Positions 1 to 64,000 of a stretch of 64,000 nucleotides of DNA are shown here, in pieces. The position numbers were made by a program, and so were the translations under genes. The stretch spans positions 153 through 64,152 of the forward strand of contig JAPPLI010000149.1 in NCBI GenBank assembly GCA_028819495.1, in the 5' to 3' direction. A model generated the notes under the pieces. That model did no database searches. It was given only the letters and a program-made list of their open reading frames with translations, and was not told the origin of the DNA. Origin of the DNA: Gammaproteobacteria bacterium (GTDB taxonomy: Bacteria; Pseudomonadota; Gammaproteobacteria; Eutrophobiales; Eutrophobiaceae). Each line of letters begins with the position of its first letter. Positions within the stretch are counted from its first letter, which is position 1.

Positions 1-402
1 TTTCATGTGCGGAATGACGGCTTGCATGAAGCAGGCGATGCTGCGGGTATTGACGGCGAACATCCTGTCGAATTCATCCAGATCCGTCTCCATGAACAGC
101 GACATGCTGCCATAACCCGCGTTATTGAAAAGCCCGTCGATCCGGCCGAATTCGCCCACCACCCTGTCGGTAAAGGCGCGGATGGCGGCGTTATCCGTCA
201 CGTCACAGGACACGGCCAGGGTCCGGCGTCCCATGGCCGCAATTCGCTCCACCAGTTCATCCAGCCGGCTTCGGGTATGATCCAGATCTGACACGACCAC
301 GTGGGCGCCGTATTCGGCAAGTTTCAATGCCGCGGCATGGCCCATGCCCCGGGGGCTGCCGGCGCCGGTGACGATGACCACCTTGTCCTGCAGGCCGCGC
401 AT
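1..402 (-). CDS. short-chain dehydrogenase/reductase (SDR), N-terminal part only; the gene runs off the left edge
   Basis: The reverse complement of 1..402 reads MRGLQDKVVIVTGAGSPRGMGHAAALKLAEYGAHVVV..., which carries a Rossmann TGxxxxxG motif. The ATG at 400-402 overlaps the TAA stop (402-404) of the preceding SDR by 1 nt. It is absent from the ORF track because no stop falls within the window. Confidence 0.8.
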   Translation of the reverse strand, partial: MRGLQDKVVIVTGAGSPRGMGHAAALKLAEYGAHVVVSDLDHTRSRLDELVERIAAMGRRTLAVSCDVTDNAAIRAFTDRVVGEFGRIDGLFNNAGYGSMSLFMETDLDEFDRMFAVNTRSIACFMQAVIPHMK

Positions 403-1163
403 TATTCAAATTCCCGGTACTTGCTCATTAACCCCATACTGACACCCGCCGTCCAGCCGCCATCGACGTTGAAGACCTGGCCGCTGATAAAGCGGCTCTC
501 ATCGGATGCCAGAAAATGATACAAACCCACCAGGTCTTCCAGTTCACCGATCCTCCCCAGGGCTGTGAGTTCCTCCGACATGCTTTCTCCCAGTTCCCCT
601 CCCCCCATATCGGTGCGGATGAAGGAAGGACAGACCGCGTTGACGCGGATGCCGCGCCCCCCCAGTTCCACCGCGGAAGTACGGGTGAGTTGTACGACGG
701 CTGCCTTACTGGCTGAGTACTGGCTGTTGCCCGGCAGGGCCAGGTGGGCCGCCAGGGAAGCCGTATTGATGACGGAGCCGAAATCCCGCATCCGGGCGGG
801 CGCGTGTTTCAACCCGTAAAACACGCCATAGGTATTCACCTCGAATACCCCGCGCAGGCTGTCGTCGTCACCCGCTTCCGTCAACACGAAATTGTCCCCG
901 GGCACGATACCGGCATTATTGACCACGATATCCAGTAACAACTGTTGCGCTGCCAGTTCCCGAAAACAATCTGCTACTTCACGCTCCCTGGAAACGTCGA
1001 GGCGGATAAACTGCGCGCCGATATCAGCTGCAATTTCGGCCGCATCAGAGATATCGGTGATGATCACGTCGGCGCCGGCCGCGCGGAAGCGTTTTGCCAC
1101 AGCAAATCCAATTCCCTTTGCAGCCCCCGTGACAAGTGCCGTCTTACCGTCCAGTGAGAACAT
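402..1163 (-). CDS. short-chain dehydrogenase/reductase (SDR)
   Basis: 253 aa. It has the TGAAKGIG cofactor motif, an NNAG motif and the catalytic YSASK (YxxxK). Confidence 0.9.
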   Translation of the reverse strand: MFSLDGKTALVTGAAKGIGFAVAKRFRAAGADVIITDISDAAEIAADIGAQFIRLDVSREREVADCFRELAAQQLLLDIVVNNAGIVPGDNFVLTEAGDDDSLRGVFEVNTYGVFYGLKHAPARMRDFGSVINTASLAAHLALPGNSQYSASKAAVVQLTRTSAVELGGRGIRVNAVCPSFIRTDMGGGELGESMSEELTALGRIGELEDLVGLYHFLASDESRFISGQVFNVDGGWTAGVSMGLMSKYREFE

Positions 1164-1218
1164 GCCGGGATCTCCCCTCCGCGTGATGTTTTCTGTTCAG
1201 GTGCATTGATACTGCATA

Positions 1219-2208
1219 TCAGTTGCTGATCACGGTGCCGATACCACGAGAGGCAGCGGCATCATAAGCAACCGTTGCTATTGCCGTATCCTGCACTCCT
1301 GTGCCGGTCAGGTCGCAAACCGTAACCTGTTGTTCATTGCTGCGTCCCGCTTTTTCGGCGCCGGTCAACTCGCCCAGTTCGACCACGGGAGAGTCTTCCG
1401 TCAGCATACCGGCCGCCAGTCCGTGTTGCAATTCACCCATGCTGAAGCACTGGGATTTGCGGTCGCATACCAGGAGGTCCGCCGCGGCCAGGACGCCCGC
1501 GGCCAGTTCCTGTTTGCCGGCCAGGTCGCTGCCCATGGCGGTGATATGCAAGCCGGGATGCAGCCATTCCGCACGGATCAAAGGCGTCCTGGACGAGGTG
1601 GTCGTGACCACCAGGTCGCTTTCCCCTACCAGTTGTTCCATGCTGTTCGCCGCAGTGACGGTTATCCCCAGTTTCCGGCGCATTTCAGCAATGTAACCGG
1701 CCTGTCTTTCCGGGTCCCGCCCCAGCACCAGCAGCCTGTCGAATTTGCGCACCAGGGTCAGGCATTCCACCTGGTAGCGCGCCTGGGCGCCAGCGCCCAC
1801 AACGCCGACAGTATTGATATTGTCCCTGGCCAGGCGACGCGCCGCAACCGCGCCGGCCAGGCCCGTCCTCAAGTCGGTGAGATAACCGTTGTCCAGCAGT
1901 ACTGCCTCACAAAACCCGGTGGCGGCGCTCAATAACACCATCATGGCGCTGGAACTGGGCAGGCCCCTGGAGGGATTATCAAAGAAACCGGAGCCTATCT
2001 TGACGGCGAACCTGTCCAGTCCCGCCACGTACGCGCTCTTGATGTCGACGTCGCCGTTGCGGTCGGCAACTTCAATATGCATGATCGGCGGCATATACGC
2101 CTTGCCTTCAGACAGCCAGGTGAAGGCGTTTTCTACAGCCTGCAGCGAAGTCTCATCGATGCCCGTGCAACGGCGCAACTCCTGTTCCGTAAGTATCAGT
2201 GCATTCAT
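1219..2208 (-). CDS. ornithine cyclodeaminase / mu-crystallin family protein (EutC-like)
   Basis: It has the NAD-binding motif VGVVGAGAQARYQ and overall OCD-family architecture. I moved the start to MNALILTEQ (ATG 2206-2208) so that it abuts the stop of the upstream gene at 2210 rather than overlapping it. Confidence 0.85.
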   Translation of the reverse strand: MNALILTEQELRRCTGIDETSLQAVENAFTWLSEGKAYMPPIMHIEVADRNGDVDIKSAYVAGLDRFAVKIGSGFFDNPSRGLPSSSAMMVLLSAATGFCEAVLLDNGYLTDLRTGLAGAVAARRLARDNINTVGVVGAGAQARYQVECLTLVRKFDRLLVLGRDPERQAGYIAEMRRKLGITVTAANSMEQLVGESDLVVTTTSSRTPLIRAEWLHPGLHITAMGSDLAGKQELAAGVLAAADLLVCDRKSQCFSMGELQHGLAAGMLTEDSPVVELGELTGAEKAGRSNEQQVTVCDLTGTGVQDTAIATVAYDAAASRGIGTVISN

Positions 2209-2209
2209 A

Positions 2210-3229
2210 TCAGTTACCCTGTTCGTCATCTGTAACCAGCCGGGTAAATTCTCCCATATCAATATTATTGCCGCTGATCACACAGACAATGTTGCCGCGC
2301 AATCCGCCCACCGTACCCGCCAGTAAAGCCGCCACTCCAACCGCGCCAGCGCCTTCCGCCACCAGGCGCTCATGGTAATACAGGTGTCGTATTCCATCCG
2401 CGATTTGCACATCATCCAGCAGGATATAATCATCCACGTACTTTCTTACCAGGTCAAAGGTATAACGGTTATCAAGGCCGATACCTCCTCCCAGGCTGTC
2501 GGCTATTGTAGCTTCTTCGGCGACCGCAACCGGTCTGCCGGCCTTGATGCTTTCATACATGGCCGGTCCCCGTTCCGGCGACAACCCGATGATCCTGGCA
2601 TCCGGCTGCCTTGACTTCACCGCCACAGCAATGCCGGAGAGGAGGCCGCCGCCTGACAATCCTGCCAGCACCGCATCCACTCGCTCCAAATCCTCAAGGA
2701 GTTCGGCGCCGATGGTGCCCTGCCCTGCTATGATCGCCGGATCGTCAAACGGATGTATCAAGGTCATGCCATTCTCCCGCACCAGGCGTTCGGCTTCCAG
2801 CATGGCTTCGTCCTGGGACGACCCGGCAATACGCACTTCGGCGCCGGCTGCACGCACCGCTTCGAGCTTGTTCTCCGGCACCAGTTCCGACATGCAGATC
2901 ACCGCCGGCACATTCAAACGGCCCGCGATATAAGCCACGGCCCTGCCATGGTTACCCGTCGATACGGTCACCACGCCCCGCGCTCGCTGTTCTTCCGTGA
3001 GCGAGAGGATGCAGTTGGCCGCGCCGCGCAGTTTGAAGGCGCCGGTAGCGTGGACCGTTTCCAGCTTGAGATATACCGAAGCGCCGGTTAAACGCGACAA
3101 TGCCGCAGACCTGACCAGGGGCGTTTTTTTAACCCAGGGTGAGATACGTTGGCGCGCACAGACCATTTCCGTCCAGGAAACAGGATCAGCCTGCTCCCTG
3201 CTCGCTGTATTCCTCATCAGCTTCTCCAA
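2210..3229 (-). CDS. PLP-dependent threonine/serine dehydratase family protein (EutB-like)
   Basis: 339 aa. It has the PLP-lysine motif TGAFKLRGA and a glycine-rich GLSGGGLLSG loop, both typical of fold-type II dehydratases. Confidence 0.85.
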   Translation of the reverse strand: MEKLMRNTASREQADPVSWTEMVCARQRISPWVKKTPLVRSAALSRLTGASVYLKLETVHATGAFKLRGAANCILSLTEEQRARGVVTVSTGNHGRAVAYIAGRLNVPAVICMSELVPENKLEAVRAAGAEVRIAGSSQDEAMLEAERLVRENGMTLIHPFDDPAIIAGQGTIGAELLEDLERVDAVLAGLSGGGLLSGIAVAVKSRQPDARIIGLSPERGPAMYESIKAGRPVAVAEEATIADSLGGGIGLDNRYTFDLVRKYVDDYILLDDVQIADGIRHLYYHERLVAEGAGAVGVAALLAGTVGGLRGNIVCVISGNNIDMGEFTRLVTDDEQGN

Positions 3230-3314
3230 GCTGTTACCCGCCGAAACAATACAGTGACCCTGTTATAACATCCATATCATCCTGTCCATCCTGTACATCC
3301 ATGTTAATTCACAA

Positions 3315-5009
3315 TTAACGGTATGCGCCGTCATCGCCGTACCAGCGTATGAACTCGTCCCAGTTCGGCATCTGCGTGTTGTTTACCCGCTCATCGACGA
3401 CAACCTGTACTACGGCCGGTTTGCCGCTGGCAAAGGAGCGTTCAACCGCCGGCGCGATATCTGCGGTCTCCTCCACGAACTCGCCATGGCCACCCATAGC
3501 CTCCGCCATCCGGTCCATGCGCACAAATGACTGTTCGATGGCGATCTCGCGCCTGAGCGTCTCCGACATGCCCGGCACTTCCATGCCCCATTTCTGGTCG
3601 TAGTTGACGATAACGACGACCGGCAGGTCATGGCGCACCGCCGTTTCTATTTCCGTGGCATGAAACATGAAAGATGAATCACCGGAAATCAGCGCCACCG
3701 GACGGTCCCCCACGGCCAGCTTGGCGCCGATGGCATAAGGCAGGCCCGATCCCAGGTGTCCCAGCTTCGACGTCCACATGTAGTCCCGGGATCGCTGCTC
3801 AAAATAGGCCAGTTCCCACAAGGTGGTATTGCCGCCATCCCGTATGATGACTGCGTCATCCGGGACCGCCTTGCGCGCCTCCACCATGAGTCGGCCCGGA
3901 TGTATCGGCCTGGTATCCGGAGCGCTCTCGATCAACTCCGTGCGGGCGGCAACCAATTGTTCACGCCATTGCTTCAAACCCGGGTGCGTCCGGATGTGAC
4001 GCTGCTGCAACGCCTCGGCCAGTTGCGGGAGCACGTCGCGCAGGTCGCCGATGACCGGCAGGTCGATGGAACGGTTGACGCCTATGGCGGACGGGTCCCT
4101 TTCTATGTAAATCCAGCTTCTGTCCGTATTGCCCCTGGCGTAATGGTGCAGGCGGCCATAGTTCATGGCCTCGCCGATGGAGGTGCCCACCGCCAGCACC
4201 AGGTCTGCCTCCGCAATGGCGTCATTGGCGGAAGGCCAGGAGTAAATCAACAGGTGATCATCCGTTTCCGGCAATACGCCGCGGCCGCCCCAGGTGGTAA
4301 TCACCGGACATTCGACAGCAGCAACCAATTGCTCGAATGCATCATGGGCGCGGGCCGTATGCACGCCAGTGCCGGCCAGGATAATCGGGCTTTTTGCGGC
4401 TGCCAGCATATCGGCGGCCTTGTCCACGCTCCCCTCCCAGGCCGGCTGTTGCGTTACCCGGTACTTTTCCGGCGGGGTCAGTGGCGGGAAATCGACCTCA
4501 ACGAACTCCTTGTCGGAAGACATCTCCACGAACACGGGCCCGGGTTTGCCCGTGAGGGCCTGGCGAAAGGCCTCCCGGATTACTTCATCGGTCTGGTCGG
4601 GGAACTCGATGATCCCGGCATATTTCACCGCGGGTTCGAAATAGCGCGGCTGATCCGTGTACTGGTGCTGCGAGCGCCTCACCGCCTGGGCATACTTGCG
4701 CGGGCGTTGCGGGCAGAAAAAGATCACCGGCACGTTCTCCTTCGACGCGCAGATCGCGGCCGGCACCATGTTGGCGACGCCCGGACCCGGCGCCCCGGCG
4801 ACCACGTGGGGAATGCCGGTCATGCGCGTCATGGCATCGGCCATGAAGCCGCCCGCCTGCTCATGGTGCGGCCATATCAGCCTGATTCCATTCCTGTCCG
4901 CGGCATCCTGCAAGCCCATGTAGTTGACGTCGCCGATGGCAAAAATAGCCTTGACGCCCTCTGCCTTGAATAAATCGACTATGCGGCTGCTGACTGTTTG
5001 CATGGCCAT
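3315..5009 (-). CDS. thiamine-diphosphate-dependent enzyme (acetolactate synthase large-subunit-like)
   Basis: 564 aa. The three-domain TPP-enzyme layout is present, with a TPP-binding motif GDSSFMF...VVIVNYD near the C-terminus. Confidence 0.85.
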   Translation of the reverse strand: MAMQTVSSRIVDLFKAEGVKAIFAIGDVNYMGLQDAADRNGIRLIWPHHEQAGGFMADAMTRMTGIPHVVAGAPGPGVANMVPAAICASKENVPVIFFCPQRPRKYAQAVRRSQHQYTDQPRYFEPAVKYAGIIEFPDQTDEVIREAFRQALTGKPGPVFVEMSSDKEFVEVDFPPLTPPEKYRVTQQPAWEGSVDKAADMLAAAKSPIILAGTGVHTARAHDAFEQLVAAVECPVITTWGGRGVLPETDDHLLIYSWPSANDAIAEADLVLAVGTSIGEAMNYGRLHHYARGNTDRSWIYIERDPSAIGVNRSIDLPVIGDLRDVLPQLAEALQQRHIRTHPGLKQWREQLVAARTELIESAPDTRPIHPGRLMVEARKAVPDDAVIIRDGGNTTLWELAYFEQRSRDYMWTSKLGHLGSGLPYAIGAKLAVGDRPVALISGDSSFMFHATEIETAVRHDLPVVVIVNYDQKWGMEVPGMSETLRREIAIEQSFVRMDRMAEAMGGHGEFVEETADIAPAVERSFASGKPAVVQVVVDERVNNTQMPNWDEFIRWYGDDGAYR

Positions 5010-5032
5010 ATCTCTTCCTCTTCCGGTTATGA

Positions 5033-5057
5033 AACCTCTGATCAGGTTCCAGAGGTT
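5033..5057 (-). promoter_or_regulatory. intercistronic stem-loop (8-bp perfect arms AACCTCTG / CAGAGGTT, 9-nt loop)
   Basis: Read directly from the sequence. It lies between the MFS stop (5081) and the TPP-enzyme start (5009). Confidence 0.4.
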
Positions 5058-5080
5058 CCTGAATTATAAACGACAGGCTG

Positions 5081-6259
5081 TCATACGGGTTGCACCCCGG
5101 CGCTGCTTCCTCTTTGATCCCGACCTGTCACATACACCAGAAACGAAAACACGATAAAGCAGATAATCGCAGTCAGCAGGCCCATTTTAAAGACATTCTC
5201 ATAATTATTCTCACCGACCAGGTGGCCGGCAAGCGCGGGGCCATAGGACCCGCCCAGGGCCATGGCCGCGGGAGCGATGACGGTCAGCCGTTTGGTTTCA
5301 TCCAGGTAAGCGATGACCGCGACCTGGTAGGAAACGATATACGCCCAGGCAATTTCAAACAGGAAGGCGCCGCTCGTGAATGCCCAGTAGTTGACATGCG
5401 TTATCAGCAGGAGCTGGCCCAGGGTCATGACGATTATGGAAAACAGGTGCGGCTTCCAGCGCCCCAGGCGCTCGCCGACGATAGCGGCGATTACACCGCC
5501 GAAGCCGGCGCCGCATTTACCGACGAACAGGATGACACCAATAGACTCCGGACTGTAACCCAGGCTGTTTGCAGCCCGTTCCGCAAAGATCCAGACCGAC
5601 AACTGCCCGCCGAAATAAATAGCAATAGTGATGAGCCCCACCCAGGCCAGCAACTGGTAAGCGCGGTTTTGCGCCTTCGGACCAGCAGCTTGTTGAAGGT
5701 CCGGCACGCGCGCGCAGGCAGGCATGGACCGGGCAGTCAGGGCCATCACGACAAGCAGCAGCGCGGCGACCAGCGCCAGCCCGGTATAGCCCCAGTGGCT
5801 GACCACCAGGGGCGGGAACAGCAGCAGCATGATGGCGGGAATGAATGTCTCGAGCGCCAGTTTACCGCCATAAGCCCGGGTCGGGTCGCTCAGGTCCATT
5901 GCGGCACGCACGACGAGGGAGAATACCTGGCCGAACAGCAGTCCAATCAGGAACCATAGCATGATCCAGACATGAGGATTGCTGATCAACGCCGTAGCCG
6001 CAAATATTCCGGCGCCGGCGACGACTCCGAAACCCATGGCCGCACGCCAGTTTATCCGGTGCATGAAAAAGAACAGGGCAATACTGGATATGGAAAAACC
6101 GAACATGTAGGCTGAGCCGAAATAGCCGATATGTTGCGGGGTAAAACCGAAGGCATCGGCGGCCGTTCCGAATATCAGGGGACCGAAATTGAACGGCAAG
6201 GCGCTTGCCGCAGACAGGCAACCGGCCGCAAGGATGAATATGACCAGCCTGTCTTTCAT
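5081..6259 (-). CDS. MFS transporter
   Basis: About 12 hydrophobic segments. I moved the start to MKDRLVIFILAAG (ATG 6257-6259) to avoid overlapping the HyuA stop at 6288. Confidence 0.8.
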   Translation of the reverse strand: MKDRLVIFILAAGCLSAASALPFNFGPLIFGTAADAFGFTPQHIGYFGSAYMFGFSISSIALFFFMHRINWRAAMGFGVVAGAGIFAATALISNPHVWIMLWFLIGLLFGQVFSLVVRAAMDLSDPTRAYGGKLALETFIPAIMLLLFPPLVVSHWGYTGLALVAALLLVVMALTARSMPACARVPDLQQAAGPKAQNRAYQLLAWVGLITIAIYFGGQLSVWIFAERAANSLGYSPESIGVILFVGKCGAGFGGVIAAIVGERLGRWKPHLFSIIVMTLGQLLLITHVNYWAFTSGAFLFEIAWAYIVSYQVAVIAYLDETKRLTVIAPAAMALGGSYGPALAGHLVGENNYENVFKMGLLTAIICFIVFSFLVYVTGRDQRGSSAGVQPV

Positions 6260-6287
6260 GATATCGTCAGTTCGGTAAACCGGGTTA

Positions 6288-8408
6288 TCACCCGCCGGCA
6301 GTCCCGACGACCTTGAGTTGGGCGCTATTGAGGTTGCTGTCCCAGGCATCCGTCCCCGCCACTCTTCCGACTTCTATATCCAGCCAGCCGGCAGCCGTTA
6401 CCGTAGCATGATCATCATCAAGCAGCAGGATGGTCGTGGTGCGCGATTCCACGATCGCAGGCCCTGAAATCCTGACACCGGCGCCCAGGACATCCATGTT
6501 GTAAACCGGCACATCAATCCATTCGTCCAGGTAAATCCGCCGTTGCGCCTTCGGTTGCAGTTCATACACGGCGGCAACCGGCAGTTCCGCAGGAATGGCT
6601 TTCATGACGCCGACCACGGACAGCCGGAGGTTGACCAGCACCACTTCCTGTTCCGGAATGCTGTAGGAGTAAAGCTCTTTGTGACGGGCGTGGAACGCGG
6701 CGATAACCTGTTCGATCAAGTCTTCTGCTTCGATATGAATGTCTTTCAAGGGCACGCTGATTTCAAAAATCTGCTCCCCGTAGCGCATATCGAGGGAACG
6801 AACGATGTCTACGCGTTCGACCAGGTCACCCGCCCCGGCAATGTGCCGGCGCCCATCCTGCTCCATCTCCAGGAACAGCGTTCGCAGGAGGTCCGGCTCA
6901 ACTGAGCGGACATCATTCACGGCTGTGCGAACATAGTCATAACGCAAGTCCGTAGCCAGCATTCCCCAGGCCGATAACACGGAGGCCGGTCTCGGGATTA
7001 TGACACGATTGATACCGAGCAAACGGGCAATGGCCGTTACGTGCAGGCCGGCCGCGCCGCCGAACGACAACAGCGTGTAGTCCCGCGGGTCGGCTCCGGC
7101 CCGGACCGCAACAAGGCGAATTCCTTCCGCCATCTGGGTGTTTATCACCCGTATTATGCCGCCGGCGGCATCGATAACTTCGACGTCCATTTCATCCGCT
7201 ATGCCCTCAATCACGCGCCTGGCGCCCGCGCCGTCGAAGCTGATCTTGCCGTCCAGGAAGTTGGCCGCATCATAATATCCCAGGACCACGTTTGCATCCG
7301 TCGTTGTCGCCTGTTCTCCGCCCCGGGCATAGCACGCAGGTCCGGGGGCCGACCCTGCGCTTTCCGGCCCGACGCGCAACATGCCGCCAATTTCCACCCC
7401 GGCCACGGAGCCGCCGCCCGCACCGATGGAATGAATATCAATGGACGGAAGCGCTACCCGGGTTCCTGCCACGGTCCTGTCGCCGGTGTAGCCGGGTTCA
7501 CCCTCACGGATAAGTGCAATGTCGGAACTGGTGCCGCCCATATCAAAGGTAATCAGGTCACGCACAGCCGTAATGTCCGCGGCATAGCAGGCCCCGGCAA
7601 TACCGCCCGCCGGACCGGATAGAATGCATCCTGCGCCCAGCCTGACCGAATCCTCGATAGTCGCCAGACCGCCGTGAGACTGCATGATCAAGACCTCGCC
7701 CCTGTATCCGGCCTGCGCCAGGCGACTCTGCAGGCGTTTCATGTAGTTGGACAGCACCGGGGCAATAAAAGCGTTAACAACCGTGGTGGAGAAGCGTTCA
7801 AATTCCTTGATCTGGGGCAACACAACGCAGGACAGGCTGACATGAGCGCCGGGCATTTCCCCGGCCACCAGTTCACCGATACGGCGTTCGTTTGCGGGAT
7901 TGGCATAGGAATGCGCACAGCAGACGGCAACAGCCTGGACGCCGGCGCGTTTCAGCTTATCTATCCCGTCGAGCACCGATTGCTCGTTCAGGGGAATCTC
8001 TTCACTGCCGTCAAAACGGATACGTTCTTCAACGGGAATTCGCAATGAACGCGGCACCAGTACCGGCGCCGGGGGCAGACGCACGTTGTAACGATCCGGT
8101 TTCAGTCCCTCGCGCTGCTCGATTACGTCACGGAAACCGTCGGTCACCAGCATCCCCACCCTGGCGCCCTTGCTTTCCAGCAACGCATTGGTCGCAATCG
8201 TCGTACCGTGGATAACCAGGGCAGTCTGCGCCAGCAACTCGCTCCGGCTCAGATCCAGTTCCGCTGCCAGCAACGACAAACCTTCCAACAGCCCAAGCGA
8301 CTGGTCGGCCTGTGTCGTGGGATACTTGGCGATGCTGACCGCGCCGCTCTCGTCCACCGCAGCCAGATCAGTGAAGGTGCCGCCTATATCAATGCCTATG
8401 CGATACAC
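6288..8408 (-). CDS. hyuA: hydantoinase/oxoprolinase family protein, A (ATP-binding) subunit
   Basis: 706 aa. The N-terminal sequence MYRIGIDIGGTFTD is the hallmark of the HyuA / acetone carboxylase beta family (ASKHA fold). Confidence 0.9.
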   Translation of the reverse strand: MYRIGIDIGGTFTDLAAVDESGAVSIAKYPTTQADQSLGLLEGLSLLAAELDLSRSELLAQTALVIHGTTIATNALLESKGARVGMLVTDGFRDVIEQREGLKPDRYNVRLPPAPVLVPRSLRIPVEERIRFDGSEEIPLNEQSVLDGIDKLKRAGVQAVAVCCAHSYANPANERRIGELVAGEMPGAHVSLSCVVLPQIKEFERFSTTVVNAFIAPVLSNYMKRLQSRLAQAGYRGEVLIMQSHGGLATIEDSVRLGAGCILSGPAGGIAGACYAADITAVRDLITFDMGGTSSDIALIREGEPGYTGDRTVAGTRVALPSIDIHSIGAGGGSVAGVEIGGMLRVGPESAGSAPGPACYARGGEQATTTDANVVLGYYDAANFLDGKISFDGAGARRVIEGIADEMDVEVIDAAGGIIRVINTQMAEGIRLVAVRAGADPRDYTLLSFGGAAGLHVTAIARLLGINRVIIPRPASVLSAWGMLATDLRYDYVRTAVNDVRSVEPDLLRTLFLEMEQDGRRHIAGAGDLVERVDIVRSLDMRYGEQIFEISVPLKDIHIEAEDLIEQVIAAFHARHKELYSYSIPEQEVVLVNLRLSVVGVMKAIPAELPVAAVYELQPKAQRRIYLDEWIDVPVYNMDVLGAGVRISGPAIVESRTTTILLLDDDHATVTAAGWLDIEVGRVAGTDAWDSNLNSAQLKVVGTAGG

Positions 8409-8435
8409 CGGATTCTCTCCGCAACAGGTCCTGCT

Positions 8436-10091
8436 TCATGGGCTGACAAGCCCGTCGGCAATGTCCGCGGCCCTGGCTCCCGGATCCCGCTTAGCCGGAT
8501 CTCCGAAACCGCCCCCTCCCGCGGATTCAGCCAGCAGCGTATCGCCCGGATGGATAATGACGCCGACCTCCTTGGTCTTCAGTTCCCGGACCGACCCGTC
8601 CGCGGCGCGGATAATCCGGTACCTGTGCGGCTGGCCGTCTTTTCCGTCGAACAGGCCGTAAGGCGTATGGTACTTGCCTTCGCCCGCGGGGACGGAAAAC
8701 ACCGGCTCATCGGTCTCAATCTTCATCTCCAGGGTAACGCCGAACCCTCCGCGTTGTTCGCCGTCCCCGGCAGAATCCCTGCGGAATTCATGCCGGCGAA
8801 AGAACAGCGGGAAGCGCGCTTCCATGACTTCCATGGGGCCGAACTTCAGACCGCCGCCGCTGGCGAGTTCACCGATATTCGACCAGCCGTCAGCCTCCAT
8901 CGAGGCGCCGGCGCCGGGGCGGGCGTGGAACATGTGCCAGATAAACGGTTTGCCGGTGCGCGGGTTGACGCCATTCAGCGCGATGCGGTAACGCTTGCCC
9001 CAGCCGGCTATGACGCGGTCCGGACAGGCAGGCGCCAGCGCCTTGATGACGGCCTCGGCGATCTCCTGTGACGGATGGTTGGTGGACATGGTCACCGGCG
9101 CGGTCGGATAGGGATGCACGACGGTCCCTTCCCGGGTAATCACCTCGATCGGGCGGGACGCGCCTTCGTTTTTGGGGGTCTGCGGGTCCACCAGGTATGC
9201 GATTGCATAATGCACGGACGATACCGTGTTGGCACAGGAAGAGTTGACGAAACCGGTCACCTGCGGATCGCTGGCGGACAGATCGACGGAAACGGAATCT
9301 CCATCTACAACCACCGTTGCCCGCACGCCGATATTTTCCGTGCCGTGGCCGTCATCGTCCATGAACGATTCGCCGTGATAGACGCCATCGTCCCAGTTTC
9401 CGATACAGGCGCGTACCTGCATCTCCGAGCTGTCCAGGATCCGGTCCACCGCAGATGTCACCACATCAAGGCCGTACTCATGGACAAGTTGTTCGAAACG
9501 CCGCGCCCCGACCTGCGCGGCGCCGATCATTGCCGACAGGTCCCCCTTGAAATCGGACTTGTGGCGCACGTTGGTAGCTATCATCTCCAGTACGTCATCC
9601 CGCAGGATGCCGCGATCATACAGCTTGATCGGCGTGATGCGGATGCCTTCCTGCCAGATATCGGTGGCCGCGGGATTATAGGAACCGGGGGCCGCGCCGC
9701 CGATATCGCTCTGGTGCGCGCGGTTCACGGTCCAGAAGGCAGGTTCCTCCCTGCTGTCGATGAAGACCGGCACAAAACAGGTCAGGTCAGGCAGGTGGTT
9801 CCCGCCATGGTAGGGATCATTGAGCAGCAGGACATCTCCGGGGTGGATGCGTCCCTTGAAGAATTCCACGACGGATTTCAAGGCGAACGGCAAGGCGCCG
9901 ACATGCAGCGGGATATGCTCAGCCTGGGCAATCAGGCGGCAATCGCCGTCAAACATGCCGGTGGAAAAATCCCTGCTGGCGTTGAGGATCTGCGAATACG
10001 CGGTGCGCAGCATCGCCTCGCCCATTTGTTCATTGATGAAAAACAGCCGCCGCTGGATGACCGAGGCCGTTATTTTATCGATAGCAGGCAT
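8436..10091 (-). CDS. hyuB: hydantoinase B/oxoprolinase family protein
   Basis: 551 aa. HyuB-like sequence (LLNDPYHGGNHLPD), located immediately upstream of hyuA. Confidence 0.9.
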   Translation of the reverse strand: MPAIDKITASVIQRRLFFINEQMGEAMLRTAYSQILNASRDFSTGMFDGDCRLIAQAEHIPLHVGALPFALKSVVEFFKGRIHPGDVLLLNDPYHGGNHLPDLTCFVPVFIDSREEPAFWTVNRAHQSDIGGAAPGSYNPAATDIWQEGIRITPIKLYDRGILRDDVLEMIATNVRHKSDFKGDLSAMIGAAQVGARRFEQLVHEYGLDVVTSAVDRILDSSEMQVRACIGNWDDGVYHGESFMDDDGHGTENIGVRATVVVDGDSVSVDLSASDPQVTGFVNSSCANTVSSVHYAIAYLVDPQTPKNEGASRPIEVITREGTVVHPYPTAPVTMSTNHPSQEIAEAVIKALAPACPDRVIAGWGKRYRIALNGVNPRTGKPFIWHMFHARPGAGASMEADGWSNIGELASGGGLKFGPMEVMEARFPLFFRRHEFRRDSAGDGEQRGGFGVTLEMKIETDEPVFSVPAGEGKYHTPYGLFDGKDGQPHRYRIIRAADGSVRELKTKEVGVIIHPGDTLLAESAGGGGFGDPAKRDPGARAADIADGLVSP

Positions 10092-10292
10092 ACAGGCTTA
10101 TATCCCGGGTAGCGGAGTGAAGTGACCGTTGTTGTTCCCGTTCCAACTGTAAAATGCCCGGACAATCGCGCAATACCTCATTTGGGTTAACCTGGAACCA
10201 CACCGGCGTTTCCAGGGTTTGGCCTGGACCGTTCCATTGGTATTATAACCGGTGTAACATCTTCCGGGACTCTGGAAAATCTGCAGATCACA

Positions 10293-11168
10293 ATGGCCTC
10301 TTCACTGAAACGAAACTCAGACCGGTTCGGTCAAATGGCCGATGCGGTGAAGGCTATCGGGAGCGCATATCTTTGGAGCAGGTTGACGGAACTGCTGGCG
10401 GGTGAAGTTGCTTTCGACCAGGCGGCAGTATTTCGCTACGTGGAGCATCTTCCGCCGGAACGGGTGTATGACGCCCAGCCGGGACCTGAACGGGACAGGC
10501 TGCACCTGACCCTGTTGCGGGCGGCCTACCCGATCAGCCCGTACATCAACAAAGTCATCTGGGCAGGCGGCGCCGATGATTTCTACCATATCAACGACGT
10601 TGCGCCGGATGAATTCACAGAAACCGAATATTACCGGGTTTATTATTCGGAGAAGCACGTGGAGGATGACGGGTTGTTCTTCACCAGGATCGATCAATCC
10701 CTCTCCATAGGCCTGGTAATTGAACGGCAGCTCCCTTCCACGCCGTTCAGCAAGGTGGAATTGGCCAAGTTGCATAAACTCGCTCCCCTGGTAAGCGCGC
10801 TGACGCGCCAGCACTCACAAGGCTTGAAGACAGTAAGCAAAGTGGCGAAAATCTCCAGCGCCAACCGCATTTCCGAACAGATGACAGGAGCGTTCATGCG
10901 TTTCGGCAGCAAGGTGCTTACGGAACGTGAGCGGGAGATTGCCGGCCTGATCCTGCGCGGCCATTCTTCCAAGGCAGCCGCGCGGGAACTCAACATTGCC
11001 CCGGAAACCGAACGGGTTCACAGAAAAAGAATATACTCGAAGCTCGGCATTTCCTCTCATGCCGACCTGTTCTGGATGTTTATTGAATCATTTTCCTATT
11101 TCGATCCTGATAGTACGGAAGATCCCTTGCAGGAATACCTGCGCCTGCGGCGTGCGCGTGCAAGCTGA
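10293..11168 (+). CDS. LuxR-family transcriptional regulator
   Basis: The C-terminus carries a LuxR/GerE helix-turn-helix, LTEREREIAGLILRGHSSKAAARELNIAPETERVHRKRIYSKLG. I do not recognise the N-terminal domain. It is transcribed divergently from hyuB. Confidence 0.8.
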   Translation: MASSLKRNSDRFGQMADAVKAIGSAYLWSRLTELLAGEVAFDQAAVFRYVEHLPPERVYDAQPGPERDRLHLTLLRAAYPISPYINKVIWAGGADDFYHINDVAPDEFTETEYYRVYYSEKHVEDDGLFFTRIDQSLSIGLVIERQLPSTPFSKVELAKLHKLAPLVSALTRQHSQGLKTVSKVAKISSANRISEQMTGAFMRFGSKVLTEREREIAGLILRGHSSKAAARELNIAPETERVHRKRIYSKLGISSHADLFWMFIESFSYFDPDSTEDPLQEYLRLRRARAS

Positions 11169-11175
11169 CAGGCTC

Positions 11176-11646
11176 ATGGTTGCCGGATTACATCACGTTG
11201 CACTGTCGACCCCGGACCTGGAGCGTTGCCTGTCGTTTTACTGCGGAGCGCTCGGCGGCAAGCAGGTCAGTGAGGTCAACTCATGGCATAAAGGCAATGT
11301 AATCGCTGATCGCATGACCCGCCTGAAAGACAGCGCCGCGCGTTACGCCTTTGTGAGCGTGGGCAATGTATTTCTTGAAATTTTTGAATTTTCCTCTCCA
11401 ACCCCGAACGACCAAAGCCACAGGGCCTGTGATTACGGCCTCGTCCACCTGAGTTTTGTCGTCGACGACATCCATGCAGAGTATGCCCGCCTTAAGGCCG
11501 CGGGCATGGAATTCAACGGCAGCCCCGTGGAATTCGAGGATGGCTCAATTTTCACCTACGGGCGGGACCCGGACGGTAATATCATTGAATTGCTGGAGAT
11601 CCCGACAGGTGCGAGTACTCCGATAATTCAGGAAACTCCGGTTTAA
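11176..11646 (+). CDS. VOC (glyoxalase/bleomycin-resistance/dioxygenase) family protein
   Basis: The real start is probably MVAGLHHVALSTPDLERC (ATG 11176), just after the luxR stop. It has GLHHVAL and a C-terminal DPDGNIIEL, both typical of the VOC fold. Confidence 0.8.
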   Translation: MVAGLHHVALSTPDLERCLSFYCGALGGKQVSEVNSWHKGNVIADRMTRLKDSAARYAFVSVGNVFLEIFEFSSPTPNDQSHRACDYGLVHLSFVVDDIHAEYARLKAAGMEFNGSPVEFEDGSIFTYGRDPDGNIIELLEIPTGASTPIIQETPV

Positions 11647-11658
11647 GTCAGAGCTCCC

Positions 11659-12420
11659 TCATATCAGGTAACCCCCGTCCACGGGTAGAATACTGCCGGT
11701 GGCGAAGCCGGAGGCAGGCGAGGCAAGGAACAGGATGGCGCCGGCCATTTCGTCGGGTTGGGCATAGCGGCGTAAGGGCATCTGCTTCAACCAGGAATTA
11801 AGGACTTCTTCATTTCCGGTCAGGGCGCCGGCAAATTTGGTATCGGTCAAACCCGGCAGCACGGCATTCACCCTTATATTGTCCGGGCCGCACTCCAGCG
11901 CGAAGGCCTTGGTCATCTGGATAATGGCGCTTTTGGTGATGGAATAAATGCCACGTTTATCTCCCGGTCTGACCCCGTCGACGGATGCCACGTTGACGAT
12001 GGCGCCGCCGTTTTTTTTCATCAACTTGCACGCATTGGCGGACATGAAGAAATAGCCGCGTATGTTGACTTCAACGGTTTTAGTGAATGCGCCCGGGTCC
12101 GTCTCCGTGATGTGTCCGTAATAGGGGTTTGCCGCGGCATTGTTGACCAGTATATCCAGCCGGCCATGCTCCTGCCGGATATGATCAAATATCGATTCTA
12201 TTTGTTCCATGTCACCGATGTGGCAGGCATGGGCAGTCGCCCGGCCGCCTTCATCCCTGATACTTCCGGCCACTTCCTCACAGCTTTCCTGTCTGCGGCT
12301 GGAAATAATGACATGCGCGCCCTGTTGCGCCAGCAGTCTGGCAGCCGCCTCGCCGATGCCGCGGCTGGCGCCGGTCACCAGTGCAATTTTGCCGGTCAGG
12401 TCAAACAGGTCTGTTGTCAT
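11659..12420 (-). CDS. short-chain dehydrogenase/reductase (SDR)
   Basis: It has the TGASRGIG, NNAA and YSITK motifs. Confidence 0.9.
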   Translation of the reverse strand: MTTDLFDLTGKIALVTGASRGIGEAAARLLAQQGAHVIISSRRQESCEEVAGSIRDEGGRATAHACHIGDMEQIESIFDHIRQEHGRLDILVNNAAANPYYGHITETDPGAFTKTVEVNIRGYFFMSANACKLMKKNGGAIVNVASVDGVRPGDKRGIYSITKSAIIQMTKAFALECGPDNIRVNAVLPGLTDTKFAGALTGNEEVLNSWLKQMPLRRYAQPDEMAGAILFLASPASGFATGSILPVDGGYLI

Positions 12421-12462
12421 AACTTCACCTCGGATAAAAATTACGTCTGTTCCGTATATTCA

Positions 12463-13479
12463 TCAGCTAACCAGTTCCACCGCGGCGGCGGCCATGGGTT
12501 CAACCAGCCTGCCCAGTTCCAGCGCCCTTGTGCCGGATGCGTTGCCGTCCAGGCCGCGCTTGTAGACGCCCTGGCAGATGGAAGCCATGCGGAAATAGCT
12601 GAAGGCCAGGTAGAAATGCCAGTTTTCGATTGCCGGCATGCGGCGAAACTCGCAGTATTGCTCGATTACGGCCTGCTCTTCGAGTACGCCCAGGGCCGCG
12701 CGGTCCTTATCAGCCAGTCCCCTCACGTCTCCCTCGGCCGGCAGGCGCAGGCACATGCAGAAATAGGCCAGGTCCGCCAGGGGATGGCCCAGGGTGGACA
12801 GTTCCCAGTCTATCACGGCCAGGACCCGCGCCTCGCGGGGGTGGAAGATCAGGTTGTCCAGGCGGTAATCCCCATGGATCAGACCGTTCTGTCCGTCATC
12901 CGCCGGTGTATTGGCCGGCAACCAGTCCATCAGGATGTCCATGGGTTCTATCCTTGCCGTTTCAGCCGCCTTGTACTGCTTTGTCCACCGGCTTACCTGG
13001 CGCTCGTAGTAATTGCCCGGCCTGCCGTAGTCGCCCAGGCCGACGCTATTGATATCGACACCGTGTATGGCGGCAAGGACGCGGATCAGTTCGCGGTAAT
13101 AGCCGGCGCGTTCCGTTTTACCGAGTTCCGGCAGCGCCGGGTCCCAGAATACGCGGCCTTCCTCGTAGCTCATGACGTAGAACATGGCGCCGGTAACGTC
13201 CTCGTCCTCACACAGGTGCAGCGCCCGGGCAACCGGTACACCGGTGGCGGCCAGGGCGTATATCACCCTGAATTCGCGGTCCACGGCATGAGCCGACTTG
13301 AGCAGGTTGCCATGGGGCTTGCTGCGCAACACGTAGCGGCCGCTGGCGGCGTTCAGCAACCAGGTCGGGTTCGACTGCCCGCCGGGGAACTTTTCCGCCT
13401 TGATGAGCCCGCGAAAACCGTCAACATGACCTTCAAGATAGGCGTTCAGTTTTTCCGTATCAAAGGTTTCCATCGGCAT
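12463..13479 (-). CDS. phosphotransferase-family kinase (APH / ACAD10-11 N-terminal-like)
   Basis: It has the Brenner-type catalytic motif [13 protein letters not shown] followed by IDWELS. It overlaps the 3' end of the acyl-CoA dehydrogenase by 20 nt. Confidence 0.85.
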
Positions 13480-14683
13480 AACGCTGGATGACCTGTTTGC
13501 CCAGGGACATCATGTGGACCTGGTCGGGGCCGTCCGCCAGGCGTATCTGTCTTGCATAGTTATAGGCTTCCGCCAGGAAGAAGTCTTCCGTCAGTCCGGC
13601 CGCGCCGTGCATCTGTATGGCGTCGTCGATCACCTCGCAGGCCATTACCGGCGCGGTGATCTTGATGGCCGCAATCAGGTCGCGAGCCTCCTTGTTCCCG
13701 TATTTGTCCATCCTGTCCGCGGCCAGCAGGGTCAACAGGCGCGCCTGTTCTATCTTGCAAAAGGCCCTGGCGATGTCTTCCCGCACCGACTGGTGCCGGC
13801 TGATCTTTTTACCGAAAGTGGACCGTGCTTCCACGCGCCGGCATGCCAGTTCCAGGGCGCGCTGGGCACAGCCAATCAGGCGCATACAATGGTGGATACG
13901 GCCCGGACCGAGGCGGCCCTGGGCGATCTCGAAACCGCGCCCTTCCCCCAGCAGGATATTGTCCGCCGGCACCCTGACGTCGTTAAAATGGATTTCCGCT
14001 TCGCCAAACGGCGCGTCGTCGTAACCGAAACTGTGCACATGACGAACGATCTCTACTCCCGGTGTATCCCTGGGCACCAGGATCATCGACTGCTGCCTGT
14101 GGCGGTCCGAGTTATCCGGGTCGGTCTTGCCCATGACAATCAGGATTTGACAGTTGTCACGCATGCCTCCAGTGGTGAACCACTTGCGCCCGTTGATCAC
14201 GTATTCATCCCCGTCCCTGACCATGGAACAGGAGATATTGGTGGCATCCGACGAGGCAACGTCCGGTTCGGTCATTGCAAAACCGGAACGTATTTCACCC
14301 GCCAGCAGGGGTTTCAGCCAGCGTTCTTTCTGTTCCTCCGTCCCGTAAAGGATAAGGGTCTCCATATTGCCGGTATCGGGCGCGTTGCAGTTGAACACTT
14401 CAGGCGCCCAGATGACCCGGCCCATGATCTCGGCCATGGGCGCATATTCGAGGTTGGTCAGCGCATCTCCGTCAGAGTGCGCTTTGGGATAAAACAGGTT
14501 CCAGAGACCTTGTTCCCGCGCCTTTTGTTTCAAGTCTTCCAGGATCGGCGGCGTGGTCCAGGGATTGTCGGCGCCTGCCAATGCTTCCCGGTAGGCCTGC
14601 TCCACCGGATAGACATGGACCTGCATAAAATCATTGAGCTGTTCTTGCAGCGCCTGTACTGTTTCTGAATAGGTAAAGTCCAA
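13460..14683 (-). CDS. acyl-CoA dehydrogenase family protein
   Basis: 407 aa with ACAD N/M/C domain organisation (e.g. [16 protein letters not shown]). The start appears to be TTG, with a GAGGAG Shine-Dalgarno sequence 7-8 nt upstream. Confidence 0.9.
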
Positions 14684-14703
14684 CGGAATCTCCTCGATAA
14701 ATA

Positions 14704-14749
14704 TAAGGGGTCAGAGTAATGTCTTCGAATTTCTTACTCTGACCCCTTA
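14704..14749 (-). terminator. perfect 16-bp inverted repeat (TAAGGGGTCAGAGTAA / TTACTCTGACCCCTTA, 14-nt loop) between two acyl-CoA dehydrogenase genes
   Basis: Read directly from the sequence. On the minus strand it follows the 599-aa ACAD stop and is followed by ATATTTAT, so it could be a terminator or an RNA-stabilising hairpin. Confidence 0.5.
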
Positions 14750-14759
14750 GATCATATAT

Positions 14760-16559
14760 TCAAAACGCCTCTTCCGGCATATCCAGGCAGGTCGTATCCA
14801 GCCCGGACAGCAATTCGGCCTGCACCTTGATTTTCGGCAGTTCCCAGTGGAAGAAATAACGGCAGGCCTGCATTTTCCCTTCATAGAACTGCCGGTCGGC
14901 GCCTTCCGCAGCCGGCAGACCTGCCTGGGCGGCCGCGGCCTGTTTCAACCACATCCAGGCAACGACCGCGTGGCCGAGCATGTCCAGGTACGCGGATGAA
15001 TTGGCCAGAAACCTGCTCATCTCCCCACTGGCTGCCGTCGCGGCCAGGACTTCCGTCGTTTCCGTAACGGTTGCCACGGCCCTGTTGAGGCCGGCGGCGT
15101 ATTCCGACAAGCTCCCGTATGCCTCCGCAGTGTCTATGTCCTCCTGTATCTTGCGCACCAGCAACCTGAAGCCCGCGCCGTCTTTCATCATCACCTTCCG
15201 GCCCAGCAGGTCGATGCCGTGGATGCCGCTGGTGCCCTCGTGAATCATGTTGATGCGGTTATCCCGGTACAGGCGTTCCACCGGGAAGTCCCGGGTGTAA
15301 CCGTATCCGCCCAGTATCTGGATCGCGTGTTTGTTCGCCTCCAGGCACCAGTCCGAACACCATGCCTTGACGATGGGTACCAGGACGTCCAGGAGCAGCG
15401 CGGATTCTTCCCGTACTTCCTCGTCGGAGTGCGTTTTCTCTTCATCCACGAGCCGGGATGCAAACAGGCACAGCGCCAGTCCCCCTTCCACATAAGCCTT
15501 CTGCGCCAGCAGCATGCGCTTCACGTCGGCATGGCGGATGATGGGCACCATTTTATTCGCCGGGTCCTTGTTGTCCGGCAACCGTCCCTGGGCGCGTTCA
15601 CGGGCATACTCCAGCGAATAGCGGTAGCCCGCATAACCCGTTCCTACCGCGGCCAATCCCACGCCGATGCGGGCTTCGTTCATCATCAGGAACATGTATT
15701 CCAGCCCGCGGTGGGGTTCTCCCACCAGGTAACCGGTACAACCCCCGTTTTCGCCGAAATTCAGCGCGCAATTCGGCGTGATGCACTGCCCCATCTTGTG
15801 GTTCAGGCCTGCCAGGGAAACATCATTAGACTCACCCGCGTTGCCGTCCGCATCGACCCGGTAACGCGGGATGATAAACAGGGAAATGCCTTTCACTCCG
15901 GGAGGACCGCCCGGGATCTTGGCCAGTACCATGTGAATGATATTCTCGCTCAGTTCATGTTCCCCGCCGGTGATCCACATCTTATTGCCGGTTATGCGGT
16001 AAGACCCGTCTTCCTGCAGTTCGGCCCTGGTGCGGATATCGGTCAGTGAAGAACCGGCATGGGGTTCCGACAGGCACATGGTGCCGTAAAAACGGCCGTT
16101 CAGCAGTGGAGGGATGTACAGGGCTTTCTGTTCTGCGCTCCCGTAGGCGTTAATCAGGTTGGCGACACCCACCGAGAGGAACGGCAGGCCGCACAAACCC
16201 GTATTGGCCGCTTGAAACAGGGCCATGCAGGCGTTGGCGACAGTCACGGGGAGTTGCAGGCCGCCGTATTCAGCGTCCAGGCAGGAAGCGACAAATCCGG
16301 CTTCGTACAGGTTGTCCATGGCGGCTTGCGTTTCCGGAACCATCCTTACCTTGCCGTCCACCAGTTGCGCGGGCTGCTTGTCCCCGGCCTCCGCGCAGGC
16401 CAGGAAATGGTCCCGGGCGATATCCTCGGCCAGGTCGATCATGGGGTCGAATATGTCGGGTCCCTGGCCGGAGAAATACCCGCGCGCGCACAGGCTCTCG
16501 ACGTCGAGCATTTCGTATATCAGGAAATCGAGATCCCTGCGGTTGATTGTTTGGGACAT
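14760..16559 (-). CDS. long acyl-CoA dehydrogenase (about 600 aa, FadE/AidB-like with C-terminal extension)
   Basis: 599 aa with an ACAD core (MCLSEPHAGSSLTD, IHEGTSGI) followed by a helical C-terminal domain. Confidence 0.85.
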   Translation of the reverse strand: MSQTINRRDLDFLIYEMLDVESLCARGYFSGQGPDIFDPMIDLAEDIARDHFLACAEAGDKQPAQLVDGKVRMVPETQAAMDNLYEAGFVASCLDAEYGGLQLPVTVANACMALFQAANTGLCGLPFLSVGVANLINAYGSAEQKALYIPPLLNGRFYGTMCLSEPHAGSSLTDIRTRAELQEDGSYRITGNKMWITGGEHELSENIIHMVLAKIPGGPPGVKGISLFIIPRYRVDADGNAGESNDVSLAGLNHKMGQCITPNCALNFGENGGCTGYLVGEPHRGLEYMFLMMNEARIGVGLAAVGTGYAGYRYSLEYARERAQGRLPDNKDPANKMVPIIRHADVKRMLLAQKAYVEGGLALCLFASRLVDEEKTHSDEEVREESALLLDVLVPIVKAWCSDWCLEANKHAIQILGGYGYTRDFPVERLYRDNRINMIHEGTSGIHGIDLLGRKVMMKDGAGFRLLVRKIQEDIDTAEAYGSLSEYAAGLNRAVATVTETTEVLAATAASGEMSRFLANSSAYLDMLGHAVVAWMWLKQAAAAQAGLPAAEGADRQFYEGKMQACRYFFHWELPKIKVQAELLSGLDTTCLDMPEEAF

Positions 16560-16642
16560 GTGTTTAAGAAACTCTTACAAGATTCAGAGGTTAACATCAG
16601 CATAAATCCAGAATTGTCCTCAATACCGGACGCTGATTTCCT

Positions 16643-16933
16643 TTAAATATGCAGCTCAGGCTCCATCGATTGGTGCAGCACGTCGATAATATCGATATGA
16701 GTTTCTTTAATACGGTAGTAAATATGGTGCTTTCCTGCCCGGATACTGTAATAGCCCTCCTTGATCTCGCTACGCTTCTGCCCCTTATCGGGACTATTAG
16801 CCGCGCTGCGCATCTTGTCCCGCAGGAGTTTCAGATACTTCCTTTTCTGCTGCTCACCGAAATTTTCTCTGGTGTACCTGCTGATCTGTTTAAGGCTGTT
16901 TTGCGCCTGCGGTGAGAGTACATAGTTCGGCAT
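16643..16933 (-). CDS. parE: type II toxin, ParE/RelE family
   Basis: 96 aa and basic, with ParE-like sequence (YYRIKETHIDIIDVLHQSM). Its start overlaps the parD stop by 1 nt. Confidence 0.85.
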   Translation of the reverse strand: MPNYVLSPQAQNSLKQISRYTRENFGEQQKRKYLKLLRDKMRSAANSPDKGQKRSEIKEGYYSIRAGKHHIYYRIKETHIDIIDVLHQSMEPELHI

Positions 16934-17169
16934 CAGACAATCAGATCATTCATAAAGCTTTCACCATCGATACCCTGTCCTTGATCCAGCTGGCTCTCAC
17001 CTGCGGCTAATGTCCGGCGTAATACATCGAGCTTGATTTCTTCCTGTTCCAGCAACCGCAGACCCGCACGCACGGCGTCACTGGCTGAGGCATAACGTCC
17101 GGCTTTCACCCGTCCATCAATGAAGCTCTCAAAATGATCACCCAGCGAAACACTTGTATTTCTAGCCAT
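16933..17169 (-). CDS. parD: type II antitoxin, ParD family (ribbon-helix-helix)
   Basis: 78 aa. The sequence [44 protein letters not shown] is typical of ParD. Confidence 0.85.
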
Positions 17170-17352
17170 TTTTCAACGCCTCATAAGATTTACAAATTTT
17201 AATTTTACCATGTATTGGTATTTCTGTATTGATAGAGTATTTTCCAATATGAAATGAGCCTGAAGGCGGGATATCTGTTTCTGGTTGCCGCGTGGTATAC
17301 TGAAAACAGCTTTGGAGCGCAAAGTTTTTTCGGTCAATAAGCAGGAATAACT

Positions 17353-18084
17353 ATGCAAATCGGCATCAACTGCGATATGGGGGAGAGCTTCAGCCTCTAC
17401 AAACTCGGTGATGATGAGGGAATTATGCCGTTCATCACCGAGGCGAATATTGCCTGCGGGTTTCACGCCTCAGACCCGAATCACATGCGCACTACAGTCA
17501 AACTGGCAAAATCACACGATGTAAAAACCGGCGCGCATTTTTCCCTGCCCGACCAGGCGGGTTTCGGGCGTCGGGAGATGAAAATCGCGCGGGACGAACT
17601 CGCCAATATCATCATCTACCAGATTGGCGCGTTGAAAGCGTTTCTGGATATCGCGGGCGTACCGCTCAATCATCTCAAGCCTCACGGCGCATTATACGGA
17701 ATGGCCTGCCGACAGGAATCAGTGGCGCATGCGATCGCTGACGCTGCAGTTCACCACGGGGTGCCGATCTTCGGCATGGCGGGCACTGTGCAGGAAGATG
17801 TCTATCTTTCCAGGGGCCTGGAATTCCGCTCGGAGTATTTCTGCGATCTGGATTATGACGACAACGGCGCCTTGGTAATTACCCGGACACATGACCCGGT
17901 GGACCCTGAAACAGCCGCGGAACGTTGTTTACGCGCTGTGATGGAAGGAAAAACCGAGAGCATTAACGGGAAGGAGGTGGCGGTCAGGGCAGACACCGTC
18001 TGCGTGCATTCAGACACGCCGAACGCCGTTGAAGTAGCCGGTGCAGTTCGCAACATCCTCGAACCTTACATCGATCAGAACTGA
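17353..18084 (+). CDS. pxpA: LamB/YcsF family protein (5-oxoprolinase subunit A-like)
   Basis: 243 aa. It has the N-terminal INCDMGES motif and a LamB_YcsF-like sequence throughout. Confidence 0.9.
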   Translation: MQIGINCDMGESFSLYKLGDDEGIMPFITEANIACGFHASDPNHMRTTVKLAKSHDVKTGAHFSLPDQAGFGRREMKIARDELANIIIYQIGALKAFLDIAGVPLNHLKPHGALYGMACRQESVAHAIADAAVHHGVPIFGMAGTVQEDVYLSRGLEFRSEYFCDLDYDDNGALVITRTHDPVDPETAAERCLRAVMEGKTESINGKEVAVRADTVCVHSDTPNAVEVAGAVRNILEPYIDQN

Positions 18085-18122
18085 GCAATTTGCTGACAAG
18101 ACTGACAGGAACGCAAGCCCTC

Positions 18123-18365
18123 ATGCCGATAACATCCATATTATCTCCGTTACCGGGTACGTTTTATCGCAGGCCTTCGCCGGATGAGCCGCCTTACAAG
18201 AATGTCCATGACGCGGTCGCTGAGGGTGAGGTCATCGGGCTCATCGAGGTAATGAAGTCGTTTCACGAGGTGAAGGCCACCGCGGCCGGTCAAATATCCG
18301 CTTTTCTGGTGGAAAATGAAGAGGCCGTGCAGGCAGGACAGGCGCTGGTTGAACTTGACGGCTGA
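18123..18365 (+). CDS. biotin carboxyl carrier (biotinyl/lipoyl-domain) protein
   Basis: It has the biotinylation motif EVMKS within a roughly 70-aa hybrid-barrel-like sequence. The track ORF begins at a TTG at 18090; I prefer the ATG at 18123 (MPITSIL). Confidence 0.75.
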   Translation: MPITSILSPLPGTFYRRPSPDEPPYKNVHDAVAEGEVIGLIEVMKSFHEVKATAAGQISAFLVENEEAVQAGQALVELDG

Positions 18366-18385
18366 GTTTTTGGGACATTTCGAAA

Positions 18386-19756
18386 GTGGCCATCAGGAAG
18401 CTCCTGGTCGCTAATCGCGGCGAAATTGCGGTGCGGATTATCCGTTCCGCACGCGAAATGGGGATCAATACAATCCAGGTTTACAGCGACGCTGATGCAG
18501 ACATGCCGGCCGTGAGCATGGCCGATGAAGCCTTGAACATTGGCCGTCCGCAGGCAGCCAGGTCGTATTTGAACCGGGAAGCGATCCTTGAGGCCGCCAG
18601 GGCTACCGGCGCCGACGCGGTGCATCCGGGGTACGGATTTCTGGCCGAGGACGCTGACTTTGCAGACGCCGTTGAAGGAGCGGGCTTGCGTTTCGTCGGT
18701 CCCTCGGGCAAGACGATTCGCCAGATGGGCGACAAGGCCCGGGCCAGGACACTGGCGTTGCGGGCAGGGTTGCCTACAGTGCCGGGAAGTACCGGGCCGA
18801 TAGACAGCGTTGAGGCTGGTCTTGCCATAGCCGGAGAGATCGTCTATCCCGTGATGATCAAGGCTGTCGGTGGCGGTGGAGGCCGCGGCATCCGTACGGT
18901 AGCAAATCCGAAAGAGTTCAGCCGCCAGGCGCCGCAGGCCCGGGCCGAAGCCAGGGCAGCATTTGGCGACGACGCACTTTACATCGAAAAAGTCATTGAC
19001 AGCGCCTGTCATATCGAGGTGCAGATTCTGGCTGATGGCGAATGTGCAATACACTTGTTCGAGCGTGAGTGTTCGCTGCAAAGGCGGCGGCAAAAGGTGT
19101 GGGAAGAAGCGCCATCCGTAAACATGCCGCAGGAGAACAGGGATGAGCTGTGTGCGGCAGCCGTGAAACTGGCAAAGGCAGTAAATTACCGTGGAGCCGG
19201 AACCGTTGAGTTTCTCTACGACAGGCAGACCGGGCAATATTACTTCATTGAGATGAATACGCGTATCCAGGTCGAACACCCGGTGACGGAAATGGTCACC
19301 GGGATTGACCTGGTGCGGGAGATGCTGTCTATCGCCGCCGGCCGGCCGCTCGAGATCTCTCAGCAGGACGTCGCGACAAGAGGACATTCAATAGAGGTGC
19401 GATTGAACGCTGAGGATCCTGCCAGAAATTTCCTTCCCTGCCCCGGTATAGTCGAATCACTGAATATTCCGAACGGGCCTGGCGTGCGTTTTGACGGCGC
19501 AATTTACCCGGGCTATATAATCCCTCCATTCTATGATTCATTGCTCGGCAAACTGGTCGTCTGGAATATCGATAGGGAAACGGCACTGGCGCGGCTGGCC
19601 CGTGCCCTGGATGAATTCAAGCTGGTTGGGGTAAGCACAACCAGTTCTCTTTTTCGCAGGTTAGTTGACGACGAAGACATCCGGGCCGGGCGCTTTGATA
19701 CCGGCTGGCTGGAGAAGTGGCTCCGGGAAGCGTACCCGGAAGCGGGGGCATTATAG
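18386..19756 (+). CDS. biotin carboxylase (ATP-grasp, AccC-like)
   Basis: 456 aa with a GTG start. It has KLLVANRGEIAVRIIR, a glycine-rich GGGGRGIR loop, and EMNTRIQVEHPVTE. Confidence 0.92.
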   Translation: MAIRKLLVANRGEIAVRIIRSAREMGINTIQVYSDADADMPAVSMADEALNIGRPQAARSYLNREAILEAARATGADAVHPGYGFLAEDADFADAVEGAGLRFVGPSGKTIRQMGDKARARTLALRAGLPTVPGSTGPIDSVEAGLAIAGEIVYPVMIKAVGGGGGRGIRTVANPKEFSRQAPQARAEARAAFGDDALYIEKVIDSACHIEVQILADGECAIHLFERECSLQRRRQKVWEEAPSVNMPQENRDELCAAAVKLAKAVNYRGAGTVEFLYDRQTGQYYFIEMNTRIQVEHPVTEMVTGIDLVREMLSIAAGRPLEISQQDVATRGHSIEVRLNAEDPARNFLPCPGIVESLNIPNGPGVRFDGAIYPGYIIPPFYDSLLGKLVVWNIDRETALARLARALDEFKLVGVSTTSSLFRRLVDDEDIRAGRFDTGWLEKWLREAYPEAGAL

Positions 19757-19789
19757 TACGAGACTTGTCATGAAACAGGAGCGAATGAA

Positions 19790-20665
19790 ATGAAAACCCG
19801 GTATTCGTTTGGCGGTGACGAGCACCTCGTCGGTGAAGTCGATGAGGAAATGTCGCTGGAAGCGTTTTTCAAGGTATTGCTGATCACGAACATTGTCCGC
19901 GCACAGGCGATAGAGGGCCTCAGGGAAGTATGCCCGGCCAATGCGTCGTATATGGTCAAGTTCGATCCGGATGTTATCTCACCTGCCGGGATGTTGAAGC
20001 AACTACACGAAATAGAGCGATCAGTGGGAGAAGCGGATCAACGAATCGACACACGGATTATCGAGCTTCCTGTTTATTACAAGGATCCCTGGACACGTGA
20101 AACCCTGATGCGATTTCGCGACCGCCACCAAGACCCGAATTCCACTGACCTTGAATACGCGGCTCGAATAAATGGCTTTGAAAGCGATGACGGGTTTGTA
20201 GATGCGCATGCCGGTTCGCCGTGGTTCGTGACGATGATCGGCTTTGCAGCCGGTCTGCCCTGGTTATACCAGTTGGTTGAGCGCAGACGGCAATTGCAGG
20301 TGCCGAAGTATATCCGGCCCCGTACCGATACTCCCAAACAAACGATAGGTTACGGGGGCTGCTTTACTGCGATTTATTCCGTACGCGGCGCGGGTGGCTA
20401 CCAGATGTTCGGTATTACGCCTGTACCTATCTTTGATCCCCGGCAGGAGGTCAGGCACCTGCGTGACTCCATGGTGTTCTTTAATCCGGGCGATATTGTC
20501 AAATTCAGGTCGATAGGGCGTTCTGAATATGACCGGATACTTGATGAAGTTGAGGCCGGAAAGCACATGCCGATTGTAAAGACGGTGACCTTTTCGCTCG
20601 ATGAATGGCAACGTGATATTGAGGGTTACAACCGAAAGACCCTGGAGGTGCTTTATGGCGGTTAA
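19790..20665 (+). CDS. pxpB: KipI / allophanate hydrolase subunit 1 family (5-oxoprolinase subunit B-like)
   Basis: 291 aa with AHS1/CT_C_D-like sequence. It sits directly before an AHS2 gene, with overlapping stop and start. Confidence 0.85.
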   Translation: MKTRYSFGGDEHLVGEVDEEMSLEAFFKVLLITNIVRAQAIEGLREVCPANASYMVKFDPDVISPAGMLKQLHEIERSVGEADQRIDTRIIELPVYYKDPWTRETLMRFRDRHQDPNSTDLEYAARINGFESDDGFVDAHAGSPWFVTMIGFAAGLPWLYQLVERRRQLQVPKYIRPRTDTPKQTIGYGGCFTAIYSVRGAGGYQMFGITPVPIFDPRQEVRHLRDSMVFFNPGDIVKFRSIGRSEYDRILDEVEAGKHMPIVKTVTFSLDEWQRDIEGYNRKTLEVLYGG

Positions 20666-21632
20666 GGTAATTTCCCCCGGTTTATCCACAACCGTACAGG
20701 ATCTCGGCCGTCACGGCTACTATCACCTGGGCATTCCCATGGGTGGGGGTATGGATATGTTTGCCCTGCGTTGCGCCAACCTGCTGGTCGGTAACGACGA
20801 GGGGGCGGCGGCGCTCGAGGCGGTTTACATGGGGCCTGAACTGGAATTTACCTCCGACGGGTATATTGCGGTTACCGGCGCGGATATGCCTTTCCGGATA
20901 GATGGAGAGTTTCAGGAAAGCTGGGTGTGTTGCGCGGTGCGGGCAGGCCAGAGGCTCAGCTTCGATTACCTCAAGTCCGGCGCCAGGGCATATATCGCTG
21001 TATCAGGTGGAATCGATGTTCCCGTCGTGTTGGGCAGCCGGTCAACCTATGCGCTGGGCCGTATGGGTGGGTTTGAGGGTCGGGCGCTTATGGAGGATGA
21101 TGTCATTCCGGTATTATCCGGCAACGGCAAATCGGTGAAAGCGGGTCGCAATCTTCCCCCCGGATACCGGCGCGAACAACCGGCCACGACGGAACTGCGC
21201 GTGATTTCCGGAATGTACATGCACCGGATCACTGATGAATCACGGACGAACTTTTTCTCGGATGTCTGGAAGGTATCTACCGAAGCGGATCGTATCGGAT
21301 ACCGGTTCATGGGCGGCGAGAAATTCTCGTTTCTCGAGCGCAAACAACCCTTCGGCGCGGGCTCCGATCCCTCAAACATTGTTGACAGTTGTTATCCCTA
21401 CGGTTCCATCCAGATACCGGGCGGCGCGGAGCCCATCATATTGCATCGGGATGCCGTGTCGGGGGGCGGTTTTGCCGTTATCGGGACGGTGATTTCCGCT
21501 GATATGGACCTCATTGGACAACTGCAACCGAATATGGAATCCCGCTTTGTGGAGGTATCCATGGAACAAGCCCTGGCCGCACGTGAGGACCGGCAGCAGC
21601 TCCTGGACAGGGCTCGTCAGCATCTTTCGTAG
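20655..21632 (+). CDS. pxpC: KipA / allophanate hydrolase subunit 2 family (5-oxoprolinase subunit C-like)
   Basis: The start MAVKVISPGLSTTVQDLGRHGYYHLGIPMGGGMD is the typical AHS2 N-terminus. A GGAGG Shine-Dalgarno sequence lies upstream, and the ATG at 20655 overlaps the pxpB stop. Confidence 0.85.
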   Translation: MAVKVISPGLSTTVQDLGRHGYYHLGIPMGGGMDMFALRCANLLVGNDEGAAALEAVYMGPELEFTSDGYIAVTGADMPFRIDGEFQESWVCCAVRAGQRLSFDYLKSGARAYIAVSGGIDVPVVLGSRSTYALGRMGGFEGRALMEDDVIPVLSGNGKSVKAGRNLPPGYRREQPATTELRVISGMYMHRITDESRTNFFSDVWKVSTEADRIGYRFMGGEKFSFLERKQPFGAGSDPSNIVDSCYPYGSIQIPGGAEPIILHRDAVSGGGFAVIGTVISADMDLIGQLQPNMESRFVEVSMEQALAAREDRQQLLDRARQHLS

Positions 21633-21643
21633 TGAAAAGACTG

Positions 21644-21666
21644 CTCTCACCCCGTTGGGGAGAGGG
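21644..21666. terminator. imperfect GC-rich hairpin between convergent pxpC and ptb
   Basis: The arms are CTCTCACCCC-GTT-GGGGAGAGG(G), with one mismatch. On the minus strand it is followed by TCTTTTC. Confidence 0.4.
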
Positions 21667-21668
21667 GT

Positions 21669-22583
21669 TCAACGTCGCGGAGAACTTGCAATACCGGCGA
21701 GTAGAAGTGAATTGATGCGTCGTTCTGCATGGTCGGAACGCGAATTAAACGTAACCGGAACACTGGCGCCGAGTAATAATCCACCTGACTTTGCCCTGCC
21801 ATGAAATTTGATGGCTTTACCGACCGCATTCGCGGCTTCCAGATCGTGGAATACAATAAGATCAGGATCACCGGCAACGGTTGAAGCACCCAGTTTTTTA
21901 TTCTGTGCCGCGTCTTTGCTGATACAGGCGTCATACCCAAACGGCCCATCAACAAGAAAACCATCCAGTTCCTGCATCTCACAAGCAGTTTTCAGCTTTA
22001 CCGCGTCAAGTGTGGCAGGCAAGGCCTCGCTGGGCTTTTCCGAGGCCGCAACAAGTCCGACTTTCACCGGCTGGATTCCCAGCGCAAAATAAAGCGGGCG
22101 CGTATTCTCTATGAATGCCTTCTTATCTTCAAAACCGGGATTGGGCACGATTGCGTTATCCGTAATTCCCAGTAATTTATGATAAGAATCCAATTCGAAA
22201 ACCGTAATATTGGACAGCACCTGGGACCTTCTTATCCCGGATCTTTTATCAAGTATGCTTTTTAAGAAAACCGCTGACTCTATATTTCCCTTCATTAAAA
22301 TTTCTGCCTCACCTCCTTTAGCTGCCGCAACAGCCACATCCGCACAAGCTCGTGCGGTGTCTGCGTCACGGATATCGAAAAGGTTTCCATCGGCATTAAT
22401 GTTTTTGAGGCGTTTACGGATCTCCTGTATGGGGCCGGAAACTATGGCATGACTGATAATTCCTGTCTGCAATAATGTTTCGACACTTGACAGCACCGCT
22501 TCGTCAGCGCCACCAGCAATGGAAACTGCCGATACATTGAATTGTTGTTCAGATAAATCCTTGAAACTTCTTACAGGGTTCAT
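21669..22583 (-). CDS. ptb: phosphate acyltransferase (phosphotransbutyrylase/phosphotransacetylase family)
   Basis: 304 aa with PTA_PTB-like sequence. Its start overlaps the butyrate kinase stop by 4 nt. Confidence 0.8.
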   Translation of the reverse strand: MNPVRSFKDLSEQQFNVSAVSIAGGADEAVLSSVETLLQTGIISHAIVSGPIQEIRKRLKNINADGNLFDIRDADTARACADVAVAAAKGGEAEILMKGNIESAVFLKSILDKRSGIRRSQVLSNITVFELDSYHKLLGITDNAIVPNPGFEDKKAFIENTRPLYFALGIQPVKVGLVAASEKPSEALPATLDAVKLKTACEMQELDGFLVDGPFGYDACISKDAAQNKKLGASTVAGDPDLIVFHDLEAANAVGKAIKFHGRAKSGGLLLGASVPVTFNSRSDHAERRINSLLLAGIASSPRR

Positions 22584-23707
22584 TGTCGAGCGTTATAGCG
22601 GGCAGTGGCCTGCTCCGGTATTGGCCAGTCCATGTATTGACCTCCGGCATCAAGCGCAGCTATTACGGTTTCAGCCAGAGCCTGATTTTCATTGCTGCCG
22701 GCAAAGACAAAAACAGGCGCCAGATTTTCCATTTTAGACGTAAGCCGCTCAGTCAGCTTTTTACTGTTGGCCAACCCTCCGGTTAATACGATACCGTCTA
22801 TTTTGAAATCCATGGTAGCGGCCATGGCTCCGACTGCTTTGCCTACCTGGTAGAGCATCGCATCGTAAATCAGCGCCGCGTTGTCGTCGCCTTTTTTGAT
22901 CCGCTGCTCCACTTCCCGCATATCACGGGTACCCAGGTATGCAAAGACGCCGCCCTGTCCATAGAGTTTTTTCAATAATTCAGCTTTTGTCCATTTGCCT
23001 GAATAACAGGCTTCAATCAACGGGACAGGAGGCAGTCCGCCGGTGCGTTCAGGGGTAAAGGGAGAGCACTCCATGCGGTTACTGTTGTCAATAAGTCTGC
23101 CTCTGTCCACTGCTGCGATGGAAAATCCGGCTCCCAGGTGCGCGACAACCAGGCGGAGTTCCTCCACAGTCTTTTCGAGAAGTCTTGCCAGTCGGCGGAC
23201 AGTTGAACGGATATTAAGCGCATGTACAAAACTGAAACGATGAAATTCAGGGTTGCCTGATATCCTTGCCATGTCGGTGAATTCATCTACGCCGACAGGG
23301 TCCGCAATAAATGCTTCGACACCATATACTCCCGCAAGCCGATGAGCCAACGGCGCACCCAGGTTACTGGCATGTTCATACACAGGGGTTTCAAGTGAAA
23401 AACGGACGAGGTCATCATTAACCCTGATGACACCGGGCGGCACCGGTGTCAACATACCTCCCCGACCTGCGCAGGCGACCAGTCGGGGTATATTCTCACC
23501 GTTAATATGGCGCCGGACAAAACCGAGTACAAGCTGATAACGGTATTCCAGTTGATCACTTATTGCTTCGAACCGGCCCACCTCGCTGTCGCTATGCTCT
23601 ATCACTTCTCCCGCAGTGCAGGAAACAAGGCCATTATTTGTTTCGTAAAATGCGCAGCGCGTGGTTGTAGCGCCGGGATTCACCGTTATTATCAGCCTGG
23701 GTTGCAT
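22580..23707 (-). CDS. buk: butyrate (short/branched-chain acyl) kinase
   Basis: 375 aa. It has the N-terminal IITVNPGATTTR phosphate-1 motif of ASKHA acetate/butyrate kinases, and the length is typical of Buk. Confidence 0.85.
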   Translation of the reverse strand: MQPRLIITVNPGATTTRCAFYETNNGLVSCTAGEVIEHSDSEVGRFEAISDQLEYRYQLVLGFVRRHINGENIPRLVACAGRGGMLTPVPPGVIRVNDDLVRFSLETPVYEHASNLGAPLAHRLAGVYGVEAFIADPVGVDEFTDMARISGNPEFHRFSFVHALNIRSTVRRLARLLEKTVEELRLVVAHLGAGFSIAAVDRGRLIDNSNRMECSPFTPERTGGLPPVPLIEACYSGKWTKAELLKKLYGQGGVFAYLGTRDMREVEQRIKKGDDNAALIYDAMLYQVGKAVGAMAATMDFKIDGIVLTGGLANSKKLTERLTSKMENLAPVFVFAGSNENQALAETVIAALDAGGQYMDWPIPEQATARYNARQ

Positions 23708-23728
23708 TGGAGCATACTGCTGCTGATT

Positions 23729-24448
23729 TCAGAATTCTTTAGTGATGTTTAAGACGAAGCCCTGGCACAATTCTTTTCCCCCACACTCACTATCAGCGTC
23801 ATTCCAGGAAATATCAAATCCAAAACCTGCAAAATACCTGGAAATACCAAGAGCATAATGTGAGTAGGCAAGGTTGATATCATCCACGTCGAGGTATCCG
23901 TATGATATATAGCCACTGAGTTCTGCGGGTAGCGATATTGTCAGGCCGGAAGTAACATAAATACTGGTTCCTCCATCGCCAAAATAATCAGGTGAAATCG
24001 CTACACCGCCATTCAACACCGGGGCGAGGTCGCCGCTGAATTCATAGCTGATGCCGGCTATAAACTCATAATAATTATACTGGCCTGTTCCATCATCTTC
24101 GTTTTGACCTGGATAACCATAGCGCTTGACGCTGATATCGTACCCCAGTCCGTTATCAAGCTCATTTGCATACCCGGCATAGATATGCCACTCAACCTTC
24201 GCCGGATCAGAGGCATCCGAATTAAAATCTATGGAAGATACCCAGGAACCCAGATAAAACCCTGATGTGTGCCCGATGTCAAGACCGCCGGAAACCGCCC
24301 ATTCCTCATTGGAAAAGGTCGTTCCATAATACTTGTAGTCATTTGTCAAGCCAATATTGGCACTTAAGCTGAAACCTTCCTGCGCATAAATTGATCCGGG
24401 AACTATAAAAAGCAGATTTGCCAGGAATAATGTTTTTAAAAATTTCAT
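23729..24448 (-). CDS. TorF-family (Gcw_chp) outer-membrane beta-barrel porin
   Basis: It has a signal peptide MKFLKTLFLANLLFIVPGSIYA, alternating beta-strand sequence (LTNDYKYYGTTFSNE...) and a C-terminal F. I moved the start to the ATG at 24446-24448. Confidence 0.7.
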   Translation of the reverse strand: MKFLKTLFLANLLFIVPGSIYAQEGFSLSANIGLTNDYKYYGTTFSNEEWAVSGGLDIGHTSGFYLGSWVSSIDFNSDASDPAKVEWHIYAGYANELDNGLGYDISVKRYGYPGQNEDDGTGQYNYYEFIAGISYEFSGDLAPVLNGGVAISPDYFGDGGTSIYVTSGLTISLPAELSGYISYGYLDVDDINLAYSHYALGISRYFAGFGFDISWNDADSECGGKELCQGFVLNITKEF

Positions 24449-24461
24449 TTTATACAAGTCT

Positions 24462-25223
24462 TCATGCAAATTGACCGGACAGTAATCCGCCTGCGGCTCG
24501 AACTTCGGCCGGTAACTTCAACGCACGCAGTATCTCGAACACTGTGGCCGCTGCCGTAGAAAAGACCGGCACATCGCAGGTTCGCTGCACAATATCCAGT
24601 GCGGCGAGAGAAGGCATCTGCACACAAACGGATAGCACCACGGCATCTGCATTTTGCGTCGAAAGTTTCTTGACGATATCCACCAGGGCCAGGGGATCGC
24701 GGGCGCCCACCTCAAGATTATCCGGGATTTCAAGTGATATTGCGTCGAGTACTTCAATACCTTCGCCTTCTATATAGGTGATCACCAGGTCCGTGAGACT
24801 TTTCATGTAAGGCGCTATGATGGCTATCTTCTTCGCTCCGAGCGCTTTTGACGCTTCTATCAGGGCGCCGGCGCTTGTAATTATCGGCAACTCAACACCA
24901 TCTGCATTACACACTGCGCGCAGCGAGCGCTCCGTCTCGCGATGGTAGCTCGTACCCTGACACATAATGGCCACCAGACACGCCGAAGCGATCACATCCA
25001 CGCGTGCATCGATCAGTTCACTTGCGCAACGGGCCATGTGTGCGTTCATGGCAGTCAACTCATCCTTGCTGACTGTTTTCATCGGCGCGCGACTCGAATG
25101 GAAAGTAAAGCCCACCCCGTCAGGCACGAAGGCGCGCCGTAACATCAACGGCACTTCAGTTTCCATCGTTGTATTTGAACTTGGGACGATCTGGCCGATG
25201 CGGTATGTCTTCGTTGCGCTCAT
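24462..25223 (-). CDS. maiA: maleate cis-trans isomerase (Asp/Glu racemase superfamily; NicE/PicG-like)
   Basis: 253 aa. The N-terminal YRIGQIVPSSNTTMETEVP is characteristic of maleate isomerases, and two conserved Cys regions are present (SACLVAIMCQG, LSVCVQMPS). Confidence 0.85.
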   Translation of the reverse strand: MSATKTYRIGQIVPSSNTTMETEVPLMLRRAFVPDGVGFTFHSSRAPMKTVSKDELTAMNAHMARCASELIDARVDVIASACLVAIMCQGTSYHRETERSLRAVCNADGVELPIITSAGALIEASKALGAKKIAIIAPYMKSLTDLVITYIEGEGIEVLDAISLEIPDNLEVGARDPLALVDIVKKLSTQNADAVVLSVCVQMPSLAALDIVQRTCDVPVFSTAAATVFEILRALKLPAEVRAAGGLLSGQFA

Positions 25224-25273
25224 TGCTCAATATGCCGGCAGGTCATGTATTTCTCGCTGGCCGGGGACAAATT

Positions 25274-26071
25274 TTAAATCTGTCCCCTTTTCTGTACATC
25301 GTTAAGGAACGACAGAACTGCTTCATTAAAAACTGCAGGTCTTTCGGCGTAGCCCAGATGTCCGACACCCGTGATTTCAACAAGCCTTGCCCCCGGTATG
25401 AGGCGGGCGATCTCCTCGCCTCCCTCTTTGGGCAGCACCAGGTCGTGTTCTCCGGTGATAACCAGCGTAGGAATATTGATGCCGCCGAGATCCGCACCCA
25501 CATCAAAATCGCGTAGTCCTTCAGTCATTACCTGGGTATAGATACACTTATCATTACGCACAAGCAACCCGGCAACCCATGTCCGCAGTTCCCGGCTTGC
25601 GTTGGCGGAACAGGCCTGTTCGACCACGAGCTCGGCATACTCCTCAAGCGGCAAATTGCGGAGCGCCTCTACCCGTCGTTCCAGAACGTCGGATGGGATG
25701 CTCATGCGCGGCGCCGTATGGCATAGAAGCAGGCTGCGGCACAGGTTGGGGTGGGCAAGCGCAAGCGCTTGCCCAATAAAACCACCCATGGAGGTGCCGA
25801 GTATATGGCAGCGACCGAGATCCAGTCGCTCGATCAACACGGCGATATCTTCTGCGAGGATATCGATAGCATAGTCACCGGGACCATCCGGGTGACTGGA
25901 CTGACCAAACCCGCGCAGGTCGACTGCCACCGTATGAAAACGTTGGGAGAAGACCGGTATCTGGTTTATCCACAGCGCGCTGCTCATGCCAAGACCGTGG
26001 ATCAGTATTAACGGTTCTCCCTCACCGGACTGCTGCACGAACAGTTTCACCTCGCCTGTATCGACGATCAT
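25274..26071 (-). CDS. alpha/beta-fold hydrolase (candidate N-formylmaleamate deformylase, NicD/PicE-like)
   Basis: 265 aa. It has an HGLG oxyanion motif and a GTSMGG nucleophile elbow, and sits between the NicX-like gene and the maleate isomerase gene. Confidence 0.7.
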   Translation of the reverse strand: MIVDTGEVKLFVQQSGEGEPLILIHGLGMSSALWINQIPVFSQRFHTVAVDLRGFGQSSHPDGPGDYAIDILAEDIAVLIERLDLGRCHILGTSMGGFIGQALALAHPNLCRSLLLCHTAPRMSIPSDVLERRVEALRNLPLEEYAELVVEQACSANASRELRTWVAGLLVRNDKCIYTQVMTEGLRDFDVGADLGGINIPTLVITGEHDLVLPKEGGEEIARLIPGARLVEITGVGHLGYAERPAVFNEAVLSFLNDVQKRGQI

Positions 26072-26099
26072 GTTCGTTTAACACAATGCGTGAAAAGAG

Positions 26100-27128
26100 T
26101 CACACGTGCGACACACGCATGTCTACGGGTACGACCTTGCCCTCATCCACAATCAGTTCGTCGTCGAGCATCAGGGTACAATTCTGCATGGGCAGATCGA
26201 GGTGGCAGGGCGTATCGTTACCGCCCCCGAACTCCGTATCCGGCCCCATGGAGAACAGCACGTTGCCGTAACAGGCGCGCCCGTCCATGCCTATTCCCGG
26301 CAGGTCAACGGCCCACTTGCAGGCGGCGTTCAGCCCCCAGCCGATATGCGAGATGGCATAGGCACGCGGGTCCTGGTATTCATCGATAAACTCCTTCAGC
26401 AGGCCCGCATCCGGGCCACCGTTGATTTCGATGACAGCACCATCCCGAATTACAAACTCGATCGGTGACTTGACGAATCGCTTGAGTGGAAAAATGATGT
26501 CGTTTGTATCCATGACCACGCGACCATTGACACCTTTATCCGCGGCCACGGTAGCCAGAAACCCCCCTGGCCAATGATCCCAGCGCCCGGGAGTGCAGGT
26601 ATAACCGTATTCGGTAAGTACCGTTTTGCCGTTAAGGTTATAAGTCACATCGGCGCCCGCCGCGTTGGTAAAACGCAGGGTTTTGGCTCCACTGAGCCGG
26701 CGTTCGCCCGCTTCCACCCGTTTGCGCAATTGCGGTGTCGGAAACAGCCGTTCAAGGATTTCCCGGGGCTCCACTACCAGCAGCACACGCGTGCCTGCCT
26801 CCTGCATGGCTATCTGCTCACGGGAAAACAGCAGCAGCATGTGGTCAACCACCATATCCGCATCACAGCACTGCTGCAGCACCGCGGGGTGCTCGCTGAG
26901 CGGATTTTTGCCGACGTTCGCGATACGCTCACTGGCGTCTACGGCCTGTTCGACCCGCAGGTTGGCGTCTATGACGTGAGCGCCGAGCTCGGAGGCTGCG
27001 CTGAGGGAGGATTCGGCGTAGTCGCGTAACAGGTCTCCCTCGGACAGCACGGCGATAGTCTGCCCCGGTCCGACCTCACACAGTCTGAGTTCATCGAGAA
27101 AAATATCTTTCATTGTCTTGTCCATCAT
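26100..27128 (-). CDS. 2,5-dihydroxypyridine 5,6-dioxygenase-like protein (NicX/PicD family, aminopeptidase-T-like fold)
   Basis: 342 aa. The blocks TEYGYTCTPGRWDHWPGGFL, ISHIGWGLN and TPCHLDLPMQNC match my recollection of Pseudomonas putida NicX. This needs confirmation by alignment. Confidence 0.7.
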   Translation of the reverse strand: MMDKTMKDIFLDELRLCEVGPGQTIAVLSEGDLLRDYAESSLSAASELGAHVIDANLRVEQAVDASERIANVGKNPLSEHPAVLQQCCDADMVVDHMLLLFSREQIAMQEAGTRVLLVVEPREILERLFPTPQLRKRVEAGERRLSGAKTLRFTNAAGADVTYNLNGKTVLTEYGYTCTPGRWDHWPGGFLATVAADKGVNGRVVMDTNDIIFPLKRFVKSPIEFVIRDGAVIEINGGPDAGLLKEFIDEYQDPRAYAISHIGWGLNAACKWAVDLPGIGMDGRACYGNVLFSMGPDTEFGGGNDTPCHLDLPMQNCTLMLDDELIVDEGKVVPVDMRVSHV

Positions 27129-27140
27129 GCTAATCCCCGT

Positions 27141-28409
27141 TTAAGCCTGTGCCGGACCGAAGGACTTCGAATAACCGCCGTCGGTGGCCTCAGGATATTT
27201 CAGACTGGTCTCGGCCAGGAATTCGGAGCAATCGTCAAGGCGTTTCCGGCGCGCGTCTTCATCCTCGTCGAGCAGTTGATCGAGGTAGTAGTTGATCAGG
27301 TGATGAATGGCGCGCTCCAGTTTGACGGTCGGCCCCGGCCGAAAACCGCGCGAACTGATGCCTGTCTGCAAAGACTCCAGCATTGCCAGGTCTTCAGTCG
27401 CGACGAGCTTGATGAAATCCGCGTAGATCTGGTTCTTCTCTGCGAAACCGGGCTCACCGAAAAATGCTTCCGGAAGTTGTGTATAGATAGTTACATGGGT
27501 GCGGTTGACATCGATCGGCGTAGCGACCCAGGGCTGGATAAGATCATGCCGGCCGAATATGTTCATGGTCGGGCGGACCCAGGTTGTGCATGCGAATTTA
27601 TCGGTCACCTTGCCCTCCAGCCAGGGCATCGGGCCAAACAGCGTAACGCCGTTCGGGGCCATGGTATAGCTCTCGTACACGGCATTGTAGCCGTTGCCGT
27701 TGAGATTGAAGCGGAAGTCATTGATTGGAAAGTGGCCGCCGAATGACGTACCGTGAATGACGCCGACGTGGTACATGTCCATCAGGTTTTCAGGTACAAA
27801 TTTCCAGTTGCACGGGACTTCAAATTCGAATTTGTCCGATGTCCTGGTGTCCTCGGGTTGCAGGAAACCTGCGAATTCACGCACGCCATCATCGTCCAGG
27901 CAGTCATTAAGCGGGCGGCACTCCGGGTCGAAATTAACGAATACATATCCGCCCCAGGTGTCGAGGTTCACAGACGGCAGGCTACAGGACTTGAAGTCAT
28001 AGTCGGTAACTTCCGTACTGTGCGGCGCCGCTTTCAGCTTTCCGTCGAGTGTATATGACCACGCGTGATAGCGGCAGGTGAAAAGCCTGGCATTACCCCG
28101 GCCGACCGCCACCTCTACGCCGCGATGCGCGCAGAGATTCCTGAAGGCGCGCAGTACACCATCTCTATCGCGACAGACTACCAGGGGTTCGCCGGCAATA
28201 CGCGTGGCATGGTAGTCGCCGGGTTTCCCGAACTCCTCAACGCGCCCCACGCACAACCATTCGCGCATGAAAATGGTATCGATCTCACGCTGGAAGATTT
28301 CCTCAGAGCTGTAAAAAAAACCGGGCAGGTGCCCTGATTTGAGAAGATGAGAGCGGGTTTTTTCGATTAGTTTTCGAGTTTCTGAATCAAGTTCCGGAAT
28401 AAGCGACAT
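27141..28409 (-). CDS. Rieske [2Fe-2S] non-haem-iron oxygenase, alpha-type subunit
   Basis: It has the Rieske motif CAHRG-x-CRYHAW and the mononuclear iron motif DMYHVGVIH. No beta subunit or reductase gene lies next to it. Confidence 0.9.
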   Translation of the reverse strand: MSLIPELDSETRKLIEKTRSHLLKSGHLPGFFYSSEEIFQREIDTIFMREWLCVGRVEEFGKPGDYHATRIAGEPLVVCRDRDGVLRAFRNLCAHRGVEVAVGRGNARLFTCRYHAWSYTLDGKLKAAPHSTEVTDYDFKSCSLPSVNLDTWGGYVFVNFDPECRPLNDCLDDDGVREFAGFLQPEDTRTSDKFEFEVPCNWKFVPENLMDMYHVGVIHGTSFGGHFPINDFRFNLNGNGYNAVYESYTMAPNGVTLFGPMPWLEGKVTDKFACTTWVRPTMNIFGRHDLIQPWVATPIDVNRTHVTIYTQLPEAFFGEPGFAEKNQIYADFIKLVATEDLAMLESLQTGISSRGFRPGPTVKLERAIHHLINYYLDQLLDEDEDARRKRLDDCSEFLAETSLKYPEATDGGYSKSFGPAQA

Positions 28410-28461
28410 CGATCTGTTCCCCCTGTTTGAGTAATGTTCTGTCAGGTTGATATATCACCGT

Positions 28462-29283
28462 TTACGCTGCCGCGAGCAGTGTAAACGTCTGGGTTGTGAC
28501 CGGAACGCGTTCCAGTTCCTCACGGACGTCGTCACCCTGCGAAACCGGCGAGAGATAGCGCCCGGTGAACGACAGTTCGATGCTTTCAGCATCATCGAAG
28601 GGGTACGGGTCCAGGGCATAGACTCCGGTCTCAACGGGTTTGATGGCGACTTCCGTATCCTCTGAAGCGTTCAACGGCACGTGAGAGAAGCTCGCTTCTT
28701 CACGCGCGCCTTCATGGACGCAGTTGAAATACAGCGCCAGCGTATCGAAGAACTGCAGCTGCTTGTAATTCTGGAACAGCCGACTCTCCTGGGTTAAAGA
28801 AGCCGTCTCGGGGTCACTTTCCAGTTGTGTCCTGAGACGTTTTTGCCGTTCAATTTCGCCCTCCAGCATCGCGTCGGCCAGCGCCCGGTTGTCGTCGGCA
28901 AGGCTGTCGAGCAGTACTTTGTCCGACATCCCGTAGCGTCCGTTATACAGGCCCCAACTGTGCATGCTGGACATGAGGCCGCAGTAGGGATGATGCTCAC
29001 TGTTGGCATCCGGGGAGGCGCTGCTGGTCTCGACTATGTTCGCGAATGGTGTCTTCACCAGGTTGTACGGCAAGCCGGTTGCCGGGTCGCGCAATGCCTG
29101 TGCGTCCAGGTCGCGCCAGCCAATGTCGTGATGTTCGATGACGTGCAGCATCAGCGCACGCGGTTCGACCGGTTCAAACTGTTCGTTGCCGAAATGCTCG
29201 GCGAAGCGCGCGCAGAGCGCGGTATGTTGGTCCATGGTGATGACGAAGTGTTCCGCACCTTCAGCTGCACTTTGTACGATCAT
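28462..29283 (-). CDS. hypothetical protein (HHD-x-GW motif; possibly DUF3891-like)
   Basis: 273 aa, in-operon, with good coding character. It carries a conserved-looking IEHHDIGWRD motif. The family assignment is from memory only. Confidence 0.5.
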   Translation of the reverse strand: MIVQSAAEGAEHFVITMDQHTALCARFAEHFGNEQFEPVEPRALMLHVIEHHDIGWRDLDAQALRDPATGLPYNLVKTPFANIVETSSASPDANSEHHPYCGLMSSMHSWGLYNGRYGMSDKVLLDSLADDNRALADAMLEGEIERQKRLRTQLESDPETASLTQESRLFQNYKQLQFFDTLALYFNCVHEGAREEASFSHVPLNASEDTEVAIKPVETGVYALDPYPFDDAESIELSFTGRYLSPVSQGDDVREELERVPVTTQTFTLLAAA

Positions 29284-29321
29284 GGTATGTCTCCTGTAGA
29301 GCTGCGTTGTTTGGAGGCAGG

Positions 29322-29346
29322 GGGGACGGACTTGAAGTCCGTCCCC
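29322..29346 (-). terminator. 25-nt palindrome GGGGACGGACTT-G-AAGTCCGTCCCC downstream of the SDR gene
   Basis: Read directly from the sequence. It lies in the 108-nt gap between the SDR stop (29392) and the next start (29283) and has no clear T-tract. Confidence 0.4.
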
Positions 29347-29391
29347 GGGATTTCTGCCGTATAGATTGTATTGTTCGGGCGCGCGTGTGCA

Positions 29392-30153
29392 TTATTGGGC
29401 AACGAAACCTCCGTCAACCGAGAGAACGGACCCAACGGTGAAACTCGCCTGGGGTGAGCACAGCCATACCACTGCGTGCGCGATTTCTTCCGCTTCCCCC
29501 ATCCTGCCGATCGGCTCGCGTGAGATGATTGCATCGATGATTTCGGGCCGGCCTTCCAGGATTTTATCAACCAGCGGCGTTTGCACCGGACCGGGGCAGA
29601 CCGCGTTGACGCGTATGCCGCTTTGCGCATATTCCAGCGCTGCGGTTTTAGTTAATCCGATAACGCCATGCTTGCTCGCGGAATAAGCGGGCATGCCGTT
29701 CGAACCCACGAGCCCGAAATTTGATGCGTTATTGACGATGGCGCCGCTGCCCTGTTTCAGCATCTGCGCGATCTCGTATTTCATGCACAACCATACGCCC
29801 TTGAGGTTTATCCCGGTGATTCGATCCCAGTTCTCTTCGCTGCAATCTGCCGTTTGACTGAGTTCACCCTGGATGCCGGCATTATTGAACGCGCAGTCGA
29901 GGCTGCCATAAGCAGCGACCGCGGCGCCAACCATGTTTTCAACCGCTGCGGACTGCGACACGTCCGCGACCACGAACGTCGCTGTTCCCGACGCGGCTTC
30001 GATCAGTTCAAGGGTTTCCGCGCCACCCGTCTCGTCGACATCGGCGACGACGACATTGGCTCTGGCAGCCGCGAATGCAATAGCGGCGGCGCGGCCGATC
30101 CCCGACCCGCCGCCGGTGACAAGTGCTGTTCTGCCTTCGAGCATGTTGCCCAT
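29392..30153 (-). CDS. short-chain dehydrogenase/reductase (SDR)
   Basis: It has the TGGGSGIG, NNAG and YSASK motifs. Confidence 0.9.
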   Translation of the reverse strand: MGNMLEGRTALVTGGGSGIGRAAAIAFAAARANVVVADVDETGGAETLELIEAASGTATFVVADVSQSAAVENMVGAAVAAYGSLDCAFNNAGIQGELSQTADCSEENWDRITGINLKGVWLCMKYEIAQMLKQGSGAIVNNASNFGLVGSNGMPAYSASKHGVIGLTKTAALEYAQSGIRVNAVCPGPVQTPLVDKILEGRPEIIDAIISREPIGRMGEAEEIAHAVVWLCSPQASFTVGSVLSVDGGFVAQ

Positions 30154-30160
30154 GGTCCTG

Positions 30161-30478
30161 TTACTGGTACGTGTCGAATCTCTCCGCCTCGACCATGTTC
30201 AGCCTGGCGGGGTTCTTGTACATCTCGACGAGGTTGCAGACTTCCACGAGCGATAAAGCCATGTTGCACAGACGCCGGGCATCCTCGGGCATCTCGGCGT
30301 AATGGTACTGGTTGAGGTACACGATAATTTCTTCCAGCCGCCCCCACATCGCATCATAAAAATCGTGAATCTCGTCCAGCGAAGAGCCCACGCGTTTTGC
30401 AATACGCTCACGTTCGGTCGGCAGCGACCACTCCAGGTATTTCTTGAGATCGAGGAACGGCTCAGGTAACACGGCCAT
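30161..30478 (-). CDS. small hypothetical protein (105 aa, predicted helical)
   Basis: I moved the start to MAVLPEPF (ATG 30476-30478), 2 nt after the Rieske gene stop (TGA-CC-ATG). I recognise no motif in it. Confidence 0.5.
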   Translation of the reverse strand: MAVLPEPFLDLKKYLEWSLPTERERIAKRVGSSLDEIHDFYDAMWGRLEEIIVYLNQYHYAEMPEDARRLCNMALSLVEVCNLVEMYKNPARLNMVEAERFDTYQ

Positions 30479-30480
30479 GG

Positions 30481-31665
30481 TCAAACCTGCTCCATTTCGC
30501 GTTCGAGGACCCTGTGAAAATGCCGGATCGGCAGCTCCTCGTCCTGCATGATCATGTGCGGGCGGGCGCGGGAGGCGAGCCCTTTCTGGATCTGCTCGTG
30601 CTGGAACGCATCTTCCATCAAGGTATCCCGTAAACGGAGGATGGTCCATTCCTGGTTCAGCCGTTGCGCGACATTTTCCGCTTCCGGGAAGTGATAGCGC
30701 ATCTCCCAGATACAGCGGTCGACGGCGAGTGGCCAGAAATTATAGGTCATGAAAAAATCGCCCGACACGCCTTCAAAAAGAAGGATGGCGGAATTCGGAA
30801 ACAGCAGGTACCAGTCAAAATTGCTGATGCGCTGGCTCATGCGCACATCGTTGACCGCGCTGTCCAGACTGTTGAGCAGGGCATCGGTCGGCAGTGGCTG
30901 GTGGTTCGGGTTGTACTCACACGACCAGACGCTGTGGTAGTTATACAGGTTCACGTTCGAGAAACGGCAGAACCTGTCGTCCTTGAGCACGAACGCATCG
31001 CCGATGGTAAAGCGGTGCTGGACGGGGAGGTGATACAGCTCGTTCTGCGCATCGATCCCGGTCTTCCAGTTGGCGGCTTCCTCGACTTTGTAAGTCTTGA
31101 GCAACTGCATCTTCTCAAAGCCGGCGCCGTCGAGCTGGGTCCCCAGGCCGCCGAGGAACTCGCGCAAGGTCTCGGCGGGTTCCGGCGAGAGATTGATAAA
31201 TATGAAACCTTCCCAGATGTCACAGTTGATTGGGGTCAGACCATACTGGTCCTTGTCGAGATCGAAAAAGTTTTCCTCATCTGGCACGAACGCCAGTTTT
31301 CCTTCAGGCGAGAACGCCCAGCCGTGAAAGTTGCAGCCGAACCGGCCCGGACACCTGCCGCGTTTCTCTTTCATGATGAGAGTATTACCCCGGTGCGGGC
31401 ACACGTTGTGAAACGCGCGTACTTCGTCATCATCGCCACGGACGATGAGGATGGATACGCTGCAAACGGCAAGATCCCGCACGAAAAAATCGCCGCCTTC
31501 AGGGATTTCACTGACCCGGCCCATCATCAGCCAGTGACGCCTGAAAATAAGCTCCCGTTCCCGTTCAAAATATTCCGGGTTTATGCAGGGCTCCGTGGAT
31601 ACCAGTCCGGTATCTGCATCGGGGTATTTCTCGGACCACTGTTTGTCTATCAATCGGGTTTGCAT
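30481..31665 (-). CDS. Rieske [2Fe-2S] non-haem-iron oxygenase, alpha-type subunit
   Basis: It has the Rieske motif CPHRG-x-CNFHGW and the iron motif ELYHLPVQH. It is 394 aa, and there is again no beta or reductase partner. Confidence 0.9.
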   Translation of the reverse strand: MQTRLIDKQWSEKYPDADTGLVSTEPCINPEYFERERELIFRRHWLMMGRVSEIPEGGDFFVRDLAVCSVSILIVRGDDDEVRAFHNVCPHRGNTLIMKEKRGRCPGRFGCNFHGWAFSPEGKLAFVPDEENFFDLDKDQYGLTPINCDIWEGFIFINLSPEPAETLREFLGGLGTQLDGAGFEKMQLLKTYKVEEAANWKTGIDAQNELYHLPVQHRFTIGDAFVLKDDRFCRFSNVNLYNYHSVWSCEYNPNHQPLPTDALLNSLDSAVNDVRMSQRISNFDWYLLFPNSAILLFEGVSGDFFMTYNFWPLAVDRCIWEMRYHFPEAENVAQRLNQEWTILRLRDTLMEDAFQHEQIQKGLASRARPHMIMQDEELPIRHFHRVLEREMEQV

Positions 31666-31714
31666 GATTTCACCTCCAAATCAGATAACCTCTACTGCCA
31701 ATGCGCCAACTCGG

Positions 31715-34096
31715 TCAACTCGCCTGCGGCTGGTTCACATTGTTAATCAAATCCATCACCTGCTGCGGACCTATCGGGGTCACCAGCGGCACCAGGGCGC
31801 CGTCATGGTCGGACAAGGCATCCGCCAGCGCATTCGATAACGCGATATGGACCGATAACATCGCAGCCTCGCCGGCGCCTTTGAAACCGCCTTCGGTAAT
31901 CGGTGACGGAGTCACGACATGTTCGCATTGGATGTCGGGCAGGTTTACTGCGTTCGGGATCAGAAAATCCATGAACGACGCGTTTTTAAGCTGGCCGTTC
32001 TCATCGTAATCCAGCGATTCCATCAGGCCCATGCCGAGTCCCTGCGAGGCGCCGCCGCGCATCTGCCCGTCGACGACTTTCGGGTTGATCATGTTGCCGC
32101 AATCCTCAACTGCAACGATACGTTTGATATCGATGATCCCGGTTTGCGGGTCCAGTTCAATCGTTACCGCATGCGAGCCGTTTGCATACGCGGCCGGCGG
32201 GTCGTAGTGCCGCGTGGACGCCAGAACAGGTTCCACTTCGTCCTCATCCGGACGGCTGTAGCGGTCGTAATAGGTGATAAAAGCGATTTCAGCAACCGTT
32301 TTGCTGATAGCCCGTGAACCCTTGACGAAAATCTCTCCGTCTTCAATGGTCAGGTCAGCTTCATTCGCTTCCATCACGTGCGCCGCAATTTTCAACAATT
32401 TTTCGCGCACGTCAGTCGCTGCCCGAATAACCGAACCGCCGCCGATTACTGCGCTGCGGCTCGCAAACGTACCCATGCCGTAGGACCCCGTTGCAGTGTC
32501 GCCATCGAGTACTTTGACATCTTCAAAAGGCACCCCCAGAACATCCGCTGCGACCTGGGCCAGAGTCGTTCTCTGCCCCTGCCCGTGGCTGAACTGTCCG
32601 CTCTTTACCGTAACCTTCCCGCTCGGATCCATTTCAACCGTTGTCGAATCGTGCAACGTTGCGGGAAAACCGCTTTCCCGCGCCGAATGACTGCCCCAGT
32701 TCGTTTGCTCGACGAAAAATGACACGCCAATCCCCCTCAGTTTACCTTCCTCCGTAAGCCGGGGCTGCTTCTTTTGCTGTGCGTAATCCGATGCGTCCAG
32801 ACACTTATCCAGCACTTTATGGTAGTCGCCGCTGTCATAGGTTTGATTCGTCACCGTGGTATAGGGAAATTCATCGGCGCGGATGAAGTTCTTGCGGTAG
32901 AGATCGGTGATATCCAGGTTGAGCAGGCGGGCCGCCTTCGTCATCACCATTTCGCGCGCATAGCAACCTGCAGACCAGCCAACTCCGCGATAAGCGCCGG
33001 TGTTCATTTTATTCGTCAGGCACACCACCGTTTCAAACTCGATATTCCGCACCGTGAACGCGCCGGGAGCGCCGGTATTTGCCGGAACCGATTCAATCAG
33101 ACCCGACCAGGGATTTTGCGAATAAGCGCCGGAATCGCAGATATTCCTGATTTTCATGCCGGCCATGGCGCCGTCGCTCTTGAACGCGAGGGACATGTAA
33201 ATGGTGCATTGCTTCGCGTGGGACGCCCCGAGCAGGTGTTCGCGCCGGTCTTCGGTCCACTTGACCGGCTGTTTAAATTCCTTTGCCAGCCACGGCAGGA
33301 TAAACTCTTCCGGGAAGAAATGCGCCTTCTGCCCGAAACCGCCACCTACGGTTGGTGCAACTACCCGGATAATCTGCTCCGGGATACCGAGATGCAGCGC
33401 AATCGACGTGCGCAGGAAATAAGGCATCTGGGTCGACGACCACACCGACAGGGTATCGTCCCAACCCCAGGTCGCCACCACGCCGCGCGTCTCCATCGGC
33501 GCAGCCGAGGTTCGACCGGTCGCGATCTTTTCACTGACAACGAGATCCGCCTCAGCAAAGGCTTTGTCCACGTCTCCGTTACTGAACGAGTCCTCATAAT
33601 AGATGTTGCTGCCGAGGTCTTCGTGCAGGAGCTCGGCATCCGGCTGCATCGCATCTTCAACGTTGTTATATGCCGGCAGGGGTTCGTATTCCACCCCGAT
33701 CAATTCGACGATATCTTCAGCAATGTAGCGGCTTGGCGCTACCACGGCCGCAATAATCTCACCCACGAAGCGCACTTTGCCGGTTGCCAGAAACGGCATG
33801 AACACCGGCTTCATGGTGCCGCGCGTGCCTGGTATGAAGGTCTTGAAACCAGCGCCTAAATCATCGTTCGTGATAATGCGCACACAGTCAGGATGCTGCC
33901 GCGCCTTATCAAGATTGAGGCTTTTGATGCGTGCGTGCCCATGCGCGCTCCTGAGGAAGGCCACTTCCAGCATCCCCGGTATCTTGATGTCATCGACATA
34001 CTTCGCCTGCCCCATCAGGATCTGCGGGTCCTCGGTGCGCTTGCGTGATTCGCCGATGTACTTTGTCGCTCCACCCAATGCGATCGGTTCTTTCAT
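31715..34096 (-). CDS. molybdopterin-binding large subunit of a xanthine-dehydrogenase-family hydroxylase
   Basis: 793 aa. It has the GGGFGQK motif and an AYRGVG motif. The form-I CO-dehydrogenase signature (AYxCSFR) is absent. Confidence 0.9.
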   Translation of the reverse strand: MKEPIALGGATKYIGESRKRTEDPQILMGQAKYVDDIKIPGMLEVAFLRSAHGHARIKSLNLDKARQHPDCVRIITNDDLGAGFKTFIPGTRGTMKPVFMPFLATGKVRFVGEIIAAVVAPSRYIAEDIVELIGVEYEPLPAYNNVEDAMQPDAELLHEDLGSNIYYEDSFSNGDVDKAFAEADLVVSEKIATGRTSAAPMETRGVVATWGWDDTLSVWSSTQMPYFLRTSIALHLGIPEQIIRVVAPTVGGGFGQKAHFFPEEFILPWLAKEFKQPVKWTEDRREHLLGASHAKQCTIYMSLAFKSDGAMAGMKIRNICDSGAYSQNPWSGLIESVPANTGAPGAFTVRNIEFETVVCLTNKMNTGAYRGVGWSAGCYAREMVMTKAARLLNLDITDLYRKNFIRADEFPYTTVTNQTYDSGDYHKVLDKCLDASDYAQQKKQPRLTEEGKLRGIGVSFFVEQTNWGSHSARESGFPATLHDSTTVEMDPSGKVTVKSGQFSHGQGQRTTLAQVAADVLGVPFEDVKVLDGDTATGSYGMGTFASRSAVIGGGSVIRAATDVREKLLKIAAHVMEANEADLTIEDGEIFVKGSRAISKTVAEIAFITYYDRYSRPDEDEVEPVLASTRHYDPPAAYANGSHAVTIELDPQTGIIDIKRIVAVEDCGNMINPKVVDGQMRGGASQGLGMGLMESLDYDENGQLKNASFMDFLIPNAVNLPDIQCEHVVTPSPITEGGFKGAGEAAMLSVHIALSNALADALSDHDGALVPLVTPIGPQQVMDLINNVNQPQAS

Positions 34097-34111
34097 GGTC
34101 AGTATCCTCGA

Positions 34112-34600
34112 TTAAGCCTCGCCCGATGACAGGGCCGCCACGGCCGCTGCCTCGACCGAGTCGACAATGTCATGATAGCCGGTACAACGGCACAGGTTAC
34201 CCGACAGCGCTTCACGGATTTCCGCGCGGGTCGGGGTGGGGTTTTCCTCGAGAAACGCCTTCATGCTCATCAGGATCCCGGGTGTGCAGAACCCGCATTG
34301 CAGACCCTGGTTTTCCCAGAAGGCATTTTGCAAAGCGTTCAGTTTGCCGTTCTCCGCCAGCGATTCCACTGTCTCGATTGCCTTGCCTTCCGCCTGCAAC
34401 GCGAATGTCAGGCAGGAACGCACCGGCAATCCGTCCACCAGGATCGTGCATGACCCGCAGATACCATGTTCACAGGCGACGTGTGTGCCGCTGAGATCAA
34501 GTTCATGCCGGATAAAATCGGATAACAGCATGCGCGGTTCTATTTCCCTGTCGTAGGAGACCCCGTTTACATTGAGGGTGATCTTTTTTTTCTCAACCAT
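34112..34600 (-). CDS. [2Fe-2S]-binding small subunit of the molybdenum hydroxylase
   Basis: It has CEHGICGSCT and QCGFCTPG cluster motifs. It is 162 aa. Confidence 0.92.
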   Translation of the reverse strand: MVEKKKITLNVNGVSYDREIEPRMLLSDFIRHELDLSGTHVACEHGICGSCTILVDGLPVRSCLTFALQAEGKAIETVESLAENGKLNALQNAFWENQGLQCGFCTPGILMSMKAFLEENPTPTRAEIREALSGNLCRCTGYHDIVDSVEAAAVAALSSGEA

Positions 34601-34622
34601 ATTCTGCTCCTGTGTCCCGGTT

Positions 34623-35495
34623 CTAAACGGTTACTGCCCGGCTGAGTGCATCTTCAAGCGCCCGGGCAGTCAACGCTTGCGCGGCATTGCGGCGATATTC
34701 CGCGGTGACGTGTACGTCGGTTTCCGGATCGATAATCCCGCGCACACTGGCTGCCGCCTCCTGCACCAGTTCGGGCGAGCACTGATTTCCGAGTAACGCA
34801 TCCTCTGCTTCCCTGGCCCGTACCGGGGTTGCGTCAACTCCGAACAATGAAACCCTGGCATAACTACACTTGCCATCGCTATCCAGGTCGATCACGGCCG
34901 CGCTGCCTGCCAGTGAGAAATCACCCGCGCGTTGGGTGATTTCATGGAATCCCCACCCGCTGGTCTGCGGCGGCGCCTTGAACAGGATGGATGACAACAC
35001 TTCATCAGTCTTCAGAGACGTTGTCATGTAGGTGATAAAAAAGTCCTCCGCCGGGACCACAGTTTTATTCGATGCGCTTTCTGTTTCAAATTCCGCATCC
35101 AGTAATAACGACATGGCGGGCAGTTCGGAAGCCGGGTCTGCGTGGGCGATGCTGCCGCCTACCGTGCCCTTGTTACGCACCTGGAAATGGGAAATGTGCT
35201 CGATTGCATGAACCAGTACCGGTATTCGTTGGCGCAGGCCTGCATGCTTTTCCGTAAATCGCTGGGTGGTGGTAGCTTTCACCCTCACGCCGTTCTGCTC
35301 ATCAACAACAAGATTGGGCTCCTCCACGTTGCTGACATCTATCAGAACACTGGGTGTGGCCAGCCTGAAATTCATCGCTGCAATGAGACTTTGTCCGCCG
35401 GCCAGGATCTTTGCATCATCTCCATGTTCCTTTAACAAGGCGCACGCGTGTTGTAAATTCTCAGCCCTGTGGTAATCAAACTTCGCTGGTTTCAT
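34623..35495 (-). CDS. FAD-binding medium subunit of the molybdenum hydroxylase
   Basis: It has the AGGQSL motif. It is 290 aa and CoxM/XdhB-like. Confidence 0.88.
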   Translation of the reverse strand: MKPAKFDYHRAENLQHACALLKEHGDDAKILAGGQSLIAAMNFRLATPSVLIDVSNVEEPNLVVDEQNGVRVKATTTQRFTEKHAGLRQRIPVLVHAIEHISHFQVRNKGTVGGSIAHADPASELPAMSLLLDAEFETESASNKTVVPAEDFFITYMTTSLKTDEVLSSILFKAPPQTSGWGFHEITQRAGDFSLAGSAAVIDLDSDGKCSYARVSLFGVDATPVRAREAEDALLGNQCSPELVQEAAASVRGIIDPETDVHVTAEYRRNAAQALTARALEDALSRAVTV

Positions 35496-35513
35496 ATCTC
35501 ACACCTTTAACAG

Positions 35514-35972
35514 TCAGTTTGGCGTTGGTACAAAATGATTCTCCATCTCATTAATCAGGTCCTTGAAAAACTCCTTGGTCATGTGCTTTGAAATGCCTGT
35601 TATAACCCTCCCCCCGATGCTGGCGATCAGTCCGCCTACGTTAGCATCACAGGACCAGCGCATCAAAGTACCGGCAGAGACTGCTTCCAGAAGGCAATTC
35701 ACTTCCATATTCACAAAACCCGGTTTGCCGGCGCCCTCGGCATTAAGAAGGTAACGGTGAGGAAACTCAACATCGGTAACCCGGATTTTTCCTTCATAGT
35801 CGCCTTTTATTGCCGCTACCCCCAGCGACAGTGTTATCTTATACCCGCCGTCTTCATCGGGCATCAAAGACTTGCAGCCAGGGATGACCTTGACGAGGAT
35901 ATCCACATCGTGTAACGCACTCCATACCTGTACAGTGTCGTACGGGAACTCGGCACGACCTTCAAGTTTCAA
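35514..35972 (-). CDS. CoxG / SRPBCC-family protein
   Basis: 152 aa with CoxG-like sequence, positioned at the head of the Mo-hydroxylase genes. Confidence 0.75.
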   Translation of the reverse strand: MKLEGRAEFPYDTVQVWSALHDVDILVKVIPGCKSLMPDEDGGYKITLSLGVAAIKGDYEGKIRVTDVEFPHRYLLNAEGAGKPGFVNMEVNCLLEAVSAGTLMRWSCDANVGGLIASIGGRVITGISKHMTKEFFKDLINEMENHFVPTPN

Positions 35973-36002
35973 ATTACTTTCCTCTGGTAATAACCAACCT
36001 CG

Positions 36003-37703
36003 CTAAAATGTAAACTTCAACTCAGTGAACAGCGAATCATTTCTCTGGAACTCGCCGAAAAATGAATCCAGGTTGCCGGAAATAACGTTGAGGCCGACAC
36101 GGGCAGTCAACTGAGCGTTGAAATTGTAGCCGACCAGGGCGCGCACCCACGACGCCCGTTGACGGTGGCCGAATTCATGCAGGCCGAACAGTTCCACGTG
36201 CAGTGTCTTGCCCGGCAGGAAGTCATTGAACATGAACAGGGTTGCGACATGTCGCGTGCGGTTACGGAGGCCGTTGAAACCGTTGGACGCGCCGCCGATG
36301 ATATACCCTCTGTCGCCGCAAAGCGGTTGTGCGGCGCAGGCCACAGAATCCAGGTGCGTAAACTGGCCGGGTGTCGGGTCGCGCAGGATTTCGTCACGCC
36401 AGATCTGGGCCGATACAAACCAGGGTGTCTTGAACAGGGTTCTGGGACCGATATAGAGATATTGGTCCAGACCTATCAGGGCGGTAACACTGTCGGCTGT
36501 GACTGTCTCAAGGTCCGGCTCATAAAAGCGTTGTCCGAAATTGTAGACGATCTCGCCGCGCATCACCGTGCCCGCGAGCTGGCCGGGCAGGAACTCCAGG
36601 GCCTTGTCAAAGGAGGCGCCAATCAAGTCGTAACGGTGGCGGGTAAAATCGATGCCTCCGCCAATTGCCCGTGGTCCGGCTATATCAAAAGCAAAACCTG
36701 CGTTTATGCGATTGCCAAGAATATAAAACGGGATATCCTCAAACAGGTGGCCGTAATGGAATGAATAGGTCATATCCGAGAACGGCCCGAGATCACCACC
36801 TGTACGCGCCCGCCAGCGCACAAAGACTTCAGATTTGTCGATGGCATCACCCTTATCCCAGGCATCGCCGTCGAAGAAATGCGGTTCACCGAACAGGTTG
36901 GCCGATACATTGATAACCTGGTCCGCAAAGTCCACAACTGCCAGGGTGTAGGGGTGTTGCCCCTCTCCTTCCGCCCAGAAACCGGGGAAACGGGCTGGCG
37001 TGTAGTCCCAGTTCCAGACCACCTGCAACTCCTTGGAGATACCCGGAAGCCACTCTACCCTGGACAGGTCATACTTTATATTCAACATGTCCTGCGGGAT
37101 CATGAAGCGCTCCTGCTCGAAGGTGAGCGGATTACGGAAGTTGCGCGGTGTTATGACATCCAGTACGGTCACGCCGTCGGAACGGCCCCAGGTCACTATC
37201 TGCCGGCCGGCCCGGATATGCAGCGGGTGATAATTGATATCCAGGTAGGCTTCACGGACCAGGGGGTCCCAACTGTCGTGCAGGCCGCTCTCCAGGTTAC
37301 TTTCCCAGTGTGTGGCAATGGAATTATCCTTGTCTTCGAGGTCATACATAGCGTCATAGTAGGCGCGTAACTTCAACACCGGTGTTATATTTTTAATACC
37401 CTTGTATACCATCTCGAGGCTCAACTCGGTACGCAGTGCATTAAGCGTATCGTACTCGGACCGGTTGCTCGGCGTGCCCAGTGCGCCCGGCCCAAGGAAA
37501 ACACCTGGCGCTACTGCGAGGGAAAACTCTCTGCCCTGGTCAGGCTTGCCGCCAATGCGGAAGTCGCCCAGTACAAAGACCTCTCCACTGACTTCAAAGT
37601 CTCCAAATTCATACCGGGCAGAACTTTCCCCCGACCACCCGGACAGCGCTACGGTAATTACAGATAAAAAGACTGTGAGATAACGTCGATTTGAATTAAT
37701 CAT
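36003..37703 (-). CDS. DUF1302-like outer-membrane beta-barrel protein
   Basis: It has a signal peptide (MINSNRRYLTVFLSVITVALSG), Tyr/Gly/Asp-rich beta-barrel character and a terminal KFTF. A GGAGGA Shine-Dalgarno sequence precedes the ATG at 37703. The family call comes from context and memory. Confidence 0.65.
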   Translation of the reverse strand: MINSNRRYLTVFLSVITVALSGWSGESSARYEFGDFEVSGEVFVLGDFRIGGKPDQGREFSLAVAPGVFLGPGALGTPSNRSEYDTLNALRTELSLEMVYKGIKNITPVLKLRAYYDAMYDLEDKDNSIATHWESNLESGLHDSWDPLVREAYLDINYHPLHIRAGRQIVTWGRSDGVTVLDVITPRNFRNPLTFEQERFMIPQDMLNIKYDLSRVEWLPGISKELQVVWNWDYTPARFPGFWAEGEGQHPYTLAVVDFADQVINVSANLFGEPHFFDGDAWDKGDAIDKSEVFVRWRARTGGDLGPFSDMTYSFHYGHLFEDIPFYILGNRINAGFAFDIAGPRAIGGGIDFTRHRYDLIGASFDKALEFLPGQLAGTVMRGEIVYNFGQRFYEPDLETVTADSVTALIGLDQYLYIGPRTLFKTPWFVSAQIWRDEILRDPTPGQFTHLDSVACAAQPLCGDRGYIIGGASNGFNGLRNRTRHVATLFMFNDFLPGKTLHVELFGLHEFGHRQRASWVRALVGYNFNAQLTARVGLNVISGNLDSFFGEFQRNDSLFTELKFTF

Positions 37704-37774
37704 GCCTGTTTCCTCCAATATAAGATTTAAGGCACCTCTAAAAGTTAGAGGTTCCATTTACAACATCCTCATAA

Positions 37775-40327
37775 TCATGCGCACTCCGCGCTAACCGAGT
37801 CGGATATGACCGCGCCAACACGATCATCTTTCGTCCGGGGTCCTCCCCCCTTGTCTTCCAGGTCCAGTCCACGCGTCAGAAAACCGGGTCGCAGCATGCT
37901 CCATACTACCGGGGCTGCGAAGAAGCTGAACAGAAACGTGGTCAGCAGGATAAGCGCCATGCTGAAACCAACATAACCAACGTAGAGCGGGACTATGGAA
38001 ACCGCCAGACAACCGGTAAAAAGTGCAGTAAATGAAAAGATCAAAGGCTCCCGAACCAGCGTAAAGGCGTCAAACAGGGCGCGTTTGAAATTTCCATCTT
38101 TCGAGAATTCTTCACGAAAGCGGTACAGGAGATAAACTTCCGCATCGATCCCGACACCGCTGGCGATAGCCAGCGCCGCGGTAACGTTTGAATTGAATTC
38201 GATCCCAATCAGGTGTATCAGGAACATCCAAATCAGGATGCCGATGGCAAGCGGGAACATCAGCAGCAGGGGGGCTATTACGGATCGCAACATCAATGCT
38301 GCTGCAATAAATGACCCTAACGCGCTGAACAAGGTGGCAAGCACCATCCATTTTTTGATGGAACGATTAAACGCATCCGCGATACCGACATTGCCTGCCG
38401 CCAGTTCCAACTCGACATTAAGCGCTTCGGTGTCCCAGTTTGCCTCCACGTACTCGTTCGCCCGCCGGATCAATGCCGCCACCGTACCCGGGCTGGTATC
38501 CCGCACGAAGGCAATGATTGCCGTGTTCCGGTACTCCGGGTCCACGACAAAGTCAAACGCGCCGGGCGTACCTCCCGTCAGGAAGTAGATAGCCTCGTTC
38601 ACCGCCATTTGCGCACGGCCTTCAGTCGGGACCCTGAAATGCTCGTCCTGGTCCTCATTCAGGAACCGGTTCATGATCTTGATATAGAAGGGCAGGCCGA
38701 CGACCGCCGACACCTGTTCCGCCTCGGCCAGGTGCCGGGAAAGGTCATCCATCGCAACCAGGGCCTCCGGGGTCTTGGCGTCGCCGGGGTTTTTGCCTTT
38801 GGCAAGAATGGCGAGCGTGTAGACGCCGCCGAACAACCGGGTGATCTCCTGTTCCATCTCGTAGAGTTCATTACCCTCCCAGGATTTAGTCAGGTAGTTA
38901 TGCACGGCGTACGTATTGTTCTGGCCGGTACTGATCTCAGTGGCGAGAAAACGCCCGATTGCAGTATCCTTGCCCAGGGGTATCGATTGCCAGATACTCA
39001 ACGAGATCACCAGCACAAAACCGGTCAGGCAAATCACGGTCCATTGCATGGTGGGGTTGTAAATGAGCGGCCGCACCATGACCGCCGTGGTCCTGTAGAT
39101 CAAACCGCGCTGCGTTTTGCGTCCTACCTGGGCGTATGTCATGGCCTTGCGTATGCTCGCGGCAGGCATGTATGACAGCAGCGCCACCAGGAATGTCGGC
39201 ACAATGACGATGATTGCCAGCAGCCCGAATGCGGTGACCTGGCCCAGGACCCGGACATTGTCGAAAGGAACAAACGAAAGCACGACAAATGCCATCAGGT
39301 CGGTACAGAGCACCACGATCAACGGGCGCGTCATATGTATGAGAGTCTGCTCCAGTCCCTCCGGCACTGACCGTTCTTCGTCCAGTTCGTCGGTCAAAAA
39401 GCGCTTGATAAACAAGACGCTGTGAGATGCCGCCACTGCCAGTATGATGAAAGGCGCAATCAGTGCGGCTGACGAAGTGAGCACGTCGCCTGCAAAAATG
39501 CGCTGAAATGCAAAAGCCCAGGTCGAAGCCATGACTCCCACGCAAAGCGGCGGGAGAACGCCTGTGACCGACCTGAAGGCGAAGATCAGCACGATCGCGA
39601 TTACCGTTACCACCAGGATGAAGGCGCCCAGGATATAGGGCAGGCCGTCACTGTTAACCCATCCAATCAGAATGGGGGAACCGGCTGCCGTAACGTCATG
39701 CGTCCCGTCGTTCTCCGTGCCGATAATTCTCTGCACCTCCTTGTAGATGGCGATCGGGTCCGTTACCGGCAGTTCAAGTCCTTCACGCACGTCCTGCAGT
39801 CCGGTTCTGAAATCCGCCTGGATGATCGCTGCGGACCAGTCCTTCGAGACCAGTGCGCCTCTCAGCGCCGCGTTATTCTCGATTCCGAAGCGCACCCGCG
39901 CAAGCTCTTCCGCCGTTTCGGGCGCGCGGTTCGGGTTATCGAAAAGGATACTTGCATCAAGCAACTCTGCAGTGCCTTTGAGATAGCGGGAATTGATGGT
40001 GGAAAGTGAGCGTATCGCATAAGGGATCACACCATGGACTTCCTCGAGCTGGTCGGTAATTCTCTTTATTTTTGCCAGTGTGTCTGCCTGTACGATACTC
40101 TCGCCATCCTTGCGCGCGATCATGATGGTTACCAGGTTCGCGCCCCCGAACTTGCGTTGCAGTTCTTCATTGAGGACAACAGACGGGTCGTCATCGGGAG
40201 GCCAGCGATTCGGGTCATCGTAAATCTTCAGACCGGACGCAAGCCACGCAGAGCCAGCTGTGACAAGCAGCGTCACAACCAGCATGCAGGCGCGATATCG
40301 AACCAGAAATGAAGACAGGCGTTCCAT
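37775..40327 (-). CDS. RND-superfamily (MMPL/HAE3-like) inner-membrane transporter
   Basis: 850 aa, with two blocks of about 6 TM helices each separated by large periplasmic loops. Confidence 0.8.
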   Translation of the reverse strand: MERLSSFLVRYRACMLVVTLLVTAGSAWLASGLKIYDDPNRWPPDDDPSVVLNEELQRKFGGANLVTIMIARKDGESIVQADTLAKIKRITDQLEEVHGVIPYAIRSLSTINSRYLKGTAELLDASILFDNPNRAPETAEELARVRFGIENNAALRGALVSKDWSAAIIQADFRTGLQDVREGLELPVTDPIAIYKEVQRIIGTENDGTHDVTAAGSPILIGWVNSDGLPYILGAFILVVTVIAIVLIFAFRSVTGVLPPLCVGVMASTWAFAFQRIFAGDVLTSSAALIAPFIILAVAASHSVLFIKRFLTDELDEERSVPEGLEQTLIHMTRPLIVVLCTDLMAFVVLSFVPFDNVRVLGQVTAFGLLAIIVIVPTFLVALLSYMPAASIRKAMTYAQVGRKTQRGLIYRTTAVMVRPLIYNPTMQWTVICLTGFVLVISLSIWQSIPLGKDTAIGRFLATEISTGQNNTYAVHNYLTKSWEGNELYEMEQEITRLFGGVYTLAILAKGKNPGDAKTPEALVAMDDLSRHLAEAEQVSAVVGLPFYIKIMNRFLNEDQDEHFRVPTEGRAQMAVNEAIYFLTGGTPGAFDFVVDPEYRNTAIIAFVRDTSPGTVAALIRRANEYVEANWDTEALNVELELAAGNVGIADAFNRSIKKWMVLATLFSALGSFIAAALMLRSVIAPLLLMFPLAIGILIWMFLIHLIGIEFNSNVTAALAIASGVGIDAEVYLLYRFREEFSKDGNFKRALFDAFTLVREPLIFSFTALFTGCLAVSIVPLYVGYVGFSMALILLTTFLFSFFAAPVVWSMLRPGFLTRGLDLEDKGGGPRTKDDRVGAVISDSVSAECA

Positions 40328-40372
40328 CCTATGCCATACCGTCAGTTATGGATGAGAATAAAGGGTGATTGC

Positions 40373-41560
40373 TTATTCCCAGAACAGTATTTTGCGAACC
40401 GGTTCTTTGCTGAGATTGTCCAGACTCACGATGTCCCGGGGCATCTCGTCGTAATTAATCCAGAACGTGTTCATATACCAGTCCATCCGAAAACCGCTCT
40501 TCGGCTCATAAAAGTACTCGCCCGCCCAGATCATCTGCCAGTCTTCAAGCAAATCGTTGGCATTCTGTAACCGGGGATCGGTATTTGCAATCGCCCTGCG
40601 GTTTACCCGTGTCCGGATTAACTCGCCATTGGAGTCAAACACCTCCTCATACCAGCTACTGCCTGTCTTGATACCGATAATGCGGCGCTGTTTGGCGTAC
40701 CAGTACGATTTGGAATGCGGCGTCATCTCAAGGATGTAGGAAGGTTCACAGACCCCGTCCAGACCCACGTTGACTTCTTCACCCTTGGTTTCCGTCGTGA
40801 AGCCCATGGTGCCTTCAGGCTGGCCTGCGTAGAGCGTATGGCCGACTACCGCGTAATCGACATCGGGAAAGGGTTTGACCTGGGGGAAGTCTTCCCAGCG
40901 TACGATAGTGCCGGGAATGATGTCCTGGCGCGCCGCCTGGGGCAACCGGCGCACGCGCCGCGCGGCCGGGAGGTAGAGGAATTCATCGTTGAATGCCTCT
41001 CCGTGGTAGATGGTTGTGGACATGCCGAGCCCGCGGAAGTCGTTGGGCGCCACAAAGGTAAACATATATTGAGCACGCACCTTCTCCGCCATACTCTTCG
41101 GCAGTCCGTCCGGGTTCAACCGGTATGCGATCATCCATTCAAACAGCCGCTTGTCACGTATGGTGCCGTTCGGGGATATGAGGTCAATGGACCATTCCGT
41201 GATGTAATTATCCCCGAACTCGTTGAAGTAAAGCGCCGTGTAGGAGCGGTCATGGATTTCGCTGCCGTCCTGCTTGACGCGCTCTTCCACTGATATCTCC
41301 CACGGATAGGGAAGTCCCGGTTGTGTCCAGCGGTCATATATGTCAGGCCCGATCTCCTTGTAGGCAGAGTTATGCCAGGGCTGTGGTTTCCAATTCACCG
41401 TCTCGTCACCCCATTTGCAGACGTATGTGCCGGGTTCAGCGCCCGGGCTTATGGAATACGACTTATCCAGTATCTTTTCCTCAGCTGATGCACCCGGCAA
41501 AAAAAACGATAACAGCAAAAAGATTGAGCCTAAGGGGAATACGCGGTTCATCGATTTCAT
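40373..41560 (-). CDS. DUF1329-like / LolA-like periplasmic or outer-membrane lipoprotein-sorting-type protein
   Basis: It has a signal peptide MKSMNRVFPLGSIFLLLSFFLPGASA after a GGAGGG Shine-Dalgarno sequence. It is about 395 aa and partners with the RND and DUF1302-like genes. The family call is tentative. Confidence 0.55.
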   Translation of the reverse strand: MKSMNRVFPLGSIFLLLSFFLPGASAEEKILDKSYSISPGAEPGTYVCKWGDETVNWKPQPWHNSAYKEIGPDIYDRWTQPGLPYPWEISVEERVKQDGSEIHDRSYTALYFNEFGDNYITEWSIDLISPNGTIRDKRLFEWMIAYRLNPDGLPKSMAEKVRAQYMFTFVAPNDFRGLGMSTTIYHGEAFNDEFLYLPAARRVRRLPQAARQDIIPGTIVRWEDFPQVKPFPDVDYAVVGHTLYAGQPEGTMGFTTETKGEEVNVGLDGVCEPSYILEMTPHSKSYWYAKQRRIIGIKTGSSWYEEVFDSNGELIRTRVNRRAIANTDPRLQNANDLLEDWQMIWAGEYFYEPKSGFRMDWYMNTFWINYDEMPRDIVSLDNLSKEPVRKILFWE

Positions 41561-41694
41561 GAGACACCCTCCAATTTGAACATGGAAAAAACACAACTTT
41601 TACGGCGAAAATCCGACTCTGCATATATCGCTCTAGCCTCGAGACAAACTCGCAGTCGCCTTTCACCGAATATAATCCGTCAATCACAAATCTT

Positions 41695-41708
41695 ATTAAT
41701 CGTTTCTA
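41695..41708. promoter_or_regulatory. candidate LacI-type operator half-palindrome ATTAATCGTTTCTA
   Basis: It contains the CGTTTCTA core shared with the sites at 41720, 41833, 44767, 44845, 45049 and 54689. It lies upstream of the DUF1329-RND-DUF1302 array. Confidence 0.45.
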
Positions 41709-41719
41709 CGTACCATGAA

Positions 41720-41733
41720 GTGTAACGTTTCTA
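41720..41733. promoter_or_regulatory. candidate LacI-type operator GTGTAACGTTTCTA
   Basis: It has the same CGTTTCTA core, 25 nt from the previous site. Confidence 0.45.
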
Positions 41734-41832
41734 TTCAAAACAAAGCAAGCAAGCTTTTTCAGTTAAATTATAGGACAAATGATTTGCAGTTTTCTTAATT
41801 ATTCTTAAATTAAGCGATTATTATACAAAAAA

Positions 41833-41846
41833 AATAATCGTTTCTT
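41833..41846. promoter_or_regulatory. candidate LacI-type operator AATAATCGTTTCTT
   Basis: It has the same core with one mismatch and lies just downstream of the lacI-family gene stop. Confidence 0.35.
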
Positions 41847-41888
41847 ATTACTCCGACCACTCACCTGTCTTGACTTGTTGATTATGTT

Positions 41889-42911
41889 TTATTTCGGTTT
41901 TGAGGTAGATTCACGAACAACCAGTTCAACGGGATGAGGCCTGAGCAAGTCCGGGTTTTCTCTGCCCTGAACCATGCTGATCAATAATTCTGCTGCCCTC
42001 ATACCCATTTCATGGGCTGGCTGTCGAACTGTAGTCAGTCTGGGAGTGAGTAATTGTACTGTGGGTATATCGTCAAAGCCGACAATACTCACGTCACCCG
42101 GCACATCTATTGCGTTTGCCCTGCAATACTCAAGCGCTCCGATCGCCATCAAATCGTTGGCGCACAACACCGCAGTCGGACGCTGTGGTTCCGGCACGTC
42201 CAGAAATACTCTGGCCAGTTCATAACCGGAATTCATTTCATAATCGCCCACCAGGACGCTCATTTCATCGGGGTCAATGCCCCCCAAAGCCAGACCCTCG
42301 CGGTAACCGGAAAGACGCTGCTCTGCAGTCCAATGGGTTGTCGGACCGGCAATACATGCGATTCGTCGGTGTCCAAGTTTTATGACATGGGCTGCCACGT
42401 CTCGGGACCCGCGCCGCCCATCTGCGACAACGGCCGGCAAGTCAAGACCGGGAATACGTTCATCGACGAGGACAACCGGCCCAAGCGACTGGAGTTCAAG
42501 GAGAGACCTGGGGGATTCATGGAACCCGCTTTCGTATATGACGCCATCTACACGCCTGCTACGCAGAAGTCTGGCATTACCGAATTCCGCTTCCTCGGAA
42601 TTTTCCGCGCTGCAAAGCACAACCAGCATGTCATGCATTGCAGCAGCCTGCACCACCCCTCGGGCAAGACGGCTGAAAAACTCATTCATGAGGTCTGGAA
42701 CAACAAGGCCAATGGTCGAAGCCGACTGTCGTTTCAGGCTCCGGGCTGATTCATTCGGGATATAATCCAAAGCCCGGACGGCATTGAGAACCCTCGCTCT
42801 TCGTTCTGCACTGACTTGCCCATTATTATTCAGGACGTAACTGACTGTGCTGACTGATACCCGAGCCTGCTCAGCGACGTCTTTCATCGTGGGACGCTGG
42901 TTTTGTTTCAT
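41889..42911 (-). CDS. LacI-family transcriptional regulator
   Basis: It has the N-terminal helix-turn-helix MKDVAEQARVSVSTVSYVLNN and a periplasmic-binding-fold effector domain. The start ATG at 42909-42911 overlaps the upstream stop (ATGA). Confidence 0.9.
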   Translation of the reverse strand: MKQNQRPTMKDVAEQARVSVSTVSYVLNNNGQVSAERRARVLNAVRALDYIPNESARSLKRQSASTIGLVVPDLMNEFFSRLARGVVQAAAMHDMLVVLCSAENSEEAEFGNARLLRSRRVDGVIYESGFHESPRSLLELQSLGPVVLVDERIPGLDLPAVVADGRRGSRDVAAHVIKLGHRRIACIAGPTTHWTAEQRLSGYREGLALGGIDPDEMSVLVGDYEMNSGYELARVFLDVPEPQRPTAVLCANDLMAIGALEYCRANAIDVPGDVSIVGFDDIPTVQLLTPRLTTVRQPAHEMGMRAAELLISMVQGRENPDLLRPHPVELVVRESTSKPK

Positions 42912-43687
42912 ATGGAGACCTGGCTTCCAGCTGCCCAGGACACGATGGATGACCAGAGTTCGGCATAGCAAGGCCAGTTTACAAACTCAGGTGGAGCCCA
43001 GTGCGGAGCGACGTCGGAAGCGAATGCCACACTGCGACCACGTCCCACTTCCCCGACCACAAGCAGAGGATCGTCGCCAGATGCCGCAATAACCGTAGTC
43101 CCGGGTTTGGCTTTCAGTTTATTGTAGCCAAGCAGTATCGGCCAGTCGGCAGGTGTGCCTCCAAGCGCCGGGTGACCGGGATTGGGAAATGTAGCCACGA
43201 GGCCCTCAGGGACCTCAACCCTGTCATCGCGGTCCAGCATTATGACGGGCAGGACCGAGGCCAGCGGGCTGGCCTGATAACGCGCCCGCCCGTCGATGCC
43301 GGAGAAAGACATGTAGCCCCCGGCCATAAGTAGGCCGCCCCCTCCTTCGACATAGTCTGCCAGCAGTACCAGGCGATTTGTCGTGCGCTCGGAGCGCTGG
43401 AATGTTTCATCGCACAGCAGGAAGGAGTTGGACCCGATATCGCTCAGAATCACAACATTGAAGGTGTCGAGTTCTTCCCTGGTCACGGGAAAACGGCTGG
43501 AAACTTCATGTGCCCGGATATACGTAACATTGAAGCCGGCATTTTCCAGGGCAGCCAGGAAAACCCCGGCGCCTTCCTCGTATTCAGTCGTATGAAACTG
43601 GTCGAACCCTTTCAGGTGCACCGTGTGCTTAATCCAGGATTCACCTACTACCAGTACGCTGAGCGGAGAACTCGTTTCTGAATTCAT
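42908..43687 (-). CDS. class-I glutamine-amidotransferase-like fold protein (putative, DUF1355/GATase1_like-type)
   Basis: 259 aa. The pattern VLVVGESW...VVILSDIGSNSF...GGGLLMAGGYMSF is reminiscent of the GATase1-like family. The call is tentative. Confidence 0.45.
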   Translation of the reverse strand: MNSETSSPLSVLVVGESWIKHTVHLKGFDQFHTTEYEEGAGVFLAALENAGFNVTYIRAHEVSSRFPVTREELDTFNVVILSDIGSNSFLLCDETFQRSERTTNRLVLLADYVEGGGGLLMAGGYMSFSGIDGRARYQASPLASVLPVIMLDRDDRVEVPEGLVATFPNPGHPALGGTPADWPILLGYNKLKAKPGTTVIAASGDDPLLVVGEVGRGRSVAFASDVAPHWAPPEFVNWPCYAELWSSIVSWAAGSQVSI

Positions 43688-43754
43688 ATCGACTATCCCT
43701 CCATCTGGTCGCCTGAAGCAGCCGTTTTACCGGCATCAAGCGGGTTTAACCATG

Positions 43755-44276
43755 TCAAAGCAACCGGTTGGTCACAAATTCAGGCAAGACCCGGGCTTCC
43801 GGCACCTGTGGGAGCGCAACTTCTCGCATGTCCCAACCGACCATTTTTTCCGCTATTAATTCGTAAACCTGTCTGCCTGAAGCGACGCGATATTTAAAAT
43901 AACTCTCAGCATAAGGATGGCCGGTGTAAAAATACTTTTCAAATACCAGTTCGTCGACCAGGTCCACTAACCCGGGATCAGACACCTGTTTCATGGTGCC
44001 GTGAATCCGCACCCCATGAACCGTAGCATACTCATCACCGGAATCGACAAGCGCCGTCAGGGGTCTGCCTGCCTGAACATTGTCGGCATGGCGCCCGGCA
44101 GCATCTACCGGCAGGAGAATCCGCTTCTCATGCACAACGTAGTATAACGGAGACATATAAATTGATTCGTCCTCATTTGTAGTTGCTATCCGGATGGTTT
44201 TCTGGCGCGAGAGATAGGCCCAGCGTTTATTGCCGCGCAGGGGCAGGAAGGTACTGGGAGTGATTTCTTGACTCAT
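43755..44276 (-). CDS. pyridoxamine-5'-phosphate-oxidase-family (FMN-binding split-barrel) protein
   Basis: I moved the start to MSQEITPS (ATG 44274-44276). The sequence IRIATTNEDESIYMSPLYYVV is typical of the PNPOx-like fold. Confidence 0.6.
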   Translation of the reverse strand: MSQEITPSTFLPLRGNKRWAYLSRQKTIRIATTNEDESIYMSPLYYVVHEKRILLPVDAAGRHADNVQAGRPLTALVDSGDEYATVHGVRIHGTMKQVSDPGLVDLVDELVFEKYFYTGHPYAESYFKYRVASGRQVYELIAEKMVGWDMREVALPQVPEARVLPEFVTNRLL

Positions 44277-44277
44277 G

Positions 44278-44742
44278 TTATTTTCCTCCGTTACGCAGGG
44301 ATTTGAGTTCCTCGCTGAACTCGGGAACTTCCACCAAGCCATACCGGGGCGACGGACCGCTGGTCCAGAAAAACATGGTTTTTACACCGGTAGCTTCAAG
44401 GGTGTATTTATATCCTCCGGGAAGGTAGATATGCTCGCCGACCCCCGCTTCAAGATAGACGACACGGCCTTCGGCGTCTTCAACCTTTAGACGGATTTTT
44501 CCCTCCAGGCAGTAGTGGGTTTCATCAAAATTTGCCTGGTCCCAGTGGTAATCATCATGGTCAGGTTCCTGGTAACAATATCCGTGACGAAAGTGCCGCG
44601 CATCGTCACGTTCCTGGGAGAGGAAGATATTGGTCCCGATCCCTTTTGCGAAAGGCAACCTGGGCATCGCATGTATTTCTTCTGCGTTGACGACGCGGGG
44701 GTATCTCATCGAGCCGTCATCATAAGTGCTGTAGTTGGTCAT
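44278..44742 (-). CDS. cupin-domain protein
   Basis: 154 aa. It has cupin-like beta-strand blocks (HYCLEGKIRLKV...GEHIYLPGGYKY) and a GGAGGAG Shine-Dalgarno sequence upstream. Confidence 0.6.
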   Translation of the reverse strand: MTNYSTYDDGSMRYPRVVNAEEIHAMPRLPFAKGIGTNIFLSQERDDARHFRHGYCYQEPDHDDYHWDQANFDETHYCLEGKIRLKVEDAEGRVVYLEAGVGEHIYLPGGYKYTLEATGVKTMFFWTSGPSPRYGLVEVPEFSEELKSLRNGGK

Positions 44743-44766
44743 TTTGTCTCCTCCGATTACAGAATA

Positions 44767-44780
44767 CAGGATCGTTTCTC
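44767..44780. promoter_or_regulatory. candidate LacI-type operator CAGGATCGTTTCTC
   Basis: It has the shared core and lies 25 nt upstream of the cupin gene start. Confidence 0.35.
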
Positions 44781-44844
44781 ATCATACACCGCTCAAGTGG
44801 AACGTTGTGTCGCCTCACGGCCGGGTTTTTTTGCGGAGCACGAC

Positions 44845-44858
44845 TAGATTCGTTTATA
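44845..44858. promoter_or_regulatory. candidate LacI-type operator TAGATTCGTTTATA
   Basis: It matches TAGAAnCGnTTCTA at 12 of 14 positions. Confidence 0.4.
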
Positions 44859-45048
44859 CACTAGACTAGTGAGCAGCAGTCGTCAAGGTAATTATTCCGA
44901 CATATTTAGTGCCTGTTATCCGGCATAAGCAGATATAATCGTTTTTTTTTAACAAGTTACACGGCGTCAATAATTTAAATATCGGATAATTTATTTCGCC
45001 CGCCGGTTTTTTTCATATTGGGAAAAACTCCAGGTTGATATGTAATAT

Positions 45049-45062
45049 TAGAAACGTTACTA
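45049..45062. promoter_or_regulatory. candidate LacI-type operator TAGAAACGTTACTA
   Basis: It matches TAGAAnCGnTTCTA at 13 of 14 positions and lies about 100 nt upstream of nadV. Confidence 0.5.
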
Positions 45063-45161
45063 TTTCCGAATAAATGATTTTGCAGTTACCATAAGCCAAT
45101 AACCTGTTATATGAGAACTTAATCACGTCATCCATAACTCATCCATTACAAGGAGACAGAA

Positions 45162-46610
45162 ATGGGCTTTCATCACAATATCATTATCGACGTTGACAAC
45201 TACAAACACTGCCATTACTCGCTCTATCCGCCCGGTACGGAATATGTTTCCAGTTATATAGAATCCCGGGGAGGTATTCTTCCATCGACAATGTTTGTCG
45301 GGTTGCAGGCGTATATCCGCGAATACCTCATGCGTCCCATTACCCTGGAAGATATCGACGAGGCTGAATTCATCGAACGCGAACAGGGCATGCACTTCAA
45401 CCGTGATAACTGGTTGGGGATACTGAACGACCACGGTGGCTTCCTGCCGGTTGAGATTGAAGCTGTACCGGAGGGAACGGTGTTGCCGCCAAAAAACGTA
45501 TTGGTGCAGTTGATCAATACAGATCCCAAATATTACTGGGCAACCAGCTTTTTTGAAACTTCGCTGTTGCGCGCCGTCTGGTATCCGACAACGATCGGAA
45601 GCATAAGCTGGCTCAGTAAACAGGTAATCAAGGATTCGCTGGAGCATACCTCCGACAACCCGGGTGTCATTCGCCATATGCTGCACGATTACGGCGCACG
45701 GGGAGTAAGTTCGCAACAATCCGCCGCCTTGGGCGGCCTGTCCCATCTCGTCAACTTCAGCCAGAGCGACACCTTGCCCGGTATCATTGCCGCGAAACGT
45801 TACTACAACGCCGGCCACGTATCCAATTCAGGTCCGAATTCCGAACATGCGGGCTTTTGCGCATGGGGGAGGGAAAACGAAGCCGCAGCGCTCCGTAATA
45901 TGCTGGATATGTATGCGGATAACGGCGTAGCCCTGCTTCTTACCGATACATACGATCATGAGAACTGTGTAAAAAATATTATCGGAAAGGAATTGAAAGA
46001 AAAGATTCAGAACTTCCCCGGCCTGGTCGGCGTACGGCCTGATTCCGGGGACGTGGTTCAGGTTACTTCCGACACGACTGAATGGCTGATGGATGCGTTT
46101 GGCTATGAAGTCAATTCCAAAGGTTATAAAGTGTTGCCTCCCTACCTCCGGGTTGTACAGGGTGACGGCGTGAATTTTCCTGTTTTGCCGAAGATATTCA
46201 TTGAACTGGAACGGCGCGGTTTTTCAGCGGAAAATGCGATTTACGGCATGGGTGGCGGCCTGCTGCAACATTTTCATCGGGATACCATGAATTTCGGGCA
46301 GAAGGCCAGTGCTGTGTGTGTAAACGGAGAATGGCGGGACATCTACAAATCTCCAACCGGCTCCGATTTTAAGGTGTCTAAAAAAGGCCGCTTGGCGCTG
46401 AAATACGAAAACGGCACCTACACAACAGTCCCGCGTGATTCCATTCCACCTGAAGAAAACGTACTGATTCCGGTCTTCAGGAATGGAAAACTGTTAAAGA
46501 AATGGGATTTCACTGAACTCATAGAACGCAGTGAACGGGAATACCCCGAGTCCTATTACCTTGACATTGTGAGGCCGCTGCGGGAAGCGCGGAACAGTAC
46601 CGCACGCTGA
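45162..46610 (+). CDS. nadV: nicotinamide phosphoribosyltransferase
   Basis: 482 aa. It has the NAMPT-like N-terminus (NIIIDVDNYKHCHYSLYPPGTEYVSSYIESRGG) and the GVRPDSGD and VVQGDG blocks. An AGGAGA Shine-Dalgarno sequence is present. Confidence 0.9.
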   Translation: MGFHHNIIIDVDNYKHCHYSLYPPGTEYVSSYIESRGGILPSTMFVGLQAYIREYLMRPITLEDIDEAEFIEREQGMHFNRDNWLGILNDHGGFLPVEIEAVPEGTVLPPKNVLVQLINTDPKYYWATSFFETSLLRAVWYPTTIGSISWLSKQVIKDSLEHTSDNPGVIRHMLHDYGARGVSSQQSAALGGLSHLVNFSQSDTLPGIIAAKRYYNAGHVSNSGPNSEHAGFCAWGRENEAAALRNMLDMYADNGVALLLTDTYDHENCVKNIIGKELKEKIQNFPGLVGVRPDSGDVVQVTSDTTEWLMDAFGYEVNSKGYKVLPPYLRVVQGDGVNFPVLPKIFIELERRGFSAENAIYGMGGGLLQHFHRDTMNFGQKASAVCVNGEWRDIYKSPTGSDFKVSKKGRLALKYENGTYTTVPRDSIPPEENVLIPVFRNGKLLKKWDFTELIERSEREYPESYYLDIVRPLREARNSTAR

Positions 46611-46629
46611 AAACGGCGACTCTCTTACA

Positions 46630-47301
46630 ATGTCCTGCCTTCACATTTTTGACATGGATGGAACCCTGCTCAAAGGTTCCGCCTGTCTCGAGATTTCACG
46701 CACGGTCGGCGTACTGGCTGAAACGCTTGACATCGAAGATGTCTGGAGCAAGGGCGAGATCAGCGACAATGAATTCTGGGTCAGATGTCTTCCGTTATGG
46801 AAAGACCTTACAGACGAGCAGCTCGACCAGTCTTTCCTGACGAGTCCATGGCTTCAGGGAGTGCAGTCCGTATTCGCTGATATCAATTCCCGGAATGAAA
46901 AGAGTGTCGTTATTTCTCAATCTCCCCTGTTTTTTGTGGAACGGCTACATGCGTGGGGAGCGGATTTCGCATACGGCGCCCTGGTAACTCCGGGAAATTC
47001 TGCGGGCGCCGAGCGGCTTTTGACCAGCCGCGATAAATTGAAGATAGCGGACAAGCTGTTGTCAGAACTCGGTTTAACCTATGACAATTGCGTCGCGTAT
47101 GGCGACTCGCTGTCTGATCTTGACCTGTTCAAGTCACTTCCCAAAACAGTCGCCGTGAACGCGAGAAAACCAATCCGCGAGCTTGCACGCGTATGCTACG
47201 AGGGACCGAGCATGTGGGATGGGTATTCCGCCGGGCGTAAATTAATAGAAGACCACGCTGGTGGATTGACAGCCCCCCGGGAAACTGACCGAAATAATTG
47301 A
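46630..47301 (+). CDS. HAD-superfamily hydrolase (phosphoserine-phosphatase-like subfamily IB)
   Basis: It has motif I FDMDGTLL and a C-terminal GDSLSDLD motif. Confidence 0.8.
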   Translation: MSCLHIFDMDGTLLKGSACLEISRTVGVLAETLDIEDVWSKGEISDNEFWVRCLPLWKDLTDEQLDQSFLTSPWLQGVQSVFADINSRNEKSVVISQSPLFFVERLHAWGADFAYGALVTPGNSAGAERLLTSRDKLKIADKLLSELGLTYDNCVAYGDSLSDLDLFKSLPKTVAVNARKPIRELARVCYEGPSMWDGYSAGRKLIEDHAGGLTAPRETDRNN

Positions 47302-47308
47302 TTTCGCC

Positions 47309-47752
47309 ATGAAGAACACCGCCCACCTCAGCCAGGAGTCCGAGCACGACCAAGAACCCGCGGGCACTACTGACAGGTACCGGAAAACCCTGGAACTTTT
47401 CAGCGCTGCCTGGAGCAGAGGAGATATAGACAGCCTTCTCAACCTGATGGGCGATGAGCCTGTTTACAAGGGTTCTACCGGAGCCGGACCCGGAACGTTC
47501 TACAGCGGGCGTGAGGAGGTAAGGGCTGCTTTCGAGAAGATGGCTGGGGGAAATGCCGGCGCTTGTGAACCGTTGACGCCGGCAACATCCCCGGAAATGT
47601 ATTTCTTTTCCAATCGTGCGCTGGTTTACTGGAACCTGGTGCTGCCGGGCGCCGACGGTTCGCCGCAACGGGTGGACGGTGTGGACATCATAGAATTTAC
47701 GGGCGATGGCCGTATCTCGGTTAAAGACGCCTACAGGAAGTCATTTTCCTGA
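47309..47752 (+). CDS. SnoaL/NTF2-like fold protein
   Basis: 147 aa. The pattern FSAAWSRGDIDSLLNLMGDEPVY...VDIIEFTGDGRI is typical of SnoaL-like proteins. Confidence 0.55.
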   Translation: MKNTAHLSQESEHDQEPAGTTDRYRKTLELFSAAWSRGDIDSLLNLMGDEPVYKGSTGAGPGTFYSGREEVRAAFEKMAGGNAGACEPLTPATSPEMYFFSNRALVYWNLVLPGADGSPQRVDGVDIIEFTGDGRISVKDAYRKSFS

Positions 47753-47780
47753 CGTGGCGCGGTAAATTCAGGATTATTCT

Positions 47781-49508
47781 TCAGGCCGCGTGTTCCTGCA
47801 TCCAGCGGCGCTTTGCTCCATTTACCTCGCCTGTGTGGAACCGGGCAGTGCGGTTTGTCGGTTCCAGGGCTTCGTCATAGAAAAACCCAGGTAATTCGTC
47901 ATCCACCTCGGTAAAACCGGCCGCCTTGTTAAACTCGTCTTCATATTTCAGGGTCCGGTAACCCAGTTCATGGAAAAAGGAAGAATCCAGTTCTGTGCCG
48001 ATGGCAGCATTAATATGCTCCACCATCATCTCAAGTTGGGCATTGGTTACAGTTCCCCCAAACAGGCACAGGCCAAGAGAATCCGCCGCTGCGCATTCAA
48101 CCTGCAATTCCATACTGACGCCCATCAGTTCATCGAGATCTTTTCCCGCACATGCATAAGATGGTGAGTTTCCGGTAGTGTGGTCTGCCCCTTGCGCCGT
48201 GACCATCATGGACAGCCCGGTAACTTCCACCACACGAGGGTCATAAGCGCTGATACCCTGCTTCTTGATTACCGGAGTACGTTGCACCTTGTAATGTTCG
48301 CCTACCCTTGCGGTGCCCTGGGCCCAGAGCCTGCCCTGTTCGCTGCCTTTGCCGATTTCATTCAGGACTGACGTAAGGAACTTTACGTCGCCAAATTCCG
48401 CCAACCCCGCATCCAGCAAAACACCCATCATCGCGCCTGTTTCAATGGTGTCTATCCCGAGCGCGTTGGCAAGGTAGTTCAGGCGGGCAAGGTCATCCGG
48501 ATCCTTGATGCCGCAATTTGTCCCCATTAAGCCCAGTGTTTCATATTCCACCGGCGAGACAATCTCGTTTCCTTCAGCATCCGCATAAACGTTGCTGCAT
48601 TCGATCATGCAGCCGGGCATACAGGCGTGGGCCGTCTGACCTCCCCGTGACATGTTCTGTTCCCGGATGAAAGTACCGCCCATTTTCAGGGTTTCCTTGT
48701 CGGTATCCACCAGGCGCCCGGAAGTAAAATTATTGACCGGTAAACCGCCTATATGGTTTGTCAGGTCCGTTACCATCGCGGTGCCGTAGTCCTTGAAAGC
48801 CTTGACAAGGGAATCCTCATTCAACATGTTGCCGTATTCCCTGATCCCCCGGATCACCTTTTTTCGATCCTGGAACATCGGTATCTTGTGACGTTCGCAG
48901 ACGATAGCCTTGACCTTTTTTGATCCCATCACTGCGCCAACTCCGCCGCGCGCCGCCAGGCGTGTAGGGCGCCGGTCCGTGTCACTCATCCCTATACCGG
49001 CGATCAGTCCGCCGTACTCACCCACAGGCCCGCATAGAGCGAGACTTACCTTGTTTCCGTACTTTTCATGCAGCAATCCGGCACAGGCAAAATTATCCTT
49101 GCCCAGGCAGGCTTCCGCGTCCTCGAATTGCACCGACCCGTCTTTACGCAGGACAATAACCGTCCAGTCGTCTGCAGCCTTGTTGAGCGTGAATCCGGCT
49201 ATCTCCAGTTGTCCCAGCGCCAGACCGAATGAACCGCCGGCATTGGATTCCTTGATGCCCCCGGTAAGCGGACTTTTACAACCGACGCTGATCCTGTTCG
49301 CGTTCGACCAGTTACTGCCGGCGAACGGGCCCACGGAAAATATCAGGGGATTATCGGGAGATAACGGATCCACCGGTCCAACGTTCATATCTACCAGGGT
49401 TTTCGCTATGAAATACCGCCCTGCGCGGGCTATTTCTTCCCCGGCGAGGGTTTCTTCACGCACAGCTTTTTCGGCCAGGTCGACATGCAAATATCTACGC
49501 ATTATCAA
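47781..49508 (-). CDS. aldehyde:ferredoxin oxidoreductase family (tungsto/molybdopterin) enzyme
   Basis: 575 aa. It has the AOR_N-like N-terminus (YLHVDLAEK...), a Cys cluster HACMPGCMIEC and an AOR-like C-terminal domain. Confidence 0.85.
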   Translation of the reverse strand: MIMRRYLHVDLAEKAVREETLAGEEIARAGRYFIAKTLVDMNVGPVDPLSPDNPLIFSVGPFAGSNWSNANRISVGCKSPLTGGIKESNAGGSFGLALGQLEIAGFTLNKAADDWTVIVLRKDGSVQFEDAEACLGKDNFACAGLLHEKYGNKVSLALCGPVGEYGGLIAGIGMSDTDRRPTRLAARGGVGAVMGSKKVKAIVCERHKIPMFQDRKKVIRGIREYGNMLNEDSLVKAFKDYGTAMVTDLTNHIGGLPVNNFTSGRLVDTDKETLKMGGTFIREQNMSRGGQTAHACMPGCMIECSNVYADAEGNEIVSPVEYETLGLMGTNCGIKDPDDLARLNYLANALGIDTIETGAMMGVLLDAGLAEFGDVKFLTSVLNEIGKGSEQGRLWAQGTARVGEHYKVQRTPVIKKQGISAYDPRVVEVTGLSMMVTAQGADHTTGNSPSYACAGKDLDELMGVSMELQVECAAADSLGLCLFGGTVTNAQLEMMVEHINAAIGTELDSSFFHELGYRTLKYEDEFNKAAGFTEVDDELPGFFYDEALEPTNRTARFHTGEVNGAKRRWMQEHAA

Positions 49509-49670
49509 GTCCCCTTTCAGAAATGACTAGAATCGATTATATGTCGTCCCATCCATGCTGTAAAGTTGTTGTTGAATTCCAGGGCAGCGGTTCCCGCTAA
49601 CTTGACCAGAAGGGTGACCCCGGCATTCAGAGGGAACTTGAAAAAACACCTGGAACAGCCTTGCCCGGCG

Positions 49671-51962
49671 TTAAACCGGTGAGTTGATACGGCGGCATTG
49701 AGTGTCTTCCAGAAGCGTTTCATATGCCATTTTTTGATTTTCAGGCAAGTATCCTGCCCTGTGTTGCAATACCTCCAGCAGAGGACAGGCTTGCTCCGGT
49801 CTCGTCGATCCTGAACGGATGCGCACCCTGTTCAGCATTCCTTCCCACCAGATATCGGATGTTGGTAATACCTTATCAGTAATCACGTTCCATGCCTTGT
49901 CGGCAGTAAACGGGTCGCCGGTCAGTTCAGCGGTACGCGCCAGCGAACGCCAGGCATCACCTGAACTCGGATGTTCCCGCGTGAAAGCCAGCGCCTTTTC
50001 GTGGGCTGCTTCCCGGTTATCGATGGAAAGTAAATTCTCTATGATGAGACGGTAGAACCTGCGGTCGATATCAGGCAGCGTTACTGCAGCCGGGTGTGCG
50101 ATTTGCGCCAGTTCCAGTCGTTGCAGTATGTCTTCCCGTCCGGCAATCCAGGGGTATACAAGTTCCAGGGGAAGATCCGGGCTGATACCTTCATTAAGCA
50201 TGCGCATCATTTCCATTAATCCGGGCCAGTCATCCAATCGGTCATATAACTGGAGTCGCGACCATGACAAGGCATGATTGAGGTGTGCATCACGATCGCC
50301 CTTGATGATAATGGAACCCAGCGACCTGATCATTTCATCCGGATATGCAGCGACCAGCTCCTCTTGTTCTTCCGCTTCATAATTTTTCAGGTTGCCAAGG
50401 AAATCCAGTGAATTAATCAACTCATCAGGTCCTGGTTCGACAAGCGCGCGCATCTGCAATAGCAGGGCAATATTGCGAGGATTTGTCCTGTCCGGTTCGG
50501 GTAATTTCCTGAATGCTTCCACGCCTTGACGGGCCAGTTCAGCAGCCGCTTCCGTTTGGGCAGATGTAATCCTGGCGCTGAATTCCCGTGCAATGAAATT
50601 AAATGAAGTGCGTTCCACCGCGCCATTGAATTCCGTAGCTGAGCGGATCTGGCGGAGTGTCTCCAAGGCGCTATCGGCATTCTGTGAGGTTTGTGCAACG
50701 AGTAATCTGGCCTGGTCAGCCTCAGGGTCATCAGGGTTTTTATCCACGAACCGTTTCGCCGCCGAGTGCAGGGACTTGTGGCTCGTTTTATGGCTGTCTC
50801 TCAGGGCGAGCGCCAAGTGAACCGTATACAGCAGCTTTGCCGCTGCCTTGTCAATTTCAGGTGTCAGTCGTTTCCGGCGCCCAAGCTTCTCAAGAACACC
50901 CAGCGCTGTCTGGTAGCTCCCGGCCTTATAGGCTGCGAATGCCCGACGATAGCGAAAAACATCAAGATTAATTCCCTGCTGCGGTATGAACTCCTTGAAA
51001 AATGCTTCATATTTTTGTACGGCTTTCTGATAATCGCTATGAAGCAAACGAAACTCGGCGGCAGCAAGAGTACTCCAGGGGTCAACGTCGATTGCGGCAA
51101 TTTCCTGGGCATAAGCCATTATATTTTCCAGTAATGACTGGTCCATCCGGCCGGCTTTTATGAGTGTCAGGAGGTATCGCGCTATGGCTTGGTCATGCTT
51201 GCTTTCCACGCGGCTCCGTTCCAGTGAGATGAATAATTCCCTGCGCAGCAAACGAGCCTGTTGAGCGTCAATTTCCATACTGATGCCGGCAGCAGTAATA
51301 TCTCCCATGCGCAGTTCCTGCAGCAGCAGTTCCATTGATACAGCCTCTTTGACCGGGGAAGCCGGCAGCGCCGACACTGCTTCATCCAGTTTTTTGAATA
51401 CCTGGCGGGCGCGGGCGGTATGACCCAGTTCCAGGTCAACATAACCGATACCCAGCCATCCTCCATAAAAGAGTTGTGGTCTGAACAACTGCAGTGAGGC
51501 CGCCTGAAACCCTTTGCGTGCGCGCGCCAGAATCCGGTCCCGGTCTGACAGGGATTTTCTGGCTATTTCAAGATCAATCCATGCTGACCAGTAGATAAAG
51601 GAAGCTTCTGCAAAACTCAGGTCGTTCCATGCCTGTGAGCGGTAGAGACGCTCAAGAGCAGCCTCGCTTTGTCCTGTCTTATGTTCTGTGGTCGTCAAAA
51701 TCTGCCCGGACCTTGTCTCCATGGCCCCAAGAAGTTCGCGCAGTGTTTCAAGTTCTTCCAGCTTCAGTGTCTTGCGCGCACCATCAACAATGGGGCCCAG
51801 GTCTCCGGCTATGCGGGCGACATGAGGGGCTTCTGAAGTTGTCCCGAGCTGTGCATGCAAGGCGCTCACGAGTTCAATTGCATTCCTGTTATCAGTGGCG
51901 CTTACCGGCGTGACAGCCATCAACAGAACGAGAATCCTGACTATCATCCTAGCCGCTTTCAT
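49671..51962 (-). CDS. large secreted helical-repeat (TPR-like) protein
   Basis: 763 aa with a signal peptide MKAARMIVRILVLLMAVTPVSA. The body is Ala/Leu/Arg/Glu-rich with helical-repeat character. It lies 29 nt downstream of the VWA gene. Confidence 0.5.
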   Translation of the reverse strand: MKAARMIVRILVLLMAVTPVSATDNRNAIELVSALHAQLGTTSEAPHVARIAGDLGPIVDGARKTLKLEELETLRELLGAMETRSGQILTTTEHKTGQSEAALERLYRSQAWNDLSFAEASFIYWSAWIDLEIARKSLSDRDRILARARKGFQAASLQLFRPQLFYGGWLGIGYVDLELGHTARARQVFKKLDEAVSALPASPVKEAVSMELLLQELRMGDITAAGISMEIDAQQARLLRRELFISLERSRVESKHDQAIARYLLTLIKAGRMDQSLLENIMAYAQEIAAIDVDPWSTLAAAEFRLLHSDYQKAVQKYEAFFKEFIPQQGINLDVFRYRRAFAAYKAGSYQTALGVLEKLGRRKRLTPEIDKAAAKLLYTVHLALALRDSHKTSHKSLHSAAKRFVDKNPDDPEADQARLLVAQTSQNADSALETLRQIRSATEFNGAVERTSFNFIAREFSARITSAQTEAAAELARQGVEAFRKLPEPDRTNPRNIALLLQMRALVEPGPDELINSLDFLGNLKNYEAEEQEELVAAYPDEMIRSLGSIIIKGDRDAHLNHALSWSRLQLYDRLDDWPGLMEMMRMLNEGISPDLPLELVYPWIAGREDILQRLELAQIAHPAAVTLPDIDRRFYRLIIENLLSIDNREAAHEKALAFTREHPSSGDAWRSLARTAELTGDPFTADKAWNVITDKVLPTSDIWWEGMLNRVRIRSGSTRPEQACPLLEVLQHRAGYLPENQKMAYETLLEDTQCRRINSPV

Positions 51963-51991
51963 GGTTTTATCCGCCTCGGTGCGCTACAGCG

Positions 51992-53104
51992 CTATAATTC
52001 ATCCAGTAACGCCTGCATCTCTGCAGCGAACTGATCGCCCATGATCAGCTTCACCAGGCGTTTGGTCAGTTTTATCTCGCCATCCAGCGTTGCAGCATCA
52101 CCCTGACCGGCTTCACTGATCATAAGAAACTCCGGCATAGGCGCATTGCGGTACAGGTGGCGAGGAAGTTCACGACCCAGCTTGGCTTCCAACAGTTGGG
52201 GATTGGCCTGATCGCTGACATCAAGAGTGGATACGGTTCCGCCGGAATGCCTGAACTGTTCAACCATTTGAACCACGTCTCCAATCCGTTTTGGTCCGGC
52301 AGGGGCATCGCCTACCAGTATGATGACCCTGCGCGCGCCGATCCGCCAACCGGACAGGTCGATAGCATCAGCCAACCCGCTGTCAATTGCTTCGAACCTG
52401 TCACCACCCCCTTCTGCCTCCAGGACGGAGAGAAATTGCTGAAGTTTCACTGTGCTATACGTCAGCGCTTGTACGCGAGTTATAAATTCCGGATCATCAC
52501 GGTCCCGGTAAGCAACTATCCCGAACCTGGCTATGGGCACCAGCGACCGCACAAAACGGGTAATATCTTCAATGCGGTTTTTTACCTCGTTGATTACCCA
52601 TCCCATCGAACCCGTGGCATCGATACAGAAAACAACATCCAGACCCGCTTCACGCAAGCCGGCTATGTAAGGGGCGAAACGTGCTGTTCCGTCTCCAAGG
52701 CCATTACCTGTGTCGGTTTTGAAGCCGCCATAACCACTGCCTTCACTGCTCGAAACAAGAGCCAGCCCCCGGGGGATTTCAACACCTTGAAAACCCTGAC
52801 CCTGCGCCCTGAAGGCAAGAATGGCATCAGGCGGAGGCGGAATTGCAGCCTTGGGCGCAATCAGGATATCCGGCGGATCGAACTCCAGTTCCTGTTCAAA
52901 TTCAAGTTGCTCTTCGGGGATCACAGGTTGTTCAGTGTTTACTTCGGGGACCTGTTCAATAAGGATTTCTTCATCTTTTTCAGGGGCCTGTAACACGGGC
53001 TGCTCGATCCCCCGGCCTGCTTGCCATATCACCAGGGCGTGTATTATGGAGGAGCACAGTAATAAGGAGAGCCAAGCGAGCGAATATTTGACTGAATGCA
53101 ACAT
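51992..53104 (-). CDS. membrane-anchored VWA-domain protein with TonB-like N-terminal module
   Basis: 370 aa. The N-terminal TM helix LAWLSLLLCSSIIHALVIW carries an S18-x3-H22 motif. An acidic, proline-rich linker follows (aa about 38-95). The C-terminal VWA domain has a MIDAS-like VVFCIDATGSM motif and ILVGDAP. Confidence 0.7.
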   Translation of the reverse strand: MLHSVKYSLAWLSLLLCSSIIHALVIWQAGRGIEQPVLQAPEKDEEILIEQVPEVNTEQPVIPEEQLEFEQELEFDPPDILIAPKAAIPPPPDAILAFRAQGQGFQGVEIPRGLALVSSSEGSGYGGFKTDTGNGLGDGTARFAPYIAGLREAGLDVVFCIDATGSMGWVINEVKNRIEDITRFVRSLVPIARFGIVAYRDRDDPEFITRVQALTYSTVKLQQFLSVLEAEGGGDRFEAIDSGLADAIDLSGWRIGARRVIILVGDAPAGPKRIGDVVQMVEQFRHSGGTVSTLDVSDQANPQLLEAKLGRELPRHLYRNAPMPEFLMISEAGQGDAATLDGEIKLTKRLVKLIMGDQFAAEMQALLDEL

Positions 53105-53109
53105 TAGTT

Positions 53110-53544
53110 TTAAGGCGCGCCGACCCTGCTTTGCGTAACCAGGGAGAAGCGAAAGATGTCGGCCTGCGCCGCAGCATTCATTATGTCTGAAATAATAAGC
53201 GCGTCTACGTCGGCATCTGCATGAATCCTGAGCTTCTCATAAGCGGGCGTCCCGGCAAGTTCCGTTGTCAACTCGCTTATTTCGATATTGCGGGCTTCAA
53301 ACCATATTCTCCCGTTACGCTCTACGTTTACAACAGGCGTGTTCGCTTCTGTTTTGGTGTTACGGGTGGATACAGGGAGGTTAATATTAAAATCGGAGTC
53401 CAGGTTTCCTGCCACCATAAAATAGAGCAACAGCAGGAAAATAACGTTTATCATGGGAATCACATTTTCTTCCCGCTTCCTGTTACCTTTCACAAAGCGC
53501 CGCTGCGGCCGTCGAAAGTAGGAGCTTTGCCTTATTTGACGCAC
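53110..53544 (-). CDS. exbD: ExbD/TolR-family protein
   Basis: 144 aa. It has a basic N-terminus followed by a TM segment, IPMINVIFLLLLYFMV, which is ExbD-like. Confidence 0.8.
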   Translation of the reverse strand: MRQIRQSSYFRRPQRRFVKGNRKREENVIPMINVIFLLLLYFMVAGNLDSDFNINLPVSTRNTKTEANTPVVNVERNGRIWFEARNIEISELTTELAGTPAYEKLRIHADADVDALIISDIMNAAAQADIFRFSLVTQSRVGAP

Positions 53545-53562
53545 CTGAAGCCTGTTTCCGAT

Positions 53563-53988
53563 TCAATCAAATTGTTGTGCCGCGGTCATTGAAATGCTGG
53601 AAATACCGTGCCGGTTGAACAGGTCCATTATGTCAACGGCACGTTGCAAAACCACCCCCGGGTCAACGCCCAGCACCACACGCGTAGCGTCAGGATAAAT
53701 AATACCAGCCGCATAATTTTGTAAAGCTTCGATATCGGTAGCTGTTCCGTTCAACCAGATAGTCCCGTTGTCGTGTATTTCAATTGAAACTGTATCCGTA
53801 CCTGAAACGGCGCCGCTGGAGCCGGCAGCTTTGGCAAATTCGATAGTATGCGGCCGGAAAAAGTTTGTCTGCAGCATAAAAAAAACCAGCAGGATAAACA
53901 CGCAGTCTATGAGCGGCGTCAGCGACAAACGCCTGTTGCGCCGCTCGTACTTCAATCCAGGGAGGGTTCCAGGACCCGTGCGCATCAT
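53563..53988 (-). CDS. exbD: ExbD/TolR-family protein
   Basis: 141 aa. It has SLTPLIDCVFILLVFFM, typical of ExbD. Its start overlaps the exbB stop (ATGA). Confidence 0.8.
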   Translation of the reverse strand: MMRTGPGTLPGLKYERRNRRLSLTPLIDCVFILLVFFMLQTNFFRPHTIEFAKAAGSSGAVSGTDTVSIEIHDNGTIWLNGTATDIEALQNYAAGIIYPDATRVVLGVDPGVVLQRAVDIMDLFNRHGISSISMTAAQQFD

Positions 53989-54620
53989 GAGGAATAAACC
54001 GGCAGTATCAGCGCCCGGCTGAACACGTCATTCACCTGGTTGGTAAGCACTTCCAGTTTTGACTCAAGGAAGGTGTGCAATACGGCAAAACAGATTGCAA
54101 TGGACAGCCCTACTGCCGTTGTCAGTAACGCTTCCCAGATGCCGCTGGCAAGTGCAGCAGATTCCGCCGCTGAACCGGCGCTGCCTGCCAGGCCCCGGAA
54201 CGCATCAATCATGCCAAGAACAGTACCCAGCAGTCCGAGCACAGGCGCGAGGGTATAAATCAATTCGAGTATTCGGAGGTTCCTTGCATATTCACGTAAA
54301 AATTCCGATGAGCGCCGCAATATTTCATCGTAAAGATAATCGCTGTCCACCCTGGAGCGCTGTTCCAGTACAAAACGCAGGTCATGAGCTATCGCCAAAG
54401 ATGAACCGTCGATGATTTCAAGCGCGCTTTTCTGTTCTCCGCTGTGCCACTGTTCCACAGCCAGGTAAAGCCGCTTGAGTACCGGCTCACTTACTTTTGA
54501 GAACTGCTGAAATTTCCGCAGGGTCAACGCCAGCCCAAATACCGAGGCAACAAGCAAAATTGCTACTATCGGCCCTCCAAGCGCCAACAATGTTTGTATA
54601 TCTTCAAATATATCCAACAT
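53985..54620 (-). CDS. exbB: MotA/TolQ/ExbB proton-channel family protein
   Basis: 211 aa with three TM segments. It has the LGLLGTVLGMIDAF motif. Confidence 0.85.
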   Translation of the reverse strand: MLDIFEDIQTLLALGGPIVAILLVASVFGLALTLRKFQQFSKVSEPVLKRLYLAVEQWHSGEQKSALEIIDGSSLAIAHDLRFVLEQRSRVDSDYLYDEILRRSSEFLREYARNLRILELIYTLAPVLGLLGTVLGMIDAFRGLAGSAGSAAESAALASGIWEALLTTAVGLSIAICFAVLHTFLESKLEVLTNQVNDVFSRALILPVYSS

Positions 54621-54688
54621 AAAAACAGGTTTGTTTACGGTTTATGATTTGATGCCGAGCCTCTTTGTCAACACATTTGATTTATTAC

Positions 54689-54702
54689 TAGAAACGATTC
54701 TA
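54689..54702. promoter_or_regulatory. near-perfect 14-bp palindrome TAGAAACGATTCTA (candidate LacI-type operator)
   Basis: The 5-bp outer arms TAGAA/TTCTA are perfect. It lies about 70 nt upstream of the exbB start. Confidence 0.5.
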
Positions 54703-54846
54703 TACAAATATGCAGACCCTGTAAAACTCTATTCTCGTGTCAGCCGGACCTGGACAGGCGCCCGGGAATCTCCCTACCCATATGGCTGGAGAGTTAAGGA
54801 TGCTCCGGTCAAGTCCATCCAGGACTTTCAGAGTACGCAGTCAGCT

Positions 54847-55902
54847 TCAGTTGCTGCCGCGCAGTGGATTTCCAACCCGCTCGATGAACAGGTTGATGAA
54901 GCGGGGCCAGTCAAGCTCATACTGGACGTCCATCAACCCGGCTCCTTCGGCGCCGGGCCATAACTTGCGACCGCCAACCGATACCCCGTAGTTGATTCCA
55001 TGCTGGATATCAACATCGACGTATAACCGCTCCCTGGTAACGAGAGCAGGGTCAATGACGCTGGCTACCGCAATCTGGTCATACATGAAATAAATCCTGT
55101 CCGGCTCGTTTGCAAAGTGCTTTCCCAGCGTATCTTTCAGAAGCCGGGTCAGGGGGGTATCCGTTGCCACTATTTTTTCATACCAGTCTCTGGTTAATGA
55201 ACTTTTCCGGGATACATTGAGCGGAGACAAATCAATCGGGATGCCTGATCGAAGCGTGGTATACGCGGCTTCCGGGTCTACCCAGAAATTAAATTCTGCG
55301 TTCGGCGTAATATTGCCGCTGCCATCCGGAAGCATTGCTATCGCTCCCCCCATGATAACCATTCGCTTCACATTCTTCGCAAAATCGGCATTAGTCCGAA
55401 TAGCCTGGGCAACGTTGGTCAACGGGCCGATGGCAACAAGCGTGATATCCCCCGGGTTTTCCAGAACCGTTTTGACCATAAAAGACACTGCACTTTCAGC
55501 TTCCGCTTTTTTATCGGCATAACCGCCTGGAGGGACAGGTGGATGTTCGTTTGAATACCACCGGCCGTATTCACGCACTGCAAAATCACTCTTTTCATGA
55601 ACCAGCGGCATATCCGCACCCCTGTATACCGGAATCTCGGCCTGCTGCGCTATTTCAAGCATGCGTAAAACGTCCGATGTAGCGCGTTCCACGCTGTCGT
55701 TGCCGGCTACGGTGGTAATGCCCAGGATCTCAATCTCCGGAGACTGCAACGCCAGCATCAACGCCATACTGTCATCGTGAGGGGGCATCACGAAATCGGT
55801 ATCGAAAATAATTCTGGTGCGTTCCTCACTTTGCGCAATGCCGGGAACCACGGAAGAGAGCAGAAAAACAGCTATAAATAAAGTCAGTAACTTTCTTGAC
55901 AT
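54847..55902 (-). CDS. secreted inosine-uridine-preferring nucleoside hydrolase family protein (atypical Asp motif)
   Basis: It has a signal peptide MSRKLLTLFIAVFLLSSVVPGIAQ. The N-terminal IIFDTDFVMPPHDDSMAL resembles the DxDxxxDD motif but carries an insertion. The length is typical of the IUNH family. Confidence 0.75.
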   Translation of the reverse strand: MSRKLLTLFIAVFLLSSVVPGIAQSEERTRIIFDTDFVMPPHDDSMALMLALQSPEIEILGITTVAGNDSVERATSDVLRMLEIAQQAEIPVYRGADMPLVHEKSDFAVREYGRWYSNEHPPVPPGGYADKKAEAESAVSFMVKTVLENPGDITLVAIGPLTNVAQAIRTNADFAKNVKRMVIMGGAIAMLPDGSGNITPNAEFNFWVDPEAAYTTLRSGIPIDLSPLNVSRKSSLTRDWYEKIVATDTPLTRLLKDTLGKHFANEPDRIYFMYDQIAVASVIDPALVTRERLYVDVDIQHGINYGVSVGGRKLWPGAEGAGLMDVQYELDWPRFINLFIERVGNPLRGSN

Positions 55903-55996
55903 GACCCCTCCTGTATGAACGGCAATCGAGAAGACCTTATGTAATAATATGTGCCTTGTGGACTATCTTGCAAATATTATCCGGGCAGCGGGCATC

Positions 55997-56968
55997 ATGC
56001 GACAAACATTGAAATCTCTGGCAACCTTGCTGTACCTGTCTGTTGCGATATCCTGCAGTGATTCCGAACAGGCGGCTCAAGGTTCCGGCCAAGGTCAACC
56101 AGGACCGGACCGGACGACCATTGCGCTCATCATGAAATCTCTCGCAAATGAATTTTTTGTCACTATGGCAGAAGGAGCAAGGGCACACCAGACAGCGAAC
56201 CGGGAACGTTACCACCTGGTAATCAACGGCATCAAGAATGAAGTGGACCTCGCCCAGCAGGTTGCGCTGATTGACCAGATGATAGCATCGAACGTGGATG
56301 CCATCGTCATCTCACCTGCGGACTCAAAAGCAGTTGTCCCCGCGCTGGCGCGGGCGGACGCGGCCGGCATTATCATTATCAACATAGATAACCGGCTGGA
56401 TAAAAACATACTCCGCGACTATGACCTGAGGATTCCGTTTGTCGGACCGGATAATTTCCAGGGCGCGGAAATGGCGGGAAAATACCTGGCGTCAAAACTG
56501 GCAGCCGGTGACCAGGTAGCCATACTGGAGGGCGTGACTACAGCGTTTAATTCGCAGCGGCGAACGGCGGGGTTCCGAAAAGCAATGACTGACGCGGGTA
56601 TGAATATCGTGACGCAACAAAGTGCGCAGTGGGATCAGACACGGGCAGCTACGGTGACAGCCGCTATCCTGGTGCAATATCCTGACCTGGCTGCGATTTT
56701 GTGCAGCAATGACAACATGGCGCTCGGCGCGGCGGCGGCTGTTTCACAAGCCGGCAAGGAAGATCAGGTGAAAATTGTCGGGTTTGACAATATTACCGCA
56801 ATACATGACCACATCAGGGGAGAAAGCGTGCTGGCGACCATAGACCAGCATGCAGACTTGCTGGCCGTGTATGGCATCGAATTCGCGCTTGATGCCTTAA
56901 GTTCCGATGTGCCGCTGGAAGACAAGACCACTCCCGTTGACCTGATAACCAGAGCCTCCTTGGATTAA
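55997..56968 (+). CDS. periplasmic sugar-binding lipoprotein (ribose/RbsB-like type I binding protein), orphan
   Basis: I moved the start to MRQTLKSLATLLYLSVAISC, which has a lipobox-like AISC. The sequence is Peripla_BP-like (IALIMKSLANEFF...). No permease or ATPase gene lies next to it. Confidence 0.8.
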   Translation: MRQTLKSLATLLYLSVAISCSDSEQAAQGSGQGQPGPDRTTIALIMKSLANEFFVTMAEGARAHQTANRERYHLVINGIKNEVDLAQQVALIDQMIASNVDAIVISPADSKAVVPALARADAAGIIIINIDNRLDKNILRDYDLRIPFVGPDNFQGAEMAGKYLASKLAAGDQVAILEGVTTAFNSQRRTAGFRKAMTDAGMNIVTQQSAQWDQTRAATVTAAILVQYPDLAAILCSNDNMALGAAAAVSQAGKEDQVKIVGFDNITAIHDHIRGESVLATIDQHADLLAVYGIEFALDALSSDVPLEDKTTPVDLITRASLD

Positions 56969-57046
56969 CCGGGCCATGGCGGCGGCACAGTACAGGCCAG
57001 GCCAACACGGTCGGGCTGATATATATCTCAATGCTTGCCGGGCTAC

Positions 57047-57075
57047 TTGACAGAACTGGCTGCCTATGATTTAAT
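57047..57075 (+). promoter_or_regulatory. candidate sigma70 promoter TTGACA-17 nt-TTTAAT upstream of the AAA ATPase gene
   Basis: Read directly from the sequence; the -10 ends 30 nt before the ATG at 57105. Confidence 0.4.
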
Positions 57076-57104
57076 TGTTGAATATCTTATTATAAAAGTC
57101 AGAT

Positions 57105-58274
57105 ATGCAACATTATATAGAACGAAAGGACCTGCTTTCCGCTGTTACCGAGAGTCTCTCCGAGGCGCCGGTGGTGGCCTTGCTCGGGGCTCGCCAGGTA
57201 GGCAAGACTACTCTGGCAGAGCAGGTGGCGTCTTCATGGCCAGGCCCGTCCACGGTTTTCGACCTCGAGGTCGCCGTGACGCGGGAAGCGTTGTCCATGA
57301 CGCCCGAGAAACTGCTGCGTGAGAGCGAAGGCCTGGTTATTCTCGACGAAGTGCAACGGATGCCGGCGCTTTTTGAAATACTGCGCCCGATCTGTGACAG
57401 TGGGCACCGGAAAGCAGTCTATCTGTTGTTGGGTAGCGCCTCTCTGGACTTGATCAAGGGGGTATCTGAAACGCTGGCCGGACGGATTCTCTTTGTGGAT
57501 GTAGGAGGCTTCTCACTGGCCGAGGTGGGCACACAAAACCAGGACAGCCTTTGGATGCGGGGCGGTTTCCCACGAGCCTGGCTGGCGCCGTCAACGCCGG
57601 CGTGGACACGCTGGATGCAGTCGTTTACGCGCACGTTTCTGGAACGTGATATTCCCGGGCTGGGGTCGAAGGTTTCTCCTGAGGCGTTGGGCCGCTTCTG
57701 GAGGATGCTGGCACACTATCACGGACAAACCTGGAATGCTGCGGAGGTGGGACGCTCAATGGACGTGAGCGTTACCGCGGTAAACCACTACCGCGACCTG
57801 CTTACAGGTTCTTTCATGCTGCGTGTTCTGCCACCCTGGTACGAGAGACTGGGCAAGCGCTTAACCAAGGCGCCCAAGGTATTCCTGCGCGACAGCGGAA
57901 TCCTGCACTTCCTGCTGGGACTGGAAGAAATGACGGAGTTGCAGCTACACCCGCGCTATGGAGCCAGTTGGGAAGGGTTCGCCCTGGAGCAAACGCTTAT
58001 CGCGCATGGTGAACGCGAGGCTTATTTCTACAGGACCCAGCGCGGCGCGGAACTTGACCTGATGTTGTTGCGGCGGGGGCGGCGTTGGGGCTTCGAGTTC
58101 AAATGCACCGACGCGCCGCGCACGACAAAATCCATGCACGTAGTCATCGAAGACCTGGGGCTGGAGCGTTTATGGGTAGTCTATCCCGGTGAGCAGGAAT
58201 ATCCTCTGACTGATGCGATCACTGCGCTACCACTAAAAAAGATTCATGGTATCGAACTGCAGCCGGGATCATGA
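57105..58274 (+). CDS. AAA+ ATPase, AAA_14 + DUF4143-type (COG1373-like)
   Basis: 389 aa. It has a Walker A motif GARQVGKTTL and a Walker B motif LVILDEVQ. The C-terminal part resembles DUF4143 (YRTQRGAELDLML). Confidence 0.8.
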   Translation: MQHYIERKDLLSAVTESLSEAPVVALLGARQVGKTTLAEQVASSWPGPSTVFDLEVAVTREALSMTPEKLLRESEGLVILDEVQRMPALFEILRPICDSGHRKAVYLLLGSASLDLIKGVSETLAGRILFVDVGGFSLAEVGTQNQDSLWMRGGFPRAWLAPSTPAWTRWMQSFTRTFLERDIPGLGSKVSPEALGRFWRMLAHYHGQTWNAAEVGRSMDVSVTAVNHYRDLLTGSFMLRVLPPWYERLGKRLTKAPKVFLRDSGILHFLLGLEEMTELQLHPRYGASWEGFALEQTLIAHGEREAYFYRTQRGAELDLMLLRRGRRWGFEFKCTDAPRTTKSMHVVIEDLGLERLWVVYPGEQEYPLTDAITALPLKKIHGIELQPGS

Positions 58275-58373
58275 CCCAACATTGCAATACCATGAAATAT
58301 CGGTAGTTATAACCGAATTTTCAGGGTAATGCAGAGAGCATGATCGTTATGAAAACCCTGTCCCCTTTCGGCG

Positions 58374-58427
58374 TCAACTAATCAAATCATCCATAAAGTC
58401 TTGACCACCAATACCCTGTCCCTGATC
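58374..58427 (-). pseudogene. relic of a parD-family antitoxin 3' end (encodes ...DQGQGIGGQDFMDDLIS*)
   Basis: It aligns codon for codon with the 3' end of the intact parD at 16934-16987 ([17 protein letters not shown]). An in-frame stop lies at 58428-58430. The adjacent TTCGGCGTCA matches the parE-start/parD-stop junction TTCGGCATCA, with the parE ATG destroyed. Confidence 0.6.
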
Positions 58428-58446
58428 TTACCTGTGGCTATTGTAG

Positions 58447-59832
58447 CTACCTGTATCCGGTAAAATCCGCTCCCGGCGCTATGTTCGGGTATCTTTGATA
58501 ACTCCTGGTCAAGTCACCGATGATCTGCTGGATCGGACCATAAGCCCATGCAGTTTCCACAAAGATGTCATTTACTTCCCCGGGATCATTTACCACATCG
58601 TACATGGGTGGAAACACATAGGATTGAACAGGCGCCTTTACCAGCTTTTCAATGGTTTTGAAGTGGACTTTCAATGTTCTCCACTTGACCGAGAACAAAT
58701 CATTGCCGATATAGAACACTATATGTTCCCGCTTTGATTTGTCTGCGCCAAGCAAAAAAGAAGTTTGATCAACACCATCCATTGGCCGGTCTTCGGGTAT
58801 TCTCCTGCTTTCACCAGCTATGTTTGCAATGGTCGGCATCCAGTCCAGGGATGCAAAAATTTCATTGGATACTCGTCCTGCCTTGATTTTCCCGGGCCAG
58901 CGTACCATTCCCGGGGTACGCAAGCCTCCTTCATAACCCGTAAACCCGCCTCGCCAAGGGCCGTTGGAACCACCACCAAACGCTTCAGGGTCGGTGCCGT
59001 TATCGCCCGTTAATATGACGAGCGTATCATTTCTCAATCCTGCTTTATCTACGGCATCCAGAACACGACCGATGTTGTAGTCAAGTTCAGTAATAATGTC
59101 GGCGTAGGTACCGGCACGGGAGATGTTCTTGAATTCAGGATGAACCATCATGGGTGGATGTATCTGGGTGAGACCGACAAACAGGAAAAACGGACTCTTG
59201 TTGTTTTCCTGACGGGCAATAAATTTTTCTGATCTCTCTACGATTTCTCTATCTATGATTTTTCGGGCGTCCAAATCGAATGGTTTGACCTTTATTGCCT
59301 GTTTTCCCTTCGTTCCCTGCCAGATGAACGGCTCCGGGAATATAGCGGGATCGAATTGCGGCGTGGATGAGTAGTCTGCTTCCGTTGAATTTTTAATGCC
59401 GTACCACTCATCAAAACCCTGGTCGGTTGGCAAGCGGCTGTCGATTTCGCCTAAATGCCACTTCCCGTATAGCGTTGTTTGATAACCGGAATCCGACAAC
59501 AGCTCTGCAAGGGTATATTCCCAGGGCGCCAGGCCATAGGGCGCGCCGATAGTCACCCTGTGAGTGCCGGATCGTATGGGCAACCGTCCGGTCATGATCG
59601 CGGACCTGGTCGGTGTGCACTGGACTTCGACGTTGAAATTGGTCAGCCGCAGGCCTTCGGATGCCAGTGAATCGATACGCGGTGTCGGCACCATCCCGCC
59701 CTGCACGGATATGTCTCCCCAACCCCAGTTATCGACCAGTATATAGACAATGTTGGGCCTGTCGGCCTGACCATAGGACAGGCTGCCTGCAACCATCAGG
59801 AGTACTGCCGTCATCAATCTGCGGGTGACCAT
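58447..59832 (-). CDS. arylsulfatase (Cys-type, formylglycine-dependent)
   Basis: It has a signal peptide, the motif CTPTRSAIMTGR (CxPxR), and an N-terminal VDNWGWGD metal-site region. Confidence 0.9.
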   Translation of the reverse strand: MVTRRLMTAVLLMVAGSLSYGQADRPNIVYILVDNWGWGDISVQGGMVPTPRIDSLASEGLRLTNFNVEVQCTPTRSAIMTGRLPIRSGTHRVTIGAPYGLAPWEYTLAELLSDSGYQTTLYGKWHLGEIDSRLPTDQGFDEWYGIKNSTEADYSSTPQFDPAIFPEPFIWQGTKGKQAIKVKPFDLDARKIIDREIVERSEKFIARQENNKSPFFLFVGLTQIHPPMMVHPEFKNISRAGTYADIITELDYNIGRVLDAVDKAGLRNDTLVILTGDNGTDPEAFGGGSNGPWRGGFTGYEGGLRTPGMVRWPGKIKAGRVSNEIFASLDWMPTIANIAGESRRIPEDRPMDGVDQTSFLLGADKSKREHIVFYIGNDLFSVKWRTLKVHFKTIEKLVKAPVQSYVFPPMYDVVNDPGEVNDIFVETAWAYGPIQQIIGDLTRSYQRYPNIAPGADFTGYR

Positions 59833-59920
59833 AGTAAAGGGCCCATATCTTTATGTGTCGTTTGCCATCGTCCCTGATGCAAAAGCGAAATTCCAAACAG
59901 TTTATCGCGGAGCTTGCCGC

Positions 59921-62113
59921 TCAGAAATTATATCTCAGCTCCACCCCGTAGGTGCGCGGGGCGCCCCTGGAGGCACGTAAACCGGAGCCATTGGCAACGA
60001 CATCATCAAAATAATCTTCATCGGTAAGATTATTTCCGTACGCTGACACTTCCCAGTGCTCATCGGGCATGTAGCTCAGTCTCGCTGTGAGAAGACCATA
60101 GTCATCCTGCCTTAATGGAGCCATATCGGCTTCGGCGACAAAGTCAAAGAGATAACTATCCTTGTGCGAATACGTGACTACCAGGGGCATACTTGCGTTA
60201 TTCCAGGTGAATTCATAGGCCATGGAAGCGAATATTGAAAAATCCGGCGCTCTTAACAAGGACTCACCGCTGGCATCGATACCTATAGTTCCGGTCCCGG
60301 GCGTACCGCCAAAACCCCGGGCAGCCGCGTCGAAATCAGTATATTCGCTATCCAGGTAGTTGAATCCACCGGTTAAAGTCAATTTGTCCGTTACCAGCCA
60401 GGTGAAATCCATGTCTATGCCCCAGATTTCCGCTTCAGCCGCATTTTCCGTAGTTGCCGTTGCGCCGGCCCCCTCGGATGCCCTTGTTACCTGCAGGTCC
60501 TTATAATCATAGTAAAAAACAGCAGCATTCAAACGCAGTTGGTTATCCAGGAATTCTCCTTTCATCCCCAATTCAAACATGTCAAGGATTTCCGGCTTCA
60601 GGGGTTGTCCACCGACAGCCGGATAATTGAATCCGCCACTTTTAAATCCCCTCGCATAGGTAAAGTAATACATGACATCATCAAGATTGTACTCGAGTGT
60701 GGCCTTTGGTGTGAACTCGGTCCAGGAGTCCTTCTGCGCAAACGGCATTGCACCACCTCCAAAAGTAAATCCGGCATCCGGAGAGACGACCACCAGGGCA
60801 TCTTTTTCATCGTCGCTGTAACGGCCGCCGGCAGTCAGCGACCAGCGGTCGTTTATGTCCCATGTCGCCTGGCCGAAAACGGCCCATGAATCTGATTCAA
60901 CTGTCTGGAATCCCTGCGAGAACACAAAACCGTTAATATCTATTATGAGATCCAGGTCCGATTCTTCGGAAAAGTAATAAGCGCCCGCTATCCATTGCAG
61001 GTTACTGTCGTTGTTTGAGATTAACTGGATTTCCTGTGACACGTTGTTGACAAAATCATCCCCGCCTATTACGTCAAACAGCGCCGATGTGCCGTCTCCG
61101 TCCGTGACAAATGTATTATCCAGGTCCGTAAAGGTTGTAATTGATATGAGGTCGACGCCTTCGAGAGCGACATCGAAACGCAGGCTGCCTGAGAACTCTT
61201 CTCCCTTGTTTTTGTCGGTCCGGGCCGTTGCAACTTCGTCATCAGCCGTGGCCGTTACGCCTAAAACGCTCAAAAGACTGAGTCCGGGAGGACTGAGATT
61301 GGTGATATCGTTCCCCAGGTTATCATCACGTTGCCAGTAGTTCAGCGTAACGCGGGCAGTTACATTACCGGTAACGTCCCAACGAAACTTTCCGCGAAAA
61401 GCCTGGTAATCTTCATCGTCAAGTTCCGAGACTCCACCGGGGAAAATATTATCGGCATACCCATCGCGCCACTTGGCCAGTGCGCTCAGCCTTACCCCGA
61501 AATTATCGGATAAAGGAAGACTGACTGTACCGGAGAGTTTAACAGCATCGAAATTGCCATAGCCGGCGCTGATACTTCCCTCAAATTCGTCAGCCACATC
61601 TTTGGTGATTACCCTTATGGCGCCGCCAGTAGCATTTCTGCCATACAGGGTTCCCTGCGGCCCCTTCAGTACTTCCACCCGCTCAACATCGGCAAATTCG
61701 ATGGTTGATGCAGTCGCCCTCGACAGGTAACGATCATCCTGATAGGTCGCAACGCTCGGCTCAAGACCATTCAGCGCCAGCCGGGTGCCGACGCCGCGCA
61801 GAAAAGGCTGGGCGCTGTTTGCAGTGTTGTTGAAAACCAGGCCGGGAGTTGTCGCCTGCAATGCCTGGGTATTGGAAATACCAAAATCACGCATGGCTTC
61901 CCCGGTAAATGCAGTGACCGCAATGGGCACATCCTGTAGGCTTTGGGCGCGTTTCTCAGCCGTAACAACGACTTCCTCCAGTACACGCGACCCGGTGCCT
62001 GTTTCACCGGTTTGCGCGGATGCATCCTGAACACCGACAGGCCCTGCAAATACAACTGCGATACCGCCAATAAAGGATGTCCACTTTGAACCGCTTTTCT
62101 TGTGTTGCTGCAT
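59921..62113 (-). CDS. TonB-dependent outer-membrane receptor
   Basis: 730 aa with a signal peptide. The plug region reads EEVVVTAEKR...VEVLKGPQGTLYGRNATGGAI, and the C-terminal barrel ends in RYNF. Confidence 0.9.
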   Translation of the reverse strand: MQQHKKSGSKWTSFIGGIAVVFAGPVGVQDASAQTGETGTGSRVLEEVVVTAEKRAQSLQDVPIAVTAFTGEAMRDFGISNTQALQATTPGLVFNNTANSAQPFLRGVGTRLALNGLEPSVATYQDDRYLSRATASTIEFADVERVEVLKGPQGTLYGRNATGGAIRVITKDVADEFEGSISAGYGNFDAVKLSGTVSLPLSDNFGVRLSALAKWRDGYADNIFPGGVSELDDEDYQAFRGKFRWDVTGNVTARVTLNYWQRDDNLGNDITNLSPPGLSLLSVLGVTATADDEVATARTDKNKGEEFSGSLRFDVALEGVDLISITTFTDLDNTFVTDGDGTSALFDVIGGDDFVNNVSQEIQLISNNDSNLQWIAGAYYFSEESDLDLIIDINGFVFSQGFQTVESDSWAVFGQATWDINDRWSLTAGGRYSDDEKDALVVVSPDAGFTFGGGAMPFAQKDSWTEFTPKATLEYNLDDVMYYFTYARGFKSGGFNYPAVGGQPLKPEILDMFELGMKGEFLDNQLRLNAAVFYYDYKDLQVTRASEGAGATATTENAAEAEIWGIDMDFTWLVTDKLTLTGGFNYLDSEYTDFDAAARGFGGTPGTGTIGIDASGESLLRAPDFSIFASMAYEFTWNNASMPLVVTYSHKDSYLFDFVAEADMAPLRQDDYGLLTARLSYMPDEHWEVSAYGNNLTDEDYFDDVVANGSGLRASRGAPRTYGVELRYNF

Positions 62114-62190
62114 GGTCTTTCCCCCTTAAGTTTATGCTCTTTCGATAATAGTACGAGTTAACAGAATCTCTCAATAAAGTCTATTCCCGG

Positions 62191-62979
62191 TCAGCAAGGC
62201 ACACCGGCGATGCGTCCGCCGTCGACTATCATGCAATGGCCGTGTACGTAGCTGGCCAGTTCCGATACCAGGAACAGCACTACGTTGGCGATCTCTTCCG
62301 GTTCGGCGATGCGGCCCAGGGGTATTCCTTCTTTGGCTTCCTTGAGGAATTCGGGATCTGACCAGTATTCCTCGATCATGGGAGTCCTGACCCAGCCGGG
62401 CGCAATGGCATTGATCCGGATCCCTGTTTCCGACAGTTCCCTGGCAAGATATGCGGTGAGCTTTACCAGGTTCATCTTGGAGATACCGTAGGGTCCTTCA
62501 TCCGCGATCACGTCAAACGCGCTGTCGGATGCGATGGTGACGATATTACCGGATCCCTGTTTGACCATGCTGGGTACAATGCGCTGGCACAGGCGTAAAC
62601 AACTCTTGAAATTCACGTTCTGGACCATGTCCCAGTCCGCTTCGCTTATTTTCAGCAAGGGATCAGGATAACGGTGGATGGCTGCAACATTCACCAGCAC
62701 GTCGATGGATCCGAATTCCTCGCAGGCACGCTCTGTCAGTGCATCAATCTGCTCGGCGGCGGAAAGGTCAGCGAAGACCGTTGTAACCGGTTGCCCCAGA
62801 CTCTCTATGGATTGCCTGGTCTGGGTCAGCCTGCCTGACTCGGTCTCCCGATCGGTAAGAACAATGGATGCCCCCTGTTGCGCCAGGGTAATAGCCACTG
62901 CCCTGCCGATACCACCGGCGGCGCCGGTGACCAGGGCAACTTTGGCCTCCTGGGAAAGGGGGTTGACGGGACTGTTCAT
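62191..62979 (-). CDS. short-chain dehydrogenase/reductase (SDR)
   Basis: It has TGAAGGIG and YGISK motifs. Confidence 0.9.
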   Translation of the reverse strand: MNSPVNPLSQEAKVALVTGAAGGIGRAVAITLAQQGASIVLTDRETESGRLTQTRQSIESLGQPVTTVFADLSAAEQIDALTERACEEFGSIDVLVNVAAIHRYPDPLLKISEADWDMVQNVNFKSCLRLCQRIVPSMVKQGSGNIVTIASDSAFDVIADEGPYGISKMNLVKLTAYLARELSETGIRINAIAPGWVRTPMIEEYWSDPEFLKEAKEGIPLGRIAEPEEIANVVLFLVSELASYVHGHCMIVDGGRIAGVPC

Positions 62980-62990
62980 CTATTGCTCAT

Positions 62991-64000
62991 CTATTGTTCG
63001 GGCACGGCAAAAATGCCATCCGCAAAGGCCTGTGTGATCTCACCATAGGGCGCGCAGACGGACATCTTCAGGGGATTGTCCTGGGAACAGTTGTACACGG
63101 TCTTGGAATGGGAATAATTGTCAAATCCCTGCGGGCCGCCATGGCACCCGATACCGCTGGACCCAATCCCGCCGAAGGGCGCGGTCGGTTCCGCTGCCTG
63201 GAAACCGAAGACATTGATGCCGGCGCCACCTGAAACAATACGGCGCTTGAATTGCTCGACCATTTCCGGCTCGCGGGCCATGGTCACAAGGTAAGAAGCC
63301 AGGGGCCGCTCGCGGCTGTTAATATAGGCATAGGCCTCGTCCAGGGTGTTGTAGGTCCTCACGGGCGTAACAGGACCAAAAGTTTCTTCACGCATGACTT
63401 CCAGGTCATCTGAAGGGTTCACCACCAGGTACATCGGGATTTGGCGCCGTTCACGGTCCGGTTCTTCATCGCTGAGGTTAACCACCTGGACGCCGTTGTT
63501 CCTCGCTTCTTCCAGGGATTTGATTATACGGTCATAATGGCGTTCATTGATGATACCGGTTACATCAGGATGGCCGATATAGGTGGGATAGGCTTCCTTC
63601 CATACCTTCCCGGCCAGTTCCAGCCAGGTATCCAGCGAGCCTTCTGGTACCAGGGCATAGTCAGGGGAGGTACAGATTTGTCCATTCTTGCAGAACTTGA
63701 AGCTCAGGTATTCCTTGATCAGTTGCTCGTCGACTCCGTCTTCAAGGAAAATAGTCGGATTCTTGCCGCCCAGTTCCAGGGTCACAGGAGTCAGGTTCTT
63801 TGCCGCCGCCTGCATGACCAGCCGTCCCACATTGGTATTCCCCGTGTAGGTCAGGTGGTCCCAGCGTAACTGGGAGAAATACTCGGAAAATTCAACGTCG
63901 CCGACAACAACGGCCAGCACGTCTTCCGGAAAATACTTACCGACACTCGCCCGGATAAGGTCTGCGGTTACCGGGGCCAGTTCAGACATCTTTACGATAA
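62991..64000 (-). CDS. aldehyde dehydrogenase family protein, C-terminal part (the gene continues beyond the right edge)
   Basis: It has the ELGGKNP motif and a catalytic-Cys region KNGQICTSPDY. The open frame continues to position 64000, so the listed Met at 63989 is internal. Confidence 0.85.
   Translation of the reverse strand, partial: IVKMSELAPVTADLIRASVGKYFPEDVLAVVVGDVEFSEYFSQLRWDHLTYTGNTNVGRLVMQAAAKNLTPVTLELGGKNPTIFLEDGVDEQLIKEYLSFKFCKNGQICTSPDYALVPEGSLDTWLELAGKVWKEAYPTYIGHPDVTGIINERHYDRIIKSLEEARNNGVQVVNLSDEEPDRERRQIPMYLVVNPSDDLEVMREETFGPVTPVRTYNTLDEAYAYINSRERPLASYLVTMAREPEMVEQFKRRIVSGGAGINVFGFQAAEPTAPFGGIGSSGIGCHGGPQGFDNYSHSKTVYNCSQDNPLKMSVCAPYGEITQAFADGIFAVPEQ

Follow-up and report, generated by a model that had tools for sequence, protein, structure and literature searches.

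Organization of the array

The window analysed here, a 64 kb stretch of DNA from an uncultured marine gammaproteobacterium, carries a catabolic array in which every gene reported by the earlier note was found, on the minus strand and at the coordinates given below. The array is longer than that note described; its co-directional, closely packed genes extend from 41596 to 21669, and no gap between them exceeds 108 nt. The same gene order recurs in eight other MAG loci, at approximately 90% protein identity, and parts of it recur in more distant lineages, so that the arrangement is not a product of chance.

Comparison of 80 related loci (76 for the count of Rieske1–NicX adjacency) resolved the catabolic genes into three modules: a Mo hydroxylase; a second set of four genes, termed module 2; and a Rieske oxygenase (Rieske1) with a NicX-type dioxygenase, followed by a hydrolase and an isomerase. 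The loci come almost entirely from uncultured sponge, coral, marine or Binatia MAGs, and the homologues of at least 50% identity all bear generic names.

The Mo hydroxylase

The first module (35972–31715) begins with a CoxG-like SRPBCC protein (35514–35972; Pfam COXG, 1.3e-23), which is 75–82% identical across the group A loci, and continues with the FAD-binding (medium) subunit (34623–35495; FAD_binding_5 and CO_deh_flav_C), the 2x[2Fe-2S] (small) subunit (34112–34600; Fer2_2 and Fer2) and the molybdopterin (large) subunit of Qor/CoxL type (31715–34096; Ald_Xan_dh_C, MoCoBD_1 and MoCoBD_2). These domains agree with the three-subunit hydroxylase and CoxG protein originally proposed. The best solved relative of the large subunit is quinoline 2-oxidoreductase (Qor; 1t3q_B, E 7e-187, 42% identity), a match that far exceeds those to other solved relatives; identity is only 28% with the Mo subunit in a Variovorax nic-type cluster of standard appearance. 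The 42% identity to Qor does not fix the substrate. A Glu lies within a conserved G-x-G-E motif, and we take it to be the counterpart of the catalytic Glu743 of Qor. The large subunit was found in 28 of the 80 loci, and the maturation genes CoxD and CoxE accompany the cluster in group B.

Module 2

The second Rieske oxygenase alpha subunit (Rieske2; 30481–31665; Rieske and Ring_hydroxyl_A) carries the motifs CPHRG..CNFHGW and NELYHLPVQH, and its best PDB match, CntA (9e-30), is confined to the N-terminal half. Two nucleotides past its stop codon begins the gene for an all-helical protein (30161–30478) belonging to no Pfam family; its true start is the ATG at 30478, with which the gene callers concur, giving 105 aa rather than the 162 aa of the open reading frame. 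This protein always follows a Rieske alpha gene, both in 28 of the 80 loci and in L088, L089, L092, L093 and L094, and its family is large and unannotated, with 1106 representatives at 50% identity. The AF2 model (pLDDT 84) gave no fold match in the PDB. Both Rieske proteins are indeed alpha subunits, but the description as alpha-only does not hold for Rieske2, which has a conserved and dedicated small partner.

The module is completed by a short-chain dehydrogenase/reductase (SDR; 29392–30153; adh_short_C2, 5.8e-65), for which NCBIfam offers the generic SDR model PRK06172, and by a DUF3891 protein (28462–29283; PF13030, 2.5e-33). The latter and the 105-aa protein are the two 'unknown' proteins that had been noted beside the SDR. 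Residues H20, H52-D53, H98, H108 and D180 of the DUF3891 protein are invariant among 35 homologues, and it is possibly an HD-like metalloprotein; searches of the PDB gave no sequence match and no significant fold match to its AF2 model (pLDDT 92.8), and our literature search found no paper mentioning the family.

Module 2 appears to be self-contained: in L089 it occurs by itself, preceded by a LysR regulator, and it may therefore serve a different substrate. One distant Rieske2 and small-protein pair has a dimethylglycine-dehydrogenase-like gene nearby, and in the Binatia version the pair is followed by a glyoxalase/VOC protein.

Rieske1, NicX and the lower pathway

Rieske1 (27141–28409; Rieske, Ring_hydroxyl_A and VanA_C) contains the motifs CAHRG..CRYHAW and DMYHVGVIH, the latter with the bridging Asp. 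An orthologue lies immediately upstream of NicX in 44 of the 76 loci, in both Gamma- and Alphaproteobacteria, and weaker relatives (40–43% identity) occupy the same position in Binatia; Rieske1 is genetically coupled to NicX.

The NicX-type 2,5-dihydroxypyridine 5,6-dioxygenase (26100–27128), for which PF26233 NicX is on record, matches Pseudomonas putida NicX (PDB 7cn3) over residues 8–334 with an E value of 2e-70, and the blocks on which it had first been recognized, TEYGY..PGRWDHWPGGFL, ISHIGWGL and TPCHLDLP, are all present. All four iron ligands are conserved, together with the equivalents of E177, H189, R293, E308 and L104, and this pattern is invariant over the aligned NicX-type proteins of the related loci. 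H105 is replaced by phenylalanine (F101), and the protein belongs to a distinct NicX subfamily with Phe at that site. NicX carrying the H105F substitution is active (PMC7910607). With Phe at this position, the substrate of the window enzyme could differ from that of NicX.

The alpha/beta-fold hydrolase (25274–26071; Abhydrolase_1, 7.6e-36) directly follows NicX in the group A loci and in most of those in group B, and lies within approximately 10 kb either side of it in 22 of the 80 loci. Its fold is as previously assigned, but a likeness to NicD/PicE is not borne out: its best matches are PcaD-like, and it shares just 26–28% identity with the NicX-adjacent hydrolases of standard clusters (Variovorax) and is not their orthologue. 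Its position makes it a candidate N-formylmaleamate deformylase.

The maleate cis-trans isomerase (24462–25223) matches, over its full length, both the P. putida S16 enzyme (4fq7, E 2.5e-74) and 2xec (2.2e-54), placing that call on firm ground. Cys82 and Cys199 are 117 residues apart and presumably correspond to the catalytic pair of known maleate isomerases, whose spacing is 118. The gene is adjacent solely in group A and L058 (eight of the 80 loci). Because the NicX and maleate isomerase calls hold, a maleamate-type lower pathway is likely.

Genes not found in the window and genes flanking the modules

A domain search of nearly all open reading frames of at least 100 aa across the 64 kb found among them no FAD_binding_3 (NicC-type), no Amidohydro_2 (PicC-type, decarboxylase), no isochorismatase (NicF-type maleamate amidase) and no ferredoxin or ferredoxin-reductase domain, in keeping with the absences that the earlier note had listed; nor did the window yield any other amidase candidate.

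Upstream of the catabolic genes, in the same direction and with little space between, come three genes for envelope or transport proteins: a LolA-like/DUF1329 protein (40373–41596), an RND/MMPL HAE3-type transporter (37775–40327) and a DUF1302 protein (36003–37757), all on the minus strand. DUF1302 is also adjacent in L002, and in L047 the cluster has MMPL and LolA-like genes close by; the link of the three genes to it is uncertain because they are missing from most other relatives. The co-directional tail, on the same strand, consists of a TorF/Gcw_chp porin (23729–24469), a butyrate kinase (22580–23707) and a phosphotransbutyrylase-like protein (21669–22583), and a kinase and phosphotransacylase also come after the isomerase in L001, L003–L005 and L009. 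A LacI-family regulator (41889–42971, minus strand; LacI and Peripla_BP_3) lies 292 nt upstream of the array, which it may control, judging by its position. It is nearest to the CytR/RbsR/PurR models (NCBIfam CytR 6e-74, RbsR 6e-68, both under cut-off).

Proposed pathway

We consider it probable that the three modules together serve the catabolism of a pyridine-type N-heterocycle, ending in the maleamate pathway, and that this conserved and previously unstudied array breaks the ring down to fumarate. The enzyme families, the conserved catalytic residues of NicX and the conserved gene order are established above; the order of steps given here is our inference, as are the parts assigned to Rieske1, the hydrolase and module 2. 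The Qor/CoxL-type Mo hydroxylase would place an oxo group, derived from water, beside the ring nitrogen, and Rieske1 would use O2 to add a second, para hydroxyl, giving 2,5-dihydroxypyridine or something closely similar, and in this way it would stand in for NicC (for nicotinate) or PicB plus PicC (for picolinate). The NicX-type Fe(II) dioxygenase would then cleave the ring at C5–C6 to N-formylmaleamate, the adjoining hydrolase would take off the formyl group and, after loss of the amide nitrogen, the maleate isomerase would yield fumarate. It seems most likely that module 2 alters or removes a substituent (methyl, alkyl or N-linked) before or after ring hydroxylation. The Rieske oxygenases must draw their electrons either from the Mo hydroxylase or from proteins encoded elsewhere than in the cluster. 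Several observations weigh against the scheme: amidase, decarboxylase, ferredoxin and reductase genes were not found among the scanned reading frames, the hydrolase is far from those of standard clusters, the Mo subunit is closer to Qor than to the nic type, the isomerase adjoins in few loci, module 2 also occurs by itself, NicX has Phe for H105, and the close homologues are uncharacterised. Possible substrates are nicotinate or nicotinamide (perhaps as ribosides), picolinate and N-methylated pyridine carboxylates.

Alternative readings

A pyridine riboside (nicotinamide riboside, nicotinate riboside or another) may be the source of the ring, with a nucleoside hydrolase freeing the base and the ribose being phosphorylated; this is a version of the main explanation that names where the substrate comes from, and we regard it as a minor but real possibility. 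CUT2-type ABC transporters (a Peripla_BP_4 binding protein, a fused double ATPase and a BPD_transp_2 permease) adjoin NicX/Rieske1 in L007, L020, L085 and approximately 15 alphaproteobacterial loci, although the latter are closely related and therefore provide few independent observations. A PfkB ribokinase-like gene adjoins NicX in L007 and L020, and an IU_nuc_hydro nucleoside hydrolase adjoins the transporter in L085. Orthologues of that hydrolase (70–73% identity, by comparison direction) and of the binding protein (65% identity) lie at 54847–56968 in the window, but approximately 19 kb from the array and with no permease or ATPase gene after them. The window also holds a nicotinamide phosphoribosyltransferase gene (45162–46610), but no nicotinamidase gene is present, and the proximity of the array regulator to CytR and RbsR has to be set against how very common LacI regulators and CUT2 transporters are.

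That the modules stand side by side with no substrate in common, so that Rieske1, NicX, hydrolase and isomerase form one pathway and unrelated compounds are handled by module 2 and possibly also by the Mo hydroxylase, seems rather unlikely. It would fit the solitary module 2 of L089, the flanks that vary among close relatives, the lone NicX of L007 and L020, and most alphaproteobacterial loci, which have Rieske1 and NicX without module 2 or the Mo enzyme. However, all three modules occur together in three arrangements in distant lineages (Gammaproteobacteria of groups A and B, and Binatia), and those of the window share one direction, their genes being 15–108 nt apart.

As a speculative reading, the earlier note had put forward an N-methylated pyridine carboxylate such as trigonelline or homarine, with one Rieske oxygenase acting as N-demethylase, the Mo enzyme hydroxylating C6, the other Rieske oxygenase adding the second hydroxyl and NicX following, by analogy with GbcA, CntA and Stc2; this appears to us improbable. 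Several close relatives, by their isolate labels, are apparently sponge or coral MAGs, from hosts rich in trigonelline- and homarine-type betaines, and the dimethylglycine-dehydrogenase-like neighbour mentioned above is in line with such chemistry. CntA is the best solved relative, and GbcA the best NCBIfam model, for both Rieske proteins, but the GbcA model covers just the N-terminal half of each, at 125–128 bits against a cut-off of 670. At the CntA group-V positions Y203/E205/C206/C209, Rieske1 has L/D/M/V, and of this signature Rieske2 keeps only the bridging Glu, having neither the aromatic residue nor the two Cys, so that the analogy fails at the signature residues and is one of overall similarity only. 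The array also contains no betaine-type transporter (BCCT or OpuA-type), GbcB/CntB-type reductase or formaldehyde-handling gene. Homarine itself has an already described and different pathway, in which the products of the homABCDER operon, which is unrelated to the window array, open the ring without demethylation (PMC13236597).

It is likewise improbable that the cluster in truth acts on a hydrophobic N-heteroaromatic, bicyclic or alkylated (quinoline-type or alkylpyridine), which the Qor-like enzyme would convert to a 2-oxo compound, with Rieske2 and the SDR effecting dihydroxylation and rearomatization, or alkyl oxidation, and Rieske1, NicX and the isomerase finishing the pyridone: the closeness of the Mo subunit to Qor, the classical dihydrodiol or methyl-oxidation pairing of a Rieske oxygenase with an SDR (TsaM/TsaC being an example; PMC10579966), the Binatia glyoxalase/VOC protein and the RND/HAE3, DUF1302 and DUF1329/LolA-like genes all favour it, but an extradiol dioxygenase that could open a carbocyclic ring is absent from the window, most relatives lack the RND set, the alphaproteobacterial loci with just Rieske1 and NicX have sugar-type ABC transporters, and 42% identity leaves the hydroxylase substrate unsettled.

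Comparison with known pathways

A literature search found no paper on an identical gene set. To combine a Mo hydroxylase and a Rieske oxygenase with the maleamate pathway is in itself no departure from known routes, for the pic cluster is built in this way: a Mo hydroxylase, a Rieske oxygenase (PicB, which has four components) and a decarboxylase are followed by PicDEFG (bioRxiv 10.1101/530550). On a Variovorax SRS16 plasmid, a CoxG-like protein and Mo, FAD and FeS subunits are followed by an FAD monooxygenase, an isochorismatase, a hydrolase and NicX. The window array is best read as a new variant of this Mo-hydroxylase/Rieske/maleamate (pic/nic-like) route, with a pyridine derivative as substrate, in which the place of other enzymes in the textbook pathways is taken by Rieske oxygenases together with two proteins of no known type.

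Organization of the array

Open reading frame listing and Pfam/NCBIfam scans of the window showed a run of 19 co-directional minus-strand genes, reading from 41596 to 21669, in which no intergenic gap exceeds 108 nt; the gene for a LacI-family regulator (41889–42971) lies 292 nt upstream. The run includes, from its upstream end and all on the minus strand, genes for a LolA-like/DUF1329 protein (40373–41596), an RND/MMPL transporter (37775–40327), a DUF1302 protein (36003–37757), CoxG (35514–35972), the FAD (34623–35495), 2Fe-2S (34112–34600) and Mo (31715–34096) subunits of a Mo hydroxylase, a Rieske oxygenase alpha subunit (Rieske2; 30481–31665), a 105-aa protein (30161–30478), an SDR (29392–30153), a DUF3891 protein (28462–29283), another Rieske alpha subunit (Rieske1; 27141–28409), a NicX-like protein (26100–27128), an alpha/beta hydrolase (25274–26071), a maleate isomerase (24462–25223), a TorF/Gcw_chp porin (23729–24469), a butyrate kinase (22580–23707) and a phosphotransbutyrylase-like protein (21669–22583). 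The coordinates and gene calls of the earlier note were thus correct, three corrections aside. The genes that it placed in the array are all present, but the array is longer than it gave, and one of its two unknown proteins, a 162-aa ORF, is a real gene whose true product has only 105 residues; the correct start lies 2 nt beyond the stop codon of Rieske2. An ORF at 29280–29630 (116 aa) is spurious; it overlaps the SDR gene and was not called by the gene callers. The window proteins are identical to the NCBI MAG proteins MDE0157077-085, the names of which are all generic.

An Rfam scan of the window detected no RNA family, and promoter and terminator scans gave counts at chance level. A hairpin with a 9-bp stem, followed by a T-rich tract, at 26101–26121 (minus strand) overlaps the NicX stop codon and could, in a region with that chance-level terminator count, be a partial terminator between the NicX and hydrolase genes. 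At the downstream end, the butyrate kinase scores above its NCBIfam cut-off; it and its phosphotransbutyrylase-like neighbour (21669–23707, minus strand) are co-directional with the array, and in several close relatives both genes also come after the maleate isomerase gene. Five plus-strand genes at 17353–21632 converge on the array end, encoding LamB/YcsF, a 91-aa biotin carrier (with an EVMKS motif), biotin carboxylase, CT_C_D and CT_A_B proteins. Taken together, their products resemble a system of the biotin-dependent oxoprolinase or urea-carboxylase-like kind, for which a predicted role in amide or lactam processing is conceivable, and the same set adjoins the NicX loci designated L002, L009, L072 and L073 and, in part, L034. 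Genes for hydantoinase/oxoprolinase A and B subunits (6288–10091, minus strand) and for an aldehyde:ferredoxin oxidoreductase family protein (47781–49508, minus strand) have no apparent connection to the cluster.

The NicX-type dioxygenase

The 342-aa NicX-like ORF (26100–27128; 341 aa from the gene callers' start, with PF26233 NicX recorded for the called gene) matches Pseudomonas putida NicX (7cn3_A) over residues 8–334 with an E-value of 2e-70. The Fe(II) ligands of NicX are His265, Ser302, His318 and Asp320 (PMC7910607); all four are kept in the window protein, as H261, S293, H309 and D311, and they are invariant across the aligned NicX-type proteins from related loci. The equivalents of Leu104, Glu177, His189 and Arg293 are likewise kept (L100, E173, H185 and R284), as is Glu308, and the single difference among the key residues is the replacement of His105 by Phe101. 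This phenylalanine is invariant in the subfamily, as judged from the aligned proteins of the related loci, and among the nearest annotated relatives searched, the plasmid-borne NicX-type proteins of cultured bacteria share no more than 50% identity with that of the window, which we place, by alignment, in a distinct, Phe-type NicX subfamily. Because the H105F variant of NicX has been reported to be active (PMC7910607), Phe101 neither excludes nor proves that the substrate is the same as that of NicX. With full-length homology and all of the iron ligands in place, the NicX-type identity first proposed for this gene holds, and its assignment as a predicted 2,5-dihydroxypyridine 5,6-dioxygenase, giving N-formylmaleamate, is well supported.

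A second NicX paralogue was seen in Binatia loci (L067, L069–L071 and L074–L080), some 3–6 kb downstream of the first, where its neighbours encode a glyoxalase-fold protein and a luciferase-like monooxygenase. The iron ligands are retained in this paralogue and position 105 is His, with Ser/Asn replacing Glu177/His189; this suggests that it may act on a different ring substrate.

Related loci and their modules

Related loci were collected by scanning one genome per species for members of this NicX subfamily. The 80 loci obtained (55–92% identity) belong to Gamma- and Alphaproteobacteria and Binatia, and almost all are from MAGs that, going by their isolate labels, appear to come from sponges, corals and marine, freshwater and groundwater settings; in the sole cultured organism among them, Marinibaculum pumilum, only the NicX subfamily member is present. 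Of the 76 loci with enough flanking sequence, 44 have a Rieske1 orthologue as the gene next upstream of NicX. No other functional link in the data is as strong as this adjacency, and because of it we suggest that Rieske1 makes the NicX substrate.

Comparison of the regions about 10 kb to each side of NicX resolved three modules, namely Rieske1–NicX, a second module of Rieske2, the 105-aa protein, the SDR and DUF3891, and the Mo hydroxylase. The second module is contiguous in both of the gammaproteobacterial sets of loci, termed group A and group B; Binatia retain Rieske2 and the small protein, and in locus L089 the second module stands alone behind a LysR regulator. The Mo hydroxylase is present in 28 of the 80 loci, accompanied in group B by the CoxD and CoxE maturation genes. 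Rieske1–NicX and the second module also occur independently, as would be expected if the array were a juxtaposition of independent modules; nevertheless, distant lineages combine all three, in three different arrangements, which argues for a shared pathway.

Within the cluster of most relatives (L001, L003–L006, L008–L012, L014–L017 and L085) there is also an AtzH-like gene of the NTF2 fold (PF11533, 1.6e-39), which in group A separates DUF3891 from Rieske1 and in group B (L085) lies between Rieske2 and a TetR gene. The window (28409–28462) and L002 have just a 52-nt gap at this position. As AtzH is an amidohydrolase of cyanuric acid breakdown, the AtzH-like protein could, by analogy, provide the missing amide-removing step in those relatives.

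Hydrolase and maleate isomerase

The 253-aa protein encoded at 24462–25223 matches the maleate isomerase of P. putida S16 (4fq7) over its full length (E = 2.5e-74) and a further solved maleate isomerase, 2xec, at 2.2e-54, far above its match to arylmalonate decarboxylase (2e-9), and the earlier call of this gene is confirmed at that level. Its Cys82 and Cys199 are 117 residues apart, against about 118 for the catalytic Cys pair of maleate isomerases (Cys76/Cys194 in the Nocardia enzyme), and may be the corresponding pair. Besides NicX, this predicted activity is the best-supported single assignment in the array, and the presence of a maleate isomerase favours a ring from which a four-carbon cis-dicarboxylate would be formed, and hence a pyridine ring.

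The intervening gene (25274–26071) was described in the earlier note as NicD/PicE-like. An alpha/beta-hydrolase fold is indeed encoded beside NicX (Abhydrolase_1, 7.6e-36), but orthology to the nic-type hydrolases did not stand, as the protein is only 26% and 28% identical to the NicX-adjacent hydrolases of two Variovorax plasmids and its best models are PcaD-like (3-oxoadipate enol-lactonases). In 22 of the 80 loci the hydrolase is found within the locus, and in group A and most group B loci its gene is the one next to NicX on the downstream side; from this position we propose it as a candidate N-formylmaleamate deformylase, a weaker assignment than those of its two neighbours.

The molybdenum hydroxylase

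The genes at 31715–35495 encode, as had been claimed, a three-subunit Mo hydroxylase of the xanthine dehydrogenase/CO dehydrogenase family, with the Mo (hammerhead and MoCoBD_1/2), FAD (FAD_binding_5 and CO_deh_flav_C) and 2x[2Fe-2S] domains all present on separate subunits. The large subunit is 42% identical over about 770 residues to QorL of quinoline 2-oxidoreductase (1t3q; E = 7e-187), to which it is much closer than to the CO dehydrogenases, and it shares only 28% identity with its counterpart, the Mo subunit, in a Variovorax nic-type cluster; neither value, taken from sequence, fixes the substrate. The QorL alignment includes the conserved G-x-G-E motif, the Glu of which is presumably the catalytic Glu in Qor.

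The Rieske oxygenases and their electron supply

Both Rieske proteins have CntA as their best PDB match, and both contain the Rieske CxH..CxxH motif and a 2-His-1-carboxylate site, features that are shared by all Rieske oxygenases. It had been suggested that they resemble the quaternary-amine oxygenases GbcA, CntA and Stc2. The group V enzymes are characterized by an aromatic residue at CntA Y203 (group Va), a bridging Glu (E205) and a Cys-x-x-Cys near the iron site (PMC7948474, PMC10952381). At CntA Y203/E205/C206/C209, Rieske1 has L/D/M/V, with a bridging Asp (LMDMYH), whereas Rieske2 keeps the bridging Glu (QNELYH) but has Q in place of Y203 and lacks the Cys pair. Only one signature, the bridging Glu of Rieske2, is therefore matched, and the analogy fails at the level of signature residues.

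No ferredoxin-reductase domain of the CntB/GbcB type was found in the scanned window ORFs or in the annotated relatives L081, L084, L085 and L089, nor were genes for a Rieske-type ferredoxin and FAD reductase found among the scanned ORFs of the 64-kb window or the annotated related loci. A 39% identical homologue of Rieske1 in a cultured Acidovorax is encoded beside a Rieske-type ferredoxin and an FAD reductase. The Rieske oxygenases could replace the flavin monooxygenase and, as none of the annotated loci of the set has a ferredoxin or reductase gene with them, could take two electrons from the pathway's own water-dependent Mo hydroxylase.

The 105-aa protein and DUF3891

The protein encoded directly after Rieske2 is all-helical in its AF2 model (pLDDT 84) and belongs to no Pfam family; searches of Pfam at E-values up to 10 gave nothing credible for it, and no second family for DUF3891, and a fold search of its model against the PDB returned no significant match. 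A profile built on it found 1106 representatives (clustered at 50% identity), and for 606 of these the E-value was below 1e-10. The best 150 of the 1106 are all small stand-alone proteins, with no fusions to Rieske domains among them. In all five independent contexts sampled (L088, L089, L092, L093 and L094), the family lies directly downstream of a Rieske alpha gene, and it therefore appears to serve one class of Rieske oxygenase as a dedicated partner, perhaps an undescribed type of subunit; it could be an obligatory partner of these alpha subunits. Its conserved residues include no cysteine cluster, so we do not regard it as an electron carrier. We found no description of such a small Rieske partner.

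The invariant residues of DUF3891 (28462–29283) are H20, H52-D53, H98, H108 and D180, a pattern that in our view resembles the dimetal sites of HD-domain proteins. Its AF2 model is confident (pLDDT 92.8) and had no significant fold match in the PDB, and literature searches found no paper mentioning DUF3891. With this H, HD, H, H, D pattern, the protein could be a candidate for a new metal-dependent step, such as removal of an amide or an N-substituent.

Nature of the substrate

Beyond the pyridine ring itself, the neighbouring genes offer several clues to the substrate. The Qor-like Mo subunit and the adjacent RND, DUF1302 and DUF1329 genes point to a more hydrophobic heterocycle. Other genes weakly suggest that the pyridine base may instead arrive as a riboside. 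Recurrent neighbours of NicX or Rieske1, in several arrangements, are genes for CUT2 sugar-type ABC transporters, a PfkB ribokinase-like kinase and a nucleoside hydrolase, and the window itself contains orthologues of the nucleoside hydrolase and the CUT2 binding protein (54847–56968) and a nicotinamide phosphoribosyltransferase gene (45162–46610); the regulator of the array is closest to CytR and RbsR. The phosphoribosyltransferase gene is grouped with genes for an HAD hydrolase and a SnoaL protein (45162–47752). At 54847–58274, the nucleoside hydrolase gene diverges from the binding-protein gene, which is followed by a gene for a DUF4143/AAA_14 ATPase instead of transporter genes, suggesting a rearranged ribose or nucleoside uptake operon.

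The proposal of trigonelline or homarine in the earlier note is ecologically sensible, but it gains no support from the Rieske signature residues, and homarine has a different described route, the hom operon, whose unrelated enzymes exclude it as the present pathway (PMC13236597). The lumichrome/riboflavin pathway, considered owing to the ribokinase, luciferase-like and TPP genes in the relatives, was rejected, as it proceeds by way of a single-chain xanthine oxidase, a four-component Rieske dioxygenase and a catechol dioxygenase, without forming maleate (PMC12746152).

The array probably acts on a pyridine ring. Pyridine compounds, among them nicotinate, nicotinamide, picolinate, trigonelline and homarine, are abundant metabolites rich in nitrogen, and the known bacterial routes for pyridine degradation stem from a few cultured soil genera. 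Carriers of the present cluster or its relatives are almost all uncultured and, by their isolate labels, include sponge- or coral-associated, marine and freshwater Proteobacteria and Binatia. We consider it rather unlikely that every element of the full proposal is right, that is, a widespread undescribed pyridine-ring route in uncultured marine symbionts and Binatia, with Mo-fed Rieske oxygenases, a 105-aa partner and a DUF3891 metal step. If the function holds, Rieske1 and the Phe-type NicX would allow genome annotators to recognize pyridine-ring catabolism in these lineages, functions would follow for two unannotated families, DUF3891 and the small Rieske partner, the latter with over 1,000 clusters at 50% identity, and the question would arise of how a Rieske oxygenase is reduced with no reductase encoded nearby. 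The interest lies mainly in three aspects: the distribution in uncultured lineages, the two protein families and the electron supply.

Comparison with known systems

Literature searches (DUF3891; Rieske and dihydroxypyridine; trigonelline/Rieske/maleamate; hydroxynicotinate/Rieske) found no paper on this gene set. Among known systems, the array comes closest to the pic cluster of Alcaligenes faecalis JQ135, which converts picolinate to fumarate by means of a Mo hydroxylase, a Rieske oxygenase, a decarboxylase and PicDEFG (bioRxiv 10.1101/530550). The array shares with it the logic of PicA Mo hydroxylase, PicB Rieske oxygenase, NicX-type PicD, PicE deformylase and PicG isomerase. However, PicB has four components (alpha, beta, ferredoxin and reductase), whereas the window encodes two alpha subunits, one with the unrelated 105-aa partner; the array also lacks electron-transfer genes, the PicC decarboxylase and the PicF amidase, and adds the SDR and DUF3891. 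Neither PicC-type (Amidohydro_2) nor PicF-type (isochorismatase) genes were detected in the scanned window ORFs, and the same scan bore out the earlier claim that NicC/PicC/NicF-type genes are absent. An Amidohydro_2 gene does lie near the cluster in some relatives; that of the alphaproteobacterial loci was rejected as a PicC-like decarboxylase, its best solved relative being the oxygenase PtmU3.

Next in similarity is the nic cluster of P. putida KT2440, with which the array shares the NicX iron ligands and key substrate residues, save His105 (Phe), as well as the predicted deformylase and maleate isomerase steps. Canonical nic clusters use NicC and NicF. A nic-like cluster on plasmid 3 of Variovorax sp. 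SRS16 (L090) encodes Mo, SRPBCC (CoxG-like), FAD and FeS proteins, an FAD monooxygenase, an isochorismatase, a hydrolase and NicX. It has in common with the array the combination of SRPBCC/CoxG and the Mo, FAD and FeS subunits with NicX; in contrast, its FAD monooxygenase (NicC-like) and isochorismatase (NicF-like) are absent from the array, the Mo subunits and hydrolases are as divergent as noted for each, and the subfamily of the window has Phe in place of His105. A 37% identical homologue of Rieske1, followed by another alpha/beta hydrolase, lies about 6 kb from this cluster; together, cluster and homologue occupy 414917–416919 and 421654–429997 of the plasmid. The cultured Variovorax SRS16 could serve as an experimental comparator.

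For the maleate isomerase, the match to Iso, which belongs to the P. putida S16 nicotine pathway (PDB 4fq5/4fq7), extends over the full length, with no difference detected at the sequence level. Qor of P. putida 86 (PDB 1t3q) is the closest solved relative of the Mo subunit and has the same L/M/S subunit organization; the quinoline pathway of that strain proceeds via OxoO/OxoR and the coumarin route, not NicX. The group V enzymes CntA, GbcA/BmoA and Stc2 are homotrimeric, alpha-only enzymes that have the Ring_hydroxyl_A catalytic domain in common with the two Rieske proteins of the window, whereas the latter lack their set of signature residues and a partner reductase gene. The array differs from the known systems in its Rieske alpha subunits of another lineage, its new small partner, its non-orthologous hydrolase and its Phe-type NicX.

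Follow-up and report, generated by a model that had tools for sequence, protein, structure and literature searches.

Bacterial NAD salvage genes are known to be regulated by NrtR, NiaR and NadR, with nadV usually under NrtR, and the exbB-exbD operons of many proteobacteria are targets of Fur. Few LacI-family regulons outside carbohydrate metabolism have been described, namely those of five orthologous groups for nucleoside utilization and that of PurR for purine and pyrimidine synthesis (PMC4052901). In the same 2014 survey, 1173 of 1303 LacI-family motifs had a central CG, more than 75% of the sites fell at −140 to −30 relative to the start codon, and over three quarters of the local regulators were autoregulated. 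The string 'nicotin' is absent from the text of this survey and 'NAD' appears solely in the reference-list citation of an NrtR paper, so that none of the LacI-family regulons it describes concerns NAD or pyridine metabolism; our literature search found no paper joining 'LacI family', 'nadV' and 'regulon', or containing the motif string reported below. The E. coli operator rbsO reads TCAGCGAAACGTTTCGCTGA (bioRxiv 10.1101/2025.04.02.646877).

The DNA analysed here is a stretch of 64,000 nucleotides (the window) from an uncultured gammaproteobacterial MAG lineage. As the earlier note had stated, it encodes a single LacI-family transcription factor (41889–42911, minus strand; Pfam LacI HTH, 68.3 bits, with Peripla_BP_3 and Peripla_BP_1), and this protein carries the sole PF00356 (LacI HTH) match of the whole assembly. 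Its gene is the last of an operon of cupin-like, PNPOx-like and GATase1-like genes, and its start overlaps the preceding stop codon (ATGA). The best relative of known structure is E. coli RbsR (9ny7, E 4e-54), with whose hinge the ARSLK hinge of the regulator aligns. A palindrome precedes five neighbouring gene groups, and comparison of sequences indicates that it is very probably a genuine binding site of this sole LacI-type repressor. We consider it likely, with considerable confidence, that a dimer of the regulator would bind nine sites in four intergenic regions, repress the five adjacent units and be released by a small-molecule effector.

The ideal palindrome, TAGAAACGTTTCTA, is 14 bp long and CG-centred, with the half-site TA(G/T)AA(A/T)C. 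With up to three mismatches it was found six times in the window against 1.09 expected, a number reached by none of 100 shuffles. All seven operator-like 14-mers claimed previously (7/7) are present in the window letters exactly as quoted and at the coordinates given, and their distances to the genes were also right, but the list was incomplete, as the sites at 49528–49541 and 44934–44947 had been missed. The 7-mer CGTTTCT occurs 18 times (7.07 expected); 6 copies fall in the intergenic DNA flagged earlier and the other 12 in coding sequences. The eight coding copies listed before are among these 12, although a total of about eight was too low.

The sites, to which no strand is assigned, are distributed over the five units as follows, with scores in bits from the weight matrix described below. 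Unit 1 is a same-strand array (21669–41596, minus strand; Pfam, NCBIfam) headed by DUF1329-like, RND (MMPL-like) and DUF1302-like genes, which are followed by CoxG-like, Mo-hydroxylase (FAD, FeS and Mo subunits), two Rieske oxygenase, SDR and other genes. The layout comes from our own gene calling; gaps within the array are at most about 108 nt, and this spacing suggests that it may form one transcript or regulated unit beyond the first three genes. Upstream of it, two operators are arranged in tandem, 25 bp apart from centre to centre, at 41695–41708 (ATTAATCGTTTCTA; 16.5 bits) and 41720–41733 (GTGTAACGTTTCTA; 14.3 bits), and a distal site is located at 41833–41846 (AATAATCGTTTCTT; 16.7 bits), 43 nt past the regulator stop codon and 237 nt ahead of the DUF1329 start. 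Through these three sites the head genes of this pyridine-ring catabolic array would be repressed. Unit 2 consists of the cupin-like orf154, PNPOx-like and GATase1-like genes (42908–44742, minus strand; Pfam) and then the regulator, and would be autoregulated through a promoter-proximal operator at 44845–44858 (TAGATTCGTTTATA; 18.8 bits) and a leader-proximal site at 44767–44780 (CAGGATCGTTTCTC; 10.8 bits), 25 nt upstream of the ATG at 44742. The newly added site at 44934–44947 (TATAATCGTTTTTT; 15.8 bits) lies in the divergent region.

The other three units would likewise be repressed. Unit 3 (45162–47752, plus strand) comprises nadV, a HAD-IB phosphatase gene and a SnoaL-like gene, with its operator at 45049–45062 (TAGAAACGTTACTA; 21.7 bits), 100 nt from the nadV ATG at 45162; NadV is a NAMPT-type phosphoribosyltransferase (Pfam NAPRTase and NAMPT_N; NCBIfam PRK09198, 505 bits against a cut-off of 405). 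Unit 4 is an AOR-family (aldehyde:ferredoxin oxidoreductase-like) gene (47781–49508, minus strand; Pfam AFOR_N and AFOR_C), 20 nt downstream of the second added site, 49528–49541 (TAGAATCGATTATA; 21.7 bits). Unit 5 (49671–54620, minus strand; Pfam) encodes ExbB, two ExbD proteins, a VWA-domain protein and a 763-aa protein, and its operator at 54689–54702 (TAGAAACGATTCTA; 23.4 bits) is 69 nt from the exbB start at 54620. Relative to the start codons, the sites span about −20 to −137, with a further one at −237. The linkage of the DUF1329-RND array, the regulator's own operon, nadV and ExbBD-VWA proposed in the earlier note is supported at the sequence level, while the membership was incomplete and has been extended by the AOR-family gene. 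The sites at 41695, 41720, 41833 and 44767 are only half-palindromes.

Footprinting in relatives revealed that, as expected from the earlier proposal, orthologous genes in eight congeners are preceded by the sites at equivalent positions, and that the sites form islands of conservation in the nine congeneric genomes, with 72–100% identity against a background of about 40%. Each site exceeded every background 14-nt window of its own spacer (0.72–1.00 versus a mean of 0.40 and a maximum of 0.64–0.71), except in the spacer of the AOR-family gene, because the promoter there is conserved too. The nadV site is identical in 9/9 genomes. The exbB site is invariant in the six genomes whose spacer has its full length; it is degenerate in G004 and missing from G005, where exbB is fused behind the nucleoside hydrolase gene, and in G016 the contig stops short of exbB. 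The AOR-family site is identical in three of the five genomes aligned there and degenerate in G015 and G022. In front of the array, the 41695 site is kept in all nine genomes (as TCGAATCGTTTCTA or TAGAATCGTTTCTA in relatives; identity 0.78 versus 0.39 background), the 41720 site reads TAGTAACGTTTCTA in relatives (0.84 versus 0.39), and the 41833 site is kept as ATAATCGTTTCT in 8/9 genomes while its flanks diverge (0.80). In the region of unit 2, which is syntenic in eight congeners, the 44845 site reached an identity of 0.88 against 0.41, the block CGTCAAG at the adjoining promoter is invariant in 9/9 genomes, and the 44934 site is kept as TATAA(T/A/C)CGTTTA in eight of nine (0.76). The 44767 site is weak and degenerate in the source genome (10.8 bits), whereas most relatives have AATAATCGTTTCTT there (16.7 bits), and its core ATCGTTTCT is invariant in all nine.

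A weight matrix trained solely on sites from related genomes was used to scan the 4.97-Mb assembly. The top three matches all fell within the 13-kb stretch, with the exbB site as the best match of the whole genome and the AOR-family site as the tied second-best, and 8 of the 13 intergenic matches of at least 14 bits lay within 13.5 kb; since the training sites are orthologous to those ranked first, the ranking is not a wholly independent test of them. Only two sites with at most one mismatch exist in the assembly, those of nadV (45049) and exbB (54689), both in the studied stretch. Genome-wide intergenic enrichment, on which the earlier note had let its claim depend, was not found: the 13 intergenic matches of at least 14 bits compare with 15 ± 10 for composition-matched permuted palindromes, and a cluster of eight was also reached by 1 of 100 such controls. 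The regulon is therefore local rather than global. For a local regulator, genome-wide enrichment is the wrong test, and the signal is the extreme local concentration together with conservation.

Of the 23 genus genomes searched, the nine that have the regulator are precisely the nine that have nadV. Five complete congeners with the regulator have 18 sites with at most one mismatch, 14 of them in the orthologous locus (about 22 kb). Five congeners without it have 0–3 sites per genome, none with A/T at both free positions beside the central CG and one also lacking the central CG itself; the only two lying near each other, 1.7 kb apart in G003, are identical. The regulon is confined to an accessory island, and the co-occurrence of regulator and targets partly reflects inheritance of this one island.

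An independent promoter scan placed the three best operators exactly on the two best predicted promoters and the nadV promoter. The nadV promoter (TTGATA-17-TACTAT, 45035–45063, plus strand) is overlapped by the operator at 45049 in its spacer and −10 box. On the minus strand, an arm of operator 49528 is the −10 box TATAAT of the AOR-family gene promoter (TTTACA-17-TATAAT, 49564–49536, 11/12), the best of the scanned region, and the arm TAGAAT of operator 54689 is the −10 box of the exbB promoter (TTTACA-17-TAGAAT, 54725–54697, minus strand). This overlap at nadV, the AOR-family gene and exbB suggests that a bound repressor would block RNA polymerase. At the regulator's own operon, the 44845 site abuts a conserved TTGACG-17-TAGTGT on the minus strand (44886 down to 44858), which was read by eye from the alignment, outside the promoter scan; the scan found no sigma-70 promoter for the DUF1329 unit. 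Conservation at the three overlapping sites could partly be that of the −10 boxes themselves. Read differently, the sites might reflect nothing but shared promoter architecture, with TAGAAT, TATAAT and TACTAT as −10 boxes in AT-rich surroundings. Besides the coincidence of three of the best sites with −10 hexamers, this would fit two look-alikes elsewhere in the genome that also resemble promoter elements (C73:2577 and C179:7476; TATTAACGATTATA and its reverse complement), the first of which is kept in genomes with or without the regulator, though G011, one of those lacking it, is only 83% complete. We nevertheless judge this explanation very unlikely, since both arms and the central CG are conserved, 14/14 at nadV and exbB and well beyond a hexamer, no predicted promoter coincides with the tandem pair at DUF1329, the 41833 site or the leader site close to ATG 44742 (25 nt), and the palindrome is missing from congeners without the regulator and recurs around its orthologues in genomes of 61–70% GC.

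These orthologues (61–73% identity) were found in four more distant lineages, L041, L042, L043 and L046, where the gene order is rearranged, the GC content is much higher and the same motif surrounds the regulator, with 2–7 sites of at least 12 bits in each. There the motif lies upstream of nadV, an IU-nucleoside hydrolase gene, DUF1329 and a unit containing prs (PRPP synthetase), and it also precedes operons that hold the GATase1-like gene or orf154 together with the regulator. In both L041 and L042 the GATase1-like gene is adjacent to and followed by the LacI gene, with the motif upstream; L043 has the full orf154-PNPOx-GATase1-like-LacI unit behind the motif; and in L042 the motif precedes nadV and the prs-containing unit. 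Across all orthologues of 61–85% identity, the recognition helix VSVSTVSYVLN and the hinge PNESARSLKR are near-invariant, the single change being an N for S in the hinge, seen in most congeners and in L046, whereas the next paralogue group (38–40% identity) differs. The claim of a CG-centred LacI/GalR-type operator bound by the 41889–42911 protein thus gains support from conservation, recurrence in distant lineages, the sole LacI protein, the invariant helix and the lack of such sites in regulator-less congeners.

The same data bear on whether a different regulator, Fur or an NAD regulator of the NrtR/NiaR/NadR type at nadV, might own the sites. General knowledge of exbBD as classically iron-regulated and of nadV as usually under NrtR would favour this, and the AT-rich arms are loosely Fur-box-like, TATAAT and ATTATA resembling GATAAT. 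We hold this to be very improbable, as the unvarying CG centre and the half-site GAAAC are of the LacI/RbsR type and not of the Fur type, sites of Fur or another housekeeping regulator would be spread over the whole genome and present in every congener whereas the motif is island-confined and absent from those without the regulator, and a single motif serves nadV and non-NAD genes alike.

For the LacI-type repressor, the distant regulon, built around a nucleoside hydrolase, a ribokinase-like gene (following the regulator in L042 and L043), prs and nadV, points to a ribosyl or pyridine-nucleoside signal. The effector is thus most likely a ribosyl compound, e.g., ribose, ribose phosphate, or a pyridine or other nucleoside, and control would probably be repressive and inducer-released. 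Alternatively, the same protein and sites could follow a PurR-like logic, in which DNA binding needs a co-repressor (a pyridine nucleotide, nucleoside or base end product) and salvage and uptake are shut down when the pool is full, without substrate induction. Among relatives of known structure, PurR is one of the closest (E about 1e-47), nadV is a salvage, i.e., biosynthetic, gene, and prs belongs to the regulon at distant loci. Within the genus, however, the regulon is mostly catabolic and transport-related (Mo hydroxylase, Rieske oxygenases, RND, ExbBD), which is typically substrate-induced, and an inducer releases RbsR, the nearest relative, as well as most local regulators of the LacI family (PMC4052901), which makes this logic rather unlikely.

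Taken as an inducer-released LacI-type repressor, the regulator resembles NrtR, NiaR and NadR in its proposed local repression of a nadV(-prs) unit from an upstream site, but its LacI/PBP-type protein family is unrelated to theirs (Nudix-wHTH, 3H-HTH and NadR, respectively) and its operator is of a different type. By score it falls in the same family branch as CytR, PurR, UriR, AdeR and HpxR; CytR is the best NCBIfam match (248.6 bits), followed by PurR and UriR, and every equivalog cut-off lies above its score (CytR 436, PurR 501, UriR 550). As for UriR with uriH, nucleoside hydrolase genes are among the putative targets at its distant loci. With RbsR it has in common the N-terminal TMKDVA...VS.STVS.V.N...ARSLK, an even CG-centred palindromic operator with the inner 10 bp GAAACGTTTC also found in rbsO, and a ribokinase-like gene adjoining its distant orthologues. 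Scoring 208–230 bits against RbsR equivalog cut-offs of 382–531, it does not qualify as an orthologue of RbsR. At its outer positions the operator has TA...TA rather than the GC...GC of rbsO, and the recognition helix reads VSVSTVSY rather than VSTSTVSH (V for T, Y for H). One local switch would tie NAD salvage, a pyridine-breakdown array, an envelope motor and the regulator's own operon together, by an ordinary mechanism applied to an unusual, non-carbohydrate gene set: in place of the rbsDACBK transporter operon, the regulon has nadV, the pyridine-ring array, ExbBD-VWA and the AOR-family gene.

All seven 14-bp sequences that an earlier note had read by eye as operators of a single LacI-type regulon were found exactly as quoted, and the distances given there between the sites and the start codons were correct. 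Its caution that the 7-mer core alone is not unique was also justified, as CGTTTCT occurs 18 times in the window versus 7.07 expected, with 12 of these 18 copies in coding sequence. The ideal palindrome TAGAAACGTTTCTA, searched with up to three mismatches, gave six matches in the window versus 1.09 expected, a number that none of 100 shuffles reached. Among the six is a site missing from the original list, TAGAATCGATTATA at 49528-49541, located 20 nt upstream of a gene of the AOR family. Sites with at most one mismatch number only two in the whole 4.97-Mb assembly, and both lie inside the window. A ninth site, TATAATCGTTTTTT at 44934-44947, was seen in the spacer alignments and is kept in 8 of the 9 genomes that carry the regulator. 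The motif is described as a 14-bp palindrome with an invariant central CG, the half-site TA(G/T)AA(A/T)C accommodating all site variants, and the sites are positioned about −20 to −137 from start codons, the regulator's own operon included. Another conserved block, AAGCGAT(T/A)A at 41809-41822, was seen in seven of the nine genomes. It lies 11-17 nt away from the 41833 site in the opposite orientation (AAGCGATTA ... TAATCGTTT). The block has a CG centre but stays below 10 bits because a G adjoins that centre, and it could represent an additional weak site or one half of a long-spaced inverted repeat.

The gene map around the sites was drawn from Pfam and NCBIfam matches. A DUF1329-like gene (40373-41596, minus strand) is the first gene of a same-strand array that reaches down to about 21.7 kb and includes RND, DUF1302 and CoxG-like genes, a three-subunit Mo hydroxylase and two Rieske oxygenases, among others. 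Next to it lies the operon that ends in the LacI-family regulator (41889-42911), formed by orf154, a weak cupin match (44278-44742), a PNPOx-like gene (43755-44342) and a GATase1-like gene (42908-43687), all on the minus strand. On the plus strand follow nadV (45162-46610), an HAD-IB phosphatase gene (46630-47301) and a SnoaL-like gene (47309-47752), and on the minus strand the AOR-family gene (47781-49508), p763 (49671-51962), a gene for a VWA-domain protein (51992-53104), two exbD genes (53110-53988), exbB (53985-54620) and an IU-nucleoside hydrolase gene (54847-55902). A gene for a ribose-type binding protein (55949-56968, plus strand) diverges from the latter. Neither alignment nor matrix scan found a LacI-type site at 55903-55948, upstream of the hydrolase and binding-protein genes. 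The divergent spacer (55903-55960) carries an ATAATAT block in all eight aligned genomes, and its orthologues hold another block, GGTAGACTATGTTGCAAAC, which is full in five relatives, degenerate in a sixth and absent from the present genome; these blocks may be the site of another factor or part of a coding start. An Rfam scan of 41000-56500 matched no family up to E = 1, and therefore no NAD+ or other riboswitch accounts for the conserved blocks.

The regulator is the only LacI-family gene of the window, as had been stated, and PF00356 occurs just once in the whole 95.9%-complete assembly, at this gene. Its LacI-type HTH (68.3 bits versus a cut-off of 27) spans residues 28-73 of the long ORF, corresponding to residues 8-53 from the ATG at 42911, and its C-terminal part matches the type-I periplasmic-binding-protein-like effector domain (Peripla_BP_3, 135.8 bits; Peripla_BP_1, 117.7 bits), so that the predicted 340-aa protein has the full architecture of the LacI/GalR family. 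In PurR and LacI structures, a leucine of the hinge helix inserts into the central CpG step. The hinge ESARSLKR of the regulator aligns with ALARSLK of RbsR, and together with the recognition helix VSVSTVSYVLN it is conserved in all orthologues (61-85% identity), the only exception being an S to N replacement in some of the hinges; every orthologue retains the Leu. In the nearest paralogue group, from Rahnella and Pantoea (38-40% identity), recognition helix and hinge differ. A survey of the LacI family found a central CG in 1173 of 1303 motifs, more than 75% of sites between −140 and −30, and autoregulation of more than three quarters of local regulators (PMC4052901). The putative sites fit all three yardsticks, namely central CG, position and autoregulation.

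A symmetric weight matrix of 16.7 bits, trained solely on the sites of relatives, was then run on the present genome. The results showed that its three top positions are 54689, 45049 and 49528, upstream of exbB, nadV and the AOR-family gene, respectively, and that 7 of the best 17 positions of the genome fall inside the window; 16 occurrences in the 4.97-Mb genome score at least 16. Intergenic matches were defined using an in-house gene caller, which predicted 4402 genes (89% coding), and compared with 100 composition-matched permuted palindromes. The genome-wide intergenic enrichment proposed as a check came out negative, with 13 positions of at least 14 bits versus 15 ± 10 in the controls, and the 8 positions of at least 16 bits versus 4.2 ± 4.6 likewise showed no enrichment. 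This result is not accepted as a refutation of a local regulon, because few sites are expected for a local regulator and the strong intergenic matches lie almost entirely at one locus: 8 of the 13 positions fall within 13.5 kb of the window. Such a cluster of eight was equalled by 1 of the 100 controls, counted whatever its likeness to the real motif, and the control mean was 1.8. In five complete congeneric genomes with the regulator, 14 of 18 sites with at most one mismatch lie in the orthologous locus, a region amounting to roughly 0.5% of each genome. In five congeners that lack the regulator, 0-3 sites were counted per genome, none with A/T at both positions flanking the central CG and one also without the CG; the sole close-lying sites among them are an identical pair 1.7 kb apart in one genome (G003). 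Judged from these distributions, the predicted regulon is local, not global.

Outside the window, an identical 18-mer, ATATTATTAACGATTATA, was observed on two other contigs of the assembly, at C73:2577-2590 and on the minus strand at C179:7476-7489, scoring 18.9 bits each with the operator matrix. The two clusters that it precedes are unrelated, and both include a gene for a UbiD-family decarboxylase. The C179 copy, a possible target site, falls on a likely promoter between an amidohydrolase gene and a CobW-like gene; from the latter diverge the amidohydrolase, nitrilase-like and CoxG-like genes, with the UbiD-like gene nearby. Of the 4 congeners having the gene, 3 keep the site, which in one of these (G004) has TG at its centre. 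The C73 copy, upstream of TauD-like and UbiD-like genes, was rejected as a regulon target; it probably belongs to a promoter or another factor, since genomes keep it whether or not they have the regulator. Two sites 80 bp apart on contig C127 and one at C75:643, within coding sequence on short or mobile-looking contigs, were treated as chance matches.

Regulator orthologues with 78-85% identity were found in 8 of the 22 congeneric genomes searched, and the whole neighbourhood is syntenic in all eight. The expectation of the earlier note that sites should be conserved before orthologous genes held, as the motif was found at the same relative positions in the eight loci. All nine genomes share an identical nadV site, TAGAAACGTTACTA, and the exbB site TAGAAACGATTCTA is likewise unchanged in each of the six with a full-length spacer. 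G004 has only a degenerate copy of the latter, and G005, in which exbB is fused immediately downstream of the hydrolase gene, lacks it; G016 is uninformative for this site, its contig stopping before exbB. Two sites before the DUF1329-like gene occur in all nine genomes at a spacing of 24-25 bp and are better palindromes in the relatives (TCGAATCGTTTCTA, TAGTAACGTTTCTA, TAGAATCGTTTCTA), the weak 44767 site reads AATAATCGTTTCTT in most relatives, and the site of the AOR-family gene is identical in 3 of 5 aligned genomes. Within the spacer alignments the sites form conservation islands, with a mean identity of the relatives to this genome of 0.72-1.00 inside sites, against a background of 0.39-0.41 per column and 0.64-0.71 for the best-conserved 14-nt background window. 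The spacer of the AOR-family gene is the sole one with equally conserved neighbours, namely its promoter. Short tandem AT-rich repeats (TAATTCC, GAATTAG and AATTACG units) are expanded in several intergenic spacers of some congeners, as in the exbB/hydrolase spacer of G022 (locus L026) and in loci L083 and L084, where they displace otherwise conserved sites. The regulator and nadV occur in exactly the same nine genomes of the genus and in none of the 14 others searched. Among these nine, NadV is 93-97% identical and the adjacent regulator just 78-85%, which suggests that the pair sits on an accessory island under very uneven constraint.

A consensus-based promoter scan, blind to the operator motif, gave TTTACA-17-TATAAT (49564-49536, minus strand) as the top promoter of the scanned region, TTTACA-17-TAGAAT (54725-54697, minus strand) as the second best, and also TTGATA-17-TACTAT (45035-45063, plus strand). 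The −10 hexamer of all three falls within the operator or overlaps with it, the classical layout for steric repression. For the regulator's own operon, reading the spacer alignment by eye revealed a conserved TTGACG-17-TAGTGT (minus strand) abutting the 44845 site; no promoter was found for the DUF1329 unit. Such overlap raises the alternative that the repeated sequence reflects pure promoter conservation, which is unlikely: conservation extends over both arms and the CG, several of the sites lie away from predicted promoters, and congeners without the regulator lack the motif. The same absence, together with the RbsR type of the motif, makes it unlikely that the sites belong to Fur or to an NAD-specific regulator. 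Conservation, clustering, promoter overlap and co-occurrence thus support the proposed LacI-type regulon with this gene as its putative repressor, confirming and extending the original observation; the predicted switch is of a well-known kind, and the gene set it joins is unusual.

Scanning species-representative genomes yielded more distant orthologues, in two further gammaproteobacterial MAGs (L041 and L042, 72-73% identity), a MAG labelled deltaproteobacterium with 70% GC (L043, 73%) and one labelled Candidatus Leucobacter sulfamidivorax (L046, 61%). Gene order varies among these loci, and each has 2-7 sites of at least 12 bits, which precede nadV, a RihA-like nucleoside hydrolase gene, and operons containing the GATase1-like gene or orf154 with the regulator. 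In L042 sites also precede DUF1329 and a unit ending in a PRPP synthetase gene, and a ribokinase-like gene follows the regulator in L042 and L043 only. From the genes that sites precede or adjoin in these loci, the predicted conserved core of the regulon comprises the nucleoside hydrolase, ribose-to-PRPP genes, nadV-HAD, the cupin/PNPOx/GATase1-like genes and the DUF1329-RND trio, and the AOR-family gene and the ExbBD-VWA unit are additions seen in this genus only. In the actinobacterium-labelled MAG, the regulator orthologue, with an identical recognition helix, adjoins a 75%-identical nadV (L046:9822-9843), suggesting horizontal transfer of the pair or a binning error; in the spacer separating the pair, 8 nt stand between the arms TAGAATC and GATTCTA, which are not adjacent.

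The mechanism, a LacI-type repressor acting on promoter-overlapping palindromes, would be a textbook one, and the value lies in what the shared operator reveals. It joins poorly understood units, namely the pyridine-ring array, the cupin/PNPOx/GATase1-like trio, an oddly placed AOR-family enzyme, the ExbBD-VWA system and nadV, and for genes like these, from a lineage without cultured members, co-regulation offers one of the few clues to function. The ancestral core in distant relatives (nucleoside hydrolase, ribokinase-like gene, prs and nadV) points to ribosylated pyridines or nucleosides as the substrate. It is conceivable, though rather doubtful, that the RbsR-like regulator represents a fourth, hitherto unrecognised type of bacterial NAD-metabolism regulator beside NadR, NiaR and NrtR, acting as master switch for an accessory island with which extracellular pyridine nucleosides or nucleotides are captured and used. 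Uptake across the envelope would be powered by the ExbBD-VWA unit and the DUF1329-RND-DUF1302 trio, the nucleoside hydrolase would cleave the substrate, ribose would be converted into PRPP, and either NadV would turn nicotinamide into NMN or the Mo-hydroxylase/Rieske array would degrade the pyridine ring, with a single ribosyl-pyridine effector switching every step. The regulator sequence would be compatible with both inducer and co-repressor logic. With a well-defined 14-bp operator and a single regulator gene, the proposal is directly testable in E. coli.

Among known systems, the closest solved relative of the regulator is E. coli RbsR (9ny7, E 4e-54), followed by CcpA and PurR. The best-scoring curated NCBIfam models were those for CytR (248.6 versus a cut-off of 436), RbsR (NF047341, 229.8 versus 382; NF007743, 208.3 versus 531), PurR (190.9 versus 501) and UriR (183.8 versus 550); all these scores are far below the cut-offs, and the regulator forms a separate orthologous group. 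The E. coli rbsO is TCAGCGAAACGTTTCGCTGA (bioRxiv 10.1101/2025.04.02.646877). Its inner GAAACGTTTC also occurs in the present consensus, whereas the outer positions differ, and two substitutions in the recognition helix between RbsR and the regulator match this difference. RbsR controls rbsDACBK, whereas no operon of this type lies beside the sites in the window, which instead carries the orphan ribose-type binding-protein gene without a site upstream. In the literature searched, no paper connected nadV with a LacI-family regulator, and the motif string appeared in none. In a 2014 survey, sugar use was the role of 96% of the LacI-family groups whose pathway was assigned, and the only non-sugar regulons were those of five nucleoside groups, PurR and NtdR, with roles in nucleoside use, purine and pyrimidine synthesis and, for one group, a biosynthetic pathway (PMC4052901). 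To this mostly sugar-controlling family, the putative regulon adds a non-carbohydrate case.

Follow-up and report, generated by a model that had tools for sequence, protein, structure and literature searches.

A probable proteobacterial member of the motor-coupled vWA force transducers, encoded by a five-gene exbB-exbD-exbD-vWA-TPR operon

Introduction

[quoted passage not shown] A further class, the 'vWA force transducers', was described computationally in June 2025 (Mol Biol Evol, PMC12204202). These proteins have an SHLS-type transmembrane (TM) helix followed by a disordered linker and then a vWA domain; their genes adjoin tolQ-like, two tolR-like and TPR genes, the prototype being that of Tichowtungia aerotolerans. 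The class was reported in Proteobacteria, PVC, Bacteroidetes and Rhodothermaeota; an AF3 model puts the conserved His in contact with the motor, and no deletion phenotypes were reported for these proteins (PMC12204202). For TonB, an ExbD-binding motif has been experimentally shown in the disordered region just past the helix (PMC10771500).

Here we analysed a five-gene cluster in a 64,000-nt stretch of gammaproteobacterial DNA (hereafter, the window). An original prediction, made from the window alone, had interpreted the cluster as an ExbB-ExbD-ExbD motor coupled to a TonB-like vWA protein and a secreted helical-repeat protein, and had known of no described system with such an architecture. 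The structural reading stands, while the claim of novelty is out of date because PMC12204202 had described the architecture in 2025. We consider it likely that the locus is a member of this recently described class.

Results

Organization of the five-gene operon

Five ORFs in the order exbB-exbD1-exbD2-vWA-TPR, all on the minus strand, were identified at positions 49671-54620 of the window. The tight packing originally predicted was reproduced from the ORF coordinates, with a 4 nt overlap between exbB and exbD1 and subsequent intergenic gaps of 18, 5 and 29 nt. The five-gene cluster is a real operon, and scanning it revealed no convincing terminator-like site between the five genes. The 226-nt spacer upstream of exbB contains the following matches, which are consensus matches alone:

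54644..54725, minus strand: two sigma-70-like promoter matches, each at 10/12 consensus positions

No outer-membrane component is encoded within the cluster. A TonB-dependent receptor with Plug and barrel domains (59921-62113) and a sulfatase are located approximately 5 kb upstream. Neighbours encoding a nucleoside hydrolase and an aldehyde ferredoxin oxidoreductase follow the cluster in close relatives only, and these trackable flanking genes therefore lie outside the conserved module.

Motor subunits with an Asp/Asn split between the two ExbD proteins

The first three genes encode the motor subunits:

53985..54620, minus strand: ExbB/TolQ/MotA-family proton-channel subunit, 211 aa (Pfam MotA_ExbB, E 4.8e-26)
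53563..53988, minus strand: ExbD/TolR-family subunit 1 (ExbD1), 141 aa (Pfam ExbD, E 6.8e-18)
53110..53544, minus strand: ExbD/TolR-family subunit 2 (ExbD2), 144 aa, GTG start (Pfam ExbD, E 1.9e-16)

The 211-aa ExbB-family protein, presumed to form a pentameric stator ring, is neither a TolQ nor an ExbB equivalog, because its scores with the NCBIfam models are far under the cut-offs (TolQ, 55 bits against 221; ExbB, 45 against 206). The NCBIfam ExbD and TolR models likewise scored far under their cut-offs for the motor proteins of the locus, all of which belong to the respective Pfam families. Alignment of the ExbB-family protein to the solved structure 7ajq showed retention of proton-path residues, namely the Thr of 'GTV.G' in TM2 and the Glu and Thr of 'EALL.T' in TM3. 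Assignment of the locus to Zorya, which has a long-tailed ZorA, ZorB and effector genes, or to another anti-phage system was rejected, as PADLOC gave a weak MotA-family match on ExbB (E 3.5e-4) and zero matches on the other four proteins.

The TM aspartate of ExbD1 is Asp28 (codon 53905-53907, within the TM motif TPLIDCVFI), and it was found in all 67 of 67 orthologues. A PDB sequence search with ExbD1 gave zero matches at E<=0.01. In ExbD2, Asn33 (codon 53446-53448) occupies the proton-binding Asp position, opposite D25 of E. coli ExbD in the 6tyi alignment. This Asn is present in 61 of the 64 best ExbD2 matches; among the exceptions, the 'D' of L039 and L041 reflects matches landing on the ExbD1 gene, and L015 ends before the TM helix. 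Public gene calls for ExbD2 give a 114-aa form beginning at M31, but the residues upstream of M31 are conserved, which favours the long 144-aa form.

As judged from these alignments, the ExbD1-Asp/ExbD2-Asn split implies what would be an asymmetric heterodimeric stator. Replacement of this Asp by Asn is inactivating in homodimeric ExbD or MotB, so that a motor in which ExbD2 lacks the Asp may work differently or may not rotate continuously. A literature search on Asp/Asn ExbD pairs returned nothing relevant, a matched Ferrigenium preprint being irrelevant.

A TonB-like helix and linker in the vWA protein

The gene in the tonB position encodes a 370-aa protein, for which the AF2 model showed a helix (residues 3-31), a disordered stretch (32-139) and, with pLDDT >90, a vWA fold (140-370):

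51992..53104, minus strand: candidate vWA force transducer, 370 aa (three-part protein with a TonB-like helix; parts listed below)
53012..53098, minus strand: N-terminal TM helix, residues 3-31, with S18-x3-H22 (SSIIH) at nt 53039-53053
52688..53011, minus strand: disordered acidic/Pro/Gly-rich periplasmic linker, residues 32-139 (AF2 and conservation profile)
51995..52687, minus strand: vWA domain, residues 140-370 (Pfam, alignment, AF2 and Foldseek)

In an alignment of 64 sequences (mean column identity 54%), S18 and H22 show no variation, and conservation at most of the surrounding helix positions is only 20-50%. The S-x3-H motif is thus no chance match, since its two residues are invariant within an otherwise variable helix. 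Nearly all of the 79 genome loci, among them those of alpha, delta, Myxococcota and Binatia members, carry the motif, as do at least 87 of the best 150 clusters at 50% identity. Of the SHLS positions, only S and H are conserved, the L and the second S positions being V and I in the consensus. The same signal-anchor register is seen in TonB, with S16/H20 in E. coli against S18/H22 here; alignment with TonB and TolA of E. coli illustrates the S-x3-H register only.

The helix of the vWA protein, HSVKYSLAWLSLLLCSSIIHALVIWQAGR, contains no Asp. This feature separates the locus from the trans-pore-helix vWA family of the Idiomarina type (PMC12204202), which likewise tethers a vWA domain to a motor of the TolQ family but has an Asp-bearing ExbD-like helix and tolQ only, without tolR or exbD, whereas the present locus has S-x3-H and two exbD genes.

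The linker comprises 108 residues, including 15 E, 13 G and 13 P, with pLDDT <50 at residues 34-48, 84-88 and 94-139. Like TonB, the vWA protein thus carries an acidic proline-rich periplasmic linker, and its gene is placed after exbB-exbD. The linker contains the beta-strand-like motif EEILIEQ (nt 52952-52972) and a conserved block, IPEEQLEFEQELEFDPPDILIAPKAAIPPPPD (nt 52826-52921), and L67, F69, L81, P90 and P91 are invariant in the homologue alignment. An alternating hydrophobic motif (EILIEQ, QVVIEI, KVVVKL) is conserved approximately 15 residues past the TM helix, where the AF2 monomer model shows no strand. [quoted passage not shown]

A vWA domain in place of the TonB C-terminal domain

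Pfam detected VWA_4, VWA and VWA_2 on residues 156-319 (E 9e-10 to 4e-6). The domain carries the MIDAS-type motif D162-A-T164-G-S166 (DATGS, nt 52607-52621), and T215, E238 and D266 are also invariant. TonB_C gave no match in Pfam or NCBIfam at E<=1, and the C-terminal half is entirely vWA fold in the AF2 model; no cryptic TonB C-terminal domain was thus detected. The original prediction of an SxxxH helix (S18/H22, in the correct register and invariant among homologues), an acidic, proline-rich spacer and a C-terminal vWA domain with a MIDAS-like DATGS motif, the last with VWA present and TonB_C absent, was therefore borne out in each part by the alignment, Pfam, NCBIfam, AF2 and Foldseek.

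The gene lies where tonB would be in a classic exbB-exbD-exbD-tonB-TPR operon, and the TonB-dependent receptor and sulfatase are upstream. This might suggest an atypical TonB for import, with the vWA domain standing in for the TonB C-terminal domain yet energising TonB-dependent transporters such as that at 59921-62113, perhaps by MIDAS binding of an acidic plug residue. TonB-box recognition is, however, beta-strand addition to the TonB C-terminal domain (PMC12204202), which is absent here. The constant partner is a TPR protein and no TonB-box-bearing barrel, and the trackable flanking genes fall outside the conserved module, most of the flanks compared ending short of the receptor. We therefore regard this explanation as improbable. 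A further difference from the ExbB-ExbD-TonB system is that the motor subunits are not ExbB/ExbD equivalogs.

The best Foldseek matches of the vWA domain were BatB (3ibs) and integrin beta I-like domains, and a vWA-family profile search of the PDB gave just weak integrin beta-8 matches. The BatA/BatB-BatC proteins of Bacteroides aerotolerance similarly place a membrane-anchored periplasmic vWA protein beside a TPR protein. These similarities raise the alternative of a static Bat-like scaffold, in which the vWA and TPR proteins form a membrane-anchored periplasmic adhesion or assembly complex, with the S-x3-H helix serving only to tether or stabilise it at the ExbB ring or to regulate the motor, and no force transmitted by the vWA domain. 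The absence of the proton-binding Asp from ExbD2, the weak BatC match of the TPR protein and the vWA-TPR pairs without adjacent motor genes (see below) agree with such a scaffold. Against it, the invariant residues are exactly the two motor-coupling residues of TonB and TolA, and the linker is TonB-like in length and composition. Furthermore, the motor genes are tightly operon-linked across three proteobacterial classes. Bat operons, which lack ExbB/ExbD, contain genes for MoxR (AAA ATPase) and DUF58, neither of which is in the gene list of this locus. To our knowledge, Bat proteins have no S-x3-H coupling helix. A static scaffold is thus unlikely, though somewhat less so than an atypical TonB.

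The secreted TPR-like partner

The last gene of the operon encodes a large secreted protein:

49671..51962, minus strand: secreted all-alpha TPR-like solenoid, 763 aa (signal peptide, residues 1-24, nt 51891-51962)

The signal peptide and the all-helical solenoid of the AF2 model (pLDDT 87, approximately 40 helices) agree with the secreted helical-repeat protein originally proposed. Pfam gave TPR/YfiO matches, all sub-threshold, and NCBIfam gave weak BatC and weak YbgF matches. An invariant Cys pair, C726 and C756, was found in the homologue alignment. Foldseek returned only generic long TPR scaffolds at TM ~0.2, including the Campylobacter flagellar periplasmic scaffold, and because the matches are generic at this level we draw no functional inference from any of them, the Campylobacter scaffold included.

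A motor, a transducer with an S-x3-H helix and a periplasmic TPR protein in one operon are also found in TolQ-TolR-TolA with CpoB/YbgF. In contrast to Tol-Pal, the present locus has no TolA C-terminal domain, tolB or pal, and its TPR protein is of 763 aa against approximately 260 aa.

Distribution of the vWA-TPR core

The vWA family was matched by 318 clusters at 50% identity (E<=1e-30). The order exbB-exbD-exbD-vWA-TPR is kept in approximately 60 species-level Gammaproteobacteria genomes, down to approximately 44% vWA identity, and in Alphaproteobacteria; co-conservation of the vWA and TPR genes with exbBD, on which the original prediction depended, thus holds in these genomes. The TPR-like gene comes after the vWA gene in nearly every locus, and remote homologues of the TPR-like protein occur in alpha and delta loci. 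A rearranged variant, vWA-TPR-exbB-exbD, was found in delta and Binatia members, and several genomes have vWA-TPR pairs without adjacent motor genes. The vWA-TPR pair is the conserved core. A related branch of vWA proteins carries an extra cytoplasmic FHA domain.

A Verrucomicrobiae cluster (P0364/P0472), its helix bearing S-x3-H, matched the family profile (E 6e-46). It provides an indirect link to the Tichowtungia prototype; the Verrucomicrobiae locus carries two vWA genes in tandem and no adjacent motor. When distant members were used as seeds, a profile search gave mainly Binatia, delta and Myxococcota-type proteins, none source-named as PVC. A Planctomycetota locus (L081) was rejected as a member, as its vWA protein lacks a clean S-x3-H and no motor genes adjoin it.

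The carriers are MAGs of marine Gamma- and Alphaproteobacteria, planktonic or symbiotic, for example of Halieaceae, Porticoccaceae and the PS1 clade, groups not known to glide. This bears on a surface adhesion or gliding machinery like Agl-Glt with its vWA adhesin CglB, raised in the original prediction and also proposed in PMC12204202, with which the locus shares the pairing of a TolQR-type motor with a vWA protein. The vWA protein here is inner-membrane-anchored and periplasm-facing and is no surface lipoprotein, and glt-like genes are absent at the locus. Together with the host range, these observations make such a machinery very unlikely.

Discussion

The locus shares with the vWA force transducers (PMC12204202) a TM helix with Ser and His, a proline-rich disordered linker of approximately 100 residues and a C-terminal vWA domain, as well as tolQ-like, two different tolR-like and TPR neighbours. 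It differs in gene order, which is motor-vWA-TPR with the TPR gene last, whereas the TPR gene is first in the PVC group, and in having one transducer where the Tichowtungia locus, compared by description, has two. PMC12204202 makes no mention of the Asp/Asn ExbD split, the MIDAS motif or the FHA-fused branch. The split and the FHA branch are additions made here, as is the recognition of the vWA-TPR pair as the conserved core.

For the operation of a motor-coupled transducer, we propose that an ExbB pentameric ring would surround an ExbD1(Asp)/ExbD2(Asn) heterodimer, and that the helix of the vWA protein would dock outside this ring through Ser18/His22, like TonB and TolA. The conserved strand-like linker motif may engage the periplasmic domains of ExbD, and proton flow would put tension on the vWA domain, which would grip a partner via its metal site. 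This partner would most likely be the co-conserved TPR protein itself, or else a component for which it provides a scaffold at the cell wall or outer membrane. The co-occurrence data would fit a motor that pulls on an interaction made by the vWA domain, the TPR protein being a possible partner, and the output of the system is probably other than TonB-box-dependent import.

A broader proposal is offered tentatively, as possible though doubtful: the vWA-TPR core, driven by an obligately asymmetric ExbD1-Asp/ExbD2-Asn stator in an ExbB ring, might form with it a Ton/Tol-like envelope machine of a third functional kind. The MIDAS metal bond, rather than beta-strand addition, would bear the force, and the output would be distinct from both transporter-mediated import and Pal mobilisation. 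An N-terminal FHA domain might, in related lineages, wire this transducer to Ser/Thr-phosphorylation signalling.

How 5:2 motors use their two proton-binding sites is debated, and the conserved Asp/Asn stator pair could be informative on this question. The locus represents a compact five-gene proteobacterial version of the system, in which H22 of the vWA protein, D28 of ExbD1, N33 of ExbD2, D162 of the MIDAS and the TPR partner are points for test. A widespread third transducer family with a different head domain, as represented by the 318 clusters, implies that many marine and soil bacteria have an unrecognised energised process in their envelope.

Organization of the operon and gene calls

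Five minus-strand ORFs make up the operon, with a 4-nt overlap between exbB and the first exbD followed by gaps of 18, 5 and 29 nt, and these coordinates agree with those of the original prediction.

Genes of the operon and flanking genes
53985-54620, minus strand: ExbB-family gene, 211 aa, Pfam MotA_ExbB
53563-53988, minus strand: ExbD1 gene, 141 aa, Pfam ExbD
53110-53544, minus strand: ExbD2 gene, 144 aa, GTG start, Pfam ExbD
51992-53104, minus strand: vWA gene, 370 aa, Pfam VWA_4/VWA/VWA_2 at residues 156-319
49671-51962, minus strand: TPR gene, 763 aa, sub-threshold Pfam TPR matches only
47781-49508: flanking gene, tungsten-type aldehyde ferredoxin oxidoreductase (AFOR_N/AFOR_C)
45162-46610: flanking gene, NAMPT-type nicotinamide phosphoribosyltransferase
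58447-59832: flanking gene, sulfatase
59921-62113: flanking gene, TonB-dependent receptor

In the public gene calls on identical contigs, ExbD2 is a 114-aa protein starting at Met31, within the TM helix. The residues preceding this Met31 (EENVIPM) are conserved across loci, supporting the 144-aa form with the GTG start. The motor subunits of the window scored far below the NCBIfam equivalog cut-offs for ExbB, TolQ, ExbD and TolR, and 'ExbB' and 'ExbD' are therefore used here as family names without functional assignment. Upstream of exbB, two sigma-70-like sites were detected as consensus matches. A marine metagenome scaffold of 99 kb was identical to the window, and the closest genomes were Gammaproteobacteria MAGs. 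The aldehyde ferredoxin oxidoreductase gene accompanies the cluster in close relatives only, and the flanking genes that were tracked (among them this gene and a neighbouring nucleoside hydrolase gene) were not conserved with the module; in most loci the flanks compared ended short of the sulfatase and receptor genes.

Domain structure of the vWA protein

The AlphaFold2 model of the 370-aa protein, built on 64 homologues, confidently assigns residues 3-31 to a TM helix and residues 140-370 to a vWA fold, the residues in between (32-139) being unstructured. Since this fold extends to the last residue, there is no room for a TonB-type domain, and no TonB C-terminal domain was found by Pfam and NCBIfam searches at E≤1. 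The model and the searches thus agree with the claim that VWA is present and TonB_C absent, and the identification of the protein as TonB was rejected on the absence of TonB_C. That it represents an atypical TonB serving transporter import, with a TonB-dependent receptor encoded among the flanking genes, appears highly unlikely.

In the alignment of 64 vWA protein sequences (mean column identity, 54%), S18 and H22 were invariant within a mostly variable helix, indicating the conservation of the predicted SxxxH signature among homologues. Invariance was also observed for D162, T164, T215, E238 and D266, and S166 was nearly invariant. The MIDAS-like motif noted in the original prediction is thus conserved in its DxTxS ... 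T ... D residues, which suggests that this MIDAS-type site is probably functional. Two conserved elements were found in the linker. The first, approximately 15 residues past the helix, is an alternating hydrophobic segment (EILIEQ in the window, with QVVIEI and KVVVKL as its counterparts in relatives), at a position matching the ExbD-binding segment of TonB (PMC10771500). The second element, LEFEEELE..PPEILIAP.A..PPPP, shows strong conservation throughout, and L67, F69, L81, P90 and P91 are invariant.

The best Foldseek matches of the vWA fold were BatB of Bacteroides (3ibs), integrin beta I-like domains and CMG2/TEM8. A Bat operon was rejected, MoxR and DUF58 being absent, and we consider it unlikely that the protein serves as a static, Bat-like scaffold. 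Use of the module as a gliding or adhesion device is very improbable.

Asymmetry of the motor subunits

Alignment indicated that ExbB retains the TM2 Thr and the TM3 Glu/Thr, residues known from solved ExbB structures to line the proton path. The TM Asp was present in all 67 ExbD1 orthologues (67/67; Asp28 in the window, 53905-53907), and Asn occupied the aligned position in 61 of the 64 best ExbD2 matches (Asn33 in the window, 53446-53448, aligned opposite D25 of E. coli ExbD). As for the remaining three, two with 'D' (loci L039 and L041) had matched the ExbD1 gene, and the match in L015 ended before the TM helix. The TM position of proton binding thus consistently distinguishes ExbD1 from ExbD2 across loci L003-L079 and the window. 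This conserved difference argues for an asymmetric stator that would be an obligate ExbD1/ExbD2 heterodimer and have just one protonatable site. Homodimeric ExbD and MotB lose their function on Asp-to-Asn substitution, which makes the asymmetry mechanistically interesting. No mention of it was found in PMC12204202, the paper that described vWA force transducers, or in the reviews consulted.

Co-conservation of the genes and variants of the module

Of 79 loci compared, all taken from species-representative genomes, approximately 60 kept the order exbB-exbD-exbD-vWA-TPR. In Gammaproteobacteria, with Halieaceae and Porticoccaceae among the carriers, these reach vWA identities as low as about 44%. 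The alphaproteobacterial loci (PS1/Parvibaculales) have the same layout as the window, and hhalign identified their 754-aa secreted protein as remotely homologous to the TPR protein (probability 94.5%). In the delta/Binatia loci (L076, L078, L080 and the contig of protein P0204), the order is vWA, TPR (approximately 790 aa), exbB and a single exbD, which carries Asp. In this branch PSSP replaces GDAP in the vWA domain and the last MIDAS Asp is lost, whereas the MIDAS site is intact in the gamma and alpha branches. The S-x3-H motif of the N-terminal helix was found in all three groups alike.

An exhaustive profile search yielded 318 clusters (50% identity) at E≤1e-30, and a hydrophobic S-x3-H helix lies upstream of the vWA domain in at least 87 of the best 150; one cluster with this helix includes a Verrucomicrobiae protein. 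The vWA and TPR genes are co-conserved with exbBD, in a different order in delta/Binatia. Taken together, the searches, the conserved S-x3-H and the co-conserved genes leave the original prediction standing at the three points where it could have failed, namely, a cryptic TonB C-terminal domain, a non-conserved helix and a lack of co-conservation.

Locus L083 (6526-9191; Verrucomicrobiae-type cluster P0364/P0462) carries tandem vWA genes of 463 and 396 aa; the gene ahead of them encodes a protein that weakly matches sigma-70 region 4. The cluster of the 396-aa protein has the S-x3-H helix, and no motor genes were found within 8 kb. This pair recalls the 'two transducers' of Tichowtungia (PMC12204202 supplement). 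In a related branch of 570-730-aa proteins, a cytoplasmic FHA domain precedes the TM helix with S-x3-H and the VWA_4 domain (P0376, P0387, P0399, P0403, P0409, P0411, P0425, P0453 and P0457 in the representative library); one member is annotated as Planctomycetota. This domain order suggests transducers that may be coupled to Ser/Thr phosphorylation signalling.

The TPR protein as putative partner

The 763-aa TPR protein carries a signal peptide that lacks a lipobox, two invariant cysteines and a predicted solenoid of approximately 40 helices at high confidence (pLDDT 87), for which the fold search detected likeness to generic long TPR scaffolds only. Its most conserved stretch, residues 93-131 (TG..EAALERLYRSQ.WDDLSF), is the part still alignable to the alphaproteobacterial homologue. 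E93, E100 and E104 are invariant in this stretch, and these acidic residues may act as ligands at the MIDAS site of the vWA domain.

No other gene accompanied the vWA gene as constantly as the TPR gene, and vWA-TPR pairs without adjacent exbB/exbD were observed in L024, L034, L064 (upstream of 7001) and L082 (5669-11356). The L064 pair is a second copy, the same MAG containing the complete cluster L043, and the L082 pair is preceded by an ECF sigma factor, a zf-HC2 anti-sigma factor and a 240-aa protein. Such pairs resemble TonB paralogues relying on a motor from another locus. Because of this constancy, with or without motor genes, the TPR protein appears to be the best candidate for a ligand or scaffold of the vWA domain. 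We consider it likely that the module is a PMF-coupled transducer, in which the TM helix of the vWA protein would dock on the ExbB ring, and the vWA head would pass tension on, either to the TPR protein itself or to a component scaffolded by it.

Relation to the vWA force transducers

The original prediction was made unaware of any described system of this architecture; the architecture is not new, as a 2025 study (PMC12204202) describes proteins in which an SHLS-bearing TM helix is joined to a C-terminal vWA domain by a disordered linker that contains a motor box, encoded beside a tolQ-like gene, two different tolR-like genes and a TPR gene. Its AF3 model has the conserved His touching the motor; the function is stated to be unknown, and no deletion phenotypes are reported. 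The window operon shows the features of this class that could be compared, namely, the motif-bearing helix, the disordered linker, the vWA fold and the gene neighbours, the Tichowtungia prototype being compared by description. For the motor box, the alternating hydrophobic linker segment is a candidate, although the monomer model predicts no strand at this place. The second vWA family of that study (Asp-helix) was rejected, as were TolA (tolB and pal absent) and, by an anti-phage system search, a defence system. The underlying observation was real and its structural reading correct. The window locus provides a new and compact proteobacterial representative of the class that was described computationally in 2025. 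To this class the present analysis adds the Asp/Asn asymmetry of the stator, the conserved vWA-TPR core, the variants in gene order, the MIDAS site that is intact in the gamma and alpha branches but has lost an Asp in delta/Binatia, and the FHA-fused branch with its Planctomycetota member.
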